Program-made: the position numbers and the translations under genes
Notes under the pieces: model-generated
What the model saw: only the letters and a program-made list of their open reading frames with translations
The model's database searches: none
Told to the model about the DNA's origin: nothing
Part shown: positions 1 to 64,000 of the stretch, in pieces
Layout: each line of letters opens with the position of its first letter
Numbering within the stretch: position 1 is the first letter of the stretch
NCBI GenBank assembly: GCA_965222605.1
Contig: OZ244960.1
Coordinates: 2,304,001-2,368,000 of the forward strand
DNA length: 64,000 bases
Source of the DNA: Candidatus Latescibacterota bacterium
Lineage (GTDB): Bacteria > Latescibacterota > UBA2968
Reading direction: 5' to 3'

Positions 1-2
1 AT

Positions 3-404
3 CAAAATTTGTATCAAACCGTGAAAGGCATCTCAGCCGCAGCGCGTATTGTAAATGACGGCGGAACAATACTGGTCGCGAGCGCGTGCAGCGATGGCGT
101 CCCCGATCACGGCAATTTTGCGGCATTGATGCGCGAAGGCCACACACCTGCAGATGTAATAGAATCCGTTTATGCACGCGAACCGATCCTCGACCAGTGG
201 CAGGCGCAAATTCTATCGGGCATTTTAGACCGCGTAAATGTAAAAGTCTATACCGAAATGGACAAAGAAGAAGTCCGGGCCTGCAAACTACAAGTCATTC
301 CCGACCTCAATAAAGCAATACACGAACACCTGAAGTCTCGGGATACGCACATCGCCCTATTGCCCGATGGCCCACTTGCAATTCCCTACCTGAAGAGCAA
401 CTGA
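3..404 (+). CDS. Nickel-pincer lactate racemase LarA-family protein, C-terminal part (5' end outside window)
   Basis: QNLYQTVKGISAA...GGTILVASACSDG...DQWQAQIL...LPDGP motifs typical of the LarA C-terminal domain; frame is open to the window edge. Confidence 0.75.
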   Translation, partial: QNLYQTVKGISAAARIVNDGGTILVASACSDGVPDHGNFAALMREGHTPADVIESVYAREPILDQWQAQILSGILDRVNVKVYTEMDKEEVRACKLQVIPDLNKAIHEHLKSRDTHIALLPDGPLAIPYLKSN

Positions 405-421
405 TGGAAAGGACTAAAGCT

Positions 422-1141
422 ATGCGTTTATTATTTGTTAGCATTGCAATCCTGATGCTAACCGCAGAAATACAGGCCGGTGAACCGTTTGCCCTCGTCG
501 AGTTGTTTACCTCACAGGGCTGATCGAGTTGTCCCCCGGCCGACAGGTTGCTCGGCGAGATCGCAGATTCGGAACGGCGCGTATTCGCGCTTTCTTTTCA
601 TGTGGATTATTGGAATCGACTCGGTTGGAAAGACCCATTTAGCCAGGCTATTTTTTCCGATCGACAGAGACGCTATGCAAGGGTATTAGACGATCACCGC
701 GTATATACGCCACAGATCATTGTGAATGGTACAGATGGATTTGTAGGATCCCATCGCGGGCGTGCAGAAGAGGGGATTCGAGAAGCACTAACACGAGAAG
801 CGCGATTCACGATAGAAATAAAAGCACGCATCGACACAAATGCTGTTTTTGTAGATTACGCACTCAATGAGGTACCCAAACAAAGCGTAATCAACATCGC
901 ACTGGTCGAACGCGATCTGAGCGTTGAAGTCTCGAGGGGGGAAAATGCCGGGCGCCTACTGCAACATCACAACGTGGTGCGAACCTTCATGCATATATCG
1001 CCTGAAAAAAAAGGAAGGATACAAATTGCGGTTCCCAAAGGGGTAAATTTGACGCGGACATCCATTATCGGATATGTACAAAATCGAACAACAATGAAAA
1101 TTTTGGGCGCGGCAGCGTGGGAGCTGAAGGCTGGCGGTTAA
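422..1141 (+). CDS. DUF1223-family thioredoxin-like secreted protein, probable selenoprotein (in-frame TGA at 521-523, UxxC)
   Basis: ATG 422 after AAGGA RBS; signal peptide; VELFTSQG-[TGA]-SSCPPAD matches the family motif VELFTSQGCSSCPPAD; in frame with ORF 548..1141 (FHVDYWN..GWKDPFS..VYTPQ). Confidence 0.85.
539..556 (+). promoter_or_regulatory. Putative bacterial SECIS hairpin
   Basis: GCCGA-CA-GGT-TG-C-TCGGC stem-loop starting 16 nt after the in-frame TGA, with a G-starting apical loop. Confidence 0.6.
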
Positions 1142-1174
1142 ATTCAACACAAGGTCGCACGCCAACTCCTCTCA

Positions 1175-2755
1175 TCAAACAGGACCAGCCTCTATAATCT
1201 CATCGCTGACCCCATCTTCAAACTGCACAAAATTTTCCTTAAATAACCGCGCCAGATGCGTGGACCTCGCATCGTATTCAGACGGATTAGACCACGTCGC
1301 ACGCGGAGACAAAATACTGCCCGTGACATCTGGACAGGTCTTGGGGACCTCAAAACCAAAGCGCGGATCTGTTTCGCATGCGACATCTGTCAAAGCACCA
1401 TTGTGTATCGCCCGAATAATTGAGCGGGTATTGGTCAGTGTAATGCGCTTGCCAACGCCGTAGCCACCACCCGACCAGCCCGTGTTGACCAGCCACACAT
1501 CCGAATTGTGTTGCTGGATTTTTTGTGCGAGTTGCTCAGCGTATTTCCCCGGATGCCACACGAGAAAAGGCGCGCCAAAACAAGCCGAAAAAGAAGCCTG
1601 TGGTTCGGTAACACCCATTTCTGTACCCGCGACCTTGGCCGTATAACCGCTGATAAAATGGTACATCGCCTGAGCAGGCGTGAGCTTGCTCACCGGAGGC
1701 AAAACCCCAAACGCATCACAGGTCAAAAAGATGACATTTTTCGGATGACTACCCACACATGGAATCTGTGCATTGGGAATATACTCGATAGGATAAGCCG
1801 CGCGCGTATTTTCCGTAACAGAATCGTCATCGTAATTAACCACGCGCGTATTCTCGTCAAAAACGACATTTTCGAGCACCGTTCCAAAACGGATCGCATT
1901 GTAAATTTCAGGCTCGCGCGCTTGCGAAAGGCCAATGCACTTGGCGTAACAACCGCCCTCAAAATTGAAAATGCCGCGATCGCTCCACCCGTGCTCATCA
2001 TCGCCAATAAGCCGCCGCCTCGGATCCGCAGAAAGCGTCGTTTTCCCGGTACCAGAAAGACCAAAAAAGAGCGCCGTATCACCCGCTGCACCCACATTGG
2101 CCGAACAGTGCATCGAAAAAATATCCTGCTTGGGCAAAATATAGTTCAGAACCGTAAAAACACCTTTTTTCATCTCCCCCGCATATTCCGTCCCCAAAAT
2201 AACCATCTCCCGCATTTCAAAACTCACATCCACACTCGTCGTCGAGGTCATCTCAGCCGTATATCGGTTCGCGGGAAACCTGCCTGCATTAAAAATGACA
2301 TAATCCGGTTGACCAAAATTTTCAAGCTCTGTACGCGAGGGACGCATAAGCATATTGTGCATAAACAAAGCATGATAAGCCCGAGCGCAAATAACGCGCA
2401 CCTTAATGCGATATTTGGGATCCCAACCCGCATAACCGTCAACCACATAGATGCGATCACAAACATTGAGATAATCGATAGCCCGCTCTCTATTGACGAG
2501 AAACGTGCGCTCGTCGAGTTTGATATTGACCTCACCCCACCAGATATTATCCGCACTATCGGGATGATTCACAATGCGTTTGTCCTCTGGACTGCGCCCG
2601 GTCTTTTCTCCCGAACGCACAATAAGTGCCCCTGTACTGGTAATAGTTGATCCGGTTTCATGGGTCAGCGCCTCTTCGTAAAGCACCGCTGGCGAAGCAT
2701 TGCGCAAAATAAACGGCCTGGTAATATTGTAGCGTTCCAGATTTATTCCGGTCAT
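1175..2755 (-). CDS. pckA: Phosphoenolpyruvate carboxykinase (ATP)
   Basis: [32 protein letters not shown]-loop, [23 protein letters not shown] motifs. Confidence 0.97.
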
Positions 2756-2843
2756 AAATTAACTCCTCTCAATTGTCAGCAGTCAGCCCAACCAGCCCCC
2801 AGCCCCTCACAATATATCACACAAAACACGCCAAACCAAATTT

Positions 2844-2866
2844 TACTCCACGCACAAAAATTCCTT
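2844..2866 (+). repeat. 23-bp direct repeat, left copy
   Basis: TACTCCACGCACAAAAATTCCTT, identical to 16508-16530. Confidence 0.8.
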
Positions 2867-2956
2867 ATGACAGGCGCATTATTCTGAGCGGTTGGCTTAA
2901 ACTCTCTGGCCAGTTCAGCCGGACTGCGGGCTTAAGCATTTACATCTTTTTGTCCA

Positions 2957-2996
2957 AAGACCAATCAGTATCGCTCGCTGATTGGTCTTAATTTTT
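2957..2996 (+). terminator. Hairpin with 12-bp stem, rho-independent terminator-like
   Basis: AAGACCAATCAG-N9-CTGATTGGTCTT followed by AATTTTT. Confidence 0.5.
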
Positions 2997-3039
2997 GCGT
3001 ATAATAATCTTTATACGCCAAAATGCCATTGCAAACCCC

Positions 3040-3457
3040 TGTTTTATTGATGAATACGACAAACCGATTCTGGACGTGCTGGATGAGCCTGAAGTCGCTC
3101 GTGCCAACCGCGATTTTCTGCGCGGTCTGTATTCGACGATCAAGTCCAGTGATGCCCATATCAAATTCACATTCCTCACTGGCGTCAGCAAATTTCGCGA
3201 GCCTGGGTCTCAATATCACGGTAGAGGACAGCAGCAGTCATGGGCGTGTGGATATGACCGTTCACTTCAACGATAACATCTACCTGTTCGAGTTCAAGGT
3301 GGTGGAACTGGCGTCTGAGAGAGCTGCGATGGCGCAGTTGCAGGCAAAGGGATATGCGGACAAATACCGGGGTCTGGATCAGCCAATTCACCTGATCGGG
3401 GTAGAGTTCAGCAAAGATACCCGCAATATAACGGCCTTTGAGGTGGCAGGTGCGTGA
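3040..3457 (+). pseudogene. Remnant of an AAA-ATPase-like / PD-(D/E)XK nuclease gene with internal deletion and frame change
   Basis: One frame gives IDEYDKPILD...FTFLTGVSKF (AAA-like part); another gives GRVDM...YLFEFK...AMAQLQAKGYADKY...IGVEFSK (nuclease C-terminus); N-terminus and middle are missing. Confidence 0.8.
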
Positions 3458-3490
3458 GAGGTGAGAAATGCGAGCAGCCATCAGCTTTCA

Positions 3491-3539
3491 GTCCCCCGCC
3501 CCGATTCCATATCCTGATTCTATTCCAAGCACAAAAATT
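3491..3539 (+). repeat. 49-bp imperfect direct repeat (internal copy)
   Basis: 45/49 identical to 16478-16526 by manual alignment. Confidence 0.8.
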
Positions 3540-3853
3540 TCTCACTTGACTTTTTTTTGTTTATTGTTATCTAAAATGCAAGCGATTGTTTAACCGAACT
3601 TTATCAGGAGTGAGACGATGAGGCAGATTTGTTCCACGACCTGCTATGAACGTTAGTCCTTTATTAACAAACGATTGTCGCCTCTTTCTGTGCCTGTATG
3701 CAAACGTTCGCTAAACCTCTTTAGAAGGAAATTTATCGTGAAGAACTTAGCTCATATCGCTTCAACTATCACCGCGGCCGTCTGCGAAGGTATCCTCTCC
3801 GTTCCCACTTGCGAGTTGGTCAAAACCGCCAATCGGAAAGGAAGAAGGACATT

Positions 3854-6800
3854 ATGTCCAGATTTTTCGTTGTACCAATCCTGCTCACGTTTGTCGTTTT
3901 GACGAACGCGGAAGCGCAGCAGACGCCCGTCCTTCTGGTGTCCAACATCGACAAAACCCAGAAGACCGGTCCCGGCTCCCGCCTTGTCGCAGGCGAATCA
4001 ATGGCCGCAATCGGTTTTGGTACCGGCGACGACAATGGCGGCTACGCGCTTACCGGGCTCGATGTCAAATTCCATCAAGACCAGGGGACCGGGGACGAAG
4101 TCCAGCTCGAGCTCTGGTCCTCCGGTTTTCCGGAGAGCAACGGTAATCGACCCTACGCAAAGCTGCTGGTCTTTGACAATCCGGACCGCATCTCCGAAGG
4201 CAACAACACGTTCACACTGCCACAGCCCTTTTATCTAAACGATGGTTGGACTTATTTCATCGTCGGCAGAGCACCCAAATACAAACCCGGCGCCGAGAGC
4301 ACGCAGTGGTGGTTTGCCACCACGGACTCGGACGGACAGGACCGCGTCGATCGCGATTGGTGGATCGGAGACAACACCTTCCGATACGCCGGTTCAGGGG
4401 CCTGGCCGAACCGCGTTACCACGCTCAGCAGAGTCCCGATGATCGCGATCAAGGGCTACGCGCTCGACCGTCTGACCTATAACACCGACGGGAGGATCAA
4501 TGGATACCACGTCGTGGGAGGTAATTCCAGCGGCAACTGGTTGGCGCAGGTTTTCACTACGGGACACGACAACGAAGGCTACGACCTGCACAGCATCGCA
4601 TTGGCGTTCGAAAAAGATTCGGGTCGAGGTATTCCCACTGATGGCGATCGCTTAATCGTGTCTCTATACACGGCTAAAGTGGTCGGCTCTGAACGGCATC
4701 CGGACCGAAAGCTGTTTGACTTTGTGAGTCCCCCCGTGTTCAGAGAAGGCATAGACAACGAGTTCGTCGCGCCGGAAGGATCGACGCTCAATCGGGACAC
4801 GCAATACGTGTTCGTCTTTCGCCGGAGGACTGGCGCGTGGGTATATATCCGGCGAACCAACGACAACGACCAGGAGGGCCAGGACGAATGGTGGATCAGA
4901 AACGAGGTGTACAAATCCACTGACGGCACGACGTGGAACTCGGATACCCGGGTCCCGAAGATGAGGATCTACGGCAAGAGGCGCACGGAACCGATAACAG
5001 AACCAATAACGGAACCGATACCCGAGCGGGTTCTCAATATCGGCGCGGACCGGACGGAGCGCGAGGGGAGCAATTTCGACATCGCGGTGACGTTGTCGGA
5101 AACAAGCGCGCAGGCAGTGTCCGTCTCTTTCCGGGGCACGGGAGGAACCGCCACCGGGAGCGACTATGGTCATGATGGACCGGCGATGGTAACGATCGAG
5201 GCCGGGCAGACGACGGCACAGATCAACTTCGACATCACCGACGACGATGCACCGGAGGGTGAGGAGTTCTTCTTTCTGGAGCTCCACAGTCCGACCAATG
5301 CAGTCATCGGGCGCGCCCAGGCACGGATCACCATACCGGCGAACGACAAACCGGCAGACGACAAACCGACGGACGCCACCAACCCCACACCCGGAACGCC
5401 GCAGGACAACGCAGGCCCAACCTTGCCCGTCTGCAACCGCACCTCGCAGGTGCGCGACGCGATTCTCGCCAGGCTGCCCGGGATCAATGACTGCGCTGCG
5501 GTCACCGCCTATAACCTCCGGAGCATCGATGGCGAGATGGATCTCCACAACAGGGGCATCACTTCCCTCAAGACCGGGGACTTCTCCGGAATGAACCGGC
5601 TGGAATTCCTGAAACTGTCCGGAAACAGACTGAACACCCTCCCGGCCGGCGTCTTCGACGGCCTTTCCGCGGTGCGCGAGTTGTCCCTGCAAACCAACGA
5701 CCTGCGCTCACTGCCGGACGGCGCCTTCAGAGGCCTCACCGGCCCGCTGTGGATCATGCTGACCGGGAACGAATTCACCGCGTTTCCATCGGAAGCACTG
5801 GACGACCTCGGCCCCAACCTCACGGGCCTGTACATGGGGTTCAACGACCTGCGCTCACTACCCGACGACGCCTTCGAAGATTTCAAGCGGCTGAGGGCCA
5901 TCAACCTGGAGAACAACGACCTTATCTCGCTGCCCAACGGCATCTTCGACGACGTCACCACCCTGGAATACCTGTACCTCGGCAGCAACGACCTGACCGC
6001 CCTGCCCAACGGCGTCTTCGACGACCTCCGCCGTCTCCTGAAGTTGTATCTCACGCACAACGACCTGACCGCCCTGCCCAACGGCGTCTTCGACCATCTC
6101 GCCAGTCTCGATGACCTGGACCTGGGCGACAACGACCTGACCGCCCTGCCCAACGGCATCTTCGACGGCCTGAAAGACCTGAAGAGGTTGAACCTGAAAG
6201 GCAACGACCTGGCCGCCCTGCCCGGCGGTGTGTTCGAGGGCCTCTCGAAACTGACCCGGATGTACCTGGACGGCTTCACCCTGATACCCCGGCTGCTGCT
6301 GGCGGGCGGGGGCGTCGCGGTGAGGGTCGCGGAAGGCGTGCCCTTCCCGGTGAACGTGACGCTGTCGGCGAGGAACGCCGATCTGGCAACCACTGCGGCC
6401 GCCATCCCGGCTGGCACCACGACCAGCGAGGCAATCGCCGTTACGCTGCGCGGCGGGAGGTCGGCGCGGGCAACGATCACCGTGGCGTCAGCCGCGTTCC
6501 AAACCGACCCGGACAACTACGAGGGCCTCGACATCCGCACCGGCGCTGGCCTGATCCTCACGCGGGGATCAGGGGGACTGCAAGGGGCGGCGGTTCCGGC
6601 ACCCCCGCCGGACCCCGACGAGGAGACGACTCGGGCGACCATCCGATCGATCGCCTTCACCAGCGACCCGGGGAGGGACAACATCTACGTCTCTGGCAAC
6701 CTGGTCGAGGTGACGGTGACCTTCAGCGAGGAGGTGCGCGTGACCGGAAGGCCGCAACTGGAGCTGGACTTCGACGGCGTGGCCAAAACGGCGACGTACC

Positions 6801-7714
6801 GCGGCGGAACGGCCACAACGGCGATCTTCAGCTACAGGGTGAGAGAGGCCGACACGGACGCCGACGGCATTGCTATCGGCGCGAACAAGCTGACCCTGGA
6901 CCGCGCGAGCATCTGGGACACGGGCGTGCCCGGGAACAGAGCCGACATCACCCACGACGCGGTGCCCGCCGACCCCGGCCACAAGGTGAACCCTCCGGAC
7001 GTGACGGCGCCGGTCTTCGTCAGCGCCGCGACCTCCACGGACGGCACCCGGGTCGTCCTCACCTTCAGCGAAAGGATCACCGTACCGGCGCTGCTGCACT
7101 CGATCGTCAGGCTCGTCGACGTGGGCCTGGCCCGGTTCTTCATAGCGGTGGTCGGCGTGACCGTGGACGGCGACGAGGTGATCCCCTTCACCGCCGGCAT
7201 TTCCTGGAAAAACCTCATCTTCACCTTGCGTGAGCCGGTGACCCGGGGGCAGGAAGTCGCCGTGGCCTACGACAACATCTTCGCCCGCGACGCCGTCGGC
7301 ATCTTCATCGACGAAGCGGGCAACGCTCTGCAGAACTTCCCCTCCCAGGCGGTCGCCAACCGGTCCACGGTGGCCGACTCCGGGGAGGAGGACACCACCC
7401 CGGATCTGACGCTGAGTCCGAAGGAACTTCCGGTCACCGAGGGGGAGAACGCCACCTACACCGTGGCCCTGGGGAGCCAGCCCACGGCGAGCGTGAGCGT
7501 TGCGATCGCGAGCTCTTCGAGCAAGCTGTCGGCGAGTCCGGCACGTCTCGCGTTCACCACGGAAAACTGGAACGACGCCCAGACGGTCACGCTTACCGCG
7601 CGCCAGGACGACGACGACCTGAACTACTGGGTGAGCGTTAGTCATACGGCCAACGGAGGGGGCTACGACTCGACCGCGGCGAATGTGTACGTGGTCATTC
7701 AGGATGACGACTGA
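3854..7714 (+). CDS. Large secreted mosaic surface protein: two choice-of-anchor-R-like domains, Calx-beta, about 10 typical-class LRRs, SwmB-like and Calx/cadherin-like domains
   Basis: ATG 3854 after AAGGA; signal peptide; LVSN...FGTG and AQVFTTG domains; ITDDDAPEGEEFFFLEL Calx-beta; 24-aa LxxLxLxxNDLTALPNGxFD repeats. Confidence 0.8.
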   Translation: MSRFFVVPILLTFVVLTNAEAQQTPVLLVSNIDKTQKTGPGSRLVAGESMAAIGFGTGDDNGGYALTGLDVKFHQDQGTGDEVQLELWSSGFPESNGNRPYAKLLVFDNPDRISEGNNTFTLPQPFYLNDGWTYFIVGRAPKYKPGAESTQWWFATTDSDGQDRVDRDWWIGDNTFRYAGSGAWPNRVTTLSRVPMIAIKGYALDRLTYNTDGRINGYHVVGGNSSGNWLAQVFTTGHDNEGYDLHSIALAFEKDSGRGIPTDGDRLIVSLYTAKVVGSERHPDRKLFDFVSPPVFREGIDNEFVAPEGSTLNRDTQYVFVFRRRTGAWVYIRRTNDNDQEGQDEWWIRNEVYKSTDGTTWNSDTRVPKMRIYGKRRTEPITEPITEPIPERVLNIGADRTEREGSNFDIAVTLSETSAQAVSVSFRGTGGTATGSDYGHDGPAMVTIEAGQTTAQINFDITDDDAPEGEEFFFLELHSPTNAVIGRAQARITIPANDKPADDKPTDATNPTPGTPQDNAGPTLPVCNRTSQVRDAILARLPGINDCAAVTAYNLRSIDGEMDLHNRGITSLKTGDFSGMNRLEFLKLSGNRLNTLPAGVFDGLSAVRELSLQTNDLRSLPDGAFRGLTGPLWIMLTGNEFTAFPSEALDDLGPNLTGLYMGFNDLRSLPDDAFEDFKRLRAINLENNDLISLPNGIFDDVTTLEYLYLGSNDLTALPNGVFDDLRRLLKLYLTHNDLTALPNGVFDHLASLDDLDLGDNDLTALPNGIFDGLKDLKRLNLKGNDLAALPGGVFEGLSKLTRMYLDGFTLIPRLLLAGGGVAVRVAEGVPFPVNVTLSARNADLATTAAAIPAGTTTSEAIAVTLRGGRSARATITVASAAFQTDPDNYEGLDIRTGAGLILTRGSGGLQGAAVPAPPPDPDEETTRATIRSIAFTSDPGRDNIYVSGNLVEVTVTFSEEVRVTGRPQLELDFDGVAKTATYRGGTATTAIFSYRVREADTDADGIAIGANKLTLDRASIWDTGVPGNRADITHDAVPADPGHKVNPPDVTAPVFVSAATSTDGTRVVLTFSERITVPALLHSIVRLVDVGLARFFIAVVGVTVDGDEVIPFTAGISWKNLIFTLREPVTRGQEVAVAYDNIFARDAVGIFIDEAGNALQNFPSQAVANRSTVADSGEEDTTPDLTLSPKELPVTEGENATYTVALGSQPTASVSVAIASSSSKLSASPARLAFTTENWNDAQTVTLTARQDDDDLNYWVSVSHTANGGGYDSTAANVYVVIQDDD
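5900..6250 (+). repeat. 72-bp tandem LRR-coding repeats
   Basis: AACGACCTGACCGCCCTGCCCAACGGC recurs at 72-nt spacing. Confidence 0.85.
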
Positions 7715-7715
7715 A

Positions 7716-8972
7716 ATGAAACGATCGATATTCTTTCTTGCCGTGATGTTACCCCTCTGCCTGTGTGCTGACACCCATGCGCCCTTGCCGCTCGATACGT
7801 GGGAACTGGTGGAAAACAGTCTGAGGTTCAACGTTCAAACCATAATACTCTACCAGGGAGAAGAAGGGGATGAACCCATTCCCGCAACCCCCTCCGTCAC
7901 CCTTGAGCTATACCAGGGCAACTTCTACAAGCTATCCCTCATCTCCCGGGCAGATGAAGATTACACGTTTCCCCATTTCCTGCCGGGGCCGCCCGTTCAC
8001 GTTCCCTCCCCGTCAACGAGAGCTACCGCCGGGTTCGGCTATTACACCATTCAATCCGATACCCTGCGGTTCAATGCCCATTATGTACGACTGATCGCAG
8101 ACGGCGTGGACCTGGAAGAAATCGTAAAGCAGTCCAATGACACGAGAGCACTCAACGAATACAGGATCGTTCTTTCCTTCGTAAACGCTATCTTCCTCGA
8201 CCTCTTCAACGACCTCTACGCTTACCGGTCCGGCGACAGGCTGGTCTTCCTGCTGCCCCGTGACAGCAATTTTTCCGCCGCACCGGGGGATTACGAGGAA
8301 GAAATCGTCTGGGAGCTGCAGAGATCCGGAGGACCGCCGCCGTCGTCCATGACGGCCGTACATGCCACGGTACTCGGTGAGGAGGTAGAAGGCCTGACGG
8401 TGGCGTTCGCGCGGTCGATCGCCGGGCGTCCCCTCCATTATGTCTGGAGCGGGGTCACCGACGAGGCCGGCCGGATGGATCTGGACATTGTCACCCTGGA
8501 CCGGTCGGGAGTCACCGGCTACTACCAGGCCCGCGCCCGCAACGGTGCGGGTGCGATCGTGGGCCAATGGCACAGTATTCCCCTCAATCAAGACCGTCGC
8601 CAGATTCTGGAGTTAACGCCCGGAGAACGCGCGCGGGTGGTGGCAAGCCACTGGCTGAGCGCGTCAAAGGTCGTTGCGCCTGAGGGCGAGCAGCCCCCCG
8701 CCGGCCTGGCACCCAACTTTCCCAACCCCTTCAACGGCAGCACGCTGATAGTCTACCGGCTTGCAGACCCCGGACCGGTGCGGCTGGAGATCTTCAATTC
8801 CCTGGGTCAGCACCTGCGGACGCTCGTGGACGACGTACAGGCCGCGGGCCGTTACCGGGTCCAGTGGGATGCCCGCGACCAGCGTGGCGCCGAGGTGGCG
8901 GCGGGGGTCTATCTGATGCGCCTGGTCCATCCGGAAGGCGTGGACGCCCGGCGCATGCTGTTTCTCAAATAG
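7716..8972 (+). CDS. Secreted protein with C-terminal FlgD-Ig / T9SS type A-like domain
   Basis: Signal peptide MKRSIFFLAV; C-terminal NFPNPFN...LEIFNSLGQ...WDARD...GVYLMRL...MLFLK. Confidence 0.8.
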   Translation: MKRSIFFLAVMLPLCLCADTHAPLPLDTWELVENSLRFNVQTIILYQGEEGDEPIPATPSVTLELYQGNFYKLSLISRADEDYTFPHFLPGPPVHVPSPSTRATAGFGYYTIQSDTLRFNAHYVRLIADGVDLEEIVKQSNDTRALNEYRIVLSFVNAIFLDLFNDLYAYRSGDRLVFLLPRDSNFSAAPGDYEEEIVWELQRSGGPPPSSMTAVHATVLGEEVEGLTVAFARSIAGRPLHYVWSGVTDEAGRMDLDIVTLDRSGVTGYYQARARNGAGAIVGQWHSIPLNQDRRQILELTPGERARVVASHWLSASKVVAPEGEQPPAGLAPNFPNPFNGSTLIVYRLADPGPVRLEIFNSLGQHLRTLVDDVQAAGRYRVQWDARDQRGAEVAAGVYLMRLVHPEGVDARRMLFLK

Positions 8973-9047
8973 TGCTCCTGAACGGGTTTCTCGTGCAGGC
9001 ATGAAACGCTCAGTTGCATCACCCGACCACGCAAAGGAGGAATTGCA

Positions 9048-9818
9048 ATGAAATACGTGCTGTCTTTTTGGATCGTCGCGTTCATGGGTCTGGCATCTAC
9101 CGTTGCGGCGGAACAGCAATCGTTTGAGGGACAGGTCGTGAATGGGAAGTCCCTTCCAATCCATCGGGCGCGGGTCGCGCTTTACAGGCTCGACAATCCG
9201 CGCGCCCGGGTGACGACCATCACGGACGAAAACGGCGCCTTCTCGCTGCCCCTGGGAGACCTCGCGCGACCCAACGCGCTGCGGCAGAATCATCCCAATC
9301 CGTTCAATCCCTCCACCCTCATACCCTTCGAGATCTCGGAGGGAGGACACGTTCGCCTGGATATTTACAACATTCTGGGCCAGCGCGTGGTCACGCTGAT
9401 CGACGAAGAGCACCCGGCCGGGTTTTACAGGGTGCGGTGGGACGGCACGGATGCAGTCGGTCGGGGCGTGAGCGCGGGGGTCTATATCTACCGCCTCAGC
9501 ACTGCGAACTGGCGCGACGCGCGGAAATTGATGCTGCTCGACGGCGCATCGGGACGTCCGGGCGGCGGAGCCGTGAATTTCAGCGAAGAAAAGGCTCACA
9601 CGTTCGGCGTGAGGATCACCGGCGAGGGAATAATGCCTGAAACCTTCACCTGGCGCCCCGGCATGGGGTCCTTGGTGGCGGAAGTGAGACGTATAGAAGA
9701 CGTCCTTCCGCCCGAGATGGAGCACCCCGAAACAGCGGCCAATCCCTTCTCGGGGACCAGCCTCGCCTCGATTATCCAGACTGTTTCCGCGTACGGAATC
9801 GACATCGGGCGGGATTGA
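9048..9818 (+). CDS. Secreted protein with carboxypeptidase-regulatory-like beta domain and internal FlgD-Ig/T9SS-A-like domain
   Basis: AAGGAGG RBS; signal peptide; GQV...TDENGAF; QNHPNPFNPST...YNILGQRV...WDGTD...GVYIYRL. Confidence 0.75.
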   Translation: MKYVLSFWIVAFMGLASTVAAEQQSFEGQVVNGKSLPIHRARVALYRLDNPRARVTTITDENGAFSLPLGDLARPNALRQNHPNPFNPSTLIPFEISEGGHVRLDIYNILGQRVVTLIDEEHPAGFYRVRWDGTDAVGRGVSAGVYIYRLSTANWRDARKLMLLDGASGRPGGGAVNFSEEKAHTFGVRITGEGIMPETFTWRPGMGSLVAEVRRIEDVLPPEMEHPETAANPFSGTSLASIIQTVSAYGIDIGRD

Positions 9819-10356
9819 GCCAGCCACACCCATCCTTAAAGGAGACGTTCCATGAGCTTGAAATCGGCCGGCCACCGACCCCTCGTCGCGGCCCTCTGCG
9901 GCGTCCTCTTCGCGGCCTCGCTCGTCATCGTGCCGCTGGCCTCCGCGCAAGACGTGACCATCTGGTCCGCCGACCTGGATGTGAAAGCCCTCAATGTCGC
10001 CCAGGACGAACTCGGTTGTTCCGAAAGTGGCCCCTTTAATGGGCAGTGCGCCAACTCCAATGTTCTATCAGACGACGACTTCAAGTTGCACGGCACGACG
10101 TACACAATCAAGAGGATCGAAGACGACGGCGACGATCTGGTACTGACTCTGGATAAGCTCCTTCCCTCGAACGTGCTCAAGATCCTGACCCTGCACGTGG
10201 ACGATGATACCGAACTGGACTTCGATGACGCCAGCGTCAGCTCCAGCAACAAGCGTTACACCTGGGATTCCAGCCCCTCCTGGTCTTCGGGCGACGACGT
10301 GGACCTCAAGATCACGGACGCCAGCGGGCCGTCCCTGGTGAAGAACACCTCCCTAA

Positions 10357-12063
10357 CCCGAAAAATTCATAAAAAAGGTAGTTTCCCTATTCAAGTTATT
10401 GTATTATATTAGGTTATACGCATAACCATTGAACAATGAACTTGGGAGAAACTACCGTGAGCACACAAGATAATCATTGCAAGGTTCCTTTGGCAAGCAT
10501 TTTCGGCAAACGTCTCAACCTCGCCTTTGATGGGGGTATTCTCACCAGCGATAGCGGAGCCTTATTGCTTCGAGAAGTGGAGGCCAAAACGGGTATTTTA
10601 TCACGTTTGAGTCGCGCGATTAAAGACCATCGGCATCAAAGTTATGTGGCGCATAGCACGGCAGAGTTGATCAAACAGCGCGTGTTTCAAATTGCCTGTG
10701 GGTATGAAGATGCCAATGATTGCAATGCCTTACGCAGCGATCCCGGCTTCAAGGTTGCCTGTGATCGCTTGCCCATAAGTGGTGAGAACTTGGCCAGTCA
10801 ACCCACGATGAGTCGGTTTGAGAATCAGATGAGCAGAAGCGATTTGTATCGCGTTGCTCGTGCCTTTGTCGATTGTTTTATTGCTTCGTATAAAAAGCCG
10901 CCTTCGTCGATCATCTTAGATATTGATGATACGCAGGATAGGGTTTATGGGACGCAGCAGTTGTCCTTATTCAATGGGTATTTGGGTGCCTACTCCTACC
11001 AGCCTTTGCATATTTATGAAGGGCAATCGGGCAAGCTAATCACGACGATTTTACGTCCGGGTGTGCGTCCTGATGGCAAACAGATTGTCACCATTCTCAA
11101 GCGGTTAGTCGCTTATATTCGTCAGGCTTGGCCAAAGGTGGCACTCTTTTTGCGAGGCGATGCCCACTTCTCAAGTCCAGAAGTCCAGGACTTTTGTGCG
11201 ACAAAGGACCTCTTTTTTATCCTCGGACAAAGTGCCAATACCCGACTCTTAGCCCTTTCAAAGCCCCTGATGGATCAGACCAAAAGCCTTTATGCACAAA
11301 CCGGCAAGCCCGTGCGACTTTTTACCTCATTTTATTACCAAGCCCAGACTTGGGCCTGTGCCAGACGCATCTTATGCAAAGCTGAAATCACCACCCGAGG
11401 CCAAAACACACGCTTTGTCGTGACCAACCTTGAAAGTTCAAGGGCCTCCTTTATCTACCAAAATATCTATTGTGCGCGCGGACAGATGGAAAACTTCATT
11501 AAAAATCACAAAACCTTTCTCCACTCAGACCGCACGTCCTGTCACGCTTTTGGAGCCAATCAGTTCCGCCTCTTCCTCCATTCGGCTGCCTATGTCTTGT
11601 TGCACACCTTAGCGCACATCGGATTACAAGGCACAACGTGGATAAACGCACAGGTCAATACCCTCCAAAATCGTTTCCTTAAAGTCGCCGGACGCGTCTG
11701 TGAGTTGAAAACAAAGATCACCTTCCATCTGCCTATGTCATTTCCATTGCCACACCTTTTTGATAAAATCCTGTGCAATCTGGCAAAGGCGGTGCCATAA
11801 CCCATCAACGGGGAAGGAATAGGGGTCTGTCCCATCACTTGCTGACTTTACAAATACACGGACTTATCCACAGACAGGACTGGCAAGGGACCGGTCTGTA
11901 CTTTTGACACTGGCAGAGCCTGTCAGGGGACGATTTGGGCTGCTTGAACTCTATGAAGACGCCTATGACGGCAGACAAGATAGAAAGCACCCTCATTTTG
12001 ATGCTTGGAACCGATGCCGCCTGACAAACAACCCCAACCATTACAGTTCATGAATTAGTCGGG
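10357..12063 (+). mobile_element. IS1380-family insertion sequence, 1707 bp
   Basis: Imperfect terminal inverted repeats CCCGAAAAATTCATAAAA / GTTCATGAATTAGTCGGG; CTAA duplicated at 10353-10356 and 12064-12067. Confidence 0.92.
10436..11800 (+). CDS. IS1380-family DDE transposase
   Basis: FDGGILTSDSG, GYEDANDC, LASQPTMSRFEN, LDIDDT, LRGDAHF, YCARGQMENFIK motifs. Confidence 0.95.
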   Translation: MNLGETTVSTQDNHCKVPLASIFGKRLNLAFDGGILTSDSGALLLREVEAKTGILSRLSRAIKDHRHQSYVAHSTAELIKQRVFQIACGYEDANDCNALRSDPGFKVACDRLPISGENLASQPTMSRFENQMSRSDLYRVARAFVDCFIASYKKPPSSIILDIDDTQDRVYGTQQLSLFNGYLGAYSYQPLHIYEGQSGKLITTILRPGVRPDGKQIVTILKRLVAYIRQAWPKVALFLRGDAHFSSPEVQDFCATKDLFFILGQSANTRLLALSKPLMDQTKSLYAQTGKPVRLFTSFYYQAQTWACARRILCKAEITTRGQNTRFVVTNLESSRASFIYQNIYCARGQMENFIKNHKTFLHSDRTSCHAFGANQFRLFLHSAAYVLLHTLAHIGLQGTTWINAQVNTLQNRFLKVAGRVCELKTKITFHLPMSFPLPHLFDKILCNLAKAVP

Positions 12064-15000
12064 CTAAGTGGCAACGACAGGAACCTTTCCGAGGACGGTT
12101 ATCGCAATGCGCAAGCATTCACAACCGGCACCTGGGCGCGGGTCACATCGATCGGAATCGGGATTGGAGATGAAGTCGATGACGACTTCGAGGTCACGTT
12201 GCACGAGGAGCGCGAGGACGGGGAAGACTATCCTGGCGACAGACTGAAAACTCTGGAGCACCCCTCGAGCATCACGCCGAATTCGGTCAATGTGTTCACC
12301 GTTCCCGATGGCGGCATCGTGCTGGAGGGATCGAAAACGTACTTCGTGCAGGTCAAAACGACATCGAGCGACAGGGTAGCCGTTTCCGTAACCGATACCG
12401 ATTCCGACGGCAACGACGAAGACGCCGGGGGCGCTAAGAATTGGACCATCGATAATGGTTCGTGGATAAACAGTCCTTTGGCCGGTAGTTGGCAAGGCAG
12501 TAATCAGTCGACGCGAATCGACATCAAGGGGCAGGTGCTCCTGGCCACGCCCGGGAACGTGACCGCGCGGGCCGTGGCGCCGATGCGGGTCACGCTCGAA
12601 TGGGACAGGACCTTGCCGTCTCTAACAGGCCCAATCGATCGCGACGACGGCTACAGGATCGAATGGTCCCCCGACGGCAGCACGTCGTGGACATCGCTGG
12701 TCAACTACACGAACCAGCACGGGACGTTCGAAATCTGGTGCGTGTGCTACCCCACGAAATACAACGACGACACCATCACGCCCGGCACCACGCGCTACTA
12801 CCGGATCAAGGCCGTTGACGACGACGAGGAGAGCGCCTGGTCCGAGGTGGTCAGCGCCACGACGCCGGGGCTGGTGGACTCCGAGGAACTGGTGGGTTCC
12901 GACGGAGGACAGATCGAGTTTGGCGCGGTGGTTTCGGAACTCGACGCGCTCAACGATCAGAAGGTGTTCCGAGTCGATCTGAAGGCGAGCGAGCAATACC
13001 GGTTCATGATCCGCGGGAAGGCGCCGAAGCACCGGGTGATCGTGACCGATCCGGGCGGCACGGAGATCGAGAACTTCGTGCTGGAATCGGGCAACGGTCT
13101 CAAACCGAGAATCACGGCGCAGAGCGCAGGCGAACACCAGGTCAAGATCTCGCATGGCGGGGGTTTCAGCACCTGGAGCGGGGGCCTGAACGCGGGATGG
13201 TTCCAGTTCCAGCTCGTGCCGGTGAGCGACCCGGCGGTGGGTACGCTGCGTCTGCCAACCCCTTCCGCCTTAAGTGCGGTACTGAACACCTACGGCGACG
13301 TTGACCGGGCCGAAATCGCAGTGCAGCCGGGCAAGGCGTATGGCGTCCGGGTCCGGGGCCGCGAGACGAATAACGTCACGGCCGCGACGCCGCGGATCAA
13401 GCGCGCAAATCCGCCGTCGAAGTACACCGATCACCACATGGGCAAGCCGTGGGTGGACGGCGTGACCAAGTCGGAGATCTGCGCAGAACACGGCCAGTCG
13501 AGCAGAGACTGCGAAGAATTCCAGGCCTTCGTCATCGACCTGCGTGGACTTACCGGGGCGGAGCAGACGTTTCAGATCTACGTCGCTCCGACGGCGCGCC
13601 CCGACACGCGGCCGTACCGTGTGGGCACCTACAGGGTTGAACTCAAGGAGCTTTTGCCCAGTCAACTGCAGGGCGTGCGGATGCCGCTGCGGGCGTGGTT
13701 CGCGTCGCCGCCAGATCAGCACGACGGGTCGAAGGCGATCAAGGTCCGGGTGGCGTTCAGCGAGGCGCCTGAGAACGTGGGCGCGGACGGCGTGGAAGTC
13801 GAGGGCGGCGAAGTGACGTCGGTGCGCCCCGTAGGCGGCAATGCGCCGGGCGGCGCAGGGAAACGCTCGGTGGGCGGCCAGGACGGGGAGGTCGTGTGGG
13901 AGATCGAGATCGAGCCGGACTCGGACGGTGACGTGACGGTGTCGCTGGCGGCGTGGCGCCCGTGCGACGAGACGGGCGCGATCTGCACGGCGGACGGGCG
14001 GTCGCTGTCGCAGGACATCTCGACGACGGTGCGGGGTCTGGACGAGGGTCCGGCGGAGCTGACGGCGTCGTTCGAGGGCGTGCCGTCGGAGCATGACGGG
14101 CAGACGGCGTTCACGCTCAGGATGGCGTTCAGCGAGCCGCTCAGCAGGATGAACGGCCAGCGGTTGCGGGAGGACGTCGTGGCGGTGACCGGGGGCCGGG
14201 CGACGAAGGCCAGCCGGGTGAACAGGCGCAGGGATCTGTGGCAGCTAACGGTCGAGCCGGACTCGGACGGTGACGTGACGGTGACGCTCGCGGCCGGGGC
14301 GGCGTGCGGCACCCCGGCCGCGATCTGCACGGCTGACGGACGGCCGTTGTCGGTGAGCATCTCGACGGCGGTGCGGGGTCCGGCGGCAGATGAGCAAGAG
14401 TCGCCCGGAACCGGCCAGGATCAGGATCTCGGGCAGAGCGTCTCGGAGGGCGACACAGACCTGCCCAACGACAATTCCACCCCCGGACGGGTCGCAGTTG
14501 GTGGCTCGGTCACGGGCACCATCGGGATCCCTAAGGATCAGGACAGGTTCGCCGTCGATCTCCAAGCGGGGCGCACCTACCAGTTCGACCTGACGGGCAG
14601 CCCGGGCGGGGGCGACACGCTTCGCGACACCTATTTCCGGGCGATCTACAACAGCGAGGGACGCTACCAGTCCGGCAGCTACAACGACGACTTCGGGGGC
14701 AGCCGTGATAGCCGCGTGACGTTCACGCCAACGCAGAGCGGGACCTATTACGCGCGGGTATCGGGCGACCGGAACGAGACGGGGACCTACACGTTGTCGG
14801 TGACCGACATCACAGGCCCGGCGTCCAAGCCGACGGTCGCGTCCGAGCCGCCGGGCCTGGCGCCCAACGCGCCCAACCCCTTCAACCCCAGCACCGTCAT
14901 CTCCTATCGCCTGAACGCAGACGGACCGGTGCGCCTGGAGATCTACAACCTCCTCGGGCAGCGCATACGCACCCTGGTGGACGAGGTGCAGGCCGCCGGT

Positions 15001-15164
15001 GCCTACCGGGTGCAGTGGGACGCCCGCGACGCAGCGGGGCGGCACGTGTCCACGGGAATTTACTTCACGCGCCTGCACTATCCCGGCGGCGTACACACCC
15101 GGCGCATACTCTTCCTCAAGTAGAGCCTGCCTACTTGCAAAGCGTCCGATACCTCACGGCTCAC

Positions 15165-16447
15165 CTAACAGCCCGTGAAGCCCACATGCTTTAGCTGTGG
15201 GAGTGTAAGTGGCTCTCCCGTTATAGCTTTAGCGTATAACAAGGCTGGAAAACCACCTTGATGACCGAAAATATATTGAGTATATTTCTCAACATGAAAC
15301 TGACACTTCAAATACAACTGTTACCGGACGCCAATACAGGCGAGAAGCTAAAAGCTACTGTTGAGCGGTTCAACGAAGCTGCCAATTGGCTTGCTCCGAA
15401 GGCTTATGAGCGCAAGCTGGCGAATAAGTTTGCACTACAAAAGCTATACTACAAGGACTTGCGTAGCCAATTCGGATTGTCCGCACAAATGACTATTCGC
15501 TGTATTGCTCAAGTCGTTGAAGCATACAAGCGGGACAAAAAGGGGCAGCCGTCGTTCCGTCGCCATGCTGCTATGCCCTACGATCAGCGACTGTATAGCT
15601 TTAAGGGCATAGACAAAGTATCTCTGCTTACCCTTGAAGGCCGCGTGTTTGTGCCAATGTTGATGGGCAACTATCAGCGTGAGCAGTTCGGCTATGCCAA
15701 AGGACAGGCAGACCTTGTGTTGCGTAAAGACGGAAAGTGGTTCTTGCTTGTCTCTGTAAATGTCCCTGATGGCACACCAATACCCACGACTGACTTTATT
15801 GGCGTTGATCTCGGTACAACAAACCTTGCAGTGACAGACGATGGTGAAACATTCTCCGGCGACACTGTTGAAAATGTCCGACAGAAGATGCACGATCTGA
15901 AAAAGTCGCTCCAGCAGAAAGCGTCTGCCCTTGTCAAGCAAGGCAAGAGACCCAAGAATGTCCGTAGAAAACTCTCTGTTATCTCTGGCAGAGAGAGTAG
16001 GTTTCGCAGAAATACCAACCATATCATTTCCAAACGCATCGTTGAGAAGGCTAAAGACACTGGCAAGGCCATTGCCCTTGAAGACTTGAAAGGCATACGC
16101 AAGAGCCAGAAACGGTTTCGCAAGCCTCAGCGTGCTAAAATGTCTGGGTGGTCTTTCTTCCAACTCCGCATATTCGTCGAATACAAGGCAAAGCGTGCTG
16201 GTATCCACATAGAACCTGTGGATCCGAAATACACCAGCCAAACTTGTGCCGAGTGTGGACATTGTGAGAAAGGCAATAGACATACCCAGGCATCCTTCCT
16301 GTGCAAACAGTGTGGTCATAAAGACCATGCTGACCGCAACGCCGCTCGGAATATCCGAGCAAGGGCTTTGTGTCAACAAGCCTAAAGTTGCCGAGTGCAT
16401 TTATGCACGAGCGACAAGCCCAACTGCTTCAGCGTTGGGTAGTTGAC
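15165..16447 (+). mobile_element. IS200/IS605-family tnpB-only element (IS1341-like)
   Basis: Left end follows TCAC (15161-15164) with GAAG plus hairpin CCCACA..TGTGGG; right end CAAG plus hairpin CCCAAC..GTTGGG, ending TGAC at 16447; no tnpA. Confidence 0.8.
15294..16385 (+). CDS. tnpB: RNA-guided endonuclease TnpB
   Basis: RuvC I IGVDLG, RuvC II IALEDL, Zn finger CAECG..CKQCG, RuvC III ADRNAARNI. Confidence 0.92.
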   Translation: MKLTLQIQLLPDANTGEKLKATVERFNEAANWLAPKAYERKLANKFALQKLYYKDLRSQFGLSAQMTIRCIAQVVEAYKRDKKGQPSFRRHAAMPYDQRLYSFKGIDKVSLLTLEGRVFVPMLMGNYQREQFGYAKGQADLVLRKDGKWFLLVSVNVPDGTPIPTTDFIGVDLGTTNLAVTDDGETFSGDTVENVRQKMHDLKKSLQQKASALVKQGKRPKNVRRKLSVISGRESRFRRNTNHIISKRIVEKAKDTGKAIALEDLKGIRKSQKRFRKPQRAKMSGWSFFQLRIFVEYKAKRAGIHIEPVDPKYTSQTCAECGHCEKGNRHTQASFLCKQCGHKDHADRNAARNIRARALCQQA

Positions 16448-16477
16448 TTTTTTTATGCGCTGAAACGCGCGGCTCTG

Positions 16478-16530
16478 GTCCCCCGCCCCGGTTCCATCTC
16501 CTGATTCTACTCCACGCACAAAAATTCCTT
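16478..16530 (+). repeat. Right copy of the 49-bp / 23-bp direct repeat
   Basis: Matches 3491-3539 and 2844-2866. Confidence 0.8.
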
Positions 16531-16587
16531 CATTTCTGAAAAATAGTGATTATATTCTGCGACTGACTATTGACCCGGAGGTGGATT

Positions 16588-17439
16588 ATGTCAAAAAATT
16601 GGTTACGCGTTGCCGCATGTCAGATGCATGCCGATGAAAACATCGAAAAAAACACATGTGGAATTATCGACCGCCTGAACACCTGTGCGAGTGAAAAAGT
16701 GGATATAGCCGCATTTCACGAAGGAATTTTATACGGCTATAGCAACTGCCCCGATTTTTGGTCAAACCTGGATCAAACGCGCATTGAAAAAGCCGAACGG
16801 CAAATTATACAGGTATGCCGTGAAAAAGGCATTGCCGCAATCGTCGGCTCAACCCATCTCGAAGATGGACAACGCTACAACAGCTTACTCGTCATAGATC
16901 GAGATGGCACCGTGCGGGGACGATATGGCAAAATACATCTGGCGGGAGAACAATGGTGTGAACCCGCGCAACACCTGCCCATTTACGAGTTGTGTGGCAT
17001 CCCCTGTTGTTTTCTAATCTGTCACGATATTCGATATCCCGAACTCGTGAGATTGCCCGCCGCGGCAGGTGCAAAAATCTGCTTCTTCTCCAGTTGTGAA
17101 AGCTCTGTCACCTCAGAGCACAAATTGTCGGCCTATCGCGCCATGCCCATCAGCCGCGCAACCGAAAATGATATTTACGTCGTCATGGCAAACGCCCCCG
17201 CCGACCCCTCAGATATCAACCGCGCGGGGTCTTCCCACGGGGAATCAAAAATCATCCACCCAAATGGCAACGTCATGGCCGAAGCCGGCATATTCACGGA
17301 TGAAATTATAATCCGCAAATTAGATCTCCATCAGGCATCGCGAAACATCGCATTGCGAGCCGTGAATGACATAACGCGCTTGCGCGAATGGATGAAAGAC
17401 GGCGTGAAGTTAGTAGATTGTGAAAAGGAGCATGTATGA
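16588..17439 (+). CDS. Carbon-nitrogen hydrolase (nitrilase superfamily)
   Basis: GGAGGTGG RBS; FHE, YGKIHL, ICHDIRYPE giving the E-K-C triad; RATENDIYVV. Confidence 0.9.
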   Translation: MSKNWLRVAACQMHADENIEKNTCGIIDRLNTCASEKVDIAAFHEGILYGYSNCPDFWSNLDQTRIEKAERQIIQVCREKGIAAIVGSTHLEDGQRYNSLLVIDRDGTVRGRYGKIHLAGEQWCEPAQHLPIYELCGIPCCFLICHDIRYPELVRLPAAAGAKICFFSSCESSVTSEHKLSAYRAMPISRATENDIYVVMANAPADPSDINRAGSSHGESKIIHPNGNVMAEAGIFTDEIIIRKLDLHQASRNIALRAVNDITRLREWMKDGVKLVDCEKEHV

Positions 17440-18893
17440 AAGGAACGAAACCAAACATCTTATGGATCTGCACGGACCAGCAGCGATATGACACCATTGG
17501 TGCATTGGGCAACCCCCATGTAGATACCCCCAATATCGACCGGCTAATCGCCGAAGGATTTGCATTTACCCATGCGTATTGCCAGAGTCCGATTTGTACA
17601 CCGAGTCGGACGAGTTTTTTGACCGGACAATACGCCAGCGCCGTACATGTAAACGGCAATGGCAACTCGCATTTCCCAGACGCGCCGCCGCTGGTCACCA
17701 AAATGCTCGCAGACAATGGCTACGATTGCGGGCTAATTGGCAAATTGCACTTATCGAGCGCATTCGGGCGCATTGAAAAACGGGTAGATGACGGATATCG
17801 ATACTGGCAATACAGCCACGCGCCGCGGGACGATTGGGAAACCGGACACGATTATGCCGACTGGGTGCGATCAAAAGGCGAGATATTGGGCGAACTGACC
17901 AAAAGTCCCGATGGCGTACCTGCAGAATTGCACCAGACAACGTGGTGCGCGGAAAAAACCATCGAATTTTTGAGCGAACAGCGCGATGGACCCTGGTTGG
18001 CCTCTGTGAACATCTACGACCCGCATCCGCCATTTAACCCGCCCAAAACGTACCGCGATATGTTCGACCCCGAACAGGTAAATGGCCCGCTATTTCGAGA
18101 AAGCGACCTCGCGCAACAAGAAAAATTGGAAGCCATCGATTTTCAGTCCAAAGGGCGGCATCCCGACGCCCTGGATATCGGAAGCCCCGTGATTTCCAAG
18201 ACGCCGACGCGCGGACTGCGCGAGTCAGAGACAGCCGGAAAACGCGATGCAAAAACCCTGATCGCCGCCTATTATGCCATGATCAAATTGATCGACGATC
18301 AACTCGGGCGCATAATTACAGCACTGGAAAAAACCGGACAGCGCGACAACACATTGGTTATCTTCACCAGCGACCACGGAGAAACCCTGGGAGACCATGG
18401 ACTAATCCAAAAGGGATGCCGTTTTTACGAAGGACTGGTGCGCGTACCGCTAATTTTTTCCTGGCCGGGTCACGTAAAATCGGGACAAAAAAGCGATGCA
18501 CTCATCGAATTGCGCGACATTGCCCCCCTCTTATTGGAACTCGCTGGCATAGAAGTGCCCGAGCGAATGCAACCGCGCTCTTTATTGCCCATCCTCAGCG
18601 GCGATCACCCCCCCGACGAACACCGCGATTTTGTGCGCTGTGAATATTACGATGCACTCGATCAATCCGACGGTACTTTTGCCACAATGTATCGCAACCG
18701 GCGGTACAAACTCGTGGTCTATCACGGGCACGGCCTGGGCGAACTTTACGACTTACAGGAGGATGCAGAGGAATTTGACAATCTGTGGGACAGTCCCGAT
18801 CATGTAGATATAAAACTCGATTTGATGCAGCGCAGTTTTGATGCGTCAATGCTCGCAATGGATAGAGGTCCAGAACGCATTGGACCGATGTAA
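17436..18893 (+). CDS. Sulfatase (Cys-type formylglycine)
   Basis: PNILWICTDQQR, CTPSRTSFLTG, GKLH, DPHPP, TSDHG motifs. Confidence 0.93.
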   Translation: MKGTKPNILWICTDQQRYDTIGALGNPHVDTPNIDRLIAEGFAFTHAYCQSPICTPSRTSFLTGQYASAVHVNGNGNSHFPDAPPLVTKMLADNGYDCGLIGKLHLSSAFGRIEKRVDDGYRYWQYSHAPRDDWETGHDYADWVRSKGEILGELTKSPDGVPAELHQTTWCAEKTIEFLSEQRDGPWLASVNIYDPHPPFNPPKTYRDMFDPEQVNGPLFRESDLAQQEKLEAIDFQSKGRHPDALDIGSPVISKTPTRGLRESETAGKRDAKTLIAAYYAMIKLIDDQLGRIITALEKTGQRDNTLVIFTSDHGETLGDHGLIQKGCRFYEGLVRVPLIFSWPGHVKSGQKSDALIELRDIAPLLLELAGIEVPERMQPRSLLPILSGDHPPDEHRDFVRCEYYDALDQSDGTFATMYRNRRYKLVVYHGHGLGELYDLQEDAEEFDNLWDSPDHVDIKLDLMQRSFDASMLAMDRGPERIGPM

Positions 18894-18928
18894 AAATACA
18901 GGTGAGATCATCGTCGCGGAGGTGTTAT

Positions 18929-19795
18929 ATGGCAAAAAAAGCAGTTCAAAAACCAAAAATTAAAATCATGGCAGCAGACTGGTCATTGAGAGATTACCCA
19001 TCTGCGAGAAACCCGTGGTCTATTCAGACCAAAGTGCGGAGAGTGAAAGAAGCGGGATTTCACGGCATGTCGTCTGGAGCCGACGCGGAGTTAGCCGCCG
19101 AACTGCACAACAATAAATTGGAAATGGTAGGCGGGGTAGATGTGGGCAGCAAGAAAGAAGCCGATGAAAAAATGAAAGCATTTGCCGATATAGGCGTGGT
19201 TCACATCAATGTGCAGCTATGCGATCACGATACGCGCACAAAAGATGCGGTAAAAGTCGCGCGAGCTGTCGTCAAAGCCGGCAAAAAGCACAGAGTCACA
19301 CCCGCAATCGAGATCCATCGCGACACATGTACAGAAACACCGGAAAAGGCTTATGCACTCGCCGATGCGTACAAAAAGAAATACAAAAAGAAACTGAGAA
19401 TGAACTTCGACCATTCGCACCCGGCAATCATCAAACAACTGCGTCCGAACGAATACTGGGAGCGATTGTCGGAGCGCATCGACCTCTTACAAATGCACGA
19501 ACTCATCCATTTTCGCCCCTTTACGGGCAGCCACTGTCAAACCCCGGTGACAAATGGCAAAGGGCGATTGGATCGCGATTTCAAAATCTGGTTGACGAAT
19601 TATCTCGAACCCGCCCTCGATGCGTGGTTACAGGGCGCGAAACCGGGCAAAACGCTCTATATTGTACCCGAACTGGGACCACAAGGCTCTGGATACGCGC
19701 TTGCCTGTTTCCCCGACATCTGGCAGGATGCCATTCGAGAAAAAAATGAGATCATAAAAGTCTGGCGCAGGCTGATGAGAAATTGGAATCAATAA
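18929..19795 (+). CDS. Xylose-isomerase-like TIM barrel protein
   Basis: AGFHG, IEIHR, NFDHSH, PELGP..Y pattern. Confidence 0.7.
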   Translation: MAKKAVQKPKIKIMAADWSLRDYPSARNPWSIQTKVRRVKEAGFHGMSSGADAELAAELHNNKLEMVGGVDVGSKKEADEKMKAFADIGVVHINVQLCDHDTRTKDAVKVARAVVKAGKKHRVTPAIEIHRDTCTETPEKAYALADAYKKKYKKKLRMNFDHSHPAIIKQLRPNEYWERLSERIDLLQMHELIHFRPFTGSHCQTPVTNGKGRLDRDFKIWLTNYLEPALDAWLQGAKPGKTLYIVPELGPQGSGYALACFPDIWQDAIREKNEIIKVWRRLMRNWNQ

Positions 19796-19808
19796 ATGGA
19801 GATATAAT

Positions 19809-20588
19809 ATGTCAAATCGCGATGGGCAAATCTTGATCGGCTCCATATTGCTGGACCTCAATCGCTGGGGCAATCCCAAAACGCCATCTTATAAAGTAAG
19901 CGACTGGACTGACCGATTTCGGGAAGCCGGATTTGACGGGATGGAACTCTGGGAATATCACGCCACATTGTGTTCAGATGCCGAGCGCAAAAAATTGCTA
20001 TCCTCTAATTTTCCCGCAACGATCTACAATACCTATTGCGATTTTGATGATACCTCTGCCGATGCGCGACAACACGCGGCAGAAATGATCGGCCTATTCG
20101 GTTCAGCCGGTGTGAAATTCAACGTGGGCAAAGACCCTGTCCTGCGCGAAACCTATTTGAACAATTTGCGCGCCTGGCGCGAACAAGTCCCGCAAACCTG
20201 TACATTGCTCTGCGAATGTCACCCGGGCACAATAGTTGAAGACCCCGATGCAGCCAGGGCATTCTTTGACGACCTGGGCATTGATGGCTGGGAAATCATC
20301 GTACACTGTTTCATCCCCGAAATGGATGTCTTAAAGCGATGGTTTGACCTCTTTGGTCCCAAAGTCACGCACGCCCACACCCAATTGCGCGATGAAAACA
20401 GCAATGTCCATTTGCTTCACGACCATCCCAAACGCGCTCAAACGGCACTGGCACTAATGGCGGAATACAAATTCACCGGCTCCATAACCGTCGAATTTTC
20501 CAAAGGAACGCGCGAACCCGGCGAAAACATGGCCGACCTCTGGACAGCAGCAAGGGCCGACCTATCGTTCTTGCGAGCACATGTCTGA
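19809..20588 (+). CDS. Sugar phosphate isomerase/epimerase-family TIM barrel protein
   Basis: AGFDGMELW, CECHPGT, THAH, TVEF motifs. Confidence 0.75.
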   Translation: MSNRDGQILIGSILLDLNRWGNPKTPSYKVSDWTDRFREAGFDGMELWEYHATLCSDAERKKLLSSNFPATIYNTYCDFDDTSADARQHAAEMIGLFGSAGVKFNVGKDPVLRETYLNNLRAWREQVPQTCTLLCECHPGTIVEDPDAARAFFDDLGIDGWEIIVHCFIPEMDVLKRWFDLFGPKVTHAHTQLRDENSNVHLLHDHPKRAQTALALMAEYKFTGSITVEFSKGTREPGENMADLWTAARADLSFLRAHV

Positions 20589-20626
20589 TTTTTTAACGTA
20601 ATACCCAATCTCGAATGGAGTAATAA

Positions 20627-21910
20627 ATGGCGAGAAAAGTAACAATGGCATTGATTGGCGCCGGGATGTTTGGCGGCGATGTTCACGCCCGAGCGTTTGC
20701 AGATCTGCAACGCAACGGTATCAGTGGTCTGATGGGGCGAGTGGGACTCGACGCCTGGGCACGCGACCTTGCAGACATCGAATTTGATCTCGTTGCAGTA
20801 GCCACGCGCAGCGAAGCATCCGCCCAGCGCGCAAAAGCCAATTTTGAACAATGGACCGGACACGCGCCCAAACCCTACTGGGGCGAAACACCCTGGGAAG
20901 ACGTATTGCGCGACTTTCCAGACCTCGATGTCATGGCCGTCGCCACACCCGACAATCTACACACGCCCGTGGTACTGGCAGCATTGAACAACGGCACCCA
21001 TGTAATGACCGAGAAACCGATGTGCTTATCAATACATGAAGCCGATGAAATGATCGAACTCGCCAACAAAAAAGGACTGGTATGTGCGGTAGATATGCAC
21101 AAGCGCTACGACCCGGATCACATGCGCATCGAGCACGACATCGCCAATCGCATCGGCGATCCAATCTATGGACTGGCCATGTTGGAAGAACCGCTCGAAG
21201 TATCCACCAGCACATTTAAGTGGGCAGAAGAAAGCGACCCCTTTTCCTATGTGGGACCCCACTGGGTCGATCTGTTTTACAATTACTACCGCAGCAAACC
21301 CGTATCCCTCACAGCCGTAGGACAAAAAAAACGCCTGATACGCGATGGGATTGACGCCTATGATGCCGTCCAGGTACGCGTAGATTTTGACAATGGCATG
21401 AGCATCTATTTTCACAACAACTGGATCACGCCCGATGATTTTGAAGGCCCGGTCAATCAGGGACACGAAATTGTTGGCACCGACGGCAAAGTGGAATCCG
21501 ACCAGCAATATCGCGGATTTCGCTTTTGGTACGCGGGCGGCGGCAGCCAGAGTTCAAACAACCACTTTACGCGCAACGTCAGACGCCCCGACGACTCAGA
21601 AGTCTATGTGGGATACGGCGTAGATAGCATCACCGTAGCATTGGTCGCAATATGTCGCGTCGAATTCTTGGGCGAAACCCTATCGGATGTAAAAGAAATC
21701 TATCCCACGGCTGAAGACGGACGGATTACAACGGCGATAGTAGATGCTGCGCGCATCGTCCGCGATCGCAATTTTGAATACATGCGCGAAGGCAAAGGCG
21801 CCACAGTTACAGCACAATTCGGCGCAGATGGCATCGTCATCGTCGATCCCAATCGCGTATCTGACGGACCCGACGCTGTATTTGAAAAAATATACGATAA
21901 ACCGATTTGA
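20627..21910 (+). CDS. Gfo/Idh/MocA-family oxidoreductase
   Basis: IGAGMFG, VATPDNLH, HVMTEKPM, HKRYDP motifs. Confidence 0.9.
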   Translation: MARKVTMALIGAGMFGGDVHARAFADLQRNGISGLMGRVGLDAWARDLADIEFDLVAVATRSEASAQRAKANFEQWTGHAPKPYWGETPWEDVLRDFPDLDVMAVATPDNLHTPVVLAALNNGTHVMTEKPMCLSIHEADEMIELANKKGLVCAVDMHKRYDPDHMRIEHDIANRIGDPIYGLAMLEEPLEVSTSTFKWAEESDPFSYVGPHWVDLFYNYYRSKPVSLTAVGQKKRLIRDGIDAYDAVQVRVDFDNGMSIYFHNNWITPDDFEGPVNQGHEIVGTDGKVESDQQYRGFRFWYAGGGSQSSNNHFTRNVRRPDDSEVYVGYGVDSITVALVAICRVEFLGETLSDVKEIYPTAEDGRITTAIVDAARIVRDRNFEYMREGKGATVTAQFGADGIVIVDPNRVSDGPDAVFEKIYDKPI

Positions 21911-21950
21911 AGTAGGAAGTGGGAAGTGGGAAGTGGGAAGTGGGAAGTAG
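21909..21950. repeat. Heptamer tandem repeat (GAAGTRG)x6
   Basis: Read directly at the end of the oxidoreductase gene. Confidence 0.9.
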
Positions 21951-21983
21951 AAAATCCTGCAAATCTATGATCTAAGGTGAATC

Positions 21984-23351
21984 ATGGGAAAAGAATTTGA
22001 CATCACCCCTGTTAATGTACCAAAAGTCGATACAAAATATCGCCGCATTGTGACACCTGTGCCCCATCCAGACTCGGTGGCAACGCTAAAAACGTTACAC
22101 AGGGTGGAACCCATCTCCATGCGCGGACAACCGCCCATTGTATGGGACCGCGCAGAAGATTGTCAGGTTTACGACAAATACGGCAATATGTGGCTCGACT
22201 GGAGCTCGGGCGTACTCGTTACCAATGCCGGGCACGGCATGCCCGAAGTCCGACAAGCAATCATAGATCAAGTAAACAGCGGGCTATTGCACAATTACGT
22301 ATTTCCAAGCGAAGAGCGGGCGCAAGTCGTCGAGTTGCTGGCGGACCTGGCTCCCGATGGATTGGACAAAGTATTTCTGCTAACCACCGGATCTGAAAGC
22401 ACTGAAAACGCCTTGAAACTGGCGCGAACGCACGGCATTACAACAGGCGGAAAAAAGAAAATCGGCTTTGTGGGATTTGAACGCGGATTCCACGGGCGCA
22501 CAATGGGCGCACAGCAAGTCGGCGGAATGCCCGGGCAAAAAGACTGGATCGGAAACGAAGACCCCGCCATCGTACAAGTACCCTTTCCCGATGGATATTG
22601 GACGGAAAATGTGGATTTCGACTTTTTCTGCTCTACAATCAAAGACAAAGGACTAAATGCAGACGATGTATGCGGTGTAATGCTCGAAACATATCAGGGC
22701 GTAGGACCTGATTTCGCACCCGTGCCTTATGTACAGGCACTATCTGAATGGTGCAAAGCACACGGTGCCCTGTTGATCTTTGATGAAGTACAGGCGGGAT
22801 TTGGTCGCACCGGTAAAATGTGGGGGTTTGAGCATTACGGCGTAATCCCCGACCTGATCTGCTTTGGCAAAGGCGTGAGCAGCTCCTTGCCGCTATCGGG
22901 CGTAATCGGCAGAACCGAGGTCATGGACTTATATCCCCCCGGATCAATGACAAGCACCCACACGGGCAACCCCGTCTGTTGTGCAGCGGCGCTGGCCAGC
23001 CTAAAAAAAATAGTAGATGACGATCTCACCGGCAATGCAGCGCGACTCGAACCAGTATTAGCGAACGGAATCAAAAAAATTCAAGCCGCGCATCCCGATG
23101 TAGTCGGACACATAACCTGCAAAGGACTTGTAGGCGGCGTACAAATGGTAAAAGCGAATCAAAAAGAACCCGACCCGGACCTGGCGCACGAAATTGTACT
23201 GCGCTGTTTCCACAAAGGATTGCTATTCTTTGCCCCCGTGGGCGCGTGGGGACAAACCGTAAAAATTTCTCCGCCATTGACCATTGAACAAGACGCGCTT
23301 GAAGATGGCCTGCAAGTGCTTGCTGAAGTTGTGGGTGATATACAGGGGTAA
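21984..23351 (+). CDS. Class III PLP aminotransferase (GabT-like)
   Basis: TGSESTENALK, FHGRT, IFDEVQAGFGRTG, FGKG, STHTGNP motifs. Confidence 0.92.
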   Translation: MGKEFDITPVNVPKVDTKYRRIVTPVPHPDSVATLKTLHRVEPISMRGQPPIVWDRAEDCQVYDKYGNMWLDWSSGVLVTNAGHGMPEVRQAIIDQVNSGLLHNYVFPSEERAQVVELLADLAPDGLDKVFLLTTGSESTENALKLARTHGITTGGKKKIGFVGFERGFHGRTMGAQQVGGMPGQKDWIGNEDPAIVQVPFPDGYWTENVDFDFFCSTIKDKGLNADDVCGVMLETYQGVGPDFAPVPYVQALSEWCKAHGALLIFDEVQAGFGRTGKMWGFEHYGVIPDLICFGKGVSSSLPLSGVIGRTEVMDLYPPGSMTSTHTGNPVCCAAALASLKKIVDDDLTGNAARLEPVLANGIKKIQAAHPDVVGHITCKGLVGGVQMVKANQKEPDPDLAHEIVLRCFHKGLLFFAPVGAWGQTVKISPPLTIEQDALEDGLQVLAEVVGDIQG

Positions 23352-23358
23352 AAAGTAT

Positions 23359-24525
23359 ATGGCAAACGAAAAACGCGGACGACTGCGCGAAATAGCGGCA
23401 TTATTCTTTAAACTCGGCGTAATTGGCTTTGGTGGTCCTGCAGCGCATATCGCCTTAATGGAAGACGAAGTAGTTGAAAAGCGCGCGTGGTTATCGCGCG
23501 AACGATTTTTAGATCTCGTCGGTGTAACCAGTATTATCCCCGGTCCAAACTCGACGGAAATGGCGATACACCTGGGATTCTTGCGCGGAGGCTGGCCCGG
23601 CCTATTGCTGGCTGGCGGATGTTTTATATTCCCTGCCGTTACATTGACAACAATCCTCGCCTGGGCCTACATGACTTACGGCGCCATCCCAGAGGTTGCC
23701 GATTTGCTCTACGGCATCAAACCAGCGGTACTCGCCGTCATTCTGGGTGCGCTGTGGCGATTGGGACAAAAAGCCGTAAAAGGGTGGCGATTGAGCTTTC
23801 TCGGCCTGGCTGTAATGCTCGTGTCCCTCACCCAATTTAGCGGCGTCCTCGCACTGATTGGCGGCGGAATCATCGGGATGTTCTGGCTGCGCATGACGCG
23901 ACCGAGAGACCGCGAACACATGGCTGTAATTGCGCCTATAGCAGGTACTGGATTGACAATGCTGGCAAGTCAAGGCGCAGTATCCGCAGGACCAACCCTG
24001 TGGGCACTGGGTCTGTTCTTTCTAAAAATTGGCGCGATCCTCTACGGCAGCGGATACTTACTCATTGCATTTCTCGAAGAAGAACTCGTGCTCAGATATG
24101 CCTGGCTAACGCAGGAGCAATTGCTGGAAGCCATTGCCATCGGCCAGTTTACACCTGGACCCGTATTATCGACCGCGGCCTTCATCGGTTATCTGGTCAC
24201 CGGTGGCAAACTATCGGGCGCACTCGTCGCTGCTGGCGCGATCTTCTTGCCCTCCTTTGTATTTGTCGCTGCTCTGAATCCCCTCTTGCCCCGGCTGCGA
24301 GAATCTCAATGGGTATCGTCTTTTCTCGACGCCGTAAACGTCTGTGCTGTGGGATTGATGGCCGCTGTGACAATAGAACTGGGCTATCTAACCCTGGATT
24401 CAGTGCCCAAAATGGCAATCGCAGGCATAGCGTCCATTCTGATATTGTGGCGCGGTGTCGGCGCAGTATGGCTGGTCGTTGGCGGAGCCGTTGTGGGCTG
24501 GCTGCTCCTCGCTGCGGGCTTTTAG
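23359..24525 (+). CDS. chrA: Chromate ion transporter (long-chain CHR)
   Basis: GFGGPAAH, PGPNS, LYGSG, GQFTPGP duplicated-domain motifs. Confidence 0.9.
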   Translation: MANEKRGRLREIAALFFKLGVIGFGGPAAHIALMEDEVVEKRAWLSRERFLDLVGVTSIIPGPNSTEMAIHLGFLRGGWPGLLLAGGCFIFPAVTLTTILAWAYMTYGAIPEVADLLYGIKPAVLAVILGALWRLGQKAVKGWRLSFLGLAVMLVSLTQFSGVLALIGGGIIGMFWLRMTRPRDREHMAVIAPIAGTGLTMLASQGAVSAGPTLWALGLFFLKIGAILYGSGYLLIAFLEEELVLRYAWLTQEQLLEAIAIGQFTPGPVLSTAAFIGYLVTGGKLSGALVAAGAIFLPSFVFVAALNPLLPRLRESQWVSSFLDAVNVCAVGLMAAVTIELGYLTLDSVPKMAIAGIASILILWRGVGAVWLVVGGAVVGWLLLAAGF

Positions 24526-24527
24526 GG

Positions 24528-25418
24528 ATGAATCAAGAATATCTCAAACCCGAAGTCGTCTCCCGACTCTCGCGTCTCGATCTGATCGCCCGCATGGTTG
24601 TTGAAGGATTTATCACTGGCCTGCATCAAAGCCCCTACCACGGGTTCTCCGTCGAATTTTCCGAATACCGACAATACATGCCGGGAGACTCACTGCGCGA
24701 TCTGGACTGGAAAGTATTTGGCAAAACCGACCGCCTCTACGTCAAACAATACGAAGAAGAAACCAACCTCAAAGCCCATCTCCTCATAGACGCCAGTGCC
24801 TCAATGGCATATCGTTCGGACTCAATCACCAAATTCCAATACGCATCTTATACCGCAGCCGCCCTATCCCATCTCATGTTGCGCCAGCGCGATGCCGTCG
24901 GCCTGATCGCCTTTGACGACCGCATTCGCACGTATTTGCCGCCCCGCTCAGTCACCAGTCATTTGCACACCCTGCTGACCACGCTTCAAAACACCAGTCC
25001 CGAAGGCACCGATACCGATCTGGCCGCTACCTTTCACGAACTGGCCGAACGCATTGTGCGCCGCGGCCTCGTCATCGTCATCTCCGATCTCTTCGACGAC
25101 CCAGACCGCCTGCTCAACGGCCTCAAACACTTTCGCCATCGCAACCACGAAGTAATCGTCTTCCATGTGCTGGACCCCCGCGAGCGCGACCTCGACTTTA
25201 ACCGTGAAATGCGCTTTGTCGATCTCGAATCCGGCACGCAAATCGCCACAGAACCCTGGCATCTCGCACCTGCGTACCGCGAACACATGGAGAGCCTCAT
25301 CGATCGCTTCCGCCGCGAATGCCGCGAAGCCCTCATCGACTACGTCCTCCTCGAAACCTCGGAACCCTTTGACACCGCCCTCTTCAACTACCTCGCAAAA
25401 CGCAAAAAATTGATGTGA
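24528..25418 (+). CDS. DUF58-family vWA-like protein
   Basis: GLHQSPYHGFSVEFSEYRQY.PGD..DWK..YVKQYEEETN, DASASM, ISDL. Confidence 0.9.
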   Translation: MNQEYLKPEVVSRLSRLDLIARMVVEGFITGLHQSPYHGFSVEFSEYRQYMPGDSLRDLDWKVFGKTDRLYVKQYEEETNLKAHLLIDASASMAYRSDSITKFQYASYTAAALSHLMLRQRDAVGLIAFDDRIRTYLPPRSVTSHLHTLLTTLQNTSPEGTDTDLAATFHELAERIVRRGLVIVISDLFDDPDRLLNGLKHFRHRNHEVIVFHVLDPRERDLDFNREMRFVDLESGTQIATEPWHLAPAYREHMESLIDRFRRECREALIDYVLLETSEPFDTALFNYLAKRKKLM

Positions 25419-25494
25419 GAAGCAAAGAGGGGCTGGGGATTGGAGGCTGGGGACTGGTTATGACAAGCGAGCGGATTTTCGGAAAAATTTGACG

Positions 25495-26808
25495 CTATGG
25501 CGGGCAAACCTGCAAGTCGCTCTTGATGGTTAAGTTAGGGATTCTATCTACAACAAGCGGTATGCATCCGGTCAGTTTGTTGCCAATGAGAGTCAAGTGC
25601 GTCAAATTTTCAAGATTGCCCAATTCAGGTGGGATAGTACCACTCAACTGGTTATGATTGAGAAGCAAATGCGTCAGATTTCCAAGGCTGCCTAACTCAG
25701 TTGGAATGCCGCCGCTCAACTGGTTATGATTGAGGGACAATATTTTCAGTTTCGCAAGGCTACTCAGTTCAAGTGGAATGCTTCCAGTCAACAGGTTGTT
25801 ATTGAGGGTCAACATTGTCAGATTCGCAAGGTTCCCCAATTCGGATGGGATGCTACCGGACAACAGGTTGTGATTAAGAGTCAACATTGTCAGATTTGTA
25901 AGATTGCCTAACTCAGATGGGATATTCCCGGTCAACAGGTTGTCAGAGAGGGCCAATAGGGTCAGCTTGACAAGGCTGCTCAGTTCAGACGGGATACTGC
26001 CGATCAGTTGGTTGCTCTCAAGAACCAGTCCCTTCAGGTTAGCAAGACCACATAATTCAAGTGGTATGCCGCCGATTAACTGGTTATCAGAAAGGGCCAA
26101 TGCCGTCAGACTGGCGAGGCTACCCAACTCAGGTGGGATAGTACCACTCAACTGGTTATTATCGAGGAATAAATGCGTCAGATTTGCAAGACGACTCAGT
26201 TCAAGTGGTATCGTACCTGTCAACCGGTTGTTGGAGAGAATTAACCCCGTTAGCCTGGCAAGGCTACCCAACTCGGGTGGAATACTGCCGGTCAACTGGT
26301 TTTTCTGGAGGGCTAATCCCGTCAGGCTGGCAAGATTAGTAAGTTCAAGTGGGATAGTACCGGTCAACTGGTTGTTGGCGAGGGTCAGTTTCTTCAAATT
26401 TGCAAGGTTGCCCAACTCAGGCGGGATGTCGCCGGTCAACTGGTTGTTGTGAAGGAGCAACCTCTCCAGCCTGGTAAGATTGCCCAATTCAGGCGGAATG
26501 CTGCCGGTCAGACCCTTATCATTTAGCTCCAATGCCTGGATGCGTAACGGCGTACCTGCAACGATAACACCTTCCCATTGTGCAATATCAGTACTATCGC
26601 TCCAGTTTAGCGTCGCCTTACCAGTTAACGTGTCTCTAACGGCCAATAGCAGGGCACAATCCTTAACCAGATCCGGATTGCTCTGAGTATTCGGCACTGT
26701 GATATCAATGGCCTGAAGCGGTTGAATTAAAAGAACAAATAATGGGATTGTACAGGCTATGGCCTGTGCCAAACGGAGAAGCAAAGCAAAGGATAGAAAC
26801 TGGCACAT
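25495..26808 (-). CDS. Secreted plant-specific-class LRR protein
   Basis: 13 repeats of 24 aa, LxGxIPxELxxLxxLxxLxLxxNx, after an N-cap LNW...WEGV. Confidence 0.9.
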   Translation of the reverse strand: MCQFLSFALLLRLAQAIACTIPLFVLLIQPLQAIDITVPNTQSNPDLVKDCALLLAVRDTLTGKATLNWSDSTDIAQWEGVIVAGTPLRIQALELNDKGLTGSIPPELGNLTRLERLLLHNNQLTGDIPPELGNLANLKKLTLANNQLTGTIPLELTNLASLTGLALQKNQLTGSIPPELGSLARLTGLILSNNRLTGTIPLELSRLANLTHLFLDNNQLSGTIPPELGSLASLTALALSDNQLIGGIPLELCGLANLKGLVLESNQLIGSIPSELSSLVKLTLLALSDNLLTGNIPSELGNLTNLTMLTLNHNLLSGSIPSELGNLANLTMLTLNNNLLTGSIPLELSSLAKLKILSLNHNQLSGGIPTELGSLGNLTHLLLNHNQLSGTIPPELGNLENLTHLTLIGNKLTGCIPLVVDRIPNLTIKSDLQVCPP

Positions 26809-26822
26809 GGTTTCTCTCCTCT

Positions 26823-28883
26823 TTATTGAGCGTTCATTAGCCTGGAGAGCAATTTATCTGCTTCAGCCTTTTCTATGCGTTTTCCATTGACTTCAGAGAC
26901 CAGTTTGATTGCAGTCCAGGCAGGAGCGTAGCCCCCTCTCAATTCTACGGATTTGCGAAAACTTTCAAGGGACTCACTGACTTCTCCAATAGAAAATTGA
27001 ACAATCCCAAGCCAATAGTAAATCATATAATTCTTGGCCCCACCATTTGGAAACAGCGTTATTGCTTTGTTGAGGTATTCACGCGCACTTTTTTTATCTC
27101 CATCAGAGAAATAACTCAAAGCAAGCACCAAATGTGCTGTTTGATATTTGCCATCTGCCAAGTTGATGGCCTTCTGAGACAGTTCTTTTGCTTTCTTGTA
27201 TTTGTACTTTCTATCTGCTATACGTGCCAGACTCATCCATCCAACAGGATCATCTCCACGCTGTTGAATCGCCTGTTGAATCACCTGTTCAGCTTTAGTC
27301 AGTTTCCCCATTCTGATATACACATCTGCCAACAATATTTTGAGAAAATAGGGTGTGTCGAGTTTCAAAAATCGATCAAAGTAATTTGACGCCGCAACGA
27401 ACTGTTCCGACTTAAAACGGCCATATCCCGCCAATAAGAGTGACAACGGATTTGCCCTATTATTTGGAACCAGAGATATGTCTTGTTCTCGTTGTTTGGG
27501 GAGCACGAGAAAGATACCGTTTCTTCCTCGCTTCCAATATTCTTGAAAGTCGGCCAGAGGGAGTTTGTGCAATTTATGGATCGATGGGTCATTGACAATA
27601 ATGACATCGCGCTGATAATCAATCCCAACAACGATTACAGTATGACTCAGGTCTGGGTCTTGATCGGCTATCAAAGCAACAGGTGGACATCCTGACTTGA
27701 GAGATTCTTCTATTTGCTCTAAATCCCAATTCAGATAGTGAATAGACAGTTCGGGAAATGCCTCTGATAGTGCGTAAAGTGCTGACAGATTATCCTCAAG
27801 CCGGTCTTCCAGCGTCAACCAATCTTCGGCCTGATTTTCAGCACCGTCCCAATATCTCATCACAGATAAAACTGAGGCTTTAAGGCAAGTGACTCCTCGC
27901 CCTTGAGCGTAAAATGGCACTTGAGAAACAAATAGACGTTCACCGCGCTTGTCCTGATTCAGATTCTCAAGGGCGTGAGTTGCATAATCAATATCTGTAT
28001 TAGTTGTGGCGTTTTTCTTCAGCATATTAAAATAAAATTTAGAACTATCAACTTGACCTATTTCATAAAAAGTTTCAGCTATCATAAGAAGTGTATCTTT
28101 ATCAGGATGTTGCCTTTTGTTTCCGAGTTGGTCAATGTAAATGCTTTGTTTTAAGTAGGGGAGCGCGTTTTCAAACTGTTCTAAAAAAAAGATCGTCTCT
28201 CCTTTTCTTCGAACGGCCTGACGATTTTCTTCAACCTGATTTAGGATCGCAAGTGCTTGCTCAAAAAATCCCGCTTTTAAGTTTAACTCTGCAAGCACGA
28301 TGCGATTTTGGATATCTTCAGGCCTATTCTTCAATGCGTTCTCTAATAGCTCAATCGCTTTTCGATATAATTTTAGTCCATTATAAGTTGCTACAAGATT
28401 TATTTTTATTTGTGCATTATCCGGATCAATTTCCAATCCTCTTTCTCCAATTTCCCGTGCCAGTGCCCACCTCTGTTGTTTTGCGTATATTCCCGAAAGA
28501 TTGCGATAAACACCTGGCATGTGCAAGCCCAGGTCTATAGCTCGTTCAAGTCCTTTTGCTGCTGCTTCGTAATTATTCTGAAAAAAAGCAACGGTGCCTA
28601 AGCCGTAATACGCTTCTGCAAACAAACTGTCACAAGAAATAGCTGTTGCAAAATGTCTTTGAGCTAAATCCAATTGTCTTAAAATGCCAAAACTTTTCCC
28701 AATCAGAGTATGGGCCTGAGCAGAACAAGAGTCTGCTTTGAGAACCTCTTCTGCTGCCTGGATACAGCTTTGATAATCTTTGTTCGCATAAAAAGTCTCT
28801 GCCTGGCGCAACAACTCACTACCATCAGAAAATCCAGGGAATAAAAAAATTAAAATCAACAGGCATTTTGATAGGCCGTTCAT
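26823..28883 (-). CDS. TPR-repeat protein with central C39-like cysteine peptidase domain
   Basis: Signal-like N-terminus; TPRs on both sides of VPFYAQ...TC...SVMRYW...HTVIVVG...NDP. Confidence 0.8.
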   Translation of the reverse strand: MNGLSKCLLILIFLFPGFSDGSELLRQAETFYANKDYQSCIQAAEEVLKADSCSAQAHTLIGKSFGILRQLDLAQRHFATAISCDSLFAEAYYGLGTVAFFQNNYEAAAKGLERAIDLGLHMPGVYRNLSGIYAKQQRWALAREIGERGLEIDPDNAQIKINLVATYNGLKLYRKAIELLENALKNRPEDIQNRIVLAELNLKAGFFEQALAILNQVEENRQAVRRKGETIFFLEQFENALPYLKQSIYIDQLGNKRQHPDKDTLLMIAETFYEIGQVDSSKFYFNMLKKNATTNTDIDYATHALENLNQDKRGERLFVSQVPFYAQGRGVTCLKASVLSVMRYWDGAENQAEDWLTLEDRLEDNLSALYALSEAFPELSIHYLNWDLEQIEESLKSGCPPVALIADQDPDLSHTVIVVGIDYQRDVIIVNDPSIHKLHKLPLADFQEYWKRGRNGIFLVLPKQREQDISLVPNNRANPLSLLLAGYGRFKSEQFVAASNYFDRFLKLDTPYFLKILLADVYIRMGKLTKAEQVIQQAIQQRGDDPVGWMSLARIADRKYKYKKAKELSQKAINLADGKYQTAHLVLALSYFSDGDKKSAREYLNKAITLFPNGGAKNYMIYYWLGIVQFSIGEVSESLESFRKSVELRGGYAPAWTAIKLVSEVNGKRIEKAEADKLLSRLMNAQ

Positions 28884-28969
28884 TTCAATGACCTCGGTCT
28901 ATATGGTATACTCAGATAATCCATTATTAAAGATAAATCAGCGTGTAGGAATTATAGTCACGGAATGAA

Positions 28970-29183
28970 CTACCAGGGAATTTCGATTTCGATTCCAGCA
29001 GATACTTGTATTCTATCTCTGGCACTTGTTTCCGGCGGCATTGATGGACCTACCTGCGTAGGATTTTCTAGCAATTCTATTTCAACGTAGAATGGACCAA
29101 AGTTTCCTTGTGCCTAGGAGTGAATAAGCCATATACTGCCAATATGGTCTGAGCATTTTCAATATTCTAAGAAATTGCAACAT
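28970..29183 (-). pseudogene. Deletion scar: ABC exporter N-terminus (29183-29082) joined to the 3' end of another gene (stop at 28970-28972)
   Basis: MLQFLRILKMLRPYWQYMAYSLLG resembles MTQIFTIVKMLRPYWRYIIQSLCVG of 35235..36950; a second frame reads GNFGPFYVEIELL...IQVSAGIEIEIPW*. Confidence 0.65.
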
Positions 29184-29227
29184 GTGCTATGTCCATATTC
29201 TCTAAATTGATCTTAATGCTTAAATTG

Positions 29228-29893
29228 TTACTGAGAGGCTATCCAAAATCTACATCCCGCAATAAAGTCCAATGTGCCTGTTATCTTTTCGGAAACATCT
29301 TCTCGTATTCCTCTAAAATGCACAGGTTGAAAACGGATTTCAGTAAAAAAATAGACCTCTTTGTCTTTAATCAAAGCGAATGTACTACCTATCCCAAACA
29401 CTCCGCCAAAATGTAGCTTTGGAAACGCGTCCTGATCATCTTCAGGACAAAAATGGAAGATGCCCAGTCCCACGTTTAGATACGGTCCAAATGGCGCATT
29501 CTTTTCATAAAAGTTACACCTCAATTCAACGAGAAATGAATTTAACCAACCGCCAGAATCAAAATTGCGATATTCTTGTGTATTCTGTACCTCTCTTTGA
29601 GACATGCGAAAAAAAGAGCTGTGCAAAGACAACTCAAATGGTTCGTACCCAACAAACAACTCACTGTTTACCGCGGGTCCCATCTGAGTTCTAACGAGAT
29701 TGAAAGAGGTGTGCCCGTGCTTTAGACCTTTGGCATTCCAACCTTCGACATCCCATTCGGCGTGGTTTATCACTGGAAATGAAGGACCAAACCCAAGCCC
29801 AAATCCAGCATAGATTTCTTGACAATCATTCCTGGAGGGCCAAAAGGACAATATCAAGATTATTATAAGACGGTATTTCATACTCATCATCAC
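29228..29893 (-). CDS. Putative small outer-membrane beta-barrel protein
   Basis: Signal peptide; alternating strands PYLNVGLG, FGGVFGIG, FFTEIRF, terminal AGCRFW. Confidence 0.65.
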   Translation of the reverse strand: MMMSMKYRLIIILILSFWPSRNDCQEIYAGFGLGFGPSFPVINHAEWDVEGWNAKGLKHGHTSFNLVRTQMGPAVNSELFVGYEPFELSLHSSFFRMSQREVQNTQEYRNFDSGGWLNSFLVELRCNFYEKNAPFGPYLNVGLGIFHFCPEDDQDAFPKLHFGGVFGIGSTFALIKDKEVYFFTEIRFQPVHFRGIREDVSEKITGTLDFIAGCRFWIASQ

Positions 29894-30034
29894 CTAATTT
29901 TTGAGATGAAAATCTGGGAAACTCAATTTATCCATCTTTTGAAGAAATTTTTTCCATATCAAATCATGTATGTGACCTCGTTCTATAACAATTTTTCCCT
30001 CGACTGTCATCCCATAAGCTAAAGAGTATTTGCT

Positions 30035-31090
30035 TCAAAGAGCCTTCAAAACATTCTTCAGAATACACGCCTCCCTTTGAGAAAGATCATCCATCACCGT
30101 GATGATCTTATTGATACGCCCCACATCCCACACTCTCTTGACCTTCAATAACGCTCGTAACTTAAGCATCATCAGATGAATCTGATGCGCCTTCTGTTCA
30201 ACCTCCTTGTACGCCTGATGAAACTGGTCTGACGGACGCAAATACCCGTGCTCCTCCAGATAAGAAAGCCTGTTTAACATACAACACTTGTGCTCCCACA
30301 GCGTGAACAGATGCCGCCGATCCCACAACCGAGGATGGACAAACAAATGAGTAAAGTAATCCCTCAAGAGCTTATACGTCGCCATCCCAAAGACGCCTTC
30401 AACTGGCTTACGCAACATCCGGTAGTGGACAGACGGATTCTCAGAATGGACATAGGCTTGCAACTGGTCAATAACAGCGTCAATGTCAAATTCATAGACA
30501 CCGTCCTCGTTATACTCAAAAAGCTCCACCCGGTACGATCTGCGTTTCTCGGGATCAATCCAGCGAAATGCCTCTTCAAAATCTGAATACGCAACCCTTG
30601 AAACAGCGTAATTTCGTGCCCGATCAAATCCCAGAGTCTCAAGCGTTTCTGTATGATCATCGTATCCGAATACCAGAATAGCATGTGGATTATGTATTTT
30701 CTCATAAAATGGCGTATGCGGCAGGAAATACTCATCGGCGATCAACTGGACATAGAAGCCCTCATCAATTTGATCGCGAATAAACGGCACAATCTGGTGA
30801 TATACTTTAGCGATTGATCGCCTCGGAACGGTGTAGATAGACAGCCACGGTGGGGAGTATGCGCCCTGAAAATAGAAGTTGAATCGGATGTTATGTTTGC
30901 TCTCCTTTAACAGGTCAACGGCGAACAGTTGTATGTAATTGCAGAAGAACCAGGGAATATACGCATCGTGAAGTGACATAATCGAAAGCCGATAGGCATG
31001 GCGGGGATAGCCGTGTATGGGGGGGGATGGTTGGATGGGAAGCGATCTTTTCATACTACGCATCTCGTATGGGGCTGTCGCATTTTTCAA
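30035..31090 (-). CDS. BtrH-like protein (papain-like fold, putative carrier-protein-dependent acyltransferase)
   Basis: DEYFLP...HNPHAILVFGYD motif resembling BtrH N-terminal domain proteins; adjacent to an ACP gene. Confidence 0.55.
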   Translation of the reverse strand: MKNATAPYEMRSMKRSLPIQPSPPIHGYPRHAYRLSIMSLHDAYIPWFFCNYIQLFAVDLLKESKHNIRFNFYFQGAYSPPWLSIYTVPRRSIAKVYHQIVPFIRDQIDEGFYVQLIADEYFLPHTPFYEKIHNPHAILVFGYDDHTETLETLGFDRARNYAVSRVAYSDFEEAFRWIDPEKRRSYRVELFEYNEDGVYEFDIDAVIDQLQAYVHSENPSVHYRMLRKPVEGVFGMATYKLLRDYFTHLFVHPRLWDRRHLFTLWEHKCCMLNRLSYLEEHGYLRPSDQFHQAYKEVEQKAHQIHLMMLKLRALLKVKRVWDVGRINKIITVMDDLSQREACILKNVLKAL

Positions 31091-31094
31091 ATTT

Positions 31095-31364
31095 TCAGGT
31101 AGTCAAAACGCACTCACGCACAGACCGGATATAGTCTTCAATCGTCTGCACACTTTTAAAAACTTCGGCACTCAGGTCTTCATCAGAGATTTCAAAGCCA
31201 AATTCATCTTCTATGCCTACAACGAGTTCTACCATTGCCATTGAGTTGAGACCCATTTCTCCACCAAAAAGTATGTCTGAATCTCCTATTTCTTCAGGCT
31301 CAATTTCAAGATTTAATGCACGCACAATTGTCTGTTTTATCTGTCTTTTTAGATCATTATCCAT
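31095..31364 (-). CDS. Acyl/peptidyl carrier protein (89 aa)
   Basis: GGAGG RBS; GLNSMAMVELVVGIEDEFGFEISDEDL..F.SV..I; Ser present at the phosphopantetheine position. Confidence 0.85.
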   Translation of the reverse strand: MDNDLKRQIKQTIVRALNLEIEPEEIGDSDILFGGEMGLNSMAMVELVVGIEDEFGFEISDEDLSAEVFKSVQTIEDYIRSVRECVLTT

Positions 31365-33297
31365 ACACCCCTCCTGATTGCTCATCTGCAAAGTACCTGA
31401 TGATGACGTCAACCATCCTCTGCTGTCCCTCCTCTGAGACAATTTCTACGGCTGGAATCTCAAATTTATCCTCCAAATAGGCCAATTTTTCTTTAATTTC
31501 TTCTTTTGACATTTGACGCGGACTAATCAGTGTTCGACCATAAGCTGCTCGAATGTGTTTTTCTTTATCACTCATTGCCAGACATAACACGGAGCCTTTG
31601 GTAATTGCCTTGAGCGTGTTCATAGTATCGCGTATATACTCGCCGTCATCAACGCTGTTCACGACCAATATGTTGGCATCGGGTTTTGTACCCAGCATAA
31701 AAGCAAGCGTTGAAAGCGTATGATTTCCCGGCTCATGGATATCATAAGGGATACTCCCCGACTGTGCGCCGACAAGCATTAAATCTGGTTTCTTATTGGC
31801 ACAGACCTCGCGCATTTTGAAATCCAGATAGGGCGCATGAAACTGTATCGGAAATTGCAGTGGAGAGGCGTATCCCGTTGGAAATGCCACATCCATTCCA
31901 AATAACTGAGAATGGTGTTCGGTACCGATTTGCCCAACCTTGTATCCCTCTTTTGTCAGCTTTGACCTCAAAGCGAGTTGAACAGTAAACTTACCTTGTT
32001 GAGCACTCGTGCCAAAAACACCGATAACTGGCACATCAACGGCTGGATAATCGTGGAGCTGAAGTGCTTTAAGCAGGTCGTTTTGATGAATGTCGGGCGA
32101 ATAAATCCAGAGGTTCTTTTTACGTGCCTTTTCGATCAGATCTCTTAGATCCTTTTGGTATATGGACAAAAAGCTGAATACATTTAAGTTGGCATCAATG
32201 GCTTTCTCAATACTCTCGCGCAGGACATTCTTTTTGGTGATTCGACTCAGTTCATCTACATAACCCAGAATGAGCGTATCAGCCTCTTTCAATATCTCTT
32301 GAAATCGTGGCTGAATCCGTATGCCAACGGGCGGTATGCCTATCGCTTCACCAGCATCTTTCCCAACATAACCTTTGGCAATGGGATCAGCGATGCCCAC
32401 AATTTCAAAATTTAATAATTCCCTGAAACGCACCAGGCTATGTATTTCTTTGTTATAGGGATAAATAGCTGCTCTTTTGATATTGTTTGGATCAAAGGAT
32501 TGGGACGTTTGGGGAGTATGCACGCGAATCTTGCGACCTGATGGGATTTTTTCATGCACTTCTCGATTGGCATTCACTTCCAATATGTTTCTAATCCCAT
32601 TCAGATTGGCTTTGGGAAAGGCTTGTCTGATTAACGCGATAATGCCCGTGATGTGGGGCGCGGCAAAGCTACTGCCTTCAACAATATGCTCTCGCCCACC
32701 CGCCCAGAGAACGCGCTGAGTTGTCCCTGGTGCGATACATTCAATAGACTCTCCTGCACGAAACAGATAATTGTAACGCCCTTTTATATCCCCCGCTTTC
32801 ACACCGATCACATTGGAGAAATAGGCGGGAAAACTCTCCTGCCCTGAATTGTGTTCGGCAGCGACTATTGCGATACCCTTTTTCGTTGCTACCTGACATA
32901 TATCCAACAGAGCATGCTTGACTTGCGCGTCCGTCGTTCCAAGGCTCAGGTTAATGATATCGACGTTCTGATCAATTGCCCAGCGAATGGACTCAAGGAG
33001 AATTTTCTGTTCTACAATTAAAGATTGATCGAAGATTTTTATAGCGTATAGCTCTGTACCAGGAGCCTTCTTTTTTACAATACTCGCAACCGCCGTGCCA
33101 TGACCAGATGTGTCTCGATAGTCTTGAGATGTATGGACGCTGCCCACAGAAAGCTCAAAACAAATTCCTGCGGTCACATGTTGCAACATTGCATGCGAAC
33201 GATCAATCCCGCTATCAACGATTGCAACCTTGACACCCTCTCCGTTTAGATCATGGAAATTGCATTTGTATTTCATGGTTAGACCACTGTTGTCCAC
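31357..33297 (-). CDS. S8 subtilisin-like peptidase fused to a DUF1611/TIGR04066-like P-loop domain
   Basis: Triad VAIVDSG / GHGT / GSSFAAPH; C-terminal half PVIGVFGTSAQQGKFTVQLAL...GYKVGQIGTE...LFG. Confidence 0.8.
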   Translation of the reverse strand: MDNSGLTMKYKCNFHDLNGEGVKVAIVDSGIDRSHAMLQHVTAGICFELSVGSVHTSQDYRDTSGHGTAVASIVKKKAPGTELYAIKIFDQSLIVEQKILLESIRWAIDQNVDIINLSLGTTDAQVKHALLDICQVATKKGIAIVAAEHNSGQESFPAYFSNVIGVKAGDIKGRYNYLFRAGESIECIAPGTTQRVLWAGGREHIVEGSSFAAPHITGIIALIRQAFPKANLNGIRNILEVNANREVHEKIPSGRKIRVHTPQTSQSFDPNNIKRAAIYPYNKEIHSLVRFRELLNFEIVGIADPIAKGYVGKDAGEAIGIPPVGIRIQPRFQEILKEADTLILGYVDELSRITKKNVLRESIEKAIDANLNVFSFLSIYQKDLRDLIEKARKKNLWIYSPDIHQNDLLKALQLHDYPAVDVPVIGVFGTSAQQGKFTVQLALRSKLTKEGYKVGQIGTEHHSQLFGMDVAFPTGYASPLQFPIQFHAPYLDFKMREVCANKKPDLMLVGAQSGSIPYDIHEPGNHTLSTLAFMLGTKPDANILVVNSVDDGEYIRDTMNTLKAITKGSVLCLAMSDKEKHIRAAYGRTLISPRQMSKEEIKEKLAYLEDKFEIPAVEIVSEEGQQRMVDVIIRYFADEQSGGVYG

Positions 33298-33315
33298 ACG
33301 CCATCTTCGATATGC

Positions 33316-33636
33316 TCACTCTGCATCAGGCCGCTGACTTGGACCTTTCACCACAATCGGACTGATAAACATTTTTATTAAAATATCTAACAAAACATGG
33401 CCTGCTATAAGAAAATGCAATAGAGTTACTTCAATGCTAATCCATAAGTAGAGTAATAAGTAAAGTAATAAAAGAAATATGAGGATCGAAATACCGCGTT
33501 TCCAGTAATCAACGCTCCAAATCGTGCCACAATTTTTGCAGGGATACTTGATAAGACCGGCACGCAGTTTGCGCCACCACCCAACGGGATGTCCACACTT
33601 TGGGCAGGTATAAAGGTTTTTTATATTTATTGGCAT
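33316..33636 (-). CDS. Small CxxC-x18-CxxC zinc-ribbon protein with two TM helices
   Basis: CPKC...CKNC followed by two hydrophobic segments; paralog of 33655..33960. Confidence 0.8.
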   Translation of the reverse strand: MPINIKNLYTCPKCGHPVGWWRKLRAGLIKYPCKNCGTIWSVDYWKRGISILIFLLLLYLLLYLWISIEVTLLHFLIAGHVLLDILIKMFISPIVVKGPSQRPDAE

Positions 33637-33654
33637 ATATTTGGTTCCAAATGC

Positions 33655-33960
33655 TCACTCTGCATCACGCCGCTGTGGTTCCTGCTTCTCAACAACCGGA
33701 TCGACATATCCTGCAACGAACAATCCTGAAGCAAAGATTACCAAAAAGACCCAAAAATTCACATGAGGCTTAAGCCATAATGCGGTTGAAAAGGTAAATA
33801 TAGAAACTAAAATCAGGCGTCTCACAGAACCAAAACCCAAAGGCGTACCGCAATTCTTGCAGGGCCATATACTGAAGATGTTAGCACTCAACTTACGTCG
33901 CCATCCAACGGAATGGCCACATTTTGGACAGGTGTAAATGTTTTTGATGATTCTTGGCAT
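33655..33960 (-). CDS. Small CxxC-x19-CxxC zinc-ribbon protein with two TM helices
   Basis: GGAGG RBS; CPKC...WPCKNC; C-terminus QRRDAE versus QRPDAE in its neighbour. Confidence 0.8.
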   Translation of the reverse strand: MPRIIKNIYTCPKCGHSVGWRRKLSANIFSIWPCKNCGTPLGFGSVRRLILVSIFTFSTALWLKPHVNFWVFLVIFASGLFVAGYVDPVVEKQEPQRRDAE

Positions 33961-34064
33961 ATTTTAGGCCCTCCATCCTGGATGAGAGAATTTTGCAGGT
34001 ATTGCACTCATATATACAATAGTACAATACCCGCAACCATCAAGATACCTAAGTTTGGCGTTTC

Positions 34065-34460
34065 CTATTCACCATATGCTTGTACGATTGGGTCGTCGTA
34101 GTCAATGTCACTACTCCAATCTATAAATCCTTCCATAATAGCCTCACTTGCATCACTGGCCAACTCTCTTATGGCTTCTCCTGCTTGTGCCTCGGCAGCG
34201 GCCTGATCAAATGTAGTTTCAAGGACACCTTGCAAACCATCTACCATTTCATCATGGTAATAATGGTCAACGATAGGCATAGCTGAAGCCGCATAAGGCC
34301 CAACATAAGGAATTGTTGCTACTGTTGCTGTAGCACCCCAAAAAGTCCAAAAATATATTTCCTCCATATCCATCAACCCATCCATCTTTGTTTCACCCTC
34401 ATAAGCCTCTACGGGCATAATGGTCTCGTAATGCATCTTTCTTTTCACCAGCTTTTGCAT
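34065..34460 (-). CDS. Putative RiPP/bacteriocin precursor (131 aa) with CLI_3235-like leader
   Basis: GGAGG RBS before ATG 34460; leader MQKLVKRKMHYETIMPVEAY; acidic Cys-free remainder with a hydrophobic segment; lies among exporter and protease genes. Confidence 0.7.
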   Translation of the reverse strand: MQKLVKRKMHYETIMPVEAYEGETKMDGLMDMEEIYFWTFWGATATVATIPYVGPYAASAMPIVDHYYHDEMVDGLQGVLETTFDQAAAEAQAGEAIRELASDASEAIMEGFIDWSSDIDYDDPIVQAYGE

Positions 34461-34543
34461 GTGATCCTCCAATGGTATAAAAATTAGAAATCGATGAATG
34501 TTTCCATTCACCATGAACGAAGCACCGTGTAGTGATCTCTCAT

Positions 34544-34879
34544 TTACCCCCTTTCCTTGTCAAGAGGTGCTTTTCGACTATCAGCGTCAGAATTTTGGTC
34601 TGAAGATTGCACAATTTTAACGCGCAGCAATGAAAGAATGATAAAAACGCCAACTGGCAGAAGACAATAGACAGGAAAGCTCCAATCCTTGACCCAGAAT
34701 TCAAAAAATAACCAGAAAGCTACAAATACCGGTAGTAGCAAGAACGATCTTCTCAGATCATCTTTAAGCATGATGCCACATTTCTTACAGGGCCAGGTGA
34801 GACCAGGTTTCCAGGTCCACCATTTATACCCCTCCCACGGGCGGTTATATCCACAATTTGGGCACTTCGCTTTGAACAT
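34544..34879 (-). CDS. Small CxxC-x21-CxxC zinc-ribbon protein with two TM helices
   Basis: CPNC...KWWTWKP...WPCKKC; near-duplicate of 34913..35233. Confidence 0.8.
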   Translation of the reverse strand: MFKAKCPNCGYNRPWEGYKWWTWKPGLTWPCKKCGIMLKDDLRRSFLLLPVFVAFWLFFEFWVKDWSFPVYCLLPVGVFIILSLLRVKIVQSSDQNSDADSRKAPLDKERG

Positions 34880-34912
34880 ATTAAATCCTCGCTAAACGCT
34901 TTTGAAGCTTTG

Positions 34913-35233
34913 TTAAACGGCACTTTGGGGGTTATCAGCGTCAGAATTTTGGTCTGAAGATTGCACAATTTTAACGCGCTTCAATGAAAGAATGATAAAA
35001 ACACCAACCGGTAGGAGACAATAGACAAGAAGGCTCCAATCCTTGACCCAGAATTGAAAAAATAACAAGAAGGCCACATATATGAATAGCAGCAAGAACG
35101 ATCTTCTCAGATCATTTTTAAGCAGGATGCCACATTTCTTACAGGGCCAGGTGGAATTAGGTTTCCAGGTCCACCATTTATCTCTTTCCCAGGGGCTTTC
35201 ATATTCACAGTTTGGGCATTTTGCTTTAAGCAT
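34913..35233 (-). CDS. Small CxxC-x21-CxxC zinc-ribbon protein with two TM helices
   Basis: MLKAKCPNC...WPCKKC...VKIVQSSDQNSDAD; starts immediately after the ABC exporter stop. Confidence 0.8.
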   Translation of the reverse strand: MLKAKCPNCEYESPWERDKWWTWKPNSTWPCKKCGILLKNDLRRSFLLLFIYVAFLLFFQFWVKDWSLLVYCLLPVGVFIILSLKRVKIVQSSDQNSDADNPQSAV

Positions 35234-35234
35234 A

Positions 35235-36950
35235 TTAAATCCTCGCGGCTCGCTCCTGGAGCATAGAATAAACACCATCTTGCAGCATCAAAACTTCGTG
35301 GCTACCTTCTTCCGCAATTCTTCCCTGATCGATGACAACGATTTTGTCTGCACGCCGGATGGTTGACAGACGATGGGCAATGACGATCACCGTCCTTTGT
35401 TTGCAAATTTCTTTCATCGCTTCCTGAATATAAAACTCAGATTCGTTATCCAGTGCCGCAGTAGGTTCATCCAGGATCAAGATGGGCGTGTTCTGCAATA
35501 ACACCCGTGCAAGCGCGACCCTCTGCTTCTGACCCTCTGAAAGTTGCGCTCCCTGCTCACCGATGATCGTGTGATAACCACTGGGTAGCTTCGTGACAAA
35601 ATCGTGGATATAGGCTGCCCGGGTCGCGGCTTCGACATCGATCATGGATATAGGCTTTCCAAACGTCAGATTCTCCAAAATACTCCCCTGAAACAGCGCA
35701 CTACCTTGCATCACAAAGCCAATATTTTGGCGCAGAGAATTGAGACGATATTGCCTGATATCGACCCCATCAATCAAGACTTGACCATCCACTGGATCGT
35801 AGAACCTCGGGATGAGCTTCGCCAGAGTAGATTTGCCCGATCCGCTTCTTCCAACAATGGCGACGGTTTGATCGACACCGATCTCGAGATTGATCTCGTT
35901 CAACACCACCCTTTCGGGTTGATATGCAAAACTGACATCTCGAAACTCTATCCTTCCGTGGACCTCGTTGAGTTCAGCCAACTGCGGTTCATCGCGTATA
36001 TCAGGCGTGATATTATAGACTTCAAAAAAGCGGTCCGTATGAACCAGTGTAGATTCAATGCGCCGCAACAGACCAATAAGACTTTTAATAGGTCCATACA
36101 AATACCCCACATAGCCCGTAAAAGCCATATAACTCCCCAACGTCAAATTGTCAGATAGCACCTCGTGCCATCCGTAGAAACCGTAGGCAAGTGTTCCACC
36201 CGTCTTAACAATGGTGCTGACATATCCCGTTGTGCCCGAAAAAAGCGACACTTTCATTCTGAGATTTGCAACATTGATGAACAATCCCTGCAATTTCTGA
36301 AAAAATGAGGTCTCCAACCCCAAAGACTGTACTGTTCTAATCGAAGAGATTGACTCGTAATTTTTGGCCGATAACTCTGCTGAGCGTTCTGCAACTTCCC
36401 TCGTATATTTGCGGATAAACCGTCTCGAAATCAAAACCAAAAGCGTATCAAAGGGCAAGACCGTGAGGCTGATCAGGGCCAGTTTCCAATTGATAAAGAA
36501 CAGAATAGGCGGAAAGATCACGAGTTGGAGCGAATTGATAATCAGTGTGTTAATCAAACCAATAACACTGGCAATTGAACTCCGCATATCCCTGAACCGA
36601 GATAATATTTCACCCGTCTCTCGATTGTCAAAAAAACTGAAATCCAACGTTTGGATATGTTTGTAAAAACGCGCTTGAAAATCATACCCCATCCGGACGC
36701 CAACACACTGACCAAAATACCCACTGATAAATCTCATCCCGCCCACACCCAACGACATCAGCATGCCCAATAACAGAAGGAAATTCAACAGAGAGAAATC
36801 TTTGTGCGGATATACATCATCGATCATTATTTTTGTGAAATAAGGCCCTGGTATCTGAAACAGCATAAACAAAATGCCAACACAAAGCGACTGAATGATA
36901 TATCGCCAATAAGGTCGAAGCATCTTAACAATAGTGAATATTTGCGTCAA
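35235..36950 (-). CDS. ABC exporter (TMD+NBD) of peptide/type I secretion type, no N-terminal C39 domain
   Basis: FFDNRETGEILSRF, GRSGSGKST, LSEGQKQR, ILDEPT, IAHRLST. Confidence 0.93.
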   Translation of the reverse strand: MTQIFTIVKMLRPYWRYIIQSLCVGILFMLFQIPGPYFTKIMIDDVYPHKDFSLLNFLLLLGMLMSLGVGGMRFISGYFGQCVGVRMGYDFQARFYKHIQTLDFSFFDNRETGEILSRFRDMRSSIASVIGLINTLIINSLQLVIFPPILFFINWKLALISLTVLPFDTLLVLISRRFIRKYTREVAERSAELSAKNYESISSIRTVQSLGLETSFFQKLQGLFINVANLRMKVSLFSGTTGYVSTIVKTGGTLAYGFYGWHEVLSDNLTLGSYMAFTGYVGYLYGPIKSLIGLLRRIESTLVHTDRFFEVYNITPDIRDEPQLAELNEVHGRIEFRDVSFAYQPERVVLNEINLEIGVDQTVAIVGRSGSGKSTLAKLIPRFYDPVDGQVLIDGVDIRQYRLNSLRQNIGFVMQGSALFQGSILENLTFGKPISMIDVEAATRAAYIHDFVTKLPSGYHTIIGEQGAQLSEGQKQRVALARVLLQNTPILILDEPTAALDNESEFYIQEAMKEICKQRTVIVIAHRLSTIRRADKIVVIDQGRIAEEGSHEVLMLQDGVYSMLQERAARI

Positions 36951-36981
36951 GATTCCGAATCTCCAATTTGTCTGTCGTCAT

Positions 36982-38160
36982 TTAAAAAACCAAAGGATTT
37001 TGCTTATCAACGATGCCAAAAGCATCTTTTATCTTTTTCCACGCAATCTTCCATAAGAAATTTCTTTCAATAATGATCTTTGCATCTAACCTCATGCCAT
37101 AAGCCACGGGATAAATCTGATCGCCACTGCGAACAAAGGGATCATCGATCAATATCTTCACCGGGTATAATGTCAGAGCCGTTGCATTTGGGGGCAAAAC
37201 TTGATTCCGGCTGGGCAATTCACTAACGCTACCACTGAAAATTTTGTAACTCATATGTGGAAACGCATGGATGTACAACTTGACATCTTGACCCATTTCA
37301 ATTTTTGAAATATCCACCTCTTGCACAAAAACCCTTGCCTGCCATTCATTTAACTGCGCCAATTCCAATATCGGACTGCCAACTAAAACCCGATCTCCTT
37401 CGATTGTTTCAATATCTGAGGTCAGCACAATGCCCGAGATTGGGGAAATGATAACGGTTTTTCTTATCTGTTCCTGAATCCAATCGCGTTCTTGTTGGAA
37501 TTTGTCACCGACCAATTTCAAAGTTTGGATTTCTTTCTCTCTGACAACCAGAGCATCAAGCTCAATTTCCAGATAGGTCATGCGTTGCAGGATGCGATTG
37601 AGATTGTTTTCTTGAAGTTTTACAGGCAAAAGCGTCTCAAGAGGTCGTGTCCGTTCCTTTCTCTCTTTGAGATATTTTTGATACAATTGTTGCTCTCGTA
37701 AAATCTGTTCAAGCCGAAGACCACCCGCTTCGTGTTCAAGTCGCGTCTGATCAAGACTCGATTCTATTCTTTGCCTATCAAAAAATAATGTCTCTCTGAG
37801 TTCCTCTATCTGCTGTTGATTGATTGCGATCTCTTTTTCAATTTTCGCGGCCTCTTTTCTCCAATCTGAAGCATCGAGAACAAAAAGTGTATCCCCTTTT
37901 GCGACCTGCTGACCAGCGTGAATAAGCACCTTCTTTATCGTCCCTATGGTCTCTGATTTGACAAATTTTTTCTCAACGGGTTCAACGTGACCAGAAGCCT
38001 CAACACTGATTTCCATTTCGACATCCCAGCCTAAAATCACAATCCCTGCAATAAGCAGAATACTCGATGCTATAATAGACAGAATGAAGAATCTTATAAA
38101 CTCAAAGCCCCTTAGCTTGATCTCATGATCAGATTCAGGCTGTTTGGTGGCTAAAGCCAT
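36982..38160 (-). CDS. HlyD-family membrane fusion protein
   Basis: N-terminal TM helix, GQQVAKGDTLFVLD, long coiled coil, IISPISGIV, GMRLDAKII. Confidence 0.9.
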   Translation of the reverse strand: MALATKQPESDHEIKLRGFEFIRFFILSIIASSILLIAGIVILGWDVEMEISVEASGHVEPVEKKFVKSETIGTIKKVLIHAGQQVAKGDTLFVLDASDWRKEAAKIEKEIAINQQQIEELRETLFFDRQRIESSLDQTRLEHEAGGLRLEQILREQQLYQKYLKERKERTRPLETLLPVKLQENNLNRILQRMTYLEIELDALVVREKEIQTLKLVGDKFQQERDWIQEQIRKTVIISPISGIVLTSDIETIEGDRVLVGSPILELAQLNEWQARVFVQEVDISKIEMGQDVKLYIHAFPHMSYKIFSGSVSELPSRNQVLPPNATALTLYPVKILIDDPFVRSGDQIYPVAYGMRLDAKIIIERNFLWKIAWKKIKDAFGIVDKQNPLVF

Positions 38161-38253
38161 AATGGAGACGTAAGACAGGTAGCGATAATGGCTAAAACCG
38201 ATGGATTTCGACCGAGCAAATAAACATTCAACTCAAACATCCTTCCAAAACGT

Positions 38254-39090
38254 CTAAATTTCTCCGCGCATAAATTTTTTGCGGTACTGGGTAGGAGAAA
38301 TGCCATGTATCCTCTTGAAATCCTCACTGAAACGATTTGATCCACGAAACCCACACATGCGTGCAATTTCATACATAAACAGTGATGATCCCGTTAAAAA
38401 ATGCTCTGCCTGCGCTATTCTGACCTCCCTCAGTTTTTCACGGAAGGTCTTGTCAAAATATTTTCTAAACAGCGCGTGACCATGCGATAGCGAGAGATCA
38501 AAATGGCGCGTGAGATCTTCAAATTTCAGGTCTGGTTTTCTGTAACGCTCCTCCAAAAATGATTCCAATGCCTCTTGCGAAACCTTCTCTCGGCCGACGT
38601 TCAACGGCTGTTGAAAGGATTTGGGCAGTGAACGGGATGCTTCACGGACCCGCGACACATTGTATCCCACTTCATTCAGTAGAATACAGTTTTTGACCTC
38701 TGCCAAAAATTTGTCCTTCACAATCGGTTTATCCAGTACGCTCACAGCACCTGCTGTGAGTATTTCTTTCGTTACTTCCATGAGCAAAACGCTCCCCATC
38801 ATCAGAATATTTGTCTGAATTTTCTCTGCTGCAACGCGCTCCAAAAGTGCGACCCCATCAAGACCTGCTATATCTTTTTCAGCGATAGCGAGAGCAATCT
38901 TCTCTCGTCTCAAAATTTTAAGTCCTTCTTTTGCATTTTCCGCTGTACACACGTCATAAGGTTCATCGCTCAAGAATCCCACAAGGGTCGATAGAACGCG
39001 GGGGTCGGGATCTATAATCAGAATTTTCTGTTTGTTCAGATCAGGACGCGAATGATCGGCACGAGGAGGAACTGTCATATATTTTCGCAA
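38254..39090 (-). CDS. Atypical response regulator: receiver domain plus AraC-type HTH
   Basis: KILIIDPD...LAIAE (Glu at the usual phospho-Asp)...DKPI; C-terminal EIARMCGF...FSEDFKRIHGISPTQYRK. Confidence 0.85.
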   Translation of the reverse strand: MRKYMTVPPRADHSRPDLNKQKILIIDPDPRVLSTLVGFLSDEPYDVCTAENAKEGLKILRREKIALAIAEKDIAGLDGVALLERVAAEKIQTNILMMGSVLLMEVTKEILTAGAVSVLDKPIVKDKFLAEVKNCILLNEVGYNVSRVREASRSLPKSFQQPLNVGREKVSQEALESFLEERYRKPDLKFEDLTRHFDLSLSHGHALFRKYFDKTFREKLREVRIAQAEHFLTGSSLFMYEIARMCGFRGSNRFSEDFKRIHGISPTQYRKKFMRGEI

Positions 39091-39162
39091 ATGTATGTAT
39101 CCTTAAGTAAAAAAATAATTGATTTATGACAATACAGATTTTTCACTACTTAAACAGATATA

Positions 39163-39178
39163 TGCAACATGTGTGCCA
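39163..39178 (-). promoter_or_regulatory. Sigma54 (-24/-12) promoter
   Basis: Minus strand TGGCAC-ACATG-TTGCA matches TGGCAC-N5-TTGC(A/T), about 70 bp upstream of the island's first gene. Confidence 0.75.
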
Positions 39179-39536
39179 ATGTGATTTTTTCTAATGATAA
39201 TTCTTGTAAGGCATTATTTTTAGTTCGCATAGAGGTTATTATCGAGTAAAAGTCAGACTGAATATCGAATTCAAAGGTGAAAACATCGTTCACTTTTCTC
39301 TTTCCGATTGAACATTAAATACACGTTGACAACCGCGCTTCAGGTTGTTACTTTAGCTTCGTCTTCTCAAGTTATCAGCTTGAGATATTTGCCGCCGCTG
39401 ACAGGGGACTTGGTCGAGTCTTGTCAGCGGCTCTTTTATGATAATACCATCGCGTCTGTAATTGCAATTCAAAAAGATTCCGCATATCTCTGATTCCTTC
39501 CGTATATATATGATTTTCTCATTTTTTTTCGTTTTC

Positions 39537-40199
39537 TCACTTCTCACTTCTTATTGTCGAACCAAAAAAGTTTGTCTTCAAATCGATCTTCTTTCCAACC
39601 CGGTTGCCCACCAGCCCGCGCGCACCTGCAATATCAAAATCCTTCAACGCAATCTGAAACTCGCCCTTCACCACAAAAAAGTCCCCCGGTGCTCGCTTCT
39701 TTGTCTGCTCTGACGCCAGCAAATACGTCGCCTCAAAGGGAATCGCTATCTCCTTATCCACGCCGTGCAGTAAAAATGTCCCCATTGCCAAACCCGTAAT
39801 AACCGCCTTATCTTTCCCCACCGTCACAGACACATCCTTCAACCCCGCAATATCAAACCCAATCACCGGAAACTGTTTTTCATCCAACCAATCTTCACTG
39901 TGCAAATGCGCGTCGCGCTTCTCAATACCCGTTTCCATACTCGCAACCTGCACCTCAATCTTCCCGGCCATACCCTCCAAATTTGCCGGATCCAGCTTTA
40001 ATTCGCCCGAAATCTCCGACGCTGTACCGTGAATCTCTTCCAGCGGCGCCGAACTCACAAACCGAATCTGATTCTTACCCACCTCATTGCGCAACACAAT
40101 CGTCTGAACACCCTCAACTGGCAACCCCAATAACGTCTCTGCACAAACCTGTTGCGCTGCAATACACCCGACGAAAAATAAACCGACGACCCATCGCAT
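39537..40199 (-). CDS. YceI-family lipid/polyisoprenoid-binding protein
   Basis: Signal peptide; SMETGIEKRDAHLHSEDWLD...FPVIGF...LHGV. Confidence 0.88.
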   Translation of the reverse strand: MRWVVGLFFVGCIAAQQVCAETLLGLPVEGVQTIVLRNEVGKNQIRFVSSAPLEEIHGTASEISGELKLDPANLEGMAGKIEVQVASMETGIEKRDAHLHSEDWLDEKQFPVIGFDIAGLKDVSVTVGKDKAVITGLAMGTFLLHGVDKEIAIPFEATYLLASEQTKKRAPGDFFVVKGEFQIALKDFDIAGARGLVGNRVGKKIDLKTNFFGSTIRSEK

Positions 40200-40227
40200 A
40201 TTTAGCCTCCTTCTCTAATTTATCTCC

Positions 40228-42517
<2,290 letters not shown>

Positions 42518-42518
<1 letters not shown>

Positions 42519-42583
42519 TAGGGGACGGTCCCTGTGCCGTCCCAAATGACCACCTGCGGGCGACCACAGGAGGTCGCCCCTAC
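42518..42583. repeat. GTAG-family REP doublet (REPIN-like)
   Basis: GTAGGGGACGG..CCGTCCC and inverted GGGCGACC..GGTCGCCCCTAC between convergent genes. Confidence 0.75.
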
Positions 42584-42602
42584 AAATCAGATTATCCACC
42601 CC

Positions 42603-43532
42603 TCACACCTTCCCCTCCAACACACATAACAACACCTCTGCTGTCGTCAGCAGATCCAGCGCATTGTGGTGCAAAATATCGCGCATTTGCACGGCATTTC
42701 CCGACCTTACAAACCGGTGATACGCATTGGGAATCTCCGCACCCGGAATATCGCCTCGCCGGGTGCGGCGGCAAATATATCGTTCCAAAGTCTGCAACTT
42801 GCAATTGGGCAACTGCCTGCCCCAAATGCGCCGCCCCACATGCAACATATCGATATGCGCTTGTCCCAGCCGAAACGGCACGCCCATAAACAAACACCGG
42901 TCGCGGATATAGGGCAAATCATACGACTTGCCATTAAAACTCACGACCACCGTTGACGCATCCAACAATGTGACGAAGTGCGTCAACAACGCGGCCTCTT
43001 CCGTATAATCTCGCGCCAGCAACTGCACAACGCGCAACGCGCCATTAAAATGCCCCAACACACCAATCAAAAACAGCGGCGTACCAGCCGTCAACCCCGT
43101 CGTCTCGATATCGACGTAAATCACATCTTCGGCGCGTGCATCAATCAAAGAATGAAATGTATCATACGGATCATGCGGCACATTCCCCACATGTAACGCG
43201 CCAATCGCGCGTTCGTGCCGCACGCCAAACTCGCGCCCGCCGCCCCGCAAAACCTCTTGAATCGTCTGATCAATCAGCAAAAATGTGCCTGCGGGCGTAT
43301 GAATCTCCTCGCCCTGTGCCACTTCGTCCAGCGCGAGATGCAATCGCGCATCGGACGCAGTAGCCATCACGCGCAACGCGCCGGGATCGGGCGCGCGTCT
43401 CTCTCCACGGCCAGGACGGACTTCGGGTTCCTCTTGCTGCTCGGCTTCAGAAACCTCATCTGCGTGTTTCAAATCGCGGCGATTGAGCGCGGCGATGCGT
43501 TTTCTCATCTCATCAGAAATCATAAGAAACAA
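42603..43532 (-). CDS. YprB-like RNase H-fold exonuclease
   Basis: YVDIETTGL, SFNGKSYDLPY, HIDML, LQTLER, HNALDL. Confidence 0.88.
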   Translation of the reverse strand: MFLMISDEMRKRIAALNRRDLKHADEVSEAEQQEEPEVRPGRGERRAPDPGALRVMATASDARLHLALDEVAQGEEIHTPAGTFLLIDQTIQEVLRGGGREFGVRHERAIGALHVGNVPHDPYDTFHSLIDARAEDVIYVDIETTGLTAGTPLFLIGVLGHFNGALRVVQLLARDYTEEAALLTHFVTLLDASTVVVSFNGKSYDLPYIRDRCLFMGVPFRLGQAHIDMLHVGRRIWGRQLPNCKLQTLERYICRRTRRGDIPGAEIPNAYHRFVRSGNAVQMRDILHHNALDLLTTAEVLLCVLEGKV

Positions 43533-43614
43533 TATACTCGCACAACAACCGATCCGTCAAGGTTATAGAAAAAAACTCGCATAAAAGAAGCCGTTTGGTT
43601 AAGTTAGGACACCT

Positions 43615-45519
43615 ATGAGACGAATCTATCCTTTAATTCTTTTACTCCTCTGTGGTTGTCTCGCCCCCGATCCAGGGCACCGTGTAAAAACGGGTGAAGC
43701 CGCTCAATCCAACGCAGCGATTCACGAAACGCGCGCACCCAAACAAATCGACCCAGAAATCCTGATCAACCGCACATTTGAAGAAGCCCCCATCCTCGCT
43801 GAAAAAGTCAAAAAGGGGGAACTCCCCCCCGTATCTGAACGCCTGCCTGAAAATCCACTCATCGTCGTCCCCCTGGACACCATCGGACAATACGGTGGCG
43901 TTTTGCGACGCGCACTCACCGGCGACATCATCCAAACAGCGGGAACCAATAAAACACTGAGCGAAAACCTCATGGGATTTTCGCGTCCCTTGCCCGACAG
44001 CATCGTACACAACCTCGCGGAGAGTTTTGAATTTCGCGACGAAGGAAGAACCGCAATTTTCAAAATCCGCAAAGGCATCAAATGGTCAGACGGCGTGCCA
44101 TTTACAGTTGACGACATATTGTTCTGGTACTACGACATGACCTTTGACGACAATGCCCGTCCCCACAACCAGCCCGTACCCCCCTCTGTCTGGGTGGTCG
44201 ATGGCAAACCCATTGACCTCAAAAAAATCGACGACCACACCCTTGAAGTCTCATCTGCTAAACCACTCGGTCGCGTATTACACGCCCTGTGTTTAGACGT
44301 CATCGCACAGCCCAAACACCATCTGTCACACCTGCACCCCCGCTACAATCCCGAAGCGACCTATGAAGGGTTTCGAGAACAAGCGACCAATGCCATGGTC
44401 ATCATGAAACCCGGCATGCCGCGCCTATCCGCCTGGGTCCCCGTTGAATGGATTCGCGGTCAACGCATCGTCTATGAACGCAACCCCTATTATTGGAAAA
44501 TCGACACAGCCGGCAATCAATTGCCCTATGCGGACCGCATTGAATTTACAGTCATTCAAGATCCCCAGGTGATCCTGCTCAAATTTGTCAACGGCGAACT
44601 CGACCTATTCGGGCGTTACTCTCGCATCAACATGTTTCCCACACTGCGCACCGAAGAAAAAAAGGGCAAATTTAAATTGCGGATCACCGGTCCAGACCGC
44701 GGTCCCGCCTATTACCTCAATTGGGACACCCCAAAACCCGTCCTGCGAGAAGCTTTTCGCAACCGCGACGTGCGCATTGCCCTGTCATACGCGATCAACC
44801 GCGAAGAAATCAACCAGATCGTCTATCACGGCCTCCTTGATCCCGCGGGCTACTCCTTCGCGCCCTCTAACCCGCACTATTCAGAAACAGCCTATCGCCA
44901 ATATTCCAAATTCGACCCCGACAAATCCCGCGATCTCCTCGACAAAGCCGGATACCGCGACACAGATGGCGATGGTTGGCGCGAGCTCAAAGATGGCTCG
45001 CGCTTTGAACTCAACATCGACGTCGTTCCCGGCGTTGGCGTCGATGTTTCCGAACTCGTCTCCGAACACTGGCGCAGCATTGGCATCAAAGCCAACCTGA
45101 ACATTTCCCTGCGCGACATTATATGGCCCCGCCGCCTCAACGGCGAATTTGACATTCACCACTGGGGACTCGAAGGTCCCGCCGACCCCCTGGGCCGCCT
45201 CAATGACTGGGCAATTATGGCACCCACCGTCCCCTTTTGGCACCGCAACGCCTCCAAAGAGGGTCCCGCGTGGTTGCACGAAGCCACAACGCGCATCAAA
45301 AAAGTATTGACAACCGTAGATCCCATAGCCGTACATGAACACATGACAAACGTGCGCGACCTCCACACCGAAAACGTACCCGTTATAGTCGTCGGCTCTG
45401 CCTACTCCATCTGGGGAGCCAGCACGCGACTGGGCAATGTTCCATTTCAGGGCAGTGCCGCCGACGTGCATCGCGGCTGGGGTCGCCCCGTGTTTCACGA
45501 ACAGATATTCATAAAATAG
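43615..45519 (+). CDS. ABC transporter substrate-binding lipoprotein (peptide/nickel family)
   Basis: Lipobox LCGC; LPPVSERLP; KWSDGVPFTVDD; RNPYYWK.D..GNQLPY. Confidence 0.92.
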   Translation: MRRIYPLILLLLCGCLAPDPGHRVKTGEAAQSNAAIHETRAPKQIDPEILINRTFEEAPILAEKVKKGELPPVSERLPENPLIVVPLDTIGQYGGVLRRALTGDIIQTAGTNKTLSENLMGFSRPLPDSIVHNLAESFEFRDEGRTAIFKIRKGIKWSDGVPFTVDDILFWYYDMTFDDNARPHNQPVPPSVWVVDGKPIDLKKIDDHTLEVSSAKPLGRVLHALCLDVIAQPKHHLSHLHPRYNPEATYEGFREQATNAMVIMKPGMPRLSAWVPVEWIRGQRIVYERNPYYWKIDTAGNQLPYADRIEFTVIQDPQVILLKFVNGELDLFGRYSRINMFPTLRTEEKKGKFKLRITGPDRGPAYYLNWDTPKPVLREAFRNRDVRIALSYAINREEINQIVYHGLLDPAGYSFAPSNPHYSETAYRQYSKFDPDKSRDLLDKAGYRDTDGDGWRELKDGSRFELNIDVVPGVGVDVSELVSEHWRSIGIKANLNISLRDIIWPRRLNGEFDIHHWGLEGPADPLGRLNDWAIMAPTVPFWHRNASKEGPAWLHEATTRIKKVLTTVDPIAVHEHMTNVRDLHTENVPVIVVGSAYSIWGASTRLGNVPFQGSAADVHRGWGRPVFHEQIFIK

Positions 45520-45523
45520 CGAT

Positions 45524-46522
45524 ATGACCAACTACATCATCCGCCGTCTATTTCACATGATCCCCACGCTGCTCCTGATTTCAATGGTCAGCTTTGTGGT
45601 CATTCAAGCGCCGCCGGGCGATATGCTCACCTCTCGCCTCGCCGAATTGGCCGAACAGGGTGAACTCGGGTCTGAAAGCGCGATGGCGCAAATTGACGCC
45701 CTGCGCGACCGCTATGGCCTCAACGACCCGATCTATGTGCAATACATCCGCTGGATCTGGAAAATCGTCAGCGAAGGCGACTTCGGGCAATCCTTCACCT
45801 ACGAAATGGATGTGATAGAACTCCTGGCTGAACGCCTGGGACTCACACTAACCCTTACACTCTCCACATTGATCTTCACCTGGATCGTCGCCATCCCCAT
45901 TGGCATCTACTCTGCCACCCGACAATATTCAATTGGCGATTACGGCTTTACATTTCTCGGATTTATCGGTCTGGCCACGCCAAACTTTTTGCTGGCTCTG
46001 GTCATTATGTTCATTCAGGTCGCCGTCTTTGAAGCCAAATCCGTAGGCGGCCTTCTCTCTCCCGAATACATCGGCGCTGCCTGGTCGTGGGCAAAATTTG
46101 TCGATCTCCTCAAACATATCTGGGTACCCATCATCGTCATCGGCACGGGCAGCACAGCGGGCATTATCCGCATTATGCGCGGCAACTTGCTCGACATACT
46201 CGGCCAACAGCACATTCAAACCGGCCGCGCCAAGGGCCTCAAAGAAGGCAAAGTCATCGTCAAATACGGCGTGCGCATCGCCATCAACCCCCTCGTCAGC
46301 CGCCTGGGTCTCGAACTGCCCAGCCTGCTCTCTGGCGCCGTTGTCACCGGCATTGTGCTGGGCCTGCCAACAGCCGGTCCCATTTTTCTCACTGCACTCA
46401 CATCTCAAGACATGTATCTGGCAGGTGCATTCCTGCTCCTATCCGCCACATTCTTGCTCATCGGCAACTTATTAGCCGATATTCTCCTGGCATGGCTCGA
46501 CCCGAGGATTCGCTATGAGTAG
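45524..46522 (+). CDS. ABC permease (DppB/OppB-like)
   Basis: YIIRRL, GDFGQSF, TGRAKGL, WLDPRIRY. Confidence 0.93.
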   Translation: MTNYIIRRLFHMIPTLLLISMVSFVVIQAPPGDMLTSRLAELAEQGELGSESAMAQIDALRDRYGLNDPIYVQYIRWIWKIVSEGDFGQSFTYEMDVIELLAERLGLTLTLTLSTLIFTWIVAIPIGIYSATRQYSIGDYGFTFLGFIGLATPNFLLALVIMFIQVAVFEAKSVGGLLSPEYIGAAWSWAKFVDLLKHIWVPIIVIGTGSTAGIIRIMRGNLLDILGQQHIQTGRAKGLKEGKVIVKYGVRIAINPLVSRLGLELPSLLSGAVVTGIVLGLPTAGPIFLTALTSQDMYLAGAFLLLSATFLLIGNLLADILLAWLDPRIRYE

Positions 46523-47648
46523 TGTCGTCGCAACACCTCCCGACGAGCGCGTGGAAAAAGAAATCACAACCACCGCCACCTATTCACAGCGCCAGCTCAT
46601 CTGGCGGCGTTTCAAAAAACACCGCGCTGGCGTCATCGGTGGATGTGTGGTCATCTTTCTTTATCTCTGCGTCTTTCTGGGCGAATTTCTATCCCCACAC
46701 GACCCGGCGCATCGCTATTACAACTATGTACACCTGCCCGCCCAGCGCATCCACATATTCTCTCAAGACGGCATCCACTGGCCCTTTGTTTACGGCATCA
46801 AAAAATCCTTTGACCTGCAAACCGGCATCAAAAATTATACCGAAGACGCCTCTGTGCGCTATCCCGTGTACCCCTTTGTGCGAGGTGCCCAATATACATT
46901 CTACGGCCTCTTTACCACCGACATCCACCTGTTTGGCACCGGCAAAGACAATCCCATGTTCCTCTTTGGAACCGACCGTTTTGGACGCGACATGCTCTCG
47001 CGCATCATTGTAGGGGGCCGCATCTCCCTCACCATTGGCCTGCTCGCCGTATTCATCAGCCTCACCCTCGGCTCCGCACTCGGCGTAATCTCTGGCTATT
47101 ACGGAGGCAATGTCGATAATATCATCCAGCGCATCATCGAACTCATCTTTGCGTTTCCATCTATCCCCATTCTCATGGCCCTCAGTGCCATATTGCCTCC
47201 CGAATGGCCTTCGCACCTGGTCTTTATGGGCATTGTCACCGTCCTCGCGCTCGTGGGATGGGGCGGACTCGCCCGTGAAATACGCGGCAAAACCCTGTCC
47301 ATCCGCGAAGCCGACTTTGTACTGGCCGCTCGCGTGGCTGGCGCCAAAGATCGGCGCATCATCTTTCGGCACCTGCTCCCGTCCATGTTCAGCCACATCA
47401 TCGTCATTGCAACCCTCGCCATCCCGGGATTTATCCTTGGCGAAAGCACATTGAGTTTTCTCGGCCTGGGCATCAAACCCCCCATGACATCCTGGGGATT
47501 GCTCTTATCCGACGCCATGAACATTCATTCGCTCAGCCTCTATCCCTGGCTTCTCATGCCGGGTGTCTGCATCATCATCGCCGTCCTCGCCTTTAATTTC
47601 CTCGGCGATGGCCTGCGCGATGCAGCCGACCCGTATTCCAGTAGATAA
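46515..47648 (+). CDS. ABC permease (DppC/OppC-like)
   Basis: FGTDRFGRDMLSR, ESTLSFLGLG, LGDGLRDAADP. Confidence 0.93.
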   Translation: MSSVVATPPDERVEKEITTTATYSQRQLIWRRFKKHRAGVIGGCVVIFLYLCVFLGEFLSPHDPAHRYYNYVHLPAQRIHIFSQDGIHWPFVYGIKKSFDLQTGIKNYTEDASVRYPVYPFVRGAQYTFYGLFTTDIHLFGTGKDNPMFLFGTDRFGRDMLSRIIVGGRISLTIGLLAVFISLTLGSALGVISGYYGGNVDNIIQRIIELIFAFPSIPILMALSAILPPEWPSHLVFMGIVTVLALVGWGGLAREIRGKTLSIREADFVLAARVAGAKDRRIIFRHLLPSMFSHIIVIATLAIPGFILGESTLSFLGLGIKPPMTSWGLLLSDAMNIHSLSLYPWLLMPGVCIIIAVLAFNFLGDGLRDAADPYSSR

Positions 47649-47651
47649 AAT

Positions 47652-48641
47652 ATGACCCAACCGCTCTTAGACATCCGCGACCTCAAAACCTATTTCTACA
47701 CCGATGACGGCGTCGTGCGCGCGGTCGATGGCGTATCCCTATCCATAGCGCCCCAAAAAACACTCGGCGTAGTCGGCGAATCGGGCTGCGGGAAAAGCAT
47801 CACGGCCTTTTCAACCATGCGCCTCATCCCGAGTCCACCGGGCAAAATCGAAAATGGACGAATCCTCTTTCACAAAGACCCCGAAAGCGATCCCATTGAC
47901 CTGACACAACTCAACCCCAAAGGCACGCAGATGCGCGACATTCGCGGGAATGACATCGCCATGATCTTTCAGGAGCCTATGACCTCTCTCAGCCCTGTAC
48001 ACACCGTGGGCAATCAAATTGCCGAGGCGATCAGGCTACATCAGAATACAAACAAAAAAGAAGCCCGTGAACGCACGATCGATGCCCTCAACAAAGTGCG
48101 CCTACCCCGTCCCGACCGTCAGGTCGATGCGTATCCCCATGAACTCTCAGGTGGCATGCGCCAGCGCGCCATGATCGCAATGGCCCTCTCGTGCAATCCC
48201 AGCTTGCTCATCGCCGACGAACCCACGACAGCCCTCGATGTCACAGTGCAGGCCCAAATCCTGGACCTGATGCGCGATCTCCAATCCGACATTGGCATGG
48301 CGATCATGCTCATCACCCACGACCTCGGCGTCGTCGCCACCATGGCCGATTATGTCGCGGTGATGTACCTGGGCAAAATCGTCGAATATTCCGACACGCG
48401 CACCGTCTTCAAAAATCCGCGCCATCCCTACACCAGGGGCCTGCTGAACTCCATCCCACAAGTGGGTCAAAAACGCCGCCTGGTACCCATCGAAGGCACA
48501 ATCCCCGATCCTTTTGAAATCCCACAGGGCTGCGCCTTTGCCCCGCGTTGCCCGCATGCAATGGATAAGTGTCGCGAAGAACCACAACTCCTCGAAATCG
48601 AATCGGGTCATCGTGTCAGTTGCTGGCTGGAAAACATGTAA
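47652..48641 (+). CDS. ABC ATP-binding protein (DppD/OppD-like)
   Basis: GESGCGKS, IFQEPMTSL, ELSGGMRQR, HPYT, C-terminal Cys cluster. Confidence 0.95.
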   Translation: MTQPLLDIRDLKTYFYTDDGVVRAVDGVSLSIAPQKTLGVVGESGCGKSITAFSTMRLIPSPPGKIENGRILFHKDPESDPIDLTQLNPKGTQMRDIRGNDIAMIFQEPMTSLSPVHTVGNQIAEAIRLHQNTNKKEARERTIDALNKVRLPRPDRQVDAYPHELSGGMRQRAMIAMALSCNPSLLIADEPTTALDVTVQAQILDLMRDLQSDIGMAIMLITHDLGVVATMADYVAVMYLGKIVEYSDTRTVFKNPRHPYTRGLLNSIPQVGQKRRLVPIEGTIPDPFEIPQGCAFAPRCPHAMDKCREEPQLLEIESGHRVSCWLENM

Positions 48642-48768
48642 AAATGCAACGCCTTGCCATTACCTATCTGCTGTATAGATAGATACGGACAACTCTATTT
48701 TTTAAAATTTTCGAACTTTCCCAATTTGACCAAATTTTTTTTATGTAACGTCAGTATCATCTGAACTT

Positions 48769-49488
48769 ATGCAAAAAATGCGTCAGATGGTCAGAATCAA
48801 AGAAGGGAAGTTCATTCCCAATGTTTTTGATGCATCAATATTTGATGAGCGTCCGCTTAGAGAAATAACAAGAGAGCATAATAATAGGGCACAAGTACTT
48901 ACTGAAACCTTTTTTCGGATGAAATCACAAGGAGGAGTAGTTATCGGGACTGCTGGATTTTTTCGGCCTATAAAAGGGTTTCACATTCTCTTACAGGCAT
49001 TTGGGAGGATTGTTAAAGTTTATCCCGATACTCGCTTGCTCGTTGTTGGCCAGCTTGCAAGACAAGCCTACAAAAGAGATATGTTGCAGCAAATCAGTGA
49101 TATGGGGATCAAACGGCAAGTAGTTTTTACGGGTTATATTCCACATCCAGAAGTGATGGCGTGGATGAACGAGATGGATATTTTTGCATTTCCTTCGCTT
49201 CATGAAGGTTCGCCAAATGCGCTCATAGAAGCGATGGCCTGTGAACTACCCATCGTGGCCTCTCGAGTAGGTGGTATTGTCGATATAGTTGAAGATAATA
49301 GGGATAGCCTTCTCGTTCCTGCAGATGACTCCGATATGTTATCGCAAAAATTACAATGCTTAATTCAGGATCAAGACCTCAGGAAGAGGCTTGGAAAAGC
49401 CGCAAAACATAAAGTAGAAAGCCTATTTTCCCCAACTCAAGAAACGGAAAATTGGCTTGAGATCTATCATCGTGTGCTGAACAAATAA
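48769..49488 (+). pseudogene. GT4 glycosyltransferase, N-terminally truncated
   Basis: IKGF..LLQA, PSLHEGSPNALIEAMAC..VASRVGG; mostly the C-terminal Rossmann domain, 239 aa. Confidence 0.7.
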
Positions 49489-49532
49489 CGTGTCTGTCCC
49501 TATGGCATAATCCTCAATCGGAAGATACGCTG

Positions 49533-50303
49533 ATGCGTTTCATAAAAGTATTCACCATTCTCACTATAACCCTTTTGGTCCCGTATATAACCACTACGGC
49601 ACAGGACTTGCCAACAGAAGTATTTGTCCCCCAAAAACACCGAATCAGCGTTGATGTCGGACTGGCAAATTACACAAACAGAGATGATTTGGCATCGCCG
49701 CTACTGTATAAAGGCTACGACAAAACAATCGCGTTTTCGTACACGTATAAAGGGAGGAAGAATTGGCATTGGGTGCAGGTACATATTATGACAGGCGAAT
49801 TAAAAACATCTTCGCTCAGAAATTTCGCTGACCATAATTATGGGCAATTACAATACGGGTATGCGCGTCTATTGTCAGGGAGTTCGAGTGCCAACATGGC
49901 CTTTTGGTTGGGGGGAAGTTTGAATAATATAGCTTCTTTAAGAAGATATTCTTTTTTTCCTTCTCTTTTGCGTCAATCAAAAGAAATAGCAGCTTCGACC
50001 CTCAATATCAACCTTTTGTACGAGCTATTATCTCTTAAAAGACAAAGGATTGTTTTCTCCTTGTCCGCTCCAGTTTTAAGTTATTTAGAGCGAGATGGTT
50101 ATGTTGCGAGCAGCATGAATCACCAGCTAACCAGTCTCAACAGTTATCAACGCTTCCGGTTTTCCTCACTTTATGAACGCACCTTTTCTGCTTATTTCAA
50201 ATTGCGTCTTACATATTGGTTTATCTACCAGCGTTATTCCCAACCGCGAAAAACAATTTCCGTTTTTCACGGTCTGAGTGGGGGCATCTCATTCCAATTC
50301 TGA
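49533..50303 (+). CDS. Putative outer-membrane beta-barrel protein
   Basis: Signal peptide; RDDLASPLLYKG; amphipathic strands; terminal GISFQF. Confidence 0.65.
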   Translation: MRFIKVFTILTITLLVPYITTTAQDLPTEVFVPQKHRISVDVGLANYTNRDDLASPLLYKGYDKTIAFSYTYKGRKNWHWVQVHIMTGELKTSSLRNFADHNYGQLQYGYARLLSGSSSANMAFWLGGSLNNIASLRRYSFFPSLLRQSKEIAASTLNINLLYELLSLKRQRIVFSLSAPVLSYLERDGYVASSMNHQLTSLNSYQRFRFSSLYERTFSAYFKLRLTYWFIYQRYSQPRKTISVFHGLSGGISFQF

Positions 50304-50315
50304 GAGGAGTAGGCA

Positions 50316-51353
50316 TTGCGTTTTTTGACCCGAATCGCTGTCCTCATCTTCTTGCCGGTATTGCTTTCTTGCGGCGAAACCCTGGTCGGTTCTGATCCTG
50401 CCAATACGCCGCAGAACAATTTCCAAATTTTATGGGACGACTTTGATCGCTATTATGCCCTGTTTGAGGTCAAAAACGTCGATTGGAATGCCCTGTATGA
50501 CATCTACGCGCCGCAAGTCACCGATCAGACGAATGATCGCGAGTTGTTTGACATTCTGTCTGCTATGCTGACGCACTTAAACGATGTTCATGTTAATCTA
50601 ATCACAACGTTTGAACGATTCAACTCAAGCTATGCAAACTATCCAAACGGAAAACCTGAAGGGACTCTCAATCTCTCTCTTGTGAAACGCAAATACTTGC
50701 GCTCTGATTATCAAACCACAGGGAATGGTGTTTTTACTTCTGGTCAAATTTCTGATACCATAGGCTATGTACACATTGAGACTTTCGGTAATGACACATA
50801 CCATGACTGGGTCGAAGCGATAGACCCCATTGTGAACGAGTTTGTTGATCACAGGGGTTTCATTGTCGATGTAAGAAATAATGGTGGAGGACACGTTTTT
50901 AACGTCGAAGCGATTGCGGGACGCTTTGCAGACCAGAAGAGATTGTACGCTCTTTCTCAAAGACGTAATGGCACTCGACATTCAGGTTTTACTCCCATTC
51001 GAGAAAGATATGTCGAGCCTGCAGGGAGTAAACAATTTACCAAACCCATTATTGTACTCACAGATAGAGGGACTGTAAGTGGTGCGGAATATTTCGTATT
51101 GGCGATGAAGCAATTTCCTTATGTTACGATAGTCGGAGATTTTACGTTGGGAGGTCTGGCGCATCCTCTCTATCGAGAACTTCCCAATGGTTGGACATAC
51201 ATAATTTCTATAGAAAAGACATTTTCGGCTGATCAGGTTCTGTATGAAGGCGTTGGTATTCCCCCGGATATTCACGTTGCGATCTCACCTGACGACATAG
51301 CTATGGAAAAAGACCCGGTTATCGAGATGGCAATACAACTGCTGAGTGATTGA
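50316..51353 (+). CDS. S41-family peptidase lipoprotein
   Basis: Lipobox LLSC; NFQILW..F...Y, LNDVHV, DVRNNGGG, TVSGAE, EGVGIPPD. Confidence 0.9.
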   Translation: MRFLTRIAVLIFLPVLLSCGETLVGSDPANTPQNNFQILWDDFDRYYALFEVKNVDWNALYDIYAPQVTDQTNDRELFDILSAMLTHLNDVHVNLITTFERFNSSYANYPNGKPEGTLNLSLVKRKYLRSDYQTTGNGVFTSGQISDTIGYVHIETFGNDTYHDWVEAIDPIVNEFVDHRGFIVDVRNNGGGHVFNVEAIAGRFADQKRLYALSQRRNGTRHSGFTPIRERYVEPAGSKQFTKPIIVLTDRGTVSGAEYFVLAMKQFPYVTIVGDFTLGGLAHPLYRELPNGWTYIISIEKTFSADQVLYEGVGIPPDIHVAISPDDIAMEKDPVIEMAIQLLSD

Positions 51354-51642
51354 AATACGATGAATCCGGGCGGCAAAAGCCTTATGACTGGCTTGAAGGC
51401 AGATAGCGCATCACCTGATGAACTGCTGTCGCAGTGGTACACCGCTCCGTATTGGCCTTGTAGTATCTTTGGTAACGAATGAATTATTCTTTTGAATTTT
51501 GGTTTAGATGATGGAAAAGGAAACGATATTTTTCATGTACCATCACCTCCCGGCAACGCTTTGTGGTCGGGAATTTTTATTGCGTTAAAACAATGGCGCG
51601 GGATATTGCGATGTCCTATATTATTCATCGGTACGCTCAGTT

Positions 51643-51662
51643 CCTGCCTGCCGTCAGGCAGG
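51643..51662. repeat. Short palindrome, REP-like
   Basis: CCTGCCTG-CCGT-CAGGCAGG near the right edge of the insertion. Confidence 0.5.
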
Positions 51663-51742
51663 TCTGCACCGCTCGGCAACCGCAAGGTAGGCAAGATGCT
51701 ATTATAGACAGGCGAATGCTCATTGTTGATTTTTAAAACATC

Positions 51743-52771
<1,029 letters not shown>

Positions 52772-52815
52772 AAAAATTAAGGGCGCGTTTCTGCATGCTC
52801 CGTCCTTAACTTCCC

Positions 52816-52843
52816 TTGACTTGATACTATTATTTAGTATATT
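52816..52843 (+). promoter_or_regulatory. Promoter with palindromic operator for the TA operon
   Basis: TTGACT-N16-TATATT; ATACTA-N5-TAGTAT palindrome at 52824-52840; ATG 5 nt after the -10, no SD. Confidence 0.6.
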
Positions 52844-52848
52844 CAAAA

Positions 52849-53127
52849 ATGAACTGGACCGTAACAATAGCCAGAAAGGCGCAAAAACAAATCGGACGTT
52901 TGCCCAAACAGGTTCAAAAGAATCTTCTTACTCTGATCAGGGAGATTGAAATAGCAGGTCCAGTCCGAGGAAACTGGCCGAACTACAGTTCCCTTGGAAA
53001 AAATCGGCATCATTGTCATATTAAAAAGGGAAGACCAACTTACGTTTCTGTTTGGGAAGTGAAGGACAAAAATATCAAATTGGTAGAGGTGACGTATGCA
53101 GGTACTCACGAAAAAGCACCGTACTGA
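52849..53127 (+). CDS. RelE/HigB-like type II toxin
   Basis: 92 aa, basic; WTV...KAQKQIGRLP...WPNYS.L...HCH...GTHEKAPY; precedes an HTH gene. Confidence 0.75.
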   Translation: MNWTVTIARKAQKQIGRLPKQVQKNLLTLIREIEIAGPVRGNWPNYSSLGKNRHHCHIKKGRPTYVSVWEVKDKNIKLVEVTYAGTHEKAPY

Positions 53128-53452
53128 AACAGAGACCATCGAATTGCGTTTTCTTGGTCCTAAAAAAAAACGCAAGCAGGCCATCAGGACACTCGGTTCC
53201 ATGGGCTTTTTGGACATATCTGATGCAGTTCCATGGCGCGAGTGTTTTCCTTATACCGACGAGCAGTTGCCCGGTGTTTCTCTATCGGGGGCAAGGGGCA
53301 AGGAAGGGTTGACACAGCGGGAATTGTCTGAGTTGACTGGCATTCCACAACGACACATTTCAGAAATGGAAAATGGCAAACGGCCCATTGGGAAGGAAAC
53401 AGCTAAAAAACTCGGAAAAGCACTCGACATCAACTATAAGGTCTTTCTCTAA
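53096..53452 (+). CDS. XRE-HTH antitoxin (HigA-like)
   Basis: GLTQRELSELTGIPQRHISEMENGKRPIG; overlaps the toxin gene. Confidence 0.8.
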   Translation: MQVLTKKHRTETETIELRFLGPKKKRKQAIRTLGSMGFLDISDAVPWRECFPYTDEQLPGVSLSGARGKEGLTQRELSELTGIPQRHISEMENGKRPIGKETAKKLGKALDINYKVFL

Positions 53453-53493
53453 ACGGTCTTACAAACACAATGTCATAAATCGGAAGCGCGATC

Positions 53494-53655
53494 ATGATCT
53501 ATTGGAAATCGGACAAATTTTGGCTGGGAAAACTCCTTGAATACCCAGAAATAATGACACAGAGAAAAACCCTTGTGGATTTGGAAGAAAATCTGAAAGA
53601 TGCATATCTCTTAATGGCTATGGATGATGTGCCCGAAGAATATCAGGAGAAATAA
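53494..53655 (+). CDS. Short orphan HicB-like antitoxin (53 aa), possibly degenerate
   Basis: MIYWKSDKFWLGKLLEYPEIMTQRKTLVDLEENLKDAY...; P..TQ(G)xT..E.N..DA pattern with G replaced by R; below the ORF-track cutoff. Confidence 0.65.
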   Translation: MIYWKSDKFWLGKLLEYPEIMTQRKTLVDLEENLKDAYLLMAMDDVPEEYQEK

Positions 53656-54452
53656 TGTCCCTAACACAACAACAAATTGACCTCTTTCGCAACTCGGGTT
53701 ACGCCATCGTCCCCGACATGTTCACCCGCCGCGAAATACGCGCCATGCGCGCTGAACTCGACCGCTTCAAACGCGAAGGTCTCCTTCGCAATGTCGCCAC
53801 CGACGGGGATGGACAAACCCATTCACAAACGCAAATCAACCTGCAAATTTGTCCCATCACGCCCAAAAGCACCTTTTACCGCGCCCTGCACTTTCACCCC
53901 AAAGTCCTCGCATTGGTCGCGCAACTCATCGGCTCGCCCTTTGTGTTCTACCTCGACCAGATCTTTCTCAAACCCGGCAAACAGGGCATTGGCACAGACT
54001 GGCACCAGGACAACGCATATTTCAAAGTCAGCGATCCCGCCAAAGGCGTTGGCATGTGGGTTGCCCTTCACGATGCCAACATCGCCAACGGCACCCTGCA
54101 CATCGTACCCGGCAGCCACCGCGAAATTTACACCCACGACCGAGACCCCAACAGCGACCATCACATTCACTGCACAGTACCCGAAGAAAGAGCCATCCCC
54201 ATCGAATTGCCAGCCGGGGGTGCGGTCTTCTTCAACTTTGGCATTGCACATCGCACACTTGCAAATACCACAAACAGAGAACGCGCGGGCCTTGCCCTGC
54301 ACTTTTTGAACACCGACTATATTCCCAAAAACGTCAAAGCGACCCGACGCTATACCCACCTCACGGGTCCTCTTGCCACAGGCGGGAAAAAAGAATACGG
54401 CCTTTGTATTGCCAACACCTGGCCCAACGAAGTAGATCGCCTGCTCGCCTGA
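53655..54452 (+). CDS. Phytanoyl-CoA dioxygenase (PhyH)-family 2OG-Fe(II) oxygenase
   Basis: F...GY, WHQDNAY, NGTL..VPGSH, distal H and R. Confidence 0.9.
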   Translation: MSLTQQQIDLFRNSGYAIVPDMFTRREIRAMRAELDRFKREGLLRNVATDGDGQTHSQTQINLQICPITPKSTFYRALHFHPKVLALVAQLIGSPFVFYLDQIFLKPGKQGIGTDWHQDNAYFKVSDPAKGVGMWVALHDANIANGTLHIVPGSHREIYTHDRDPNSDHHIHCTVPEERAIPIELPAGGAVFFNFGIAHRTLANTTNRERAGLALHFLNTDYIPKNVKATRRYTHLTGPLATGGKKEYGLCIANTWPNEVDRLLA

Positions 54453-54461
54453 GCGATATTC

Positions 54462-54749
54462 TCACTCTCCCGCATTTACTCTTACAACGAGCCTCACTTT
54501 GAGAACCTCGCGCCAGAGTACCCGGACCTTACCCTGCGTCTCTGTGGTCACCACAATCTCTTCTTTATTTATTCGCAACAAAATCCCCTGAAATGTCGTG
54601 CCATCTCTGGTCTCTATCAACAGAGAATCTCCCACCGCGACTTGCTCTGGGGAATGCACCACCTCGTAATAAATATAAGAAGAGGGCGATGTGGTCTCGC
54701 ATCCACAAATCCACAGGCTCAAAATTGCAACTATTAGCAACCTGTTCAT
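54462..54749 (-). CDS. Hypothetical lipoprotein
   Basis: MNRLLIVAILSLWICGC lipobox; small beta-rich domain. Confidence 0.65.
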   Translation of the reverse strand: MNRLLIVAILSLWICGCETTSPSSYIYYEVVHSPEQVAVGDSLLIETRDGTTFQGILLRINKEEIVVTTETQGKVRVLWREVLKVRLVVRVNAGE

Positions 54750-54757
54750 AATACGCC

Positions 54758-55636
54758 TCACAGGGGTTCTGCTGAAAAAACCCGCCACTGATCCACAGGT
54801 CGAAATTTCTGTTTGAACTGACGCAAACCCGATAAACCCAAATCCCCAGCGTCATTCACACGGCGATAAGCCGATAGCTCGCCATAAACCCGCCACCGCA
54901 AAAAATACGATAAATCGGGCAAATCGGGATTGGTCTTCGCAACAAAAAAATGCGCCAAATTGGGCTGCATATCTCCTGCCAGAGCAAAAGCCTCAATCCG
55001 CCCCGCCACCTCCACGCACCACCCCCACAACACATCTTCTGACCAAAAATGAAACTGATCGAGCGCGGCTCGCGTATATCCCCAGTCCAACAAAAAGGGA
55101 TGCCGACGCCCCTGGCGCCGACGCCAATACTTCAACAACGCGAAACAATCCGGCACATCCCACGCAGTCAAAACGCGAAAACGGGACTCGTGGGCGCGTT
55201 CAAACCGCCGCACGCGCTTGCGCACATCCCTAAAACGCCGTCCTCTGGCCGAAGCAATTTGCGCCGGGTCGTAAACGTATTCCGCGTCTTTATCGCGCAA
55301 CTCAAACTGTTCGGTATCTACATATTTGGCATCACAGGCGTCTAACCACAAAATTCTCGGCAGACGGCCGCCCTGATGAGATGCGAATTTGTCGATAACC
55401 CTTTTCAGCGTACCTGCATCACAGGGAACGGGGGGCAGCAGCAAATCAACGCCTTCTGGACGCTGTACAAACAGACACGTACTCCCCGCAATTTCATCGA
55501 CACACACAATCCGATTGGGTGCGAGACTAAAGGCACAGAGAAAAGGCGGAAAATAACACCAGGCCCGTTTGTTTGCTCGCAAAAACACATCGCGCAAGTA
55601 CTCGCCGTGTGAGGGATCAACAGGATGCCCGATCAC
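54758..55636 (-). CDS. DUF2156 / LPG-synthase C-terminal-like GNAT-fold protein
   Basis: EYVYD...GRRF...R.RV.RF, AKTN, VNDAGDLGLSGLRQFKQKFRP; GTG start next to the upstream stop. Confidence 0.75.
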   Translation of the reverse strand: MIGHPVDPSHGEYLRDVFLRANKRAWCYFPPFLCAFSLAPNRIVCVDEIAGSTCLFVQRPEGVDLLLPPVPCDAGTLKRVIDKFASHQGGRLPRILWLDACDAKYVDTEQFELRDKDAEYVYDPAQIASARGRRFRDVRKRVRRFERAHESRFRVLTAWDVPDCFALLKYWRRRQGRRHPFLLDWGYTRAALDQFHFWSEDVLWGWCVEVAGRIEAFALAGDMQPNLAHFFVAKTNPDLPDLSYFLRWRVYGELSAYRRVNDAGDLGLSGLRQFKQKFRPVDQWRVFSAEPL

Positions 55637-55637
55637 T

Positions 55638-56630
55638 TTATCGCCGCCTTTTACATTCAGCCGTGTACAGTGCCCCACGATATGTGCCAGTCACAAGAGG
55701 CTGTGGCTTCCCCGTAGAAATAAGACGCATCATCTGACTGACCCCACCCAATACCTGGGCACCGACATACTCATTAAAATCTGGTATGATTTCCACAGGC
55801 GCAAAGCCCATCTCGATCAATGAGCCAATCGCCCGCGCTGTCTCGTCCGGTGAACGGCGGCCAAAACTGACAAATCCCTGCTTGCCCACCTCGGGTACCA
55901 GTGCAGAAGCCCCACGCGACACAAAAAGCGACAAACCGGGCAACGTGTAGGGCGGATCGGTAAAAAACACATCCATTTTCCCACACAGATCCGACGGAAT
56001 ATCTTCGCGCAAATCGCGTGCAATCACAGTGATAGGCAACCCTTCGCATTCACTGACTACACTTAAAAAATCAATGAGCCGCCCATCGCACTCCAGCACC
56101 ACCACCTGCCCGAGAACAATCTCCAAATGCTGTGCCAGCAAGCCCACCGCCACCGACGTCAAATCGTCGTCCCCCAGAACGAGCAGATTTCGCCCTTCGA
56201 GTGCATCGTGTTCGTACAGATACACAGCGCGCCTTAAAACGGTCTCGGGCGTTGCATGGGATTGATCCAGTTTGACATCGACCTTTGGCCGCCTCGCAGA
56301 AATATCTGCAAGACATTTGCAAATATCTTTCAAAACCACAGGTATGGGGGGTACACCCGGGCGCGCAAAGCGTTTGCGGCACGAAAGCCCCAACTCCGAT
56401 TGCACAACACTCAGACCCTTACCCGTGAGCGAAACCCCACCTTTTCGCGTCAAAATACCTCTCTTTTCCAATTCGCCCCGCACAGCGGCAACCACGGGAA
56501 TGGGCAAGCCCACCTCCTGGCCGACATTGCGAATGGGAATCTGCTCAGACATAAAAACCGTTCGCAGAATGCGACGCACGCCCTCGGCACCTTCGGCCAG
56601 CCGCGCCTGGGTTGCTACCTCGTGCAACAA
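55638..56630 (-). CDS. Branched-chain polyamine synthase BpsA (DUF43)-family protein
   Basis: LDQSHATPETVLRR, LGDDDLTS, DLRE, FFTDPPYT motifs. Confidence 0.8.
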   Translation of the reverse strand: MLHEVATQARLAEGAEGVRRILRTVFMSEQIPIRNVGQEVGLPIPVVAAVRGELEKRGILTRKGGVSLTGKGLSVVQSELGLSCRKRFARPGVPPIPVVLKDICKCLADISARRPKVDVKLDQSHATPETVLRRAVYLYEHDALEGRNLLVLGDDDLTSVAVGLLAQHLEIVLGQVVVLECDGRLIDFLSVVSECEGLPITVIARDLREDIPSDLCGKMDVFFTDPPYTLPGLSLFVSRGASALVPEVGKQGFVSFGRRSPDETARAIGSLIEMGFAPVEIIPDFNEYVGAQVLGGVSQMMRLISTGKPQPLVTGTYRGALYTAECKRRR

Positions 56631-56649
56631 GTCAGTAGAAAAATTGGAC

Positions 56650-57738
56650 CTATGCCGTTTCGGAATCAGTGTTATCGTCGGCCTCCTCGCTCACAACCTC
56701 GAGATCATCATCCCGAGCAAGCAAATTTTCATCGTCCTTGCGATGTCTTAAAACCACATACATCAAACTCAGCCCCGACGCGTATGTCGCCTGGACATAA
56801 GCAACCACAATCCCCGTAATCACAATGAGCATCACGCCCAGGATACCACCACCCCAGACTGCTGCTCCCGACGGTGTCCCCGGCACGGGCAAACTCGCAA
56901 ACAAATCATCCCATTTCTCTGGGACAAACAAGAGATAGTGCGATGCCACATAAAAAAGATTGGCCAGTTTAACATCCATAAACAAACCGCACGCCATGGC
57001 AATCAGACCAATCGCAGCCATGGTCAAAGCTCCCATCACCATCAAACCAACCCACACCGCAAAAACCATCCACACCGCGTACAAAACCAATCGCCAGGGC
57101 TGTGACCACGTCAGTGAAAACGACTGTATCACAACATCTAAAATATCATACCCTTCAGTGCCCACAATAGCTGGCGACATAATCACAGCAACAACAAATA
57201 CCAGACCGATAAACACAGCCAACAATGCCGCAAAAAAGATCGGAATAAAAAACAGCGCGAAAACTATCTCGCCCACCGAGGGGATCCAGCCGGCAACCCA
57301 CCCTATGGCAATGCCGCCAACCACAAAAAGGGCAAACAGAGCAAACACCGCAACGGGGCCAAACAGCACGGCTTTCCAGCGCGCGCGCGCAAATCGCCAG
57401 GCATCGCCGACCGAATAAAACTCATCGCCCCGCAGTTGCTGAAAAGTGATCTTGCACATCATACTGGTCGTTACAAACGCCACCGACAGGGCAAACACCA
57501 TACCCAAAATGTGCAACCCCGTGCCAAACAGATCAAATTCACCGAGCGTTGCGCCGGGGAATAAACCATAGCGCTGCCACAGGCTCCCGCTGCCCGCGCG
57601 GATATGCGCGATCAGCAACAAAACCGAATAACCCGCCCAGGCCACGAACAACCCCAACAGACCAACCCAAATTTTTTTTCCAGACCAACCCAATCGCACA
57701 CAGCGAAAAATATCTCGAATATCGAAATGCAGATTCAT
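56650..57738 (-). CDS. Hypothetical polytopic membrane protein
   Basis: Multiple long hydrophobic segments; GGAG RBS. Confidence 0.75.
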   Translation of the reverse strand: MNLHFDIRDIFRCVRLGWSGKKIWVGLLGLFVAWAGYSVLLLIAHIRAGSGSLWQRYGLFPGATLGEFDLFGTGLHILGMVFALSVAFVTTSMMCKITFQQLRGDEFYSVGDAWRFARARWKAVLFGPVAVFALFALFVVGGIAIGWVAGWIPSVGEIVFALFFIPIFFAALLAVFIGLVFVVAVIMSPAIVGTEGYDILDVVIQSFSLTWSQPWRLVLYAVWMVFAVWVGLMVMGALTMAAIGLIAMACGLFMDVKLANLFYVASHYLLFVPEKWDDLFASLPVPGTPSGAAVWGGGILGVMLIVITGIVVAYVQATYASGLSLMYVVLRHRKDDENLLARDDDLEVVSEEADDNTDSETA

Positions 57739-57746
57739 ATTACTCC

Positions 57747-58313
57747 TTACTGTTCAGATAGTTCTTCCCGCTGGTTCAAATTGAGCACCTCCCGCACCGC
57801 AGTCAAAAAATCGCGCAATTCCATGTGCGATGTTCGCGCTTGCGCGGGTTTGCTGCGCACACCCGGAGGCAAGGGCACATGGCTGAGCCTGACCTCGCGA
57901 TTTCCACCTTCACCCACCTTTACGGCATAACATCCCTGTCCCAATCCCATCGGCCATGGAGATCCAAAATCGTCGCGCTTTGAAAGAAACAGCACGGTCT
58001 CTTGCCCCGCCACAAACTGCGGCATACCTGGCACAAGCATGCGTTGCCCTTCCCATTCACCGCCGGGCAAAGTCAGCACCATTTCTGAATCAGCCTGCCC
58101 TTTGACCACCTCCATGACTCTAAACCGCGTTTGTGTAAAAATACCCTCTCGATCGGCAAAAACTGCATTTTCGCGCGTGAGACATTTGACATATACAATA
58201 GTCTGCGCGGTTTCGCACATCTCTTCAAAGGCAAACGTCTTCACAGTTGTCGCCCAGGCAGGTGTCCACCCCATAGCCATCAACATCAAACCCGCAAACA
58301 ATCGTTTATTCAT
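57747..58313 (-). CDS. Hypothetical secreted protein
   Basis: AGGAGG RBS; signal peptide ending AWA; LPGG...GMPQF..G...VLFL. Confidence 0.7.
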   Translation of the reverse strand: MNKRLFAGLMLMAMGWTPAWATTVKTFAFEEMCETAQTIVYVKCLTRENAVFADREGIFTQTRFRVMEVVKGQADSEMVLTLPGGEWEGQRMLVPGMPQFVAGQETVLFLSKRDDFGSPWPMGLGQGCYAVKVGEGGNREVRLSHVPLPPGVRSKPAQARTSHMELRDFLTAVREVLNLNQREELSEQ

Positions 58314-58374
58314 TTTCCTACCTCCTGAAAAAAACATCAGTAATTAAAAAATCTCCAATACCATTGATTCTTAT

Positions 58375-59642
58375 CCTAACAGCCAGTAAAACCCCATGCT
58401 TTAGCATCGAGTCGCCTGACGAAGGGCTTTCAAAATGAGCTTTAGCCCTTGATTTTACACGACTTTAAGTATATATTTTGTATATGCTTAAGGCTTTCAA
58501 ATACAGATTGCGTCCTACGAAAAAGCAAGAGCGCATCTTGCTGGCGCATATCGAAGAATGTCGGTTGCTGTATAACCAACTGGTCTGTGCAAGGATTCAG
58601 GCATGGGAAAGAGAAGAACCATCTTTGTCTTGTTATGACCAGATGAAAACCATTCCATTGATGAAGCAACAACGACGTGAGCTTACACAGGTATATAGTC
58701 AAGTCCTGCAAAATGTGGCCATTAGAGTTGACCTTGCCTTCAAAGCATTTTTTCGCCGCGTTAAAGCGAAGAATGGTAAAGCGGGCTTTCCAAGATATAA
58801 GGGACAGCATCGGTATGATTCGATCACGTATCCCCAATTTTCTAATGGCTGCCGATGGGATGAAAAGGGCCTCCGATTGGGAAAGATTGGCTGTATTCGG
58901 ATTGTGCAACACAGGCCGCTTGAAGGGATGCCCAAAGCCTGCACCATAACGCGCACAGCAACGGGTAAATGGTTTGCCTCTATCCAGTGTGATTTGGGCG
59001 ATGTCCCTTCGCCAGAGAGAGACGACAGACCTGATGTGGGCATAGATGTAGGACTTGAAAAGTTTGCCACGTTGAGCACGGGCGAAGAAATCCCTAATCC
59101 TCGATTTTTCAGACAAAAAGAAAAGGCACTTGCCAAAGCGCAACGCAGATGGGATAAGGTCAAGAAGCAGAAGAAGACCGATCCTGTGCGTGAAAAACGA
59201 CGTAAGGTTGTTGCAAGAGTGCATGAGCGCATTCGCAACAAGAGACACAACTTTGCCCATCAAGAGTCTCGGAAGCTGGTCAACCGCTTCTCCATGATAG
59301 CCATTGAAGATTTGCCTGTCAATCGTATGGTGCATAACCGATGTCTTTCAAAAAGTATTTCCGATGCTGCATGGTCTATGTTCACGGATTGTCTCACCTA
59401 CAAAGCGGAAGAAGCTGGTAGCGTTGTAGAACCTGTGGACCCTGCCTATACGAGCCAAGATTGCTCAAAGTGCGGGCATAGACTCAAAAAGGTCCTATCT
59501 GATAGACGCCATAAATGCCCCTTTTGTGGCCTCGATATGGACAGAGACCACAATGCAGCGATAAATATATTGAGATTGGGACGACAATCTCAGGTGGGTA
59601 AACCGCCAAGAAGCCCAAGCCTTTAGCTTTGGGAGTCGTCAC
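58375..59642 (+). mobile_element. Second IS200/IS605-family tnpB-only element
   Basis: Left end follows TTAT (58371-58374) with CCTAACAGCCAGTAAAACCCCATGCTTTAGCAT; right end GAAG plus hairpin CCCAAG..TTTGGG, ending TCAC at 59642. Confidence 0.78.
58478..59626 (+). CDS. tnpB: RNA-guided endonuclease TnpB (IS605 OrfB)
   Basis: KAFKYRLRPT, VGIDVG, IAIEDL, CSKCG..CPFCG, DRDHNAAINI. Confidence 0.95.
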   Translation: MYMLKAFKYRLRPTKKQERILLAHIEECRLLYNQLVCARIQAWEREEPSLSCYDQMKTIPLMKQQRRELTQVYSQVLQNVAIRVDLAFKAFFRRVKAKNGKAGFPRYKGQHRYDSITYPQFSNGCRWDEKGLRLGKIGCIRIVQHRPLEGMPKACTITRTATGKWFASIQCDLGDVPSPERDDRPDVGIDVGLEKFATLSTGEEIPNPRFFRQKEKALAKAQRRWDKVKKQKKTDPVREKRRKVVARVHERIRNKRHNFAHQESRKLVNRFSMIAIEDLPVNRMVHNRCLSKSISDAAWSMFTDCLTYKAEEAGSVVEPVDPAYTSQDCSKCGHRLKKVLSDRRHKCPFCGLDMDRDHNAAINILRLGRQSQVGKPPRSPSL

Positions 59643-59732
59643 ACATCTCAACAGACAAACAGTTGCAGGACGAACTGCGAATCAGCGAATCTACGAACCC
59701 TATCCATCCTCCCAAAATCAGTATGTATTTCC

Positions 59733-59763
59733 ATTCGTCTATTCGTCTATTCGTCTATTCGTC
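59733..59763. repeat. Octamer tandem repeat (ATTCGTCT) x about 4
   Basis: Read directly; overlaps the stop codon of the CCA enzyme gene. Confidence 0.85.
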
Positions 59764-61081
59764 CAAGCGATTCAAACACCTGAACTGCCAATGCCAGCGC
59801 CTCATCGCGGCGCGTCACACGCCCTTCTAACTGGGCATCTTCAACAGCCCGCAAAACCAGCTTAAACGCGGGACCGGGATTTTTTCCCATCGCAATCAAA
59901 TCGCGTCCATTAATCAGCGGAACGGGGCGAATTTGTTCTGGCTCCAGAGTCTCCAGCGCAGTCTTGCAAAACGCATAATTGTCCAACTCGCCATGGCTCG
60001 ACAAACAATCGATCCGGTGCAACATCAGATGATCTTCAAACCGATCTGTACGCAAAAACCGCTTCAACGTACTCGGGCGCATCTCCTGTACATGCATAAA
60101 TTTGTGGTGATCTGCCACCAATGCCGCAATATGCTTTGTCTGTTCCGACGAGAACCGCAACCTCCTGCAAATCTCTTCGGCCATCTCGCGCCCAACTTTT
60201 GTGTGGTTGTGGAACCGAATCCGATCCCGCACCTGATAGGTAGGGGGTTTGCCCACATCGTGCAACAAAATACCCATCGCCAATTCTACAGAGGGATTGC
60301 GCATCAAACCCAACATAATCAGCGTATGGGTCAACACATCGCCCTCGGGATGAAACTGAGGCGGTTGGGGAACGCCATCCATTGCAACAACTTCGGGCAT
60401 AAAAACCGCCATCAATCCCAAATCAATCAGCCAGCGCACCCCCAAAGGCGCGCCCCCCTCGGTCAAAATTTTGACAAATTCATCGCGAACGCGCTCAAGA
60501 CTTATGAACGCAATACTCGCGCTCAGTGTTCCAATAACCTCCTGCGTCTTCTCCTCAATGGGCCAGTGATACCGACACGCAAAGCGAATCGCGCGCAACA
60601 TACGCAATCGATCTTCACAAAATCGAGCATGCGGATCGCCAATCGTGCGGATCACCTTTCTCTGGAGATCAGCCTGTCCCCCCACATAATCGAACACGGC
60701 ATCGGCTACCGGATCGTAAAACATCCCATTAATGGTAAAATCGCGCCTCTGCGCGTCCTCTTCTTCATCCACAAACACCACACCATCGGGATGCCGACCA
60801 TCGGAATACCCCAGATCGCGGCGAAAACGCGCCACTTCATAAGTATAATCGCCCAACCGCACAATCACCACCCCAAAATGCGCCCCAACCACCTGTGCAT
60901 GCGGAAAAATGCCGATCACCTGTTGGAGATCGGCATTTGTGGCAATATCGTAATCGCGGGGCACCTGCCCCATCAACATGTCGCGCACGCATCCACCGGC
61001 CCACAAAGCGCGAAAACCCCGCGCCTGCAACCGACGTACAATTTCCAGCGCGCCCGTGCGTGCATCCTGGTCATTCGTCAC
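59747..61081 (-). CDS. CCA tRNA nucleotidyltransferase / poly(A) polymerase family with HD domain
   Basis: GGCVRD..DYDIAT, RRDFTING, EDRLRMLRAIRF, HPEGDV..H, LLHDVGKP. Confidence 0.93.
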   Translation of the reverse strand: MTNDQDARTGALEIVRRLQARGFRALWAGGCVRDMLMGQVPRDYDIATNADLQQVIGIFPHAQVVGAHFGVVIVRLGDYTYEVARFRRDLGYSDGRHPDGVVFVDEEEDAQRRDFTINGMFYDPVADAVFDYVGGQADLQRKVIRTIGDPHARFCEDRLRMLRAIRFACRYHWPIEEKTQEVIGTLSASIAFISLERVRDEFVKILTEGGAPLGVRWLIDLGLMAVFMPEVVAMDGVPQPPQFHPEGDVLTHTLIMLGLMRNPSVELAMGILLHDVGKPPTYQVRDRIRFHNHTKVGREMAEEICRRLRFSSEQTKHIAALVADHHKFMHVQEMRPSTLKRFLRTDRFEDHLMLHRIDCLSSHGELDNYAFCKTALETLEPEQIRPVPLINGRDLIAMGKNPGPAFKLVLRAVEDAQLEGRVTRRDEALALAVQVFESLGRIDE

Positions 61082-61104
61082 ATCAAATCACCTCTTACCT
61101 ATCA

Positions 61105-62394
61105 TCACTCTTCCACCGTCACCCGCTGGATATGCGCGCCCAAACTGCGCAAGCGCGTATCAATTCGTTCGTATCCACGATCAATCTGTTCGATATTTCT
61201 AATCACACTTTGCCCCTCGGCACACAAAGCCGCAATAATCAGCGCCATACCCGCCCGGATATCCGGACTCGACAAATGCTCGCCATAGAGTTTTGACGGC
61301 CCCACCACCACCGCGCGATGCGGGTCACAAATCACAATTTTCGCGCCCATATCGATGAGACGGTCCAGCCAGTACATACGCTGTTCAAACATCTTTTCAA
61401 AAAACAGCACCGTACCCCGTGCCTGCGTCGCTAACACAATGGCAATACTCATCAAATCGGGTGGAAAACCCGGCCACGGATCATTGTCAATGCGCGGAAT
61501 CGCATCGCCCACATCCGGCATAATCTCCAGCTTTTGAAAGGGCGGCACCACAATATCCTGTCCATCGACCTCAACTTCCAGCCCCAATCGCCGAAACACC
61601 ATCAAACTCTTGCGCATATTTTTGGGCGCAGCATTGACAATGCGAATCTCGCTATTGGTCGCCCCGGCCAACCCAATAAAACTGCCAACTTCCATATAAT
61701 CTGGACCAATTGTGTGCGTTGTCCCACCGAGTTCTGACACGCCTTCAATAACCAGTTCATTGGTCCCAATACCCGAAATTTGAGCACCCATCTCGTTGAG
61801 CATCAAACACAATTCCTGCACATGAGGCTCTGAAGCCACATTGCACAAAATGGTCGTACCCCGCGCAAGAACCGCTGCCATCACAGCATTTTCAGTGCCG
61901 GTTACACTGCGCTCGTCCAAAAAAATATCAGCCCCCACAAGACCTCTGGGCGCCGTAAAATCGTAAATGTGATTCGTATGGAACCGCACGCCGAGTTCTA
62001 CGAGCGCAATCAAGTGTGTATCGACCCGTCGCCGACCAATGCGGTCGCCCCCAGGTCGCGGAATCGTTGCTTTCCCAAATCGTCCCAACAACGGACCGGC
62101 AAACATAAAACTGCCGCGCACTTTTCGGCACAAATCGGCCCGCAACACAGATTTGCGGACACCCCGTGTACAAATCGTCAACTCGTGATCACTCGAGTAG
62201 CGAACCTCTGCCCCCAGATCGCGCAAAATTTCGACAATAACGGCAATATCGCCAATATCAGGCACATTTTTGAGCACCACAGGTTCTTCTGTCAACAAAG
62301 TCGCCGCCAAAAGAGGTTGGGCCGCATTCTTATTCCCAGCGGGAACAACAGTCCCAGATAACCCATGCCCGCCTTCTATAACAAATTGTTCCAT
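61105..62394 (-). CDS. murA: UDP-N-acetylglucosamine 1-carboxyvinyltransferase
   Basis: [39 protein letters not shown]. Confidence 0.95.
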
Positions 62395-62531
62395 AAAAAA
62401 CGTCTCCAATCAGTCAAACGGAGAAGATAAAATAAGTAGCTTCGCAGTCATGTCTATCATAGTACAGATATAGAAATATTTCAAGAGTAAAAAGGCAAAA
62501 AAGCAAAAAGGTAAGAAGTGCGGGTGCTTCT

Positions 62532-63593
62532 TCACCCTTCACCCTTCACACTTCTCTCTTCCCAATACAACTGTCCACATCCAGCCGCAATATCATCTCC
62601 CTTGCTATAGCGAACAGTTGCTGTCAATTGCGCCTGAGACAAAATATTTACAAACCGATCAATGGCTTTCTGAGGGGGACGTTCATAGCGCGCATCGTCA
62701 ATGGGATTCCAGGGAATCACATTGATTTTACATGGAATATCGCGCACGAGAGCAATCAACCTTTGTGCATCTTCGGCTGTATCATTAAACCCGTGCAACA
62801 ACACGTATTCAAATGTCACCCATCGCCTGACCTGATCGTAATAGGCTCGCACTGCACACAGGAGTTCTTCAATAGGCCACTTGCGATTGATGGGCATAAT
62901 CTCTGACCGCTGCTCATCCGTCGTCGCATTGAGCGACACAGCCAATCCAATTTTGAGTTTTTCTCGCGCCAGTTTTGCAATACCCGGCACATGGCCAACC
63001 GTTGACAACGTAATGCGACGTATGCCCACAGCCGCCCCATAATCCAGATTGATCAGTCGAATAGCCCGAATCACCTGATTGAAATTCAGCAGAGGTTCTC
63101 CCATCCCCATCATCACCACATGCGTCAACTCATCATCCTTCGAACGCAAAAACCGCTGTGCATACAACACCTGCTCAACAATCTCTGCGGCCGTCAAATT
63201 GCGAATCAACCCCATGCGCGCAGTCGCACAGAACTGGCAATCGAGCGGACATCCCACCTGCGACGACACACACAGCGTGCGGCGCTTGCCATCCCGCATC
63301 AAAACACTTTCGATAAGCCGCTTATCGGGCAACTCAAACAAGAACTTGACCGTATCTGTTGACGAGGAACTCATTGCATCAACGCGATTTAATTTCAAAA
63401 GCGTAAATCGCTCATCGAACCGCGCCCGCACAGTCCTGGACAAATTCGTCATCGACTCAAAGTCCGTGACGCCCTTGTTGTAAAGCCAGTCAATCAACTG
63501 CCGGGTTCTGTACCGCTCCAGACCCATATCGGACACATGTTGCGCCAATTCTTCGGGAAACAAGCCTTTGAGTTCAATTTTCTCAGCATTCAT
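62532..63593 (-). CDS. rlmN: Dual-specificity RNA methyltransferase RlmN
   Basis: CVSSQVGC..C.FC, MGMGEP, EYVL, DIAAGCGQL. Confidence 0.96.
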   Translation of the reverse strand: MNAEKIELKGLFPEELAQHVSDMGLERYRTRQLIDWLYNKGVTDFESMTNLSRTVRARFDERFTLLKLNRVDAMSSSSTDTVKFLFELPDKRLIESVLMRDGKRRTLCVSSQVGCPLDCQFCATARMGLIRNLTAAEIVEQVLYAQRFLRSKDDELTHVVMMGMGEPLLNFNQVIRAIRLINLDYGAAVGIRRITLSTVGHVPGIAKLAREKLKIGLAVSLNATTDEQRSEIMPINRKWPIEELLCAVRAYYDQVRRWVTFEYVLLHGFNDTAEDAQRLIALVRDIPCKINVIPWNPIDDARYERPPQKAIDRFVNILSQAQLTATVRYSKGDDIAAGCGQLYWEERSVKGEG

Positions 63594-63617
63594 TCAATAA
63601 CCTCAATTTAGTGCGGC

Positions 63618-63688
63618 GGACAACCACAGGGGGTTGTCCCTACACAAATCACAACATCATCGTAGGGGCGGTGCCCCTGTGCCCGCCC
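63618..63688. repeat. GTAG-family REP pair
   Basis: GGACAACC..GGTTGTCCCTAC and GTAGGGGCGG..CCCGCCC, related to 42518-42583. Confidence 0.7.
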
Positions 63689-64000
63689 GTTGTAAGGAAG
63701 CAGTTTACAACTGCGACCAGCAATCCAATTTACCCAGGCTTGCAGATCGCGTCAAGGTCACAACGCACGTATTACAAGATATAGCAGACACAATTTTACA
63801 ACCCCCATATAATGCGCTTGACGTAAATAGCGAGATGGTTTATTGTTTGGCGCACATTCGGTCAGAAACCATTATGAACGTTTAAAAGGGTCCCTCCCCC
63901 TATGCCAGCTCGCGCCTATAAAAGTCTCCCCCCACCCCCCAAATTACGCAAACCAGGCCGATGGGTATTCTTCTGCATGCTGATATCCGTCAGTATGCTC

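Follow-up and report, generated by a model that had tools for sequence, protein, structure and literature searches.

What is made by the island of genes on the minus strand of this window (the whole stretch of 64,000 nucleotides analysed, from an uncultured Latescibacterota bacterium), and which of these genes belong to the system? An earlier note had read the island as a peptide maturation and type I export locus running from a sigma-54 promoter to a gene for a leucine-rich repeat (LRR) protein. Each of the ORFs that it listed is present on the minus strand at the coordinates given below, but the conserved unit is window 30035-39178, one operon that is smaller than first claimed. The operon appears to specify a small acidic protein that is trimmed, probably chemically modified, and exported.

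The conserved operon and its control

In order of transcription the unit contains:

39163..39178, minus strand: sigma-54-type -24/-12 promoter motif, 73 nt upstream of the regulator ORF, the single match in the window
38254..39090, minus strand: regulator, pseudo-receiver plus AraC-type HTH (Response_reg E 1.5e-15, HTH_18 E 3.1e-16)
36982..38160, minus strand: HlyD-family periplasmic adaptor with one N-terminal membrane anchor (HlyD_3, HlyD_D23; hydrophobic residues 18-53)
35235..36950, minus strand: ABC exporter, permease plus ATPase (ABC_membrane, ABC_tran)
34913..35278, minus strand: Zn-ribbon membrane protein 1, candidate immunity protein (TIGR04104 23.5 bits; two CxxC pairs; hydrophobic stretches)
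34544..34879, minus strand: Zn-ribbon membrane protein 2, paralogue of protein 1 (no family match)
34065..34460, minus strand: precursor of 131 aa (20-residue basic leader ending Ala-Tyr, 111-aa acidic Cys-free core)
33655..33960, minus strand: Zn-ribbon membrane protein 3 (TIGR04104 23.2 bits; 41% identical to protein 4)
33316..33636, minus strand: Zn-ribbon membrane protein 4 (TIGR04104 32.0 bits)
31357..33297, minus strand: cytoplasmic S8 subtilase fused to a DUF1611/TIGR04066-like domain of DgcN fold (Peptidase_S8 109.5 bits, DUF1611_N, DUF1611_C)
31095..31364, minus strand: acyl carrier protein, ACP (PP-binding E 1.2e-10), its start overlapping the stop of the fusion gene
30035..31090, minus strand: BtrH-fold (AziU3/CtaG/CcbD-like) protein without a catalytic Cys (BtrH_N 27.5 bits; Foldseek)

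The G+C content of the island is 39-46% compared to 50-53% in its flanks, and in relatives the same YceI-flanked site holds differing cassette variants. The claimed sigma-54 promoter was borne out: the motif TGGCAC-N5-TTGCA occurs once in the window versus 0.08 times expected (at least one match in 8 of 100 shuffles) and recurs upstream of the regulator genes of the paralogous clusters L015, L020, L023 and L026. The receiver domain is atypical, as proposed, carrying Glu at the phospho-acceptor Asp position in an alignment with two solved receivers. The promoter would drive the operon, with the encoded regulator acting independently of phosphorylation. As claimed, the island holds no radical SAM gene, the nearest of 17 matches in the genome lying at window 62766-63266.

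Examining 47 loci, two of which duplicate others, we found within 5 kb of the fusion gene an ACP gene in 37, an ABC exporter in 39, and HlyD and BtrH-like genes in 23 each. The order regulator-HlyD-ABC-variable region-fusion-ACP-BtrH repeats in L012, L013, L019, L020, L026, L028 and L029, and by a comparison of coordinates in 14 genomes a fusion match lies no more than 4 kb from 29 of the 31 BtrH-like matches of full length. The core genes co-occur repeatedly, in other genomes and other phyla, supporting the view of the island as a radical-SAM-free, Cys-free relative of TIGR04066-type maturation cassettes. The family assignments fared unevenly in hmmscan: those of the regulator, HlyD, the ABC exporter, S8-DUF1611, PP-binding, TPR-C39 and LRR stood, while BtrH_N, the Zn-ribbon proteins, the beta-barrel and the precursor were matched weakly or not at all. 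DUF1611 scored above its gathering score; TIGR04066 and BtrH_N fell below their cut-offs and the TIGR04065 and TIGR04069 models gave no support. Curated cut-offs were missed by the matches to TIGR04066, TIGR04069, TIGR01843 and TIGR01846.

The precursor and its putative maturation enzymes

The precursor gene is preceded by GGAGG five nt 5' of its ATG, and its product has 56 relatives. Across 31 sequences, 17 of leader positions 1-20 are invariant or at least 90% conserved and the core is variable. The core has a pI of 4.05, 24 D+E, 2 K+R and a calculated unmodified mass of 12,231 Da; as claimed, its 111 residues include no Cys. The style of the leader, a Lys-rich start and an end made of a hydrophobic residue, one residue, Ala or Leu, and Tyr, is found beside Clostridial and Rosettibacter fusions on short Cys-rich precursors and in Gemmatimonas ahead of a Gly-rich core. 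The proposed sharing of the leader held for its style, but not for family membership, TIGR04065 giving no match to the precursor even at E <= 10.

Peptidase_S8, DUF1611_N and DUF1611_C were matched in one ORF, confirming the fusion. Against TIGR04066 it reached E 8.2e-43 and 146.8 bits (cut-off 200), and the best named relative of its S8 domain is the leader peptidase QhpE (E 3.5e-40, 137.7 bits, cut-off 165). The triad D28/H66/S210 and the P-loop residues G429, T430 and F437 are invariant in 14 sequences. The model of the C-terminal domain (pLDDT 87.1) matched best in the PDB the N-acetyltransferase DgcN (7xrj; E 3e-14, TM 0.58/0.65, 16% identity), with weaker matches to the succinyl-CoA synthetase alpha subunit, some entries of which are CoA-bound. 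DgcN, the only characterised DUF1611 relative, shares with the fusion both DUF1611 halves above gathering scores and the family P-loop; unlike DgcN, the domain here forms one polypeptide with a protease and has an ACP as its partner. DgcN itself works as a free-standing enzyme in the catabolism of D-glutamate.

The ACP claim is upheld by the PP-binding match and by the attachment residue Ser41, invariant in 12 of 12 sequences; the protein scored 55.9 bits with the AmcB-type ACP model (cut-off 80) and 19.3 bits with TIGR04069 (cut-off 70). For the BtrH-like protein the claimed fold was supported and the family score was not: Foldseek matched the model (pLDDT 74.3) to AziU2/U3 (E 1.8e-8), CtaG and CcbD (range E 1.8e-8 to 2e-5), but BtrH_N lay under its gathering score of 29.7. 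Like the papain-like ligases BtrH, AsbE, CtaG and CcbD and like AziU3/U2, it has a papain-like N-domain, a helical C-domain, a conserved His (50 of 51 sequences) and a neighbouring carrier protein. Unlike those ligases, its family has no conserved Cys and does not keep the triad, and carries its own invariant His-Lys pair at positions 267-268 of the helical domain. Ala stands at position 32 in 47 of the 51 sequences, and position 50 holds Ser 33 times, Asn 9 times and Cys 6 times; no nucleophile is conserved, making CtaG-type covalent transacylation unlikely. Nor does this protein mark the radical-SAM-free form, since it also adjoins the radical-SAM-linked Clostridial fusions L048, L051 and L054. 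According to the CtaG paper, CtaG, BtrH and AsbE act on carrier-bound donors, and AziU3, the nearest solved relative, serves unrelated (aziridine) chemistry (PMC12865890).

We propose that the S8 domain would cut the leader after Ala-Tyr, a site suggested by its conservation. The DgcN-like domain and the phosphopantetheinyl ACP would then acylate or aminoacylate an amine of the core, most economically the N-terminus exposed by the cut, so that cleavage would be followed by a carrier-protein-dependent modification, probably N-acylation. The BtrH-fold protein would carry out a further carrier-protein-dependent step, as an accessory, because many clusters have no such gene. No obvious gene would load the ACP, which counts against this pathway.

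Alternatively, the S8 domain only removes the leader, and DUF1611, ACP and the BtrH-fold protein leave the protein without covalent modification, serving instead to synthesise or alter a small molecule or lipid, or to scaffold or chaperone export. DgcN, which uses acetyl-CoA, acts on a free amino acid rather than a protein, the solved BtrH-fold relatives serve small-molecule pathways and the core shows no obvious conserved acceptor residue. Against this, all of the 120 best matches listed carry S8 and DUF1611 in fused form, 1590 of the 8000 candidate proteins scored match at E <= 1e-3, and the fusions span several phyla, always in peptide-export contexts. This persistence argues for coupled action on one substrate, and in Paenibacillus a single bacteriocin cluster encodes these parts as individual genes. 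We consider a small-molecule or scaffolding role unlikely.

Export and candidate immunity

The HlyD and ABC exporter calls were confirmed by their domain matches, and the gene content is consistent with export through this pair in a diderm phylum; in the proposed pathway the product would leave in type I style. HlyD reached E 1.1e-23 with TIGR01843, and the island proteins fell short of the cut-offs of the type I models TIGR01846, TIGR01842 and TIGR01843. Alignment of the ABC protein to HlyB-type and bacteriocin-type models starts only at model position about 137-150, indicating that it has no N-terminal C39 peptidase domain. As in type I secretion, class II microcin and double-glycine export, ABC and HlyD genes adjoin the gene of a secreted protein, small and acidic, and candidate immunity genes. 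Unlike HlyB/HlyD and PCAT systems, the island has an exporter devoid of any C39 or C39-like domain, a leader without the double-glycine motif and, as its protease, a separate cytoplasmic S8 enzyme. No outer-membrane factor was identified, which counts against the proposed pathway.

All four Zn-ribbon genes are present as described, but the family call is weak, at 23-32 bits with TIGR04104 (cut-off 45) or nothing. Proteins 1 and 2 are 81% identical, and the orthologue of protein 2 in L012 is 96% identical. Zn-ribbon genes were found only in loci with this precursor core family (L012, L025, L026 and L028), except for fragments in L013 and L016; beside other core types CPBP/Rce1-like genes, which are linked to bacteriocin self-immunity, take their place. 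Their position and co-variation in only four loci suggest that the Zn-ribbon proteins may confer immunity; if the four protect the producer, the product would be a bacteriocin-like toxin.

The 131-aa protein might instead be a secreted signal, matrix or adhesion factor, and the Zn-ribbon proteins sensors, regulators or assembly factors. The operon has its own regulator, the Zn-ribbon proteins match no immunity family, and the core differs from most pore-forming bacteriocins in being strongly acidic and in having no stretch that passes the usual hydropathy threshold for transmembrane segments. However, small membrane protein genes, multiple and variable in copy number, flank the precursor and co-vary with core type, including the replacement by CPBP/Rce1-like genes, and, as would suit antagonism loci, genomes carry several paralogous cassettes and cassettes are swapped at one site. 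A non-toxin product is in our judgement improbable. Very little credence is due to head-to-tail macrocyclisation, in which S8 would cut both ends of the core and join them into a circular protein: the C-terminal Tyr-Gly-Glu of the core family echoes the leader's Ala-Tyr plus acidic residues and S8 weakly matches the PatA/PatG cyanobactin protease model (E 8.8e-9), but that match, at 34.6 bits, lies far below the cut-off of 421, other core types with near-identical enzymes (S8 fusion 93% identical in L014) have no such C-terminal motif, and the ACP and DgcN-like domain are left without a role.

The inserted segment and the closest known systems

Three further genes had been counted as members of the system:

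29118..30031, minus strand: sister-cluster remnant (last ~138 nt of a HlyD gene, an intact 221-aa signal-peptide ORF, first ~65 nt of an ABC gene)
29228-29893, minus strand: that intact ORF, a putative outer-membrane barrel of 221 aa with signal peptide
26823..28883, minus strand: periplasmic TPR plus C39_2 peptidase-like protein (Peptidase_C39_2 E 8.7e-7, many TPR models)
25495..26808, minus strand: LRR protein (LRR models), inside the inserted segment

Their membership does not hold, as window 25421-30032 (4.6 kb) is absent at the same site in all five relatives holding both flanks. The barrel ORF had no family match in hmmscan. Its surroundings, 29118..30031, parsed by the gene map of L014, are 84-87% identical in DNA to L014 15334-16232 and L027 3198-4088, and the TPR-C39 protein is 88% identical to those of L014 and L027. 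Overall, the barrel and TPR-C39 parts share 84-90% identity with another type of cluster, which here has lost its ABC, precursor and enzyme genes. The LRR gene has no counterpart in any of 20 related loci compared. Sequence comparison thus identifies barrel and TPR-C39 as the remnant of a sister cluster and the LRR gene as a strain-specific insertion outside the system. A host-directed effector system, in which these three would act with the maturation genes, is accordingly most improbable, although all genes lie on one strand: its only hint, the LRR protein's resemblance to Xanthomonas XopAC/XopAE-type effectors (under their cut-offs), belongs to that insertion, and the barrel and TPR-C39 cluster is degraded here.

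Two described pathways also belong among the nearest counterparts. The CLI_3235-class cassette of Firmicutes (TIGR04066/TIGR04068/TIGR04069/TIGR04065) was defined bioinformatically, an example being the SacP23 cluster of Paenibacillus polymyxa (PMC10731318). Like the island, it combines a leader-bearing precursor and an ABC exporter with a subtilisin-type protease, a TIGR04066 homologue of the DUF1611 type and a small protein resembling an ACP; in style, the island's leader is that of the Cys-rich precursors beside Clostridial fusions. Unlike that class, the island has no radical SAM maturase, its Cys-free core is 111 aa rather than about 25-45 aa, its protease and TIGR04066 part form a single polypeptide, and it adds a HlyD adaptor, a sigma-54 promoter and Zn-ribbon membrane proteins; all four TIGR models are under cut-off or unmatched in it. 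Our literature search found no known chemistry for the TIGR04066/ACP pair in any member of the class. The second is maturation of the quinohemoprotein amine dehydrogenase gamma subunit, which uses the precursor QhpC, the radical SAM enzyme QhpD, the subtilisin-like leader peptidase QhpE, an ABC exporter and the AraC-type QhpR. The island shares with it a cytoplasmic S8 leader peptidase, ABC export in a diderm and an AraC-type regulator (weak QhpR match, E 2.8e-8), but has neither a radical SAM enzyme nor dehydrogenase genes, and its DgcN-like domain, ACP and BtrH-fold protein have no known counterpart there.

The protease-acyltransferase-like fusion enzyme is widespread but unstudied, and in other loci is often found together with Cys-rich peptides and a radical SAM enzyme. 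We hold with middling confidence that window 30035-39178 is an operon maturing and exporting a small protein of ribosomal origin, and that it is a variant of the TIGR04066-type cassette that dispenses with radical SAM and would work by the pathway proposed here.

Gene content and limits of the island

All ORFs that the earlier note had listed between 25495 and 39178 are present on the minus strand, and hmmscan bears out most of their family names, while the models that the note itself had named match more weakly. The features are as follows:

38254-39090, minus strand, regulator with receiver and AraC domains (hmmscan)
36982-38160, minus strand, HlyD adaptor (hmmscan)
35235-36950, minus strand, ABC exporter
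34065-34460, minus strand, precursor, with four Zn-ribbon membrane genes beside it
31357-33297, minus strand, fusion of an S8 subtilase and a DUF1611/TIGR04066-like domain
31095-31364, minus strand, acyl carrier protein (ACP)
30035-31090, minus strand, BtrH-like protein
minus strand, TPR and Peptidase_C39_2 protein (hmmscan)
minus strand, LRR protein (hmmscan)

The sigma-54 promoter motif claimed for the operon is present: the motif at 39163-39178 is the sole match within the window, where 0.08 would be expected, and it also lies upstream of the regulator gene in four paralogous clusters. Scans for sigma-70 promoters and terminators did no better than chance. Sigma-54-type promoters require an AAA+ enhancer-binding activator. 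The regulator encoded in the operon combines receiver and AraC domains and lacks an AAA+ enhancer-binding domain, so the activator must be encoded elsewhere. The receiver is atypical, as had been noticed, with Glu where two solved receivers have their phospho-acceptor Asp. The ABC exporter (571 aa) aligns to HlyB/bacteriocin-exporter models only from about model position 137-150 and to PCAT-type models from about 148-153. Because the alignment begins only at ~137-150, we take the exporter to be without a peptidase domain; hmmscan likewise found no C39 peptidase domain in the protein. Scores on curated models stay below the cut-offs for the exporter (TIGR01846, 398.6 bits vs 725.55), the HlyD adaptor (TIGR01843, 83.9 bits vs 208.65) and the Zn-ribbon genes (TIGR04104, 32 bits at most vs 45).

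The barrel, TPR-C39 and LRR genes, which had been counted as members of the system, do not belong to it, as the stretch carrying them is missing at the same site in 5/5 relatives. The comparison covers the five relatives whose loci contain both flanks (L013, L019, L026, L028 and L029, loci fetched around other fusion genes); in these, 20-91 nt separate the end of the BtrH-like gene (window 30033) from the flank gene whose end lies at window 25420 here. The source genome has thus gained window 25421-30032 as an insertion, which leaves 30035-39178 as the conserved system. Within the insertion, two blocks (26759-28959 and 29118-30031) share 84-90% identity with clusters of another type (L014, L027), in which the gene order is HlyD, barrel, ABC, precursor, TPR-C39, fusion, ACP, BtrH. 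The insertion keeps the last ~138 nt of the HlyD gene, the first ~65 nt of the ABC gene, and the barrel ORF and TPR-C39 gene intact; relative to the L014/L027 type, ~2.1 kb with the ABC and precursor genes is gone from this inserted sister cluster. A counterpart of the LRR gene was found in none of 20 related loci compared. A host-effector reading built on the LRR, TPR-C39 and barrel genes was considered and ranked low.

The YceI-flanked site holds different cassette variants in relatives. G+C is 39-46% across the island (window 26000-40000) vs 50-53% in the flanks and 50-65% over the rest of the window, which would fit a cassette region that is mobile or evolves fast. Between cluster types the fusion-ACP-BtrH module is at least 88% identical in DNA whereas the ABC genes are only ~65% identical, a contrast that suggests recombination exchanging modules. 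Two complete or partial cassettes stand in tandem in L025 (genome G001) and L026 (genome G013), their fusion genes ~3.5-10 kb apart.

The fusion, its carrier protein and the BtrH-like protein

The S8 domain of the fusion scores 109.5 bits on PF00082 (gathering score 21.8). Across 14 diverse fusions its triad D28, H66 and S210 is invariant and N150 is at least 90% conserved, and the P-loop residues of the second domain are invariant in the same sequences. The fusion protein is predicted to be cytoplasmic because a hydrophobic N-terminus is absent. Among named families, the S8 part comes closest to the leader peptidase QhpE (E 3.5e-40), though it stays below the cut-off of that model. The DUF1611 domain scores 49.9 bits on PF07755 (gathering 25) and 25.0 on PF17396 (22.6). 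The assignment to TIGR04066 stood in part: the match spans model positions 1-359 of 361 (E 8.2e-43) but reaches 146.8 bits against a cut-off of 200, and by sequence the fusion is clearly a homologue of TIGR04066, not an equivalog. The C-terminal 377 residues were modelled with pLDDT 87.1, and the modelled DUF1611 domain best matches DgcN (7xrj, E 3e-14), an N-acetyltransferase by its PDB title only, then the DUF1611 structures 2g0t and 2obn (E to 2e-11), with weaker matches to dihydrodipicolinate reductases and the succinyl-CoA synthetase alpha subunit.

The ACP scores 41.9 bits on PP-binding (gathering score 20.8), and its predicted attachment Ser41 is invariant in 12/12 partners, Clostridial ones among them. 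Its proposed identity as TIGR04069 failed (19.3 bits vs a cut-off of 70), generic ACP models giving higher scores, e.g. the AmcB-type with 55.9 bits. No ACP-loading gene was recognised.

The match of the BtrH-like protein to BtrH_N fell short of what the earlier note had expected, with 27.5 bits against a gathering score of 29.7 over residues 103-148 only. Its model (pLDDT 74.3; residues 48-78 poorly defined) has a two-part fold, papain-like and helical, for which Foldseek returned AziU2/U3 (E 1.8e-8, TM 0.60-0.64), CtaG (E 6e-8) and CcbD (E 9e-6). PDB sequence searches with BtrH-like profiles returned nothing significant, the sole lead being a weak AziU3 stretch (E 1.8). A published description presents CtaG as a ligase of the papain-like kind that has a Cys-His-Asp triad and accepts carrier-protein-bound donors, and gives BtrH and AsbE the same fold and triad (PMC12865890). 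Among 51 sequences of the BtrH-like family no conserved Cys was found. Position 32, whose equivalence to the catalytic Cys we infer from a helix start in the model rather than from aligned residues, is Ala in 47/51; His136 is kept in 50/51, and His267-Lys268 in the helical domain is invariant. Judged from these sequences the family is a Cys-less branch, and a Cys-less BtrH-fold protein is unlikely to work as CtaG does. Position 50 (Ser in 33, Asn in 9, Cys in 6), which is Cys here and Ser in paralogues, was dropped as a candidate nucleophile given that 10/51 sequences have Asn or Ala.

The full HMMER search places 4979 cluster representatives in the BtrH-like family, superseding a word-indexed search that had given only 4 relatives. 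Two matches, P0140 (2689 aa, domain at 2339-2680) and P0226 (774 aa, domain at 1-343), may be fusions to larger synthetase-type proteins. The family occurs in 34/121 genomes sampled across the phylum, and in the 14 genomes covered by both profile searches, 29/31 full-length BtrH-like matches have a fusion match no more than 4 kb away. In family f2 the gene is present in 0/13 genomes, though several of those have the fusion, and we therefore regard it as an accessory component. Between the ABC and fusion genes of L013 (genome G015; locus 5177-8321) stand genes for a CPBP-like membrane protein and for a divergent second BtrH-like protein (35% identical), as well as a 359-aa ORF of no known family.

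Precursors, neighbourhoods and candidate immunity genes

The precursor starts at an ATG at 34460 with GGAGG 5 nt ahead of it, giving a 131-aa product. Fifty-six relatives were found at E <= 0.01, every one of 73-157 aa, two of them from MAGs named as Gemmatimonadetes and Poribacteria; scanning metagenomes with the precursor alignment gave 447 pattern matches, 0 confirmed by tblastn. In a 31-sequence alignment 17 sites of leader residues 1-20 are invariant or at least 90% conserved, the leader ending in Ala-Tyr followed by acidic residues, and the sequence beyond residue 20 is variable, save for a C-terminal acidic motif in most members. Two further leader variants, with a Lys-rich start and an Ala-Tyr end, precede unrelated cores in L014/L027 and in L019/L029. 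Short Cys-rich ORFs beside the Clostridial, the Rosettibacter and another Latescibacterota fusion carry a similar leader ending in Leu-Tyr or Ala-Tyr, and a Gly-rich ORF in Gemmatimonas has a leader of the same style. In another Latescibacterota genome (L041, locus 3427-3984), two tandem ORFs of 71-75 aa upstream of a fusion gene combine such a leader, with its Ala-Tyr end, with hydrophobic cores of 4 Cys each. The idea of a leader shared with the Clostridial loci thus stands as a likeness of style seen by eye but not as family membership, as the precursor has no TIGR04065 match even at E <= 10. In five fusion-carrying genomes no TIGR04065 match rose above cut-off, and controls gave similar noise.

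The core is free of Cys as reported, with 0 in 111 aa. It has 24 acidic and 2 basic residues (computed pI 4.05, mass 12,231 Da), and no stretch of it exceeds the transmembrane hydropathy threshold. Macrocyclisation of the core was considered and ranked low. Apart from fragments in L013 (a 44-aa remnant) and L016, Zn-ribbon genes are confined to loci whose precursor has a core of this family (L012, L025, L026 and L028); their copy number varies between loci, and beside other core types CPBP/Rce1-like genes stand in for them. This is the pattern expected of cognate immunity genes. The acidic, non-amphipathic core counts against a classical bacteriocin, and a bacteriocin role is putative.

Several fusion paralogues per genome occur in the source genus, the source genome itself being 6.34 Mb in one contig. 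A word-indexed search gave 1590 fusion relatives at E <= 1e-3 among 8000 candidates scored, and the best 120 of the 1590 all contain PF00082 and PF07755. Full-length fusions beyond Latescibacterota were found in KSB1, Gemmatimonas phototrophica, Rosettibacter primus and several Clostridia. We scored 47 loci around fusion genes with profiles built for this analysis; 20 were hand-chosen from own-genus matches and 27 came from a search reaching other phyla, 2 of the 47 duplicating others and several being short contigs. Core genes of the island recur together in them: an ACP lies within 5 kb of the fusion in 37/47, and an ABC exporter (39/47), HlyD (23/47) and a BtrH-like gene (23/47) lie near it.

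A radical SAM gene lies near the fusion in 11/47 loci by a custom HMM that may miss distant members, and in 0/12 loci matching the leader profile. Pfam annotation of seven distant loci placed a radical SAM gene adjoining the fusion in KSB1, Rosettibacter and three Clostridia (L048, L050, L053); an ACP was detected in all of these five except L048 and an ABC gene in 3/5. By the same annotation L046 has two ABC genes and neither radical SAM nor ACP, and the Gemmatimonas locus has HlyD, ABC, CPBP protein, precursor and fusion, radical SAM being absent. The island was correctly described as free of radical SAM: none of 17 PF04055 matches in the genome falls in it, and the custom HMM gave no match on its window segment. 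The closest of the 17 lies 23.6 kb away, at window 62766-63266, and is the sole radical SAM match within the window. A second fusion of the source genome (L011, G000:C1:3976000-3995999; locus 9758-11725; 38% identical) has an ACP just upstream; nearby are genes for a radical SAM/SPASM protein (locus 4133-5632) and an ABC exporter, together with methyltransferase-like and sugar-nucleotide genes. The locus looks like an rSAM-linked sister system.

Proposed mechanism and relation to TIGR04066-type cassettes

The nearest known kind of island is the TIGR04066/68/69/65 cassette. The SacP23 cluster of Paenibacillus, an example of it, encodes the TIGR04066, ACP-related and radical SAM proteins and the subtilisin in separate ORFs, and the paper on it only guesses at what they do (PMC10731318). 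Unlike cassettes of this kind, the island has no TIGR04068 radical SAM maturase and no Cys-rich core and fails all four curated models, and it is therefore not filed as a member. New relative to the cassette are a putative type I-like export and new accessory genes. The literature searched yielded no functional study of TIGR04066, its sister TIGR families or DUF1611 in RiPPs.

Observed are the parts, their linkage, the split between conserved leader and variable core, and intact catalytic and carrier residues. In the mechanism that we propose, the S8 domain would cut the precursor after the conserved Tyr and the fused DgcN-like domain would move an ACP-borne acyl or aminoacyl group onto a core amine. 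The simplest acceptor would be the new N-terminus, since in the fusion the transferase sits next to the place where this amine is exposed. The BtrH-fold protein may add an accessory carrier-dependent step, and the ABC/HlyD pair would export the product. We regard it as a tentative and on balance doubtful possibility that the S8-DgcN-like fusion and its ACP, helped by the Cys-less BtrH-fold enzyme in an accessory role, form a widespread modification machinery that couples leader proteolysis at the conserved Tyr to carrier-dependent acylation of the fresh amine of ribosomal peptides, and that the Latescibacterota and Gemmatimonadota form has shed radical SAM and acts on 12-kDa acidic proteins exported in a type I-like manner. 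If true, this same joint reading would make the products lipidated or acylated protein bacteriocins of a new class, and the Zn-ribbon membrane proteins a new immunity family.

Both the fusion family and the BtrH-fold family are abundant and without assigned chemistry in the literature searched. In most lineages a radical SAM maturase acting on the same peptide would mask the role of fusion and ACP. The radical-SAM-free, Cys-free form offers a clean substrate. Only the fusion, the ACP and the BtrH-fold protein are left as sources of a mass change of the core (12.2 kDa). If borne out, the chemistry would explain what TIGR04066/TIGR04069 cassettes do in Firmicutes and in several diderm phyla, and a leader peptidase fused to a DgcN-type transferase would be an added enzyme logic in peptide natural-product biosynthesis.

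Follow-up and report, generated by a model that had tools for sequence, protein, structure and literature searches.

A radical SAM-free locus of a Latescibacterota bacterium that may process, cap and export a long acidic protein behind a CLI_3235-like leader

Can a leader of the kind that precedes short, Cys-rich peptides in CLI_3235/CcpM systems also serve a long, acidic protein that has no Cys at all? This question is raised by a gene in a 64,000-nt stretch of DNA from Candidatus Latescibacterota bacterium, which is called the window here and covers 2.304–2.368 Mb of the genome contig. The first-pass annotation had read the gene as a precursor in which a CLI_3235-like leader is re-used as a tag on a membrane-active protein cargo. 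The gene has the following parts.

34065..34460, minus strand: precursor ORF including the stop codon, 131 aa
34401..34460, minus strand: leader, residues 1–20, MQKLVKRKMHYETIMPVEAY; basic and nearly invariant in 42 aligned homologues
34065..34400, minus strand: cargo, residues 21–131 plus stop; acidic N-terminal part, hydrophobic stretch, HYYHDE, Ala-rich acidic helices, C-terminus IDWSSDIDYDDPIVQAYGE
34461..34545, minus strand: conserved 5' UTR, weakly indicated by a DNA alignment of 6 loci

The ORF is as annotated: a GGAGG ribosome-binding site (34470–34466) lies 5 nt 5' of the ATG, the leader is followed by 111 aa with 0 Cys, and the translation agrees. The ORF is real, a chance ORF being excluded by the homologue set. 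A word-indexed search gave 67 candidates, 56 of them proteins matching at E<=0.01, mostly over their full length and 121–157 aa long, and an exhaustive search of 1.84 billion representatives gave 19 matches at E<=0.001; the size of the family is ~125–140 aa. The start MQKL is found in 40 of 42 aligned homologues, one other is extended upstream, and in the last the first 14 residues are missing. An upstream in-frame ATG at 34514, inside a conserved hairpin of the 5' UTR, is probably not the start. Some candidates were rejected. The giant proteins P0058, P0061 and P0064, returned by the exhaustive search, match only via a repeated ...DGSLTGSIDWSSNLDG... unit and are not relatives; P0052, P0063 and P0065 (58–73 aa), which have the same leader, are from short contigs, look truncated or frame-shifted and were not taken as new cargos. 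A scan of metagenome contigs with the family alignment yielded 447 pattern matches, none of which was confirmed. A 164-nt contig of a coral metatranscriptome spans only 34401–34535, i.e. leader and 5' UTR, and diverges on either side; it is from a relative and, since the library may hold DNA, no proof of expression, and nothing follows from the parts that it leaves uncovered.

The hairpin in the 5' UTR is formed by GGTGAATG...CATTCA(T/C)C and is followed by a U-rich run; a terminator-like scan match covers 34513–34492. In a possible second helix, GATTTCTAAT would pair with ATTGGAGGATC and cover the GGAGG at 34470–34466. RNAalifold predicted 27 pairs, just one of which has a compensatory change.

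That the N-terminus of the precursor behaves as a leader is supported by the alignments. Pairwise identity across the family is 85.5% in the leader vs 29% in the remainder, the only columns invariant in the 42 aligned homologues are P16, E18, A19, Y20 and E23, and the DNA alignment of 6 loci has synonymous codon changes at V5, E12, P16, V17 and A19. The conservation boundary and the EAY/EAF end of CLI_3235-family leaders together suggest cleavage by an S8 protease after Tyr20; a GG/GA cleavage motif of the double-glycine class is absent from the precursor leader, which ends in EAY. Searched in all six frames of the 64-kb window, a strict leader regex matched once, at the precursor gene. In a predicted complex, the alignment of the S8-DUF1611 fusion protein described below and residues 1–45 of the precursor alignment scored 0.14 and 0.00, with a mark of 0.32.

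By its scores, the leader that the first-pass annotation called CLI_3235-like is not a member of the CLI_3235 precursor family (TIGR04065). The precursor has no NCBIfam match at E<=1 and is absent from the own-genome matches of the TIGR04065 model at E<=10. Membership in this 34-position model takes at least 26 bits; an annotated member of C. pasteurianum, the positive control, reached 29.9 bits, and there was no match among 26 other Latescibacterota-type precursors. The short, Cys-rich core of TIGR04065 is not found here either: the two members compared have Cys clusters in cores of 31 aa (counted after EAY) and 42 aa (authors' prediction). The leader weakly resembles genuine CLI_3235 leaders. 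Compared with the annotated C. pasteurianum member (leader MKLLGKKHVKVMETIEAY, plasmid pCLOPA01), BLASTP gave 7/18 identities and 12/18 positives at E 0.041, and hhalign aligned 14 columns at E 0.055, both suggestive only. By eye, six of the first seven residues match SacP23 of Paenibacillus polymyxa, whose leader is given as MRKLVKRSTNVGDTIEAF in the excerpted text of PMC10731318.

The precursor gene lies within an operon-like cluster of regulator, HlyD, ABC, Zn-ribbon, fusion, carrier and ligase-like genes.

30035..31054, minus strand: papain-fold amide ligase-like protein, BtrH/CcbD/CtaG-like and putatively carrier-protein-dependent (BtrH_N 27.5 bits, cut-off 29.7)
31095..31364, minus strand: carrier protein, ACP/PCP-like (PP-binding 1.2e-10); the first 8 nt of the gene overlap the 3' end of the fusion gene
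31357..33297, minus strand: S8 serine protease (N-terminal half; Peptidase_S8 2.5e-31) fused to a TIGR04066/DUF1611-like domain
33316..33636, minus strand: Zn-ribbon membrane protein, paralogue 4 (TIGR04104 32 bits)
33655..33960, minus strand: Zn-ribbon membrane protein, paralogue 3 (TIGR04104 23.2 bits)
34544..34879, minus strand: Zn-ribbon membrane protein, paralogue 2 (77% identical to paralogue 1)
34913..35233, minus strand: Zn-ribbon (CxxC...CxxC) small membrane protein, paralogue 1 (TIGR04104 23.5 bits)
35235..36950, minus strand: ABC exporter, permease and ATPase, 571 aa (ABC_membrane and ABC_tran only)
36982..38160, minus strand: HlyD-family periplasmic adaptor (domain matches)
38254..39090, minus strand: response-regulator receiver with AraC-type HTH, a regulator (domain matches; homologues in related loci)

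No radical SAM enzyme, and so no CcpM maturase (TIGR04068), was found in the window; the own-genome matches of TIGR04068, at 1.58, 3.98 and 4.74 Mb, are far under the cut-off. The fusion protein carries the catalytic residues D21, H59 and S203 as well as a P-loop, GTS.QQGKFT, that are invariant in 40 homologues, and is presumed to be cytoplasmic, with no signal peptide visible by eye. The nearest named family of its S8 domain is QhpE (137.7 bits, cut-off 165), and a PatA/PatG model matched weakly (34.6 bits). The C-terminal part (residues ~274–646) is a Rossmann plus P-loop domain with matches to DUF1611 (3.5e-13) and DUF1611_N (2.5e-05). It aligns with TIGR04066 at 146.8 bits (E 8.2e-43; cut-off 200) over model positions 1–359 of 361, and with tblastn annotated TIGR04066 proteins on two Clostridium plasmids were found at 25–31% identity; a PDB sequence search with this domain gave 0 matches. 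DgcN, a DUF1611 N-acetyltransferase, is not among the NCBIfam matches of the locus proteins. In the excerpted literature, dgcN is described only as a key gene of a D-Glu pathway.

The carrier protein retains the phosphopantetheine serine (GLNSM), as do the carriers of loci L089, L004 and L005 and of a Bacillus plasmid; the serine is replaced in two clostridial ACP-related proteins. Its best NCBIfam match is the AmcB ACP (55.9 bits), and TIGR04069 gave 19.3 bits at a cut-off of 70. An obvious carrier-loading enzyme was not found at the locus. A PDB sequence search with the ligase-like protein gave 0 matches. Its AF2 model (pLDDT 79.6, pTM 0.76) was matched by Foldseek to CcbD (7yn2; E 1.5e-9, TM 0.55) and also to AziU3/U2 and CtaG, with probability 1.00, and this predicted structure supports a fold of the papain-fold, carrier-dependent ligase group. 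The protein has a conserved His124 / Gly-Tyr-Asp130-132 motif. A Cys nucleophile (YNC/YPC) is seen in a sister ligase subfamily but is not conserved in the subfamily of the locus, in which a Ser (PLSIL) is at about the same place.

The ABC exporter aligns with ABC models of the HlyB and bacteriocin types from model position ~137–150 onward, and Pfam gave no C39 peptidase domain at its N-terminus. The Zn-ribbon paralogues share CxxC...CxxC followed by hydrophobic segments in their alignment; with 13.4 bits as the fourth value, all four are under the TIGR04104 cut-off of 45 bits.

For comparison, 79 related loci with the same enzyme module, mostly of Latescibacterota, were collected. This module carries very different cargos elsewhere behind similarly shaped leaders: short peptides that are either Cys-rich or hydrophobic, and long proteins that are acidic. 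The strict leader regex matched 50 times on the strand of the enzyme genes (in 39 of the 79 loci) vs once on the opposite strand. A looser regex was rejected as a count, being noisy (79 plus-strand vs 32 minus-strand matches); the precursors of L006/L010 and L040/L045/L046 were spotted by eye via its matches. Leader type follows enzyme clade among the related loci. A carrier-protein homologue is near the fusion gene in 69 of the 79 loci, mostly directly downstream, and a cluster of regulator-matching ORFs is present in 18. The annotated clusters of genes present in at least four of the 79 loci include no rSAM family.

The precursor gene is linked to this enzyme module. Precursors of its type (P0001) are present at 10 loci in 9 genomes, and 8 of the 10 keep an S8-TIGR04066-like gene with at least 80% identity; the remaining two look degraded. 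The earlier idea of a leader re-used as a tag would have been refuted by homologues standing apart from maturation genes, and it is now well supported by the leader conservation, by neighbours that are parts of such a system and by the varied cargos on the enzyme strand.

Is the leader then removed and discarded, or is it the product? In the latter reading, which we consider very improbable, the invariant 20-residue N-terminal peptide would itself be released, for instance to act in signalling, with the variable body as its carrier or follower. The leader is indeed far more conserved than the body. Moreover, L006 and L010 have a TIGR04066-like domain 92–94% identical to that of the locus beside a very different leader (MVKLKKKRPMFYKFTGKIARAY); therefore, enzyme specificity alone fails to explain the invariance of the leader, whose conservation exceeds the apparent need of near-identical enzymes. 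On the other hand, the body is long, its architecture is conserved over the full length and it co-varies with dedicated membrane proteins, and it is the C-terminal core that yields the active product of the related CLI_3235 system, according to the excerpted text of PMC10731318. We thus return to the reading in which the 20 residues are a leader and the body is the cargo.

The cargo was described in the first-pass annotation as free of Cys, rich in D/E, and as having a hydrophobic stretch and an Ala-rich part, DQAAAEAQAGEAIRELASDASEAI, and all of these were found in the translation. The 111 aa hold 24 D/E vs 2 K/R, which gives a calculated pI of ~4. The hydrophobic stretch, IYFWTFWGATATVATIPYVGPYAASAMPIV (residues 35–64), is aromatic and Gly-Ala-rich and only moderately hydrophobic, with a best 19-residue Kyte-Doolittle mean of 1.09 vs a family median of 1.6. 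E23, the third cargo residue, is the sole invariant cargo column in the 42 aligned homologues. The cargo has no Pfam or NCBIfam match, an AF2 model from 42 sequences was unusable (pLDDT 47) and gave no fold, and the best score of residues 21–131 in the ESM Atlas (0.86; 140 shared features, GRDA) is under the lead level. Two results of a PDB search with the family profile were rejected as due to chance or composition: designer Kelch proteins, matched only through a short VEAYDP..W-like string without any one stretch passing, and colicin S4 (25 bits). The cargo is probably secreted. Its acidic, Cys-free composition and conserved C-terminus beside ABC and HlyD genes would fit a C-terminal type I secretion signal; if there is one, the leader would not be the export tag.

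The C-terminal ends of the 42 family members are of recurring types, VQxYGE in 23, (V/L)H in 11 and GG in ~6. The chemistry could be sought at this end, the S8 domain cutting or transpeptidating here as well and so trimming the protein or cyclising it head to tail, or the ligase acting there with the body as scaffold. S8 enzymes of cyanobactin pathways cyclise after recognising an AYDG-type follower, and the V-Q-x-Y-G-E end echoes the leader junction V-E-A-Y-E-G-E, with an A-Y-(E)-G-E string at that junction. We regard this as distinctly unlikely, since the motif is neither universal in the family nor present in the other cargo classes of close enzyme relatives, the likeness is four residues long, and there is no other pointer to cyclisation. 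The next question is what the released cargo would do.

The distribution of the P0001 type is an accessory-gene pattern: within one genus, 8 of 20 other species have it, and the other 147 genomes of the phylum that were searched all lack it. Zn-ribbon membrane genes are present in 10 of the 10 P0001-type loci, and among the related loci compared, clear matches to them are restricted to these. They occupy the place taken in sister loci by CPBP/Rce1-type genes, which encode intramembrane proteases and are found in 16 of 20 sister loci with other long cargos. The CPBP/Rce1 family includes bacteriocin immunity proteins.

These features are compatible with a toxin and its immunity proteins, but processing and export could be the same and the product not a toxin. 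It would then be a secreted or periplasmic protein, metal- or calcium-binding, part of a matrix or a signal, and made like QhpC, a small enzyme subunit with a leader; we hold this to be unlikely, though the most substantial of the alternatives to a toxin weighed here. It is favoured by the nearness of the S8 domain to QhpE and the weak resemblance of the regulator to QhpR, by the very acidic cargo with its His/Tyr-rich HYYHDE motif and Asp-rich DIDYDDP C-terminus, and by the absence of any direct sign of toxicity; the QhpC route is documented in the excerpted text of PMC7876137. However, no cargo residue past Glu23 is invariant and identity is down to ~29% behind a fixed leader, a divergence not usually expected of a subunit whose partner or cofactor is fixed. 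The cluster is also patchy within one genus, with two copies decaying, contains no genes for partner enzymes and has CPBP-type genes in its sister loci.

The preferred reading is that of a toxin: we consider it roughly even in probability that the locus is an rSAM-free, Latescibacterota-type relative of CLI_3235/CcpM systems, whose precursor is cut, capped and exported as a bacteriocin-like membrane toxin. The path that we infer for the product, from cleavage site, any acylation and export route to toxicity, membrane activity and immunity, would be as follows. The S8-TIGR04066/DUF1611-like fusion protein would recognise the basic 20-residue leader in the cytoplasm, and its S8 domain would cut after Tyr20 (PVEAY|ExxE). 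Next, an amine of the cargo, most obviously that of the new N-terminus, would receive an acyl or aminoacyl group from the carrier protein through the CcbD/CtaG-like ligase, in which the P-loop domain may also take part. The acidic, Cys-free protein of 111 residues would leave via the ABC/HlyD pair, and outside the cell its aromatic/Gly-Ala hydrophobic segment would attack the membranes of competitors. The producer would be protected by the four Zn-ribbon membrane proteins, found only with the P0001 cargo type.

A bolder and rather doubtful generalisation is that the fusion protein, the serine-bearing carrier and the ligase form a cut-and-cap machine, which takes the short basic leader off and loads the new N-terminus with an acyl or aminoacyl group from the carrier. 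Its products would be N-capped ribosomal peptides and proteins, P0001 being the first protein-sized (~110 aa), Cys-free RiPP-like class, a lipidated or capped secreted toxin with Zn-ribbon immunity, and a Latescibacterota genome would hold many such cassettes with swappable cargos. If true, the coupling of leader removal to carrier-dependent capping would be a new modification route for ribosomal products, and the boundary between RiPPs and secreted proteins with post-translational modifications would become less sharp.

CLI_3235/CcpM systems are annotated in many genomes. At the locus, the core of leader and protease/TIGR04066 occurs without the radical SAM enzyme and is paired with a true carrier protein and a predicted papain-fold ligase, and the cargos served range from 35-residue peptides to acidic proteins of 110–138 residues. 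With five genes, it is a compact test case for the roles of TIGR04066/DUF1611 domains and of ACP-related proteins, and with the leader motif, new secreted effectors can be sought in uncultured phyla such as Latescibacterota, Gemmatimonadota and Poribacteria. Among the matches listed, the literature on DUF1611, BtrH and Latescibacteria does not describe such a system, nor do the excerpts listed on RiPPs or leader peptides of Latescibacter mention it; literature joining DUF1611 and RiPPs was not found, and CcpM was mentioned once only. In the excerpts found on CLI_3235/CcpM, SacP23 is the sole product that had been expressed, and its structure is still undefined.

How, then, does the locus compare with known systems? 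In the logic of class I lantibiotic-type LanT/LanP, the leader is removed by an S8 protease that is separate from the ABC exporter, and the exporter has no protease domain. The locus shares with this and with class II bacteriocins of ABC/HlyD-type export the separate S8 protease, the ABC protein without protease domain and small membrane proteins beside the structural gene, but has no lanthionine enzymes, double-glycine leader or C39 domain, and its strongly acidic cargo is several-fold longer.

As described in the excerpted text of PMC7876137, the small protein QhpC is made with a 28-residue leader; the S8 protease QhpE cuts this leader off in the cytoplasm, and an ABC transporter then exports the protein. 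A cytoplasmic subtilisin-like protease, an N-terminal leader and an ABC exporter without peptidase domain are thus common to QhpC/QhpE/QhpF and the locus. Unlike in the biogenesis of quinohemoprotein amine dehydrogenase, the genes for QhpA, B, D and G are absent from the window, no qhp structural genes are among the neighbours, the S8 domain stays under the QhpE cut-off, the cargo is without Cys or Trp cross-link sites, and the DUF1611-like domain, the carrier protein and the ligase have no Qhp counterpart.

CcbD, AziU3/U2 and CtaG make amide bonds from carrier-bound donors (excerpted text of PMC12865890). The ligase-like protein resembles the CcbD/CtaG/BtrH/AsbE group in its predicted fold (E ~1e-9, TM 0.50–0.56), in the conserved His and Asp of the triad and in the carrier-protein gene directly upstream. 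It differs in sequence (11–13% identity) and in its nucleophile, a Ser being near the place of the Cys that is not conserved, and its presumed acceptor is a ribosomal protein, not a small molecule.

With the CLI_3235/CcpM systems, finally, the locus shares a leader of 18–20 aa with an M.KL.K(R/K) start and an (ET)I..EA(Y/F) end, as in SacP23 and C. pasteurianum. In the clusters of the latter two, TIGR04066 and an ACP-related protein stand together with an S8 protease and an ABC transporter, and the locus combines a full-length TIGR04066 homologue and an S8 protease with a carrier-type protein and an ABC exporter. In contrast to the ~30–40-aa, Cys-rich cores of these systems, the core at the locus is acidic and Cys-free and has 111 aa; the S8 protease is fused to the TIGR04066-like domain, the serine is retained in the carrier protein, and the locus has in addition a CcbD/CtaG-like ligase, an HlyD adaptor and four Zn-ribbon membrane proteins.

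The genes of the precursor's cluster all lie on the minus strand; in order of transcription they are:

38254-39090, minus strand, receiver and AraC regulator
36982-38160, minus strand, HlyD adaptor
35235-36950, minus strand, ABC exporter without a C39 domain
34913-35233 and 34544-34879, minus strand, two Zn-ribbon membrane proteins
34065-34460 (stop included), minus strand, precursor of 131 aa, MQKLVKRKMHYETIMPVEAYEGETKMDGLMDMEEIYFWTFWGATATVATIPYVGPYAASAMPIVDHYYHDEMVDGLQGVLETTFDQAAAEAQAGEAIRELASDASEAIMEGFIDWSSDIDYDDPIVQAYGE, between the two Zn-ribbon pairs
33655-33960 and 33316-33636, minus strand, two more Zn-ribbon membrane proteins
31357-33297, minus strand, S8 protease fused to a DUF1611/TIGR04066-like domain, 646 aa
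31095-31364, minus strand, carrier protein, the start overlapping the end of the fusion gene
30035-31054, minus strand, BtrH_N-like (ligase-like) protein

The fusion protein matched TIGR04066 over the whole model with 146.8 bits (cut-off 200), and its S8 half matched QhpE with 137.7 bits (cut-off 165). The catalytic triad (D21, H59, S203) and the loop GTS.QQGKFT were invariant in 40 homologues. No signal peptide was seen by eye, so a cytoplasmic location is presumed. The carrier protein scored 55.9 bits with ordinary ACP models versus 19.3 bits with TIGR04069, and the serine of its (D/N)S motif is kept. Just downstream of the cluster are genes for a TPR + C39-like protein (26823-28883) and a 221-aa protein of unknown family (29228-29893). 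Adjoining the cluster, a 437-aa protein with plant-type leucine-rich repeats (25495-26808, minus strand) resembles the repeat regions of XopAC/XopAE-type proteins, with 118 and 105 bits, far under the cut-offs.

The sequence features described in the first-pass annotation (RBS, leader, acidic Cys-free core, hydrophobic stretch and Ala-rich part) were all found at 34065-34460. The GGAGG site lies 5 nt upstream of the ATG; residues 1-20 are basic (four K/R, calculated pI 9.4), and residues 21-131 contain 24 D/E, two K/R and no Cys. Residues 35-64 form the hydrophobic stretch, which has many aromatic residues and only moderate hydrophobicity: the best 19-residue Kyte-Doolittle mean is 1.09, whereas relatives have a median of 1.6. 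No Pfam or NCBIfam model matched the precursor at E ≤ 1. A word-indexed protein search gave 67 candidates, of which 56 had E ≤ 0.01; most of the 56 are 121-157 aa long and align over their full length, and the small number with a name came from Gemmatimonadetes and Poribacteria metagenome bins. An exhaustive search of 1.84 billion cluster representatives gave 19 matches at E ≤ 0.001.

In an alignment of 42 of the 56 word-indexed matches residues 1-17 were nearly invariant, and only P16, E18, A19, Y20 and E23 were strictly so. Mean pairwise identity was 85.5% at positions 1-21 and 29% over the remainder. The DNA of six loci differs synonymously in the leader codons for V5, E12, P16, V17 and A19, showing that the constraint acts on the peptide. 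The body is conserved as an architecture rather than as a sequence: an acidic Trp-bearing stretch comes before a hydrophobic segment of Gly, Ala and aromatic residues, then follow an H-x-E motif and acidic helices, and the C-terminus is of one of three kinds (VQxYGE in 23, (V/L)H in 11 and GG in about six of the 42). Bodies without Cys were found in 25 of these members.

In the same six loci the 85 nt of 5' UTR (34461-34545, minus strand) are nearly as conserved as the leader. A hairpin, GGTGAATG/CATTCACC, is predicted there; it includes one compensatory pair and is followed by a U-run, and the GGAGG site might be paired in a second helix. The element may serve in attenuation, in processing or stability, or as a translational switch.

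The precursor type has a patchy distribution: nine of 168 genomes of the phylum carry it, all of one genus, and within that genus eight of 20 other species do. Two of the ten loci of this type (P0001), L101 (genome G080) and L103 (genome G081), are visibly decaying; one lacks the TIGR04066-like domain and the carrier protein, its S8 part lying directly against the ligase-like gene, and in the other the precursor is cut down to about 48 matching residues.

An alignment of the TIGR04066-like domain, scanned over one genome per species, gave 122 confirmed relatives, the best 80 of which were taken and represent 79 loci. These best 80 were mostly from Candidatus Latescibacterota, often several per genome, with a minority from Gemmatimonadota, Poribacteria, KSB1, Cytophagia and a gammaproteobacterial bin. 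A single Latescibacterota genome can have as many as six loci or more (six in OZ244847.1 among the best 80 of the 122), and L005 has two systems side by side (3769 and 9182). The S8 half was detected in 77 of the 79 loci, a carrier protein in 69, an ABC exporter in 55 and a ligase-like protein in 31 (window's subfamily) and 14 (second subfamily). No radical SAM family was present among the clusters annotated from those found in at least four of the 79 loci.

Leaders were searched with a strict expression (M..L.K, 5-16 residues, (I/V/L/M).(A/G/T)(Y/C)(E/S/H/D/Q/G); ORFs of 35-220 aa), which partly imposes the P1, P2 and P4 preferences of the leaders found. It matched 51 ORFs in the 79 loci, 50 of them on the strand of the enzyme (39 loci) and one on the opposite strand; across the 64-kb window the precursor was the sole match. 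The cores behind these leaders are 35 to 138 aa long, and 16 of 50 contain no Cys. Cargos at the loci are highly diverse: some are short acidic peptides with many Cys, some are short hydrophobic peptides encoded in tandem, and others belong to several unrelated families of acidic proteins of 110-140 aa, part of which have Gly/Ala-rich hydrophobic segments.

In a FastTree tree of 70 enzyme domains, enzyme clade and leader type go together. The window's clade (n = 8, support 100) has six members with the MQKL... leader and two, L006 and L010, with a different leader, MVKLKKKRPMFYKFTGKIARAY, which precedes another long acidic protein (junction MVKLKKKRPMFYKFTGKIARAY/DQEEE...). These two precursors (L006:6544-6936 and L010:6540-6947) accompany enzymes 92-94% identical to the window's and adjoin homologues of its TPR + C39-like and 221-aa proteins; the window, which has its own copies of these two genes, contains no such precursor. 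Because the leaders of L006 and L010 differ, the enzyme alone does not explain the extreme invariance of the leader. Possible reasons are interaction with cargo-specific membrane proteins, or recombination-driven exchange of cassettes running from the conserved 5' UTR/leader to the conserved 3' end.

The window's genome encodes a second S8-DUF1611 system, L089 (G000:C1:3974000-3993900), 42% identical, with a 74-aa precursor, MKTLTKPVKSRLSSPRIYGYE... (L089:14625-14849). A carrier protein is encoded upstream, and a redoxin-like membrane protein, an FtsX-type permease and a 363-aa ORF are also present; about 4 kb upstream is a SPASM-type radical SAM gene (TIGR04068, 131 bits, cut-off 500) with its own small ORF. 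On Bacillus megaplasmids, the fusion and carrier protein occur alongside an MNIO (DUF692) enzyme and 44-aa precursors, as in L106 (Bacillus sp. plasmid NZ_CP139484.1, 3856-9656; BufB-like MNIO, 232.8 bits; two precursors, MKK(A/T)LKKPTKVGKKVEETKVTLYMGELGCGTGC...), where a CPBP protease gene lies nearby. The leader-handling module is thus paired there with a third kind of tailoring enzyme. The protease/DUF1611/carrier core thus looks like a general leader-handling module that works with varied tailoring enzymes or none.

When loci were sorted by cargo under simple ad hoc rules, the 12 with short Cys-rich acidic cargos contained DUF5128 propellers (12), redoxins (8), rhodaneses (7) and RND pumps (7), and none had CPBP/Rce1 proteins. 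Among 20 loci with other long cargos, CPBP/Rce1-type intramembrane proteases were found in 16, HlyD in 15 and GNATs in seven. Loci of the window's cargo type (six in the grouped set; ten in nine genomes once genome-search matches were added) have the Zn-ribbon membrane proteins in place of CPBP/Rce1. Clear matches to these were confined to window-type loci, L023 being the sole other locus, with weak matches. CPBP/Abi proteins are well-known bacteriocin immunity factors, and mainly for this reason the long-cargo loci may be read as bacteriocin-like, the Zn-ribbon proteins being candidates for the matching immunity proteins.

The ligase-like protein was modelled because its Pfam BtrH_N match was below threshold (27.5 versus 29.7 bits). 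The model, built with 31 homologues (pLDDT 79.6, pTM 0.76), had as top Foldseek matches in the PDB CcbD, including its complex with a PCP domain, AziU3/U2 and CtaG (E ~1e-9, probability 1.00, TM 0.50-0.56). His124 and Gly-Tyr-Asp at 130-132 are conserved. A Cys nucleophile (YNC/YPC) occurs in the sister subfamily only; the window's subfamily has Ser (PLSIL), a possible nucleophile, at about that position. CtaG, BtrH and AsbE are described as papain-fold enzymes that form amide bonds from carrier-protein-bound donors (PMC12865890).

The leader would be cleaved after Tyr20, judging from the conservation boundary and the ends of CLI_3235 leaders, and the invariant Glu at +3 suggests that residues on both sides of the leader/cargo junction are recognised. 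Capping by the carrier/ligase pair is proposed from the linkage of the genes, the retained serine and the match in fold; no enzyme loading the carrier protein is evident, unless the P-loop domain does so. Either the leader or the conserved C-terminus could direct export through ABC/HlyD. The similarity of the C-terminal VQAYGE to the junction VEAYEGE would fit a second S8 event at that end, though this is improbable.

The literature searches made found no paper describing the precursor family, the Latescibacterota S8-DUF1611 fusion system or a protein-sized cargo behind a CLI_3235-type leader. By eye the leader resembles CLI_3235 leaders in M.KL.K+, ETI and EAY. The precursor did not match the TIGR04065 model, and alignment with an annotated CLI_3235-family member gave 7/18 identities by BLASTP (E 0.041) and E 0.055 by hhalign; the likeness, real as it is to the eye, is therefore not statistically secure when taken alone. 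That member, MKLLGKKHVKVMETIEAY followed by ACSGVAICNCSG..., is encoded on pCLOPA01, one of two Clostridium plasmids with annotated TIGR04066 proteins found by tblastn of plasmids with the TIGR04066-like domain; as positive control it scored 29.9 bits with TIGR04065. On the plasmid NZ_CP077606.1 of Clostridium tagluense (L105, 8208-9475), ACP-related genes and three identical 67-aa ORFs (MSNFGKKSVYNSTNGIEPRGGCNCG...), annotated as hypothetical, alternate next to CcpM and TIGR04066, with an agr-type quorum-sensing set upstream; the three ORFs did not match TIGR04065 and are probably unrecognised precursors. No TIGR04068-like gene is present in the window (2.30-2.37 Mb), the genome's weak matches lying at 1.58, 3.98 and 4.74 Mb.

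The relationship to the CLI_3235 system rests mainly on the common enzyme set. The SacP23 cluster of P. polymyxa encodes a CLI_3235-family precursor (MRKLVKRSTNVGDTIEAF, then a Cys-rich core), an S8 protease and an ABC transporter together with the radical SAM protein TIGR04068, TIGR04066 and TIGR04069, and mature SacP23 is reported to have an N-terminus resistant to Edman degradation (PMC10731318). The pCLOPA01 precursor likewise adjoins CcpM, TIGR04066, an ACP-related protein and an S8 protease. Unlike the window's carrier protein, the two clostridial ACP-related proteins examined have lost the (D/N)S serine.
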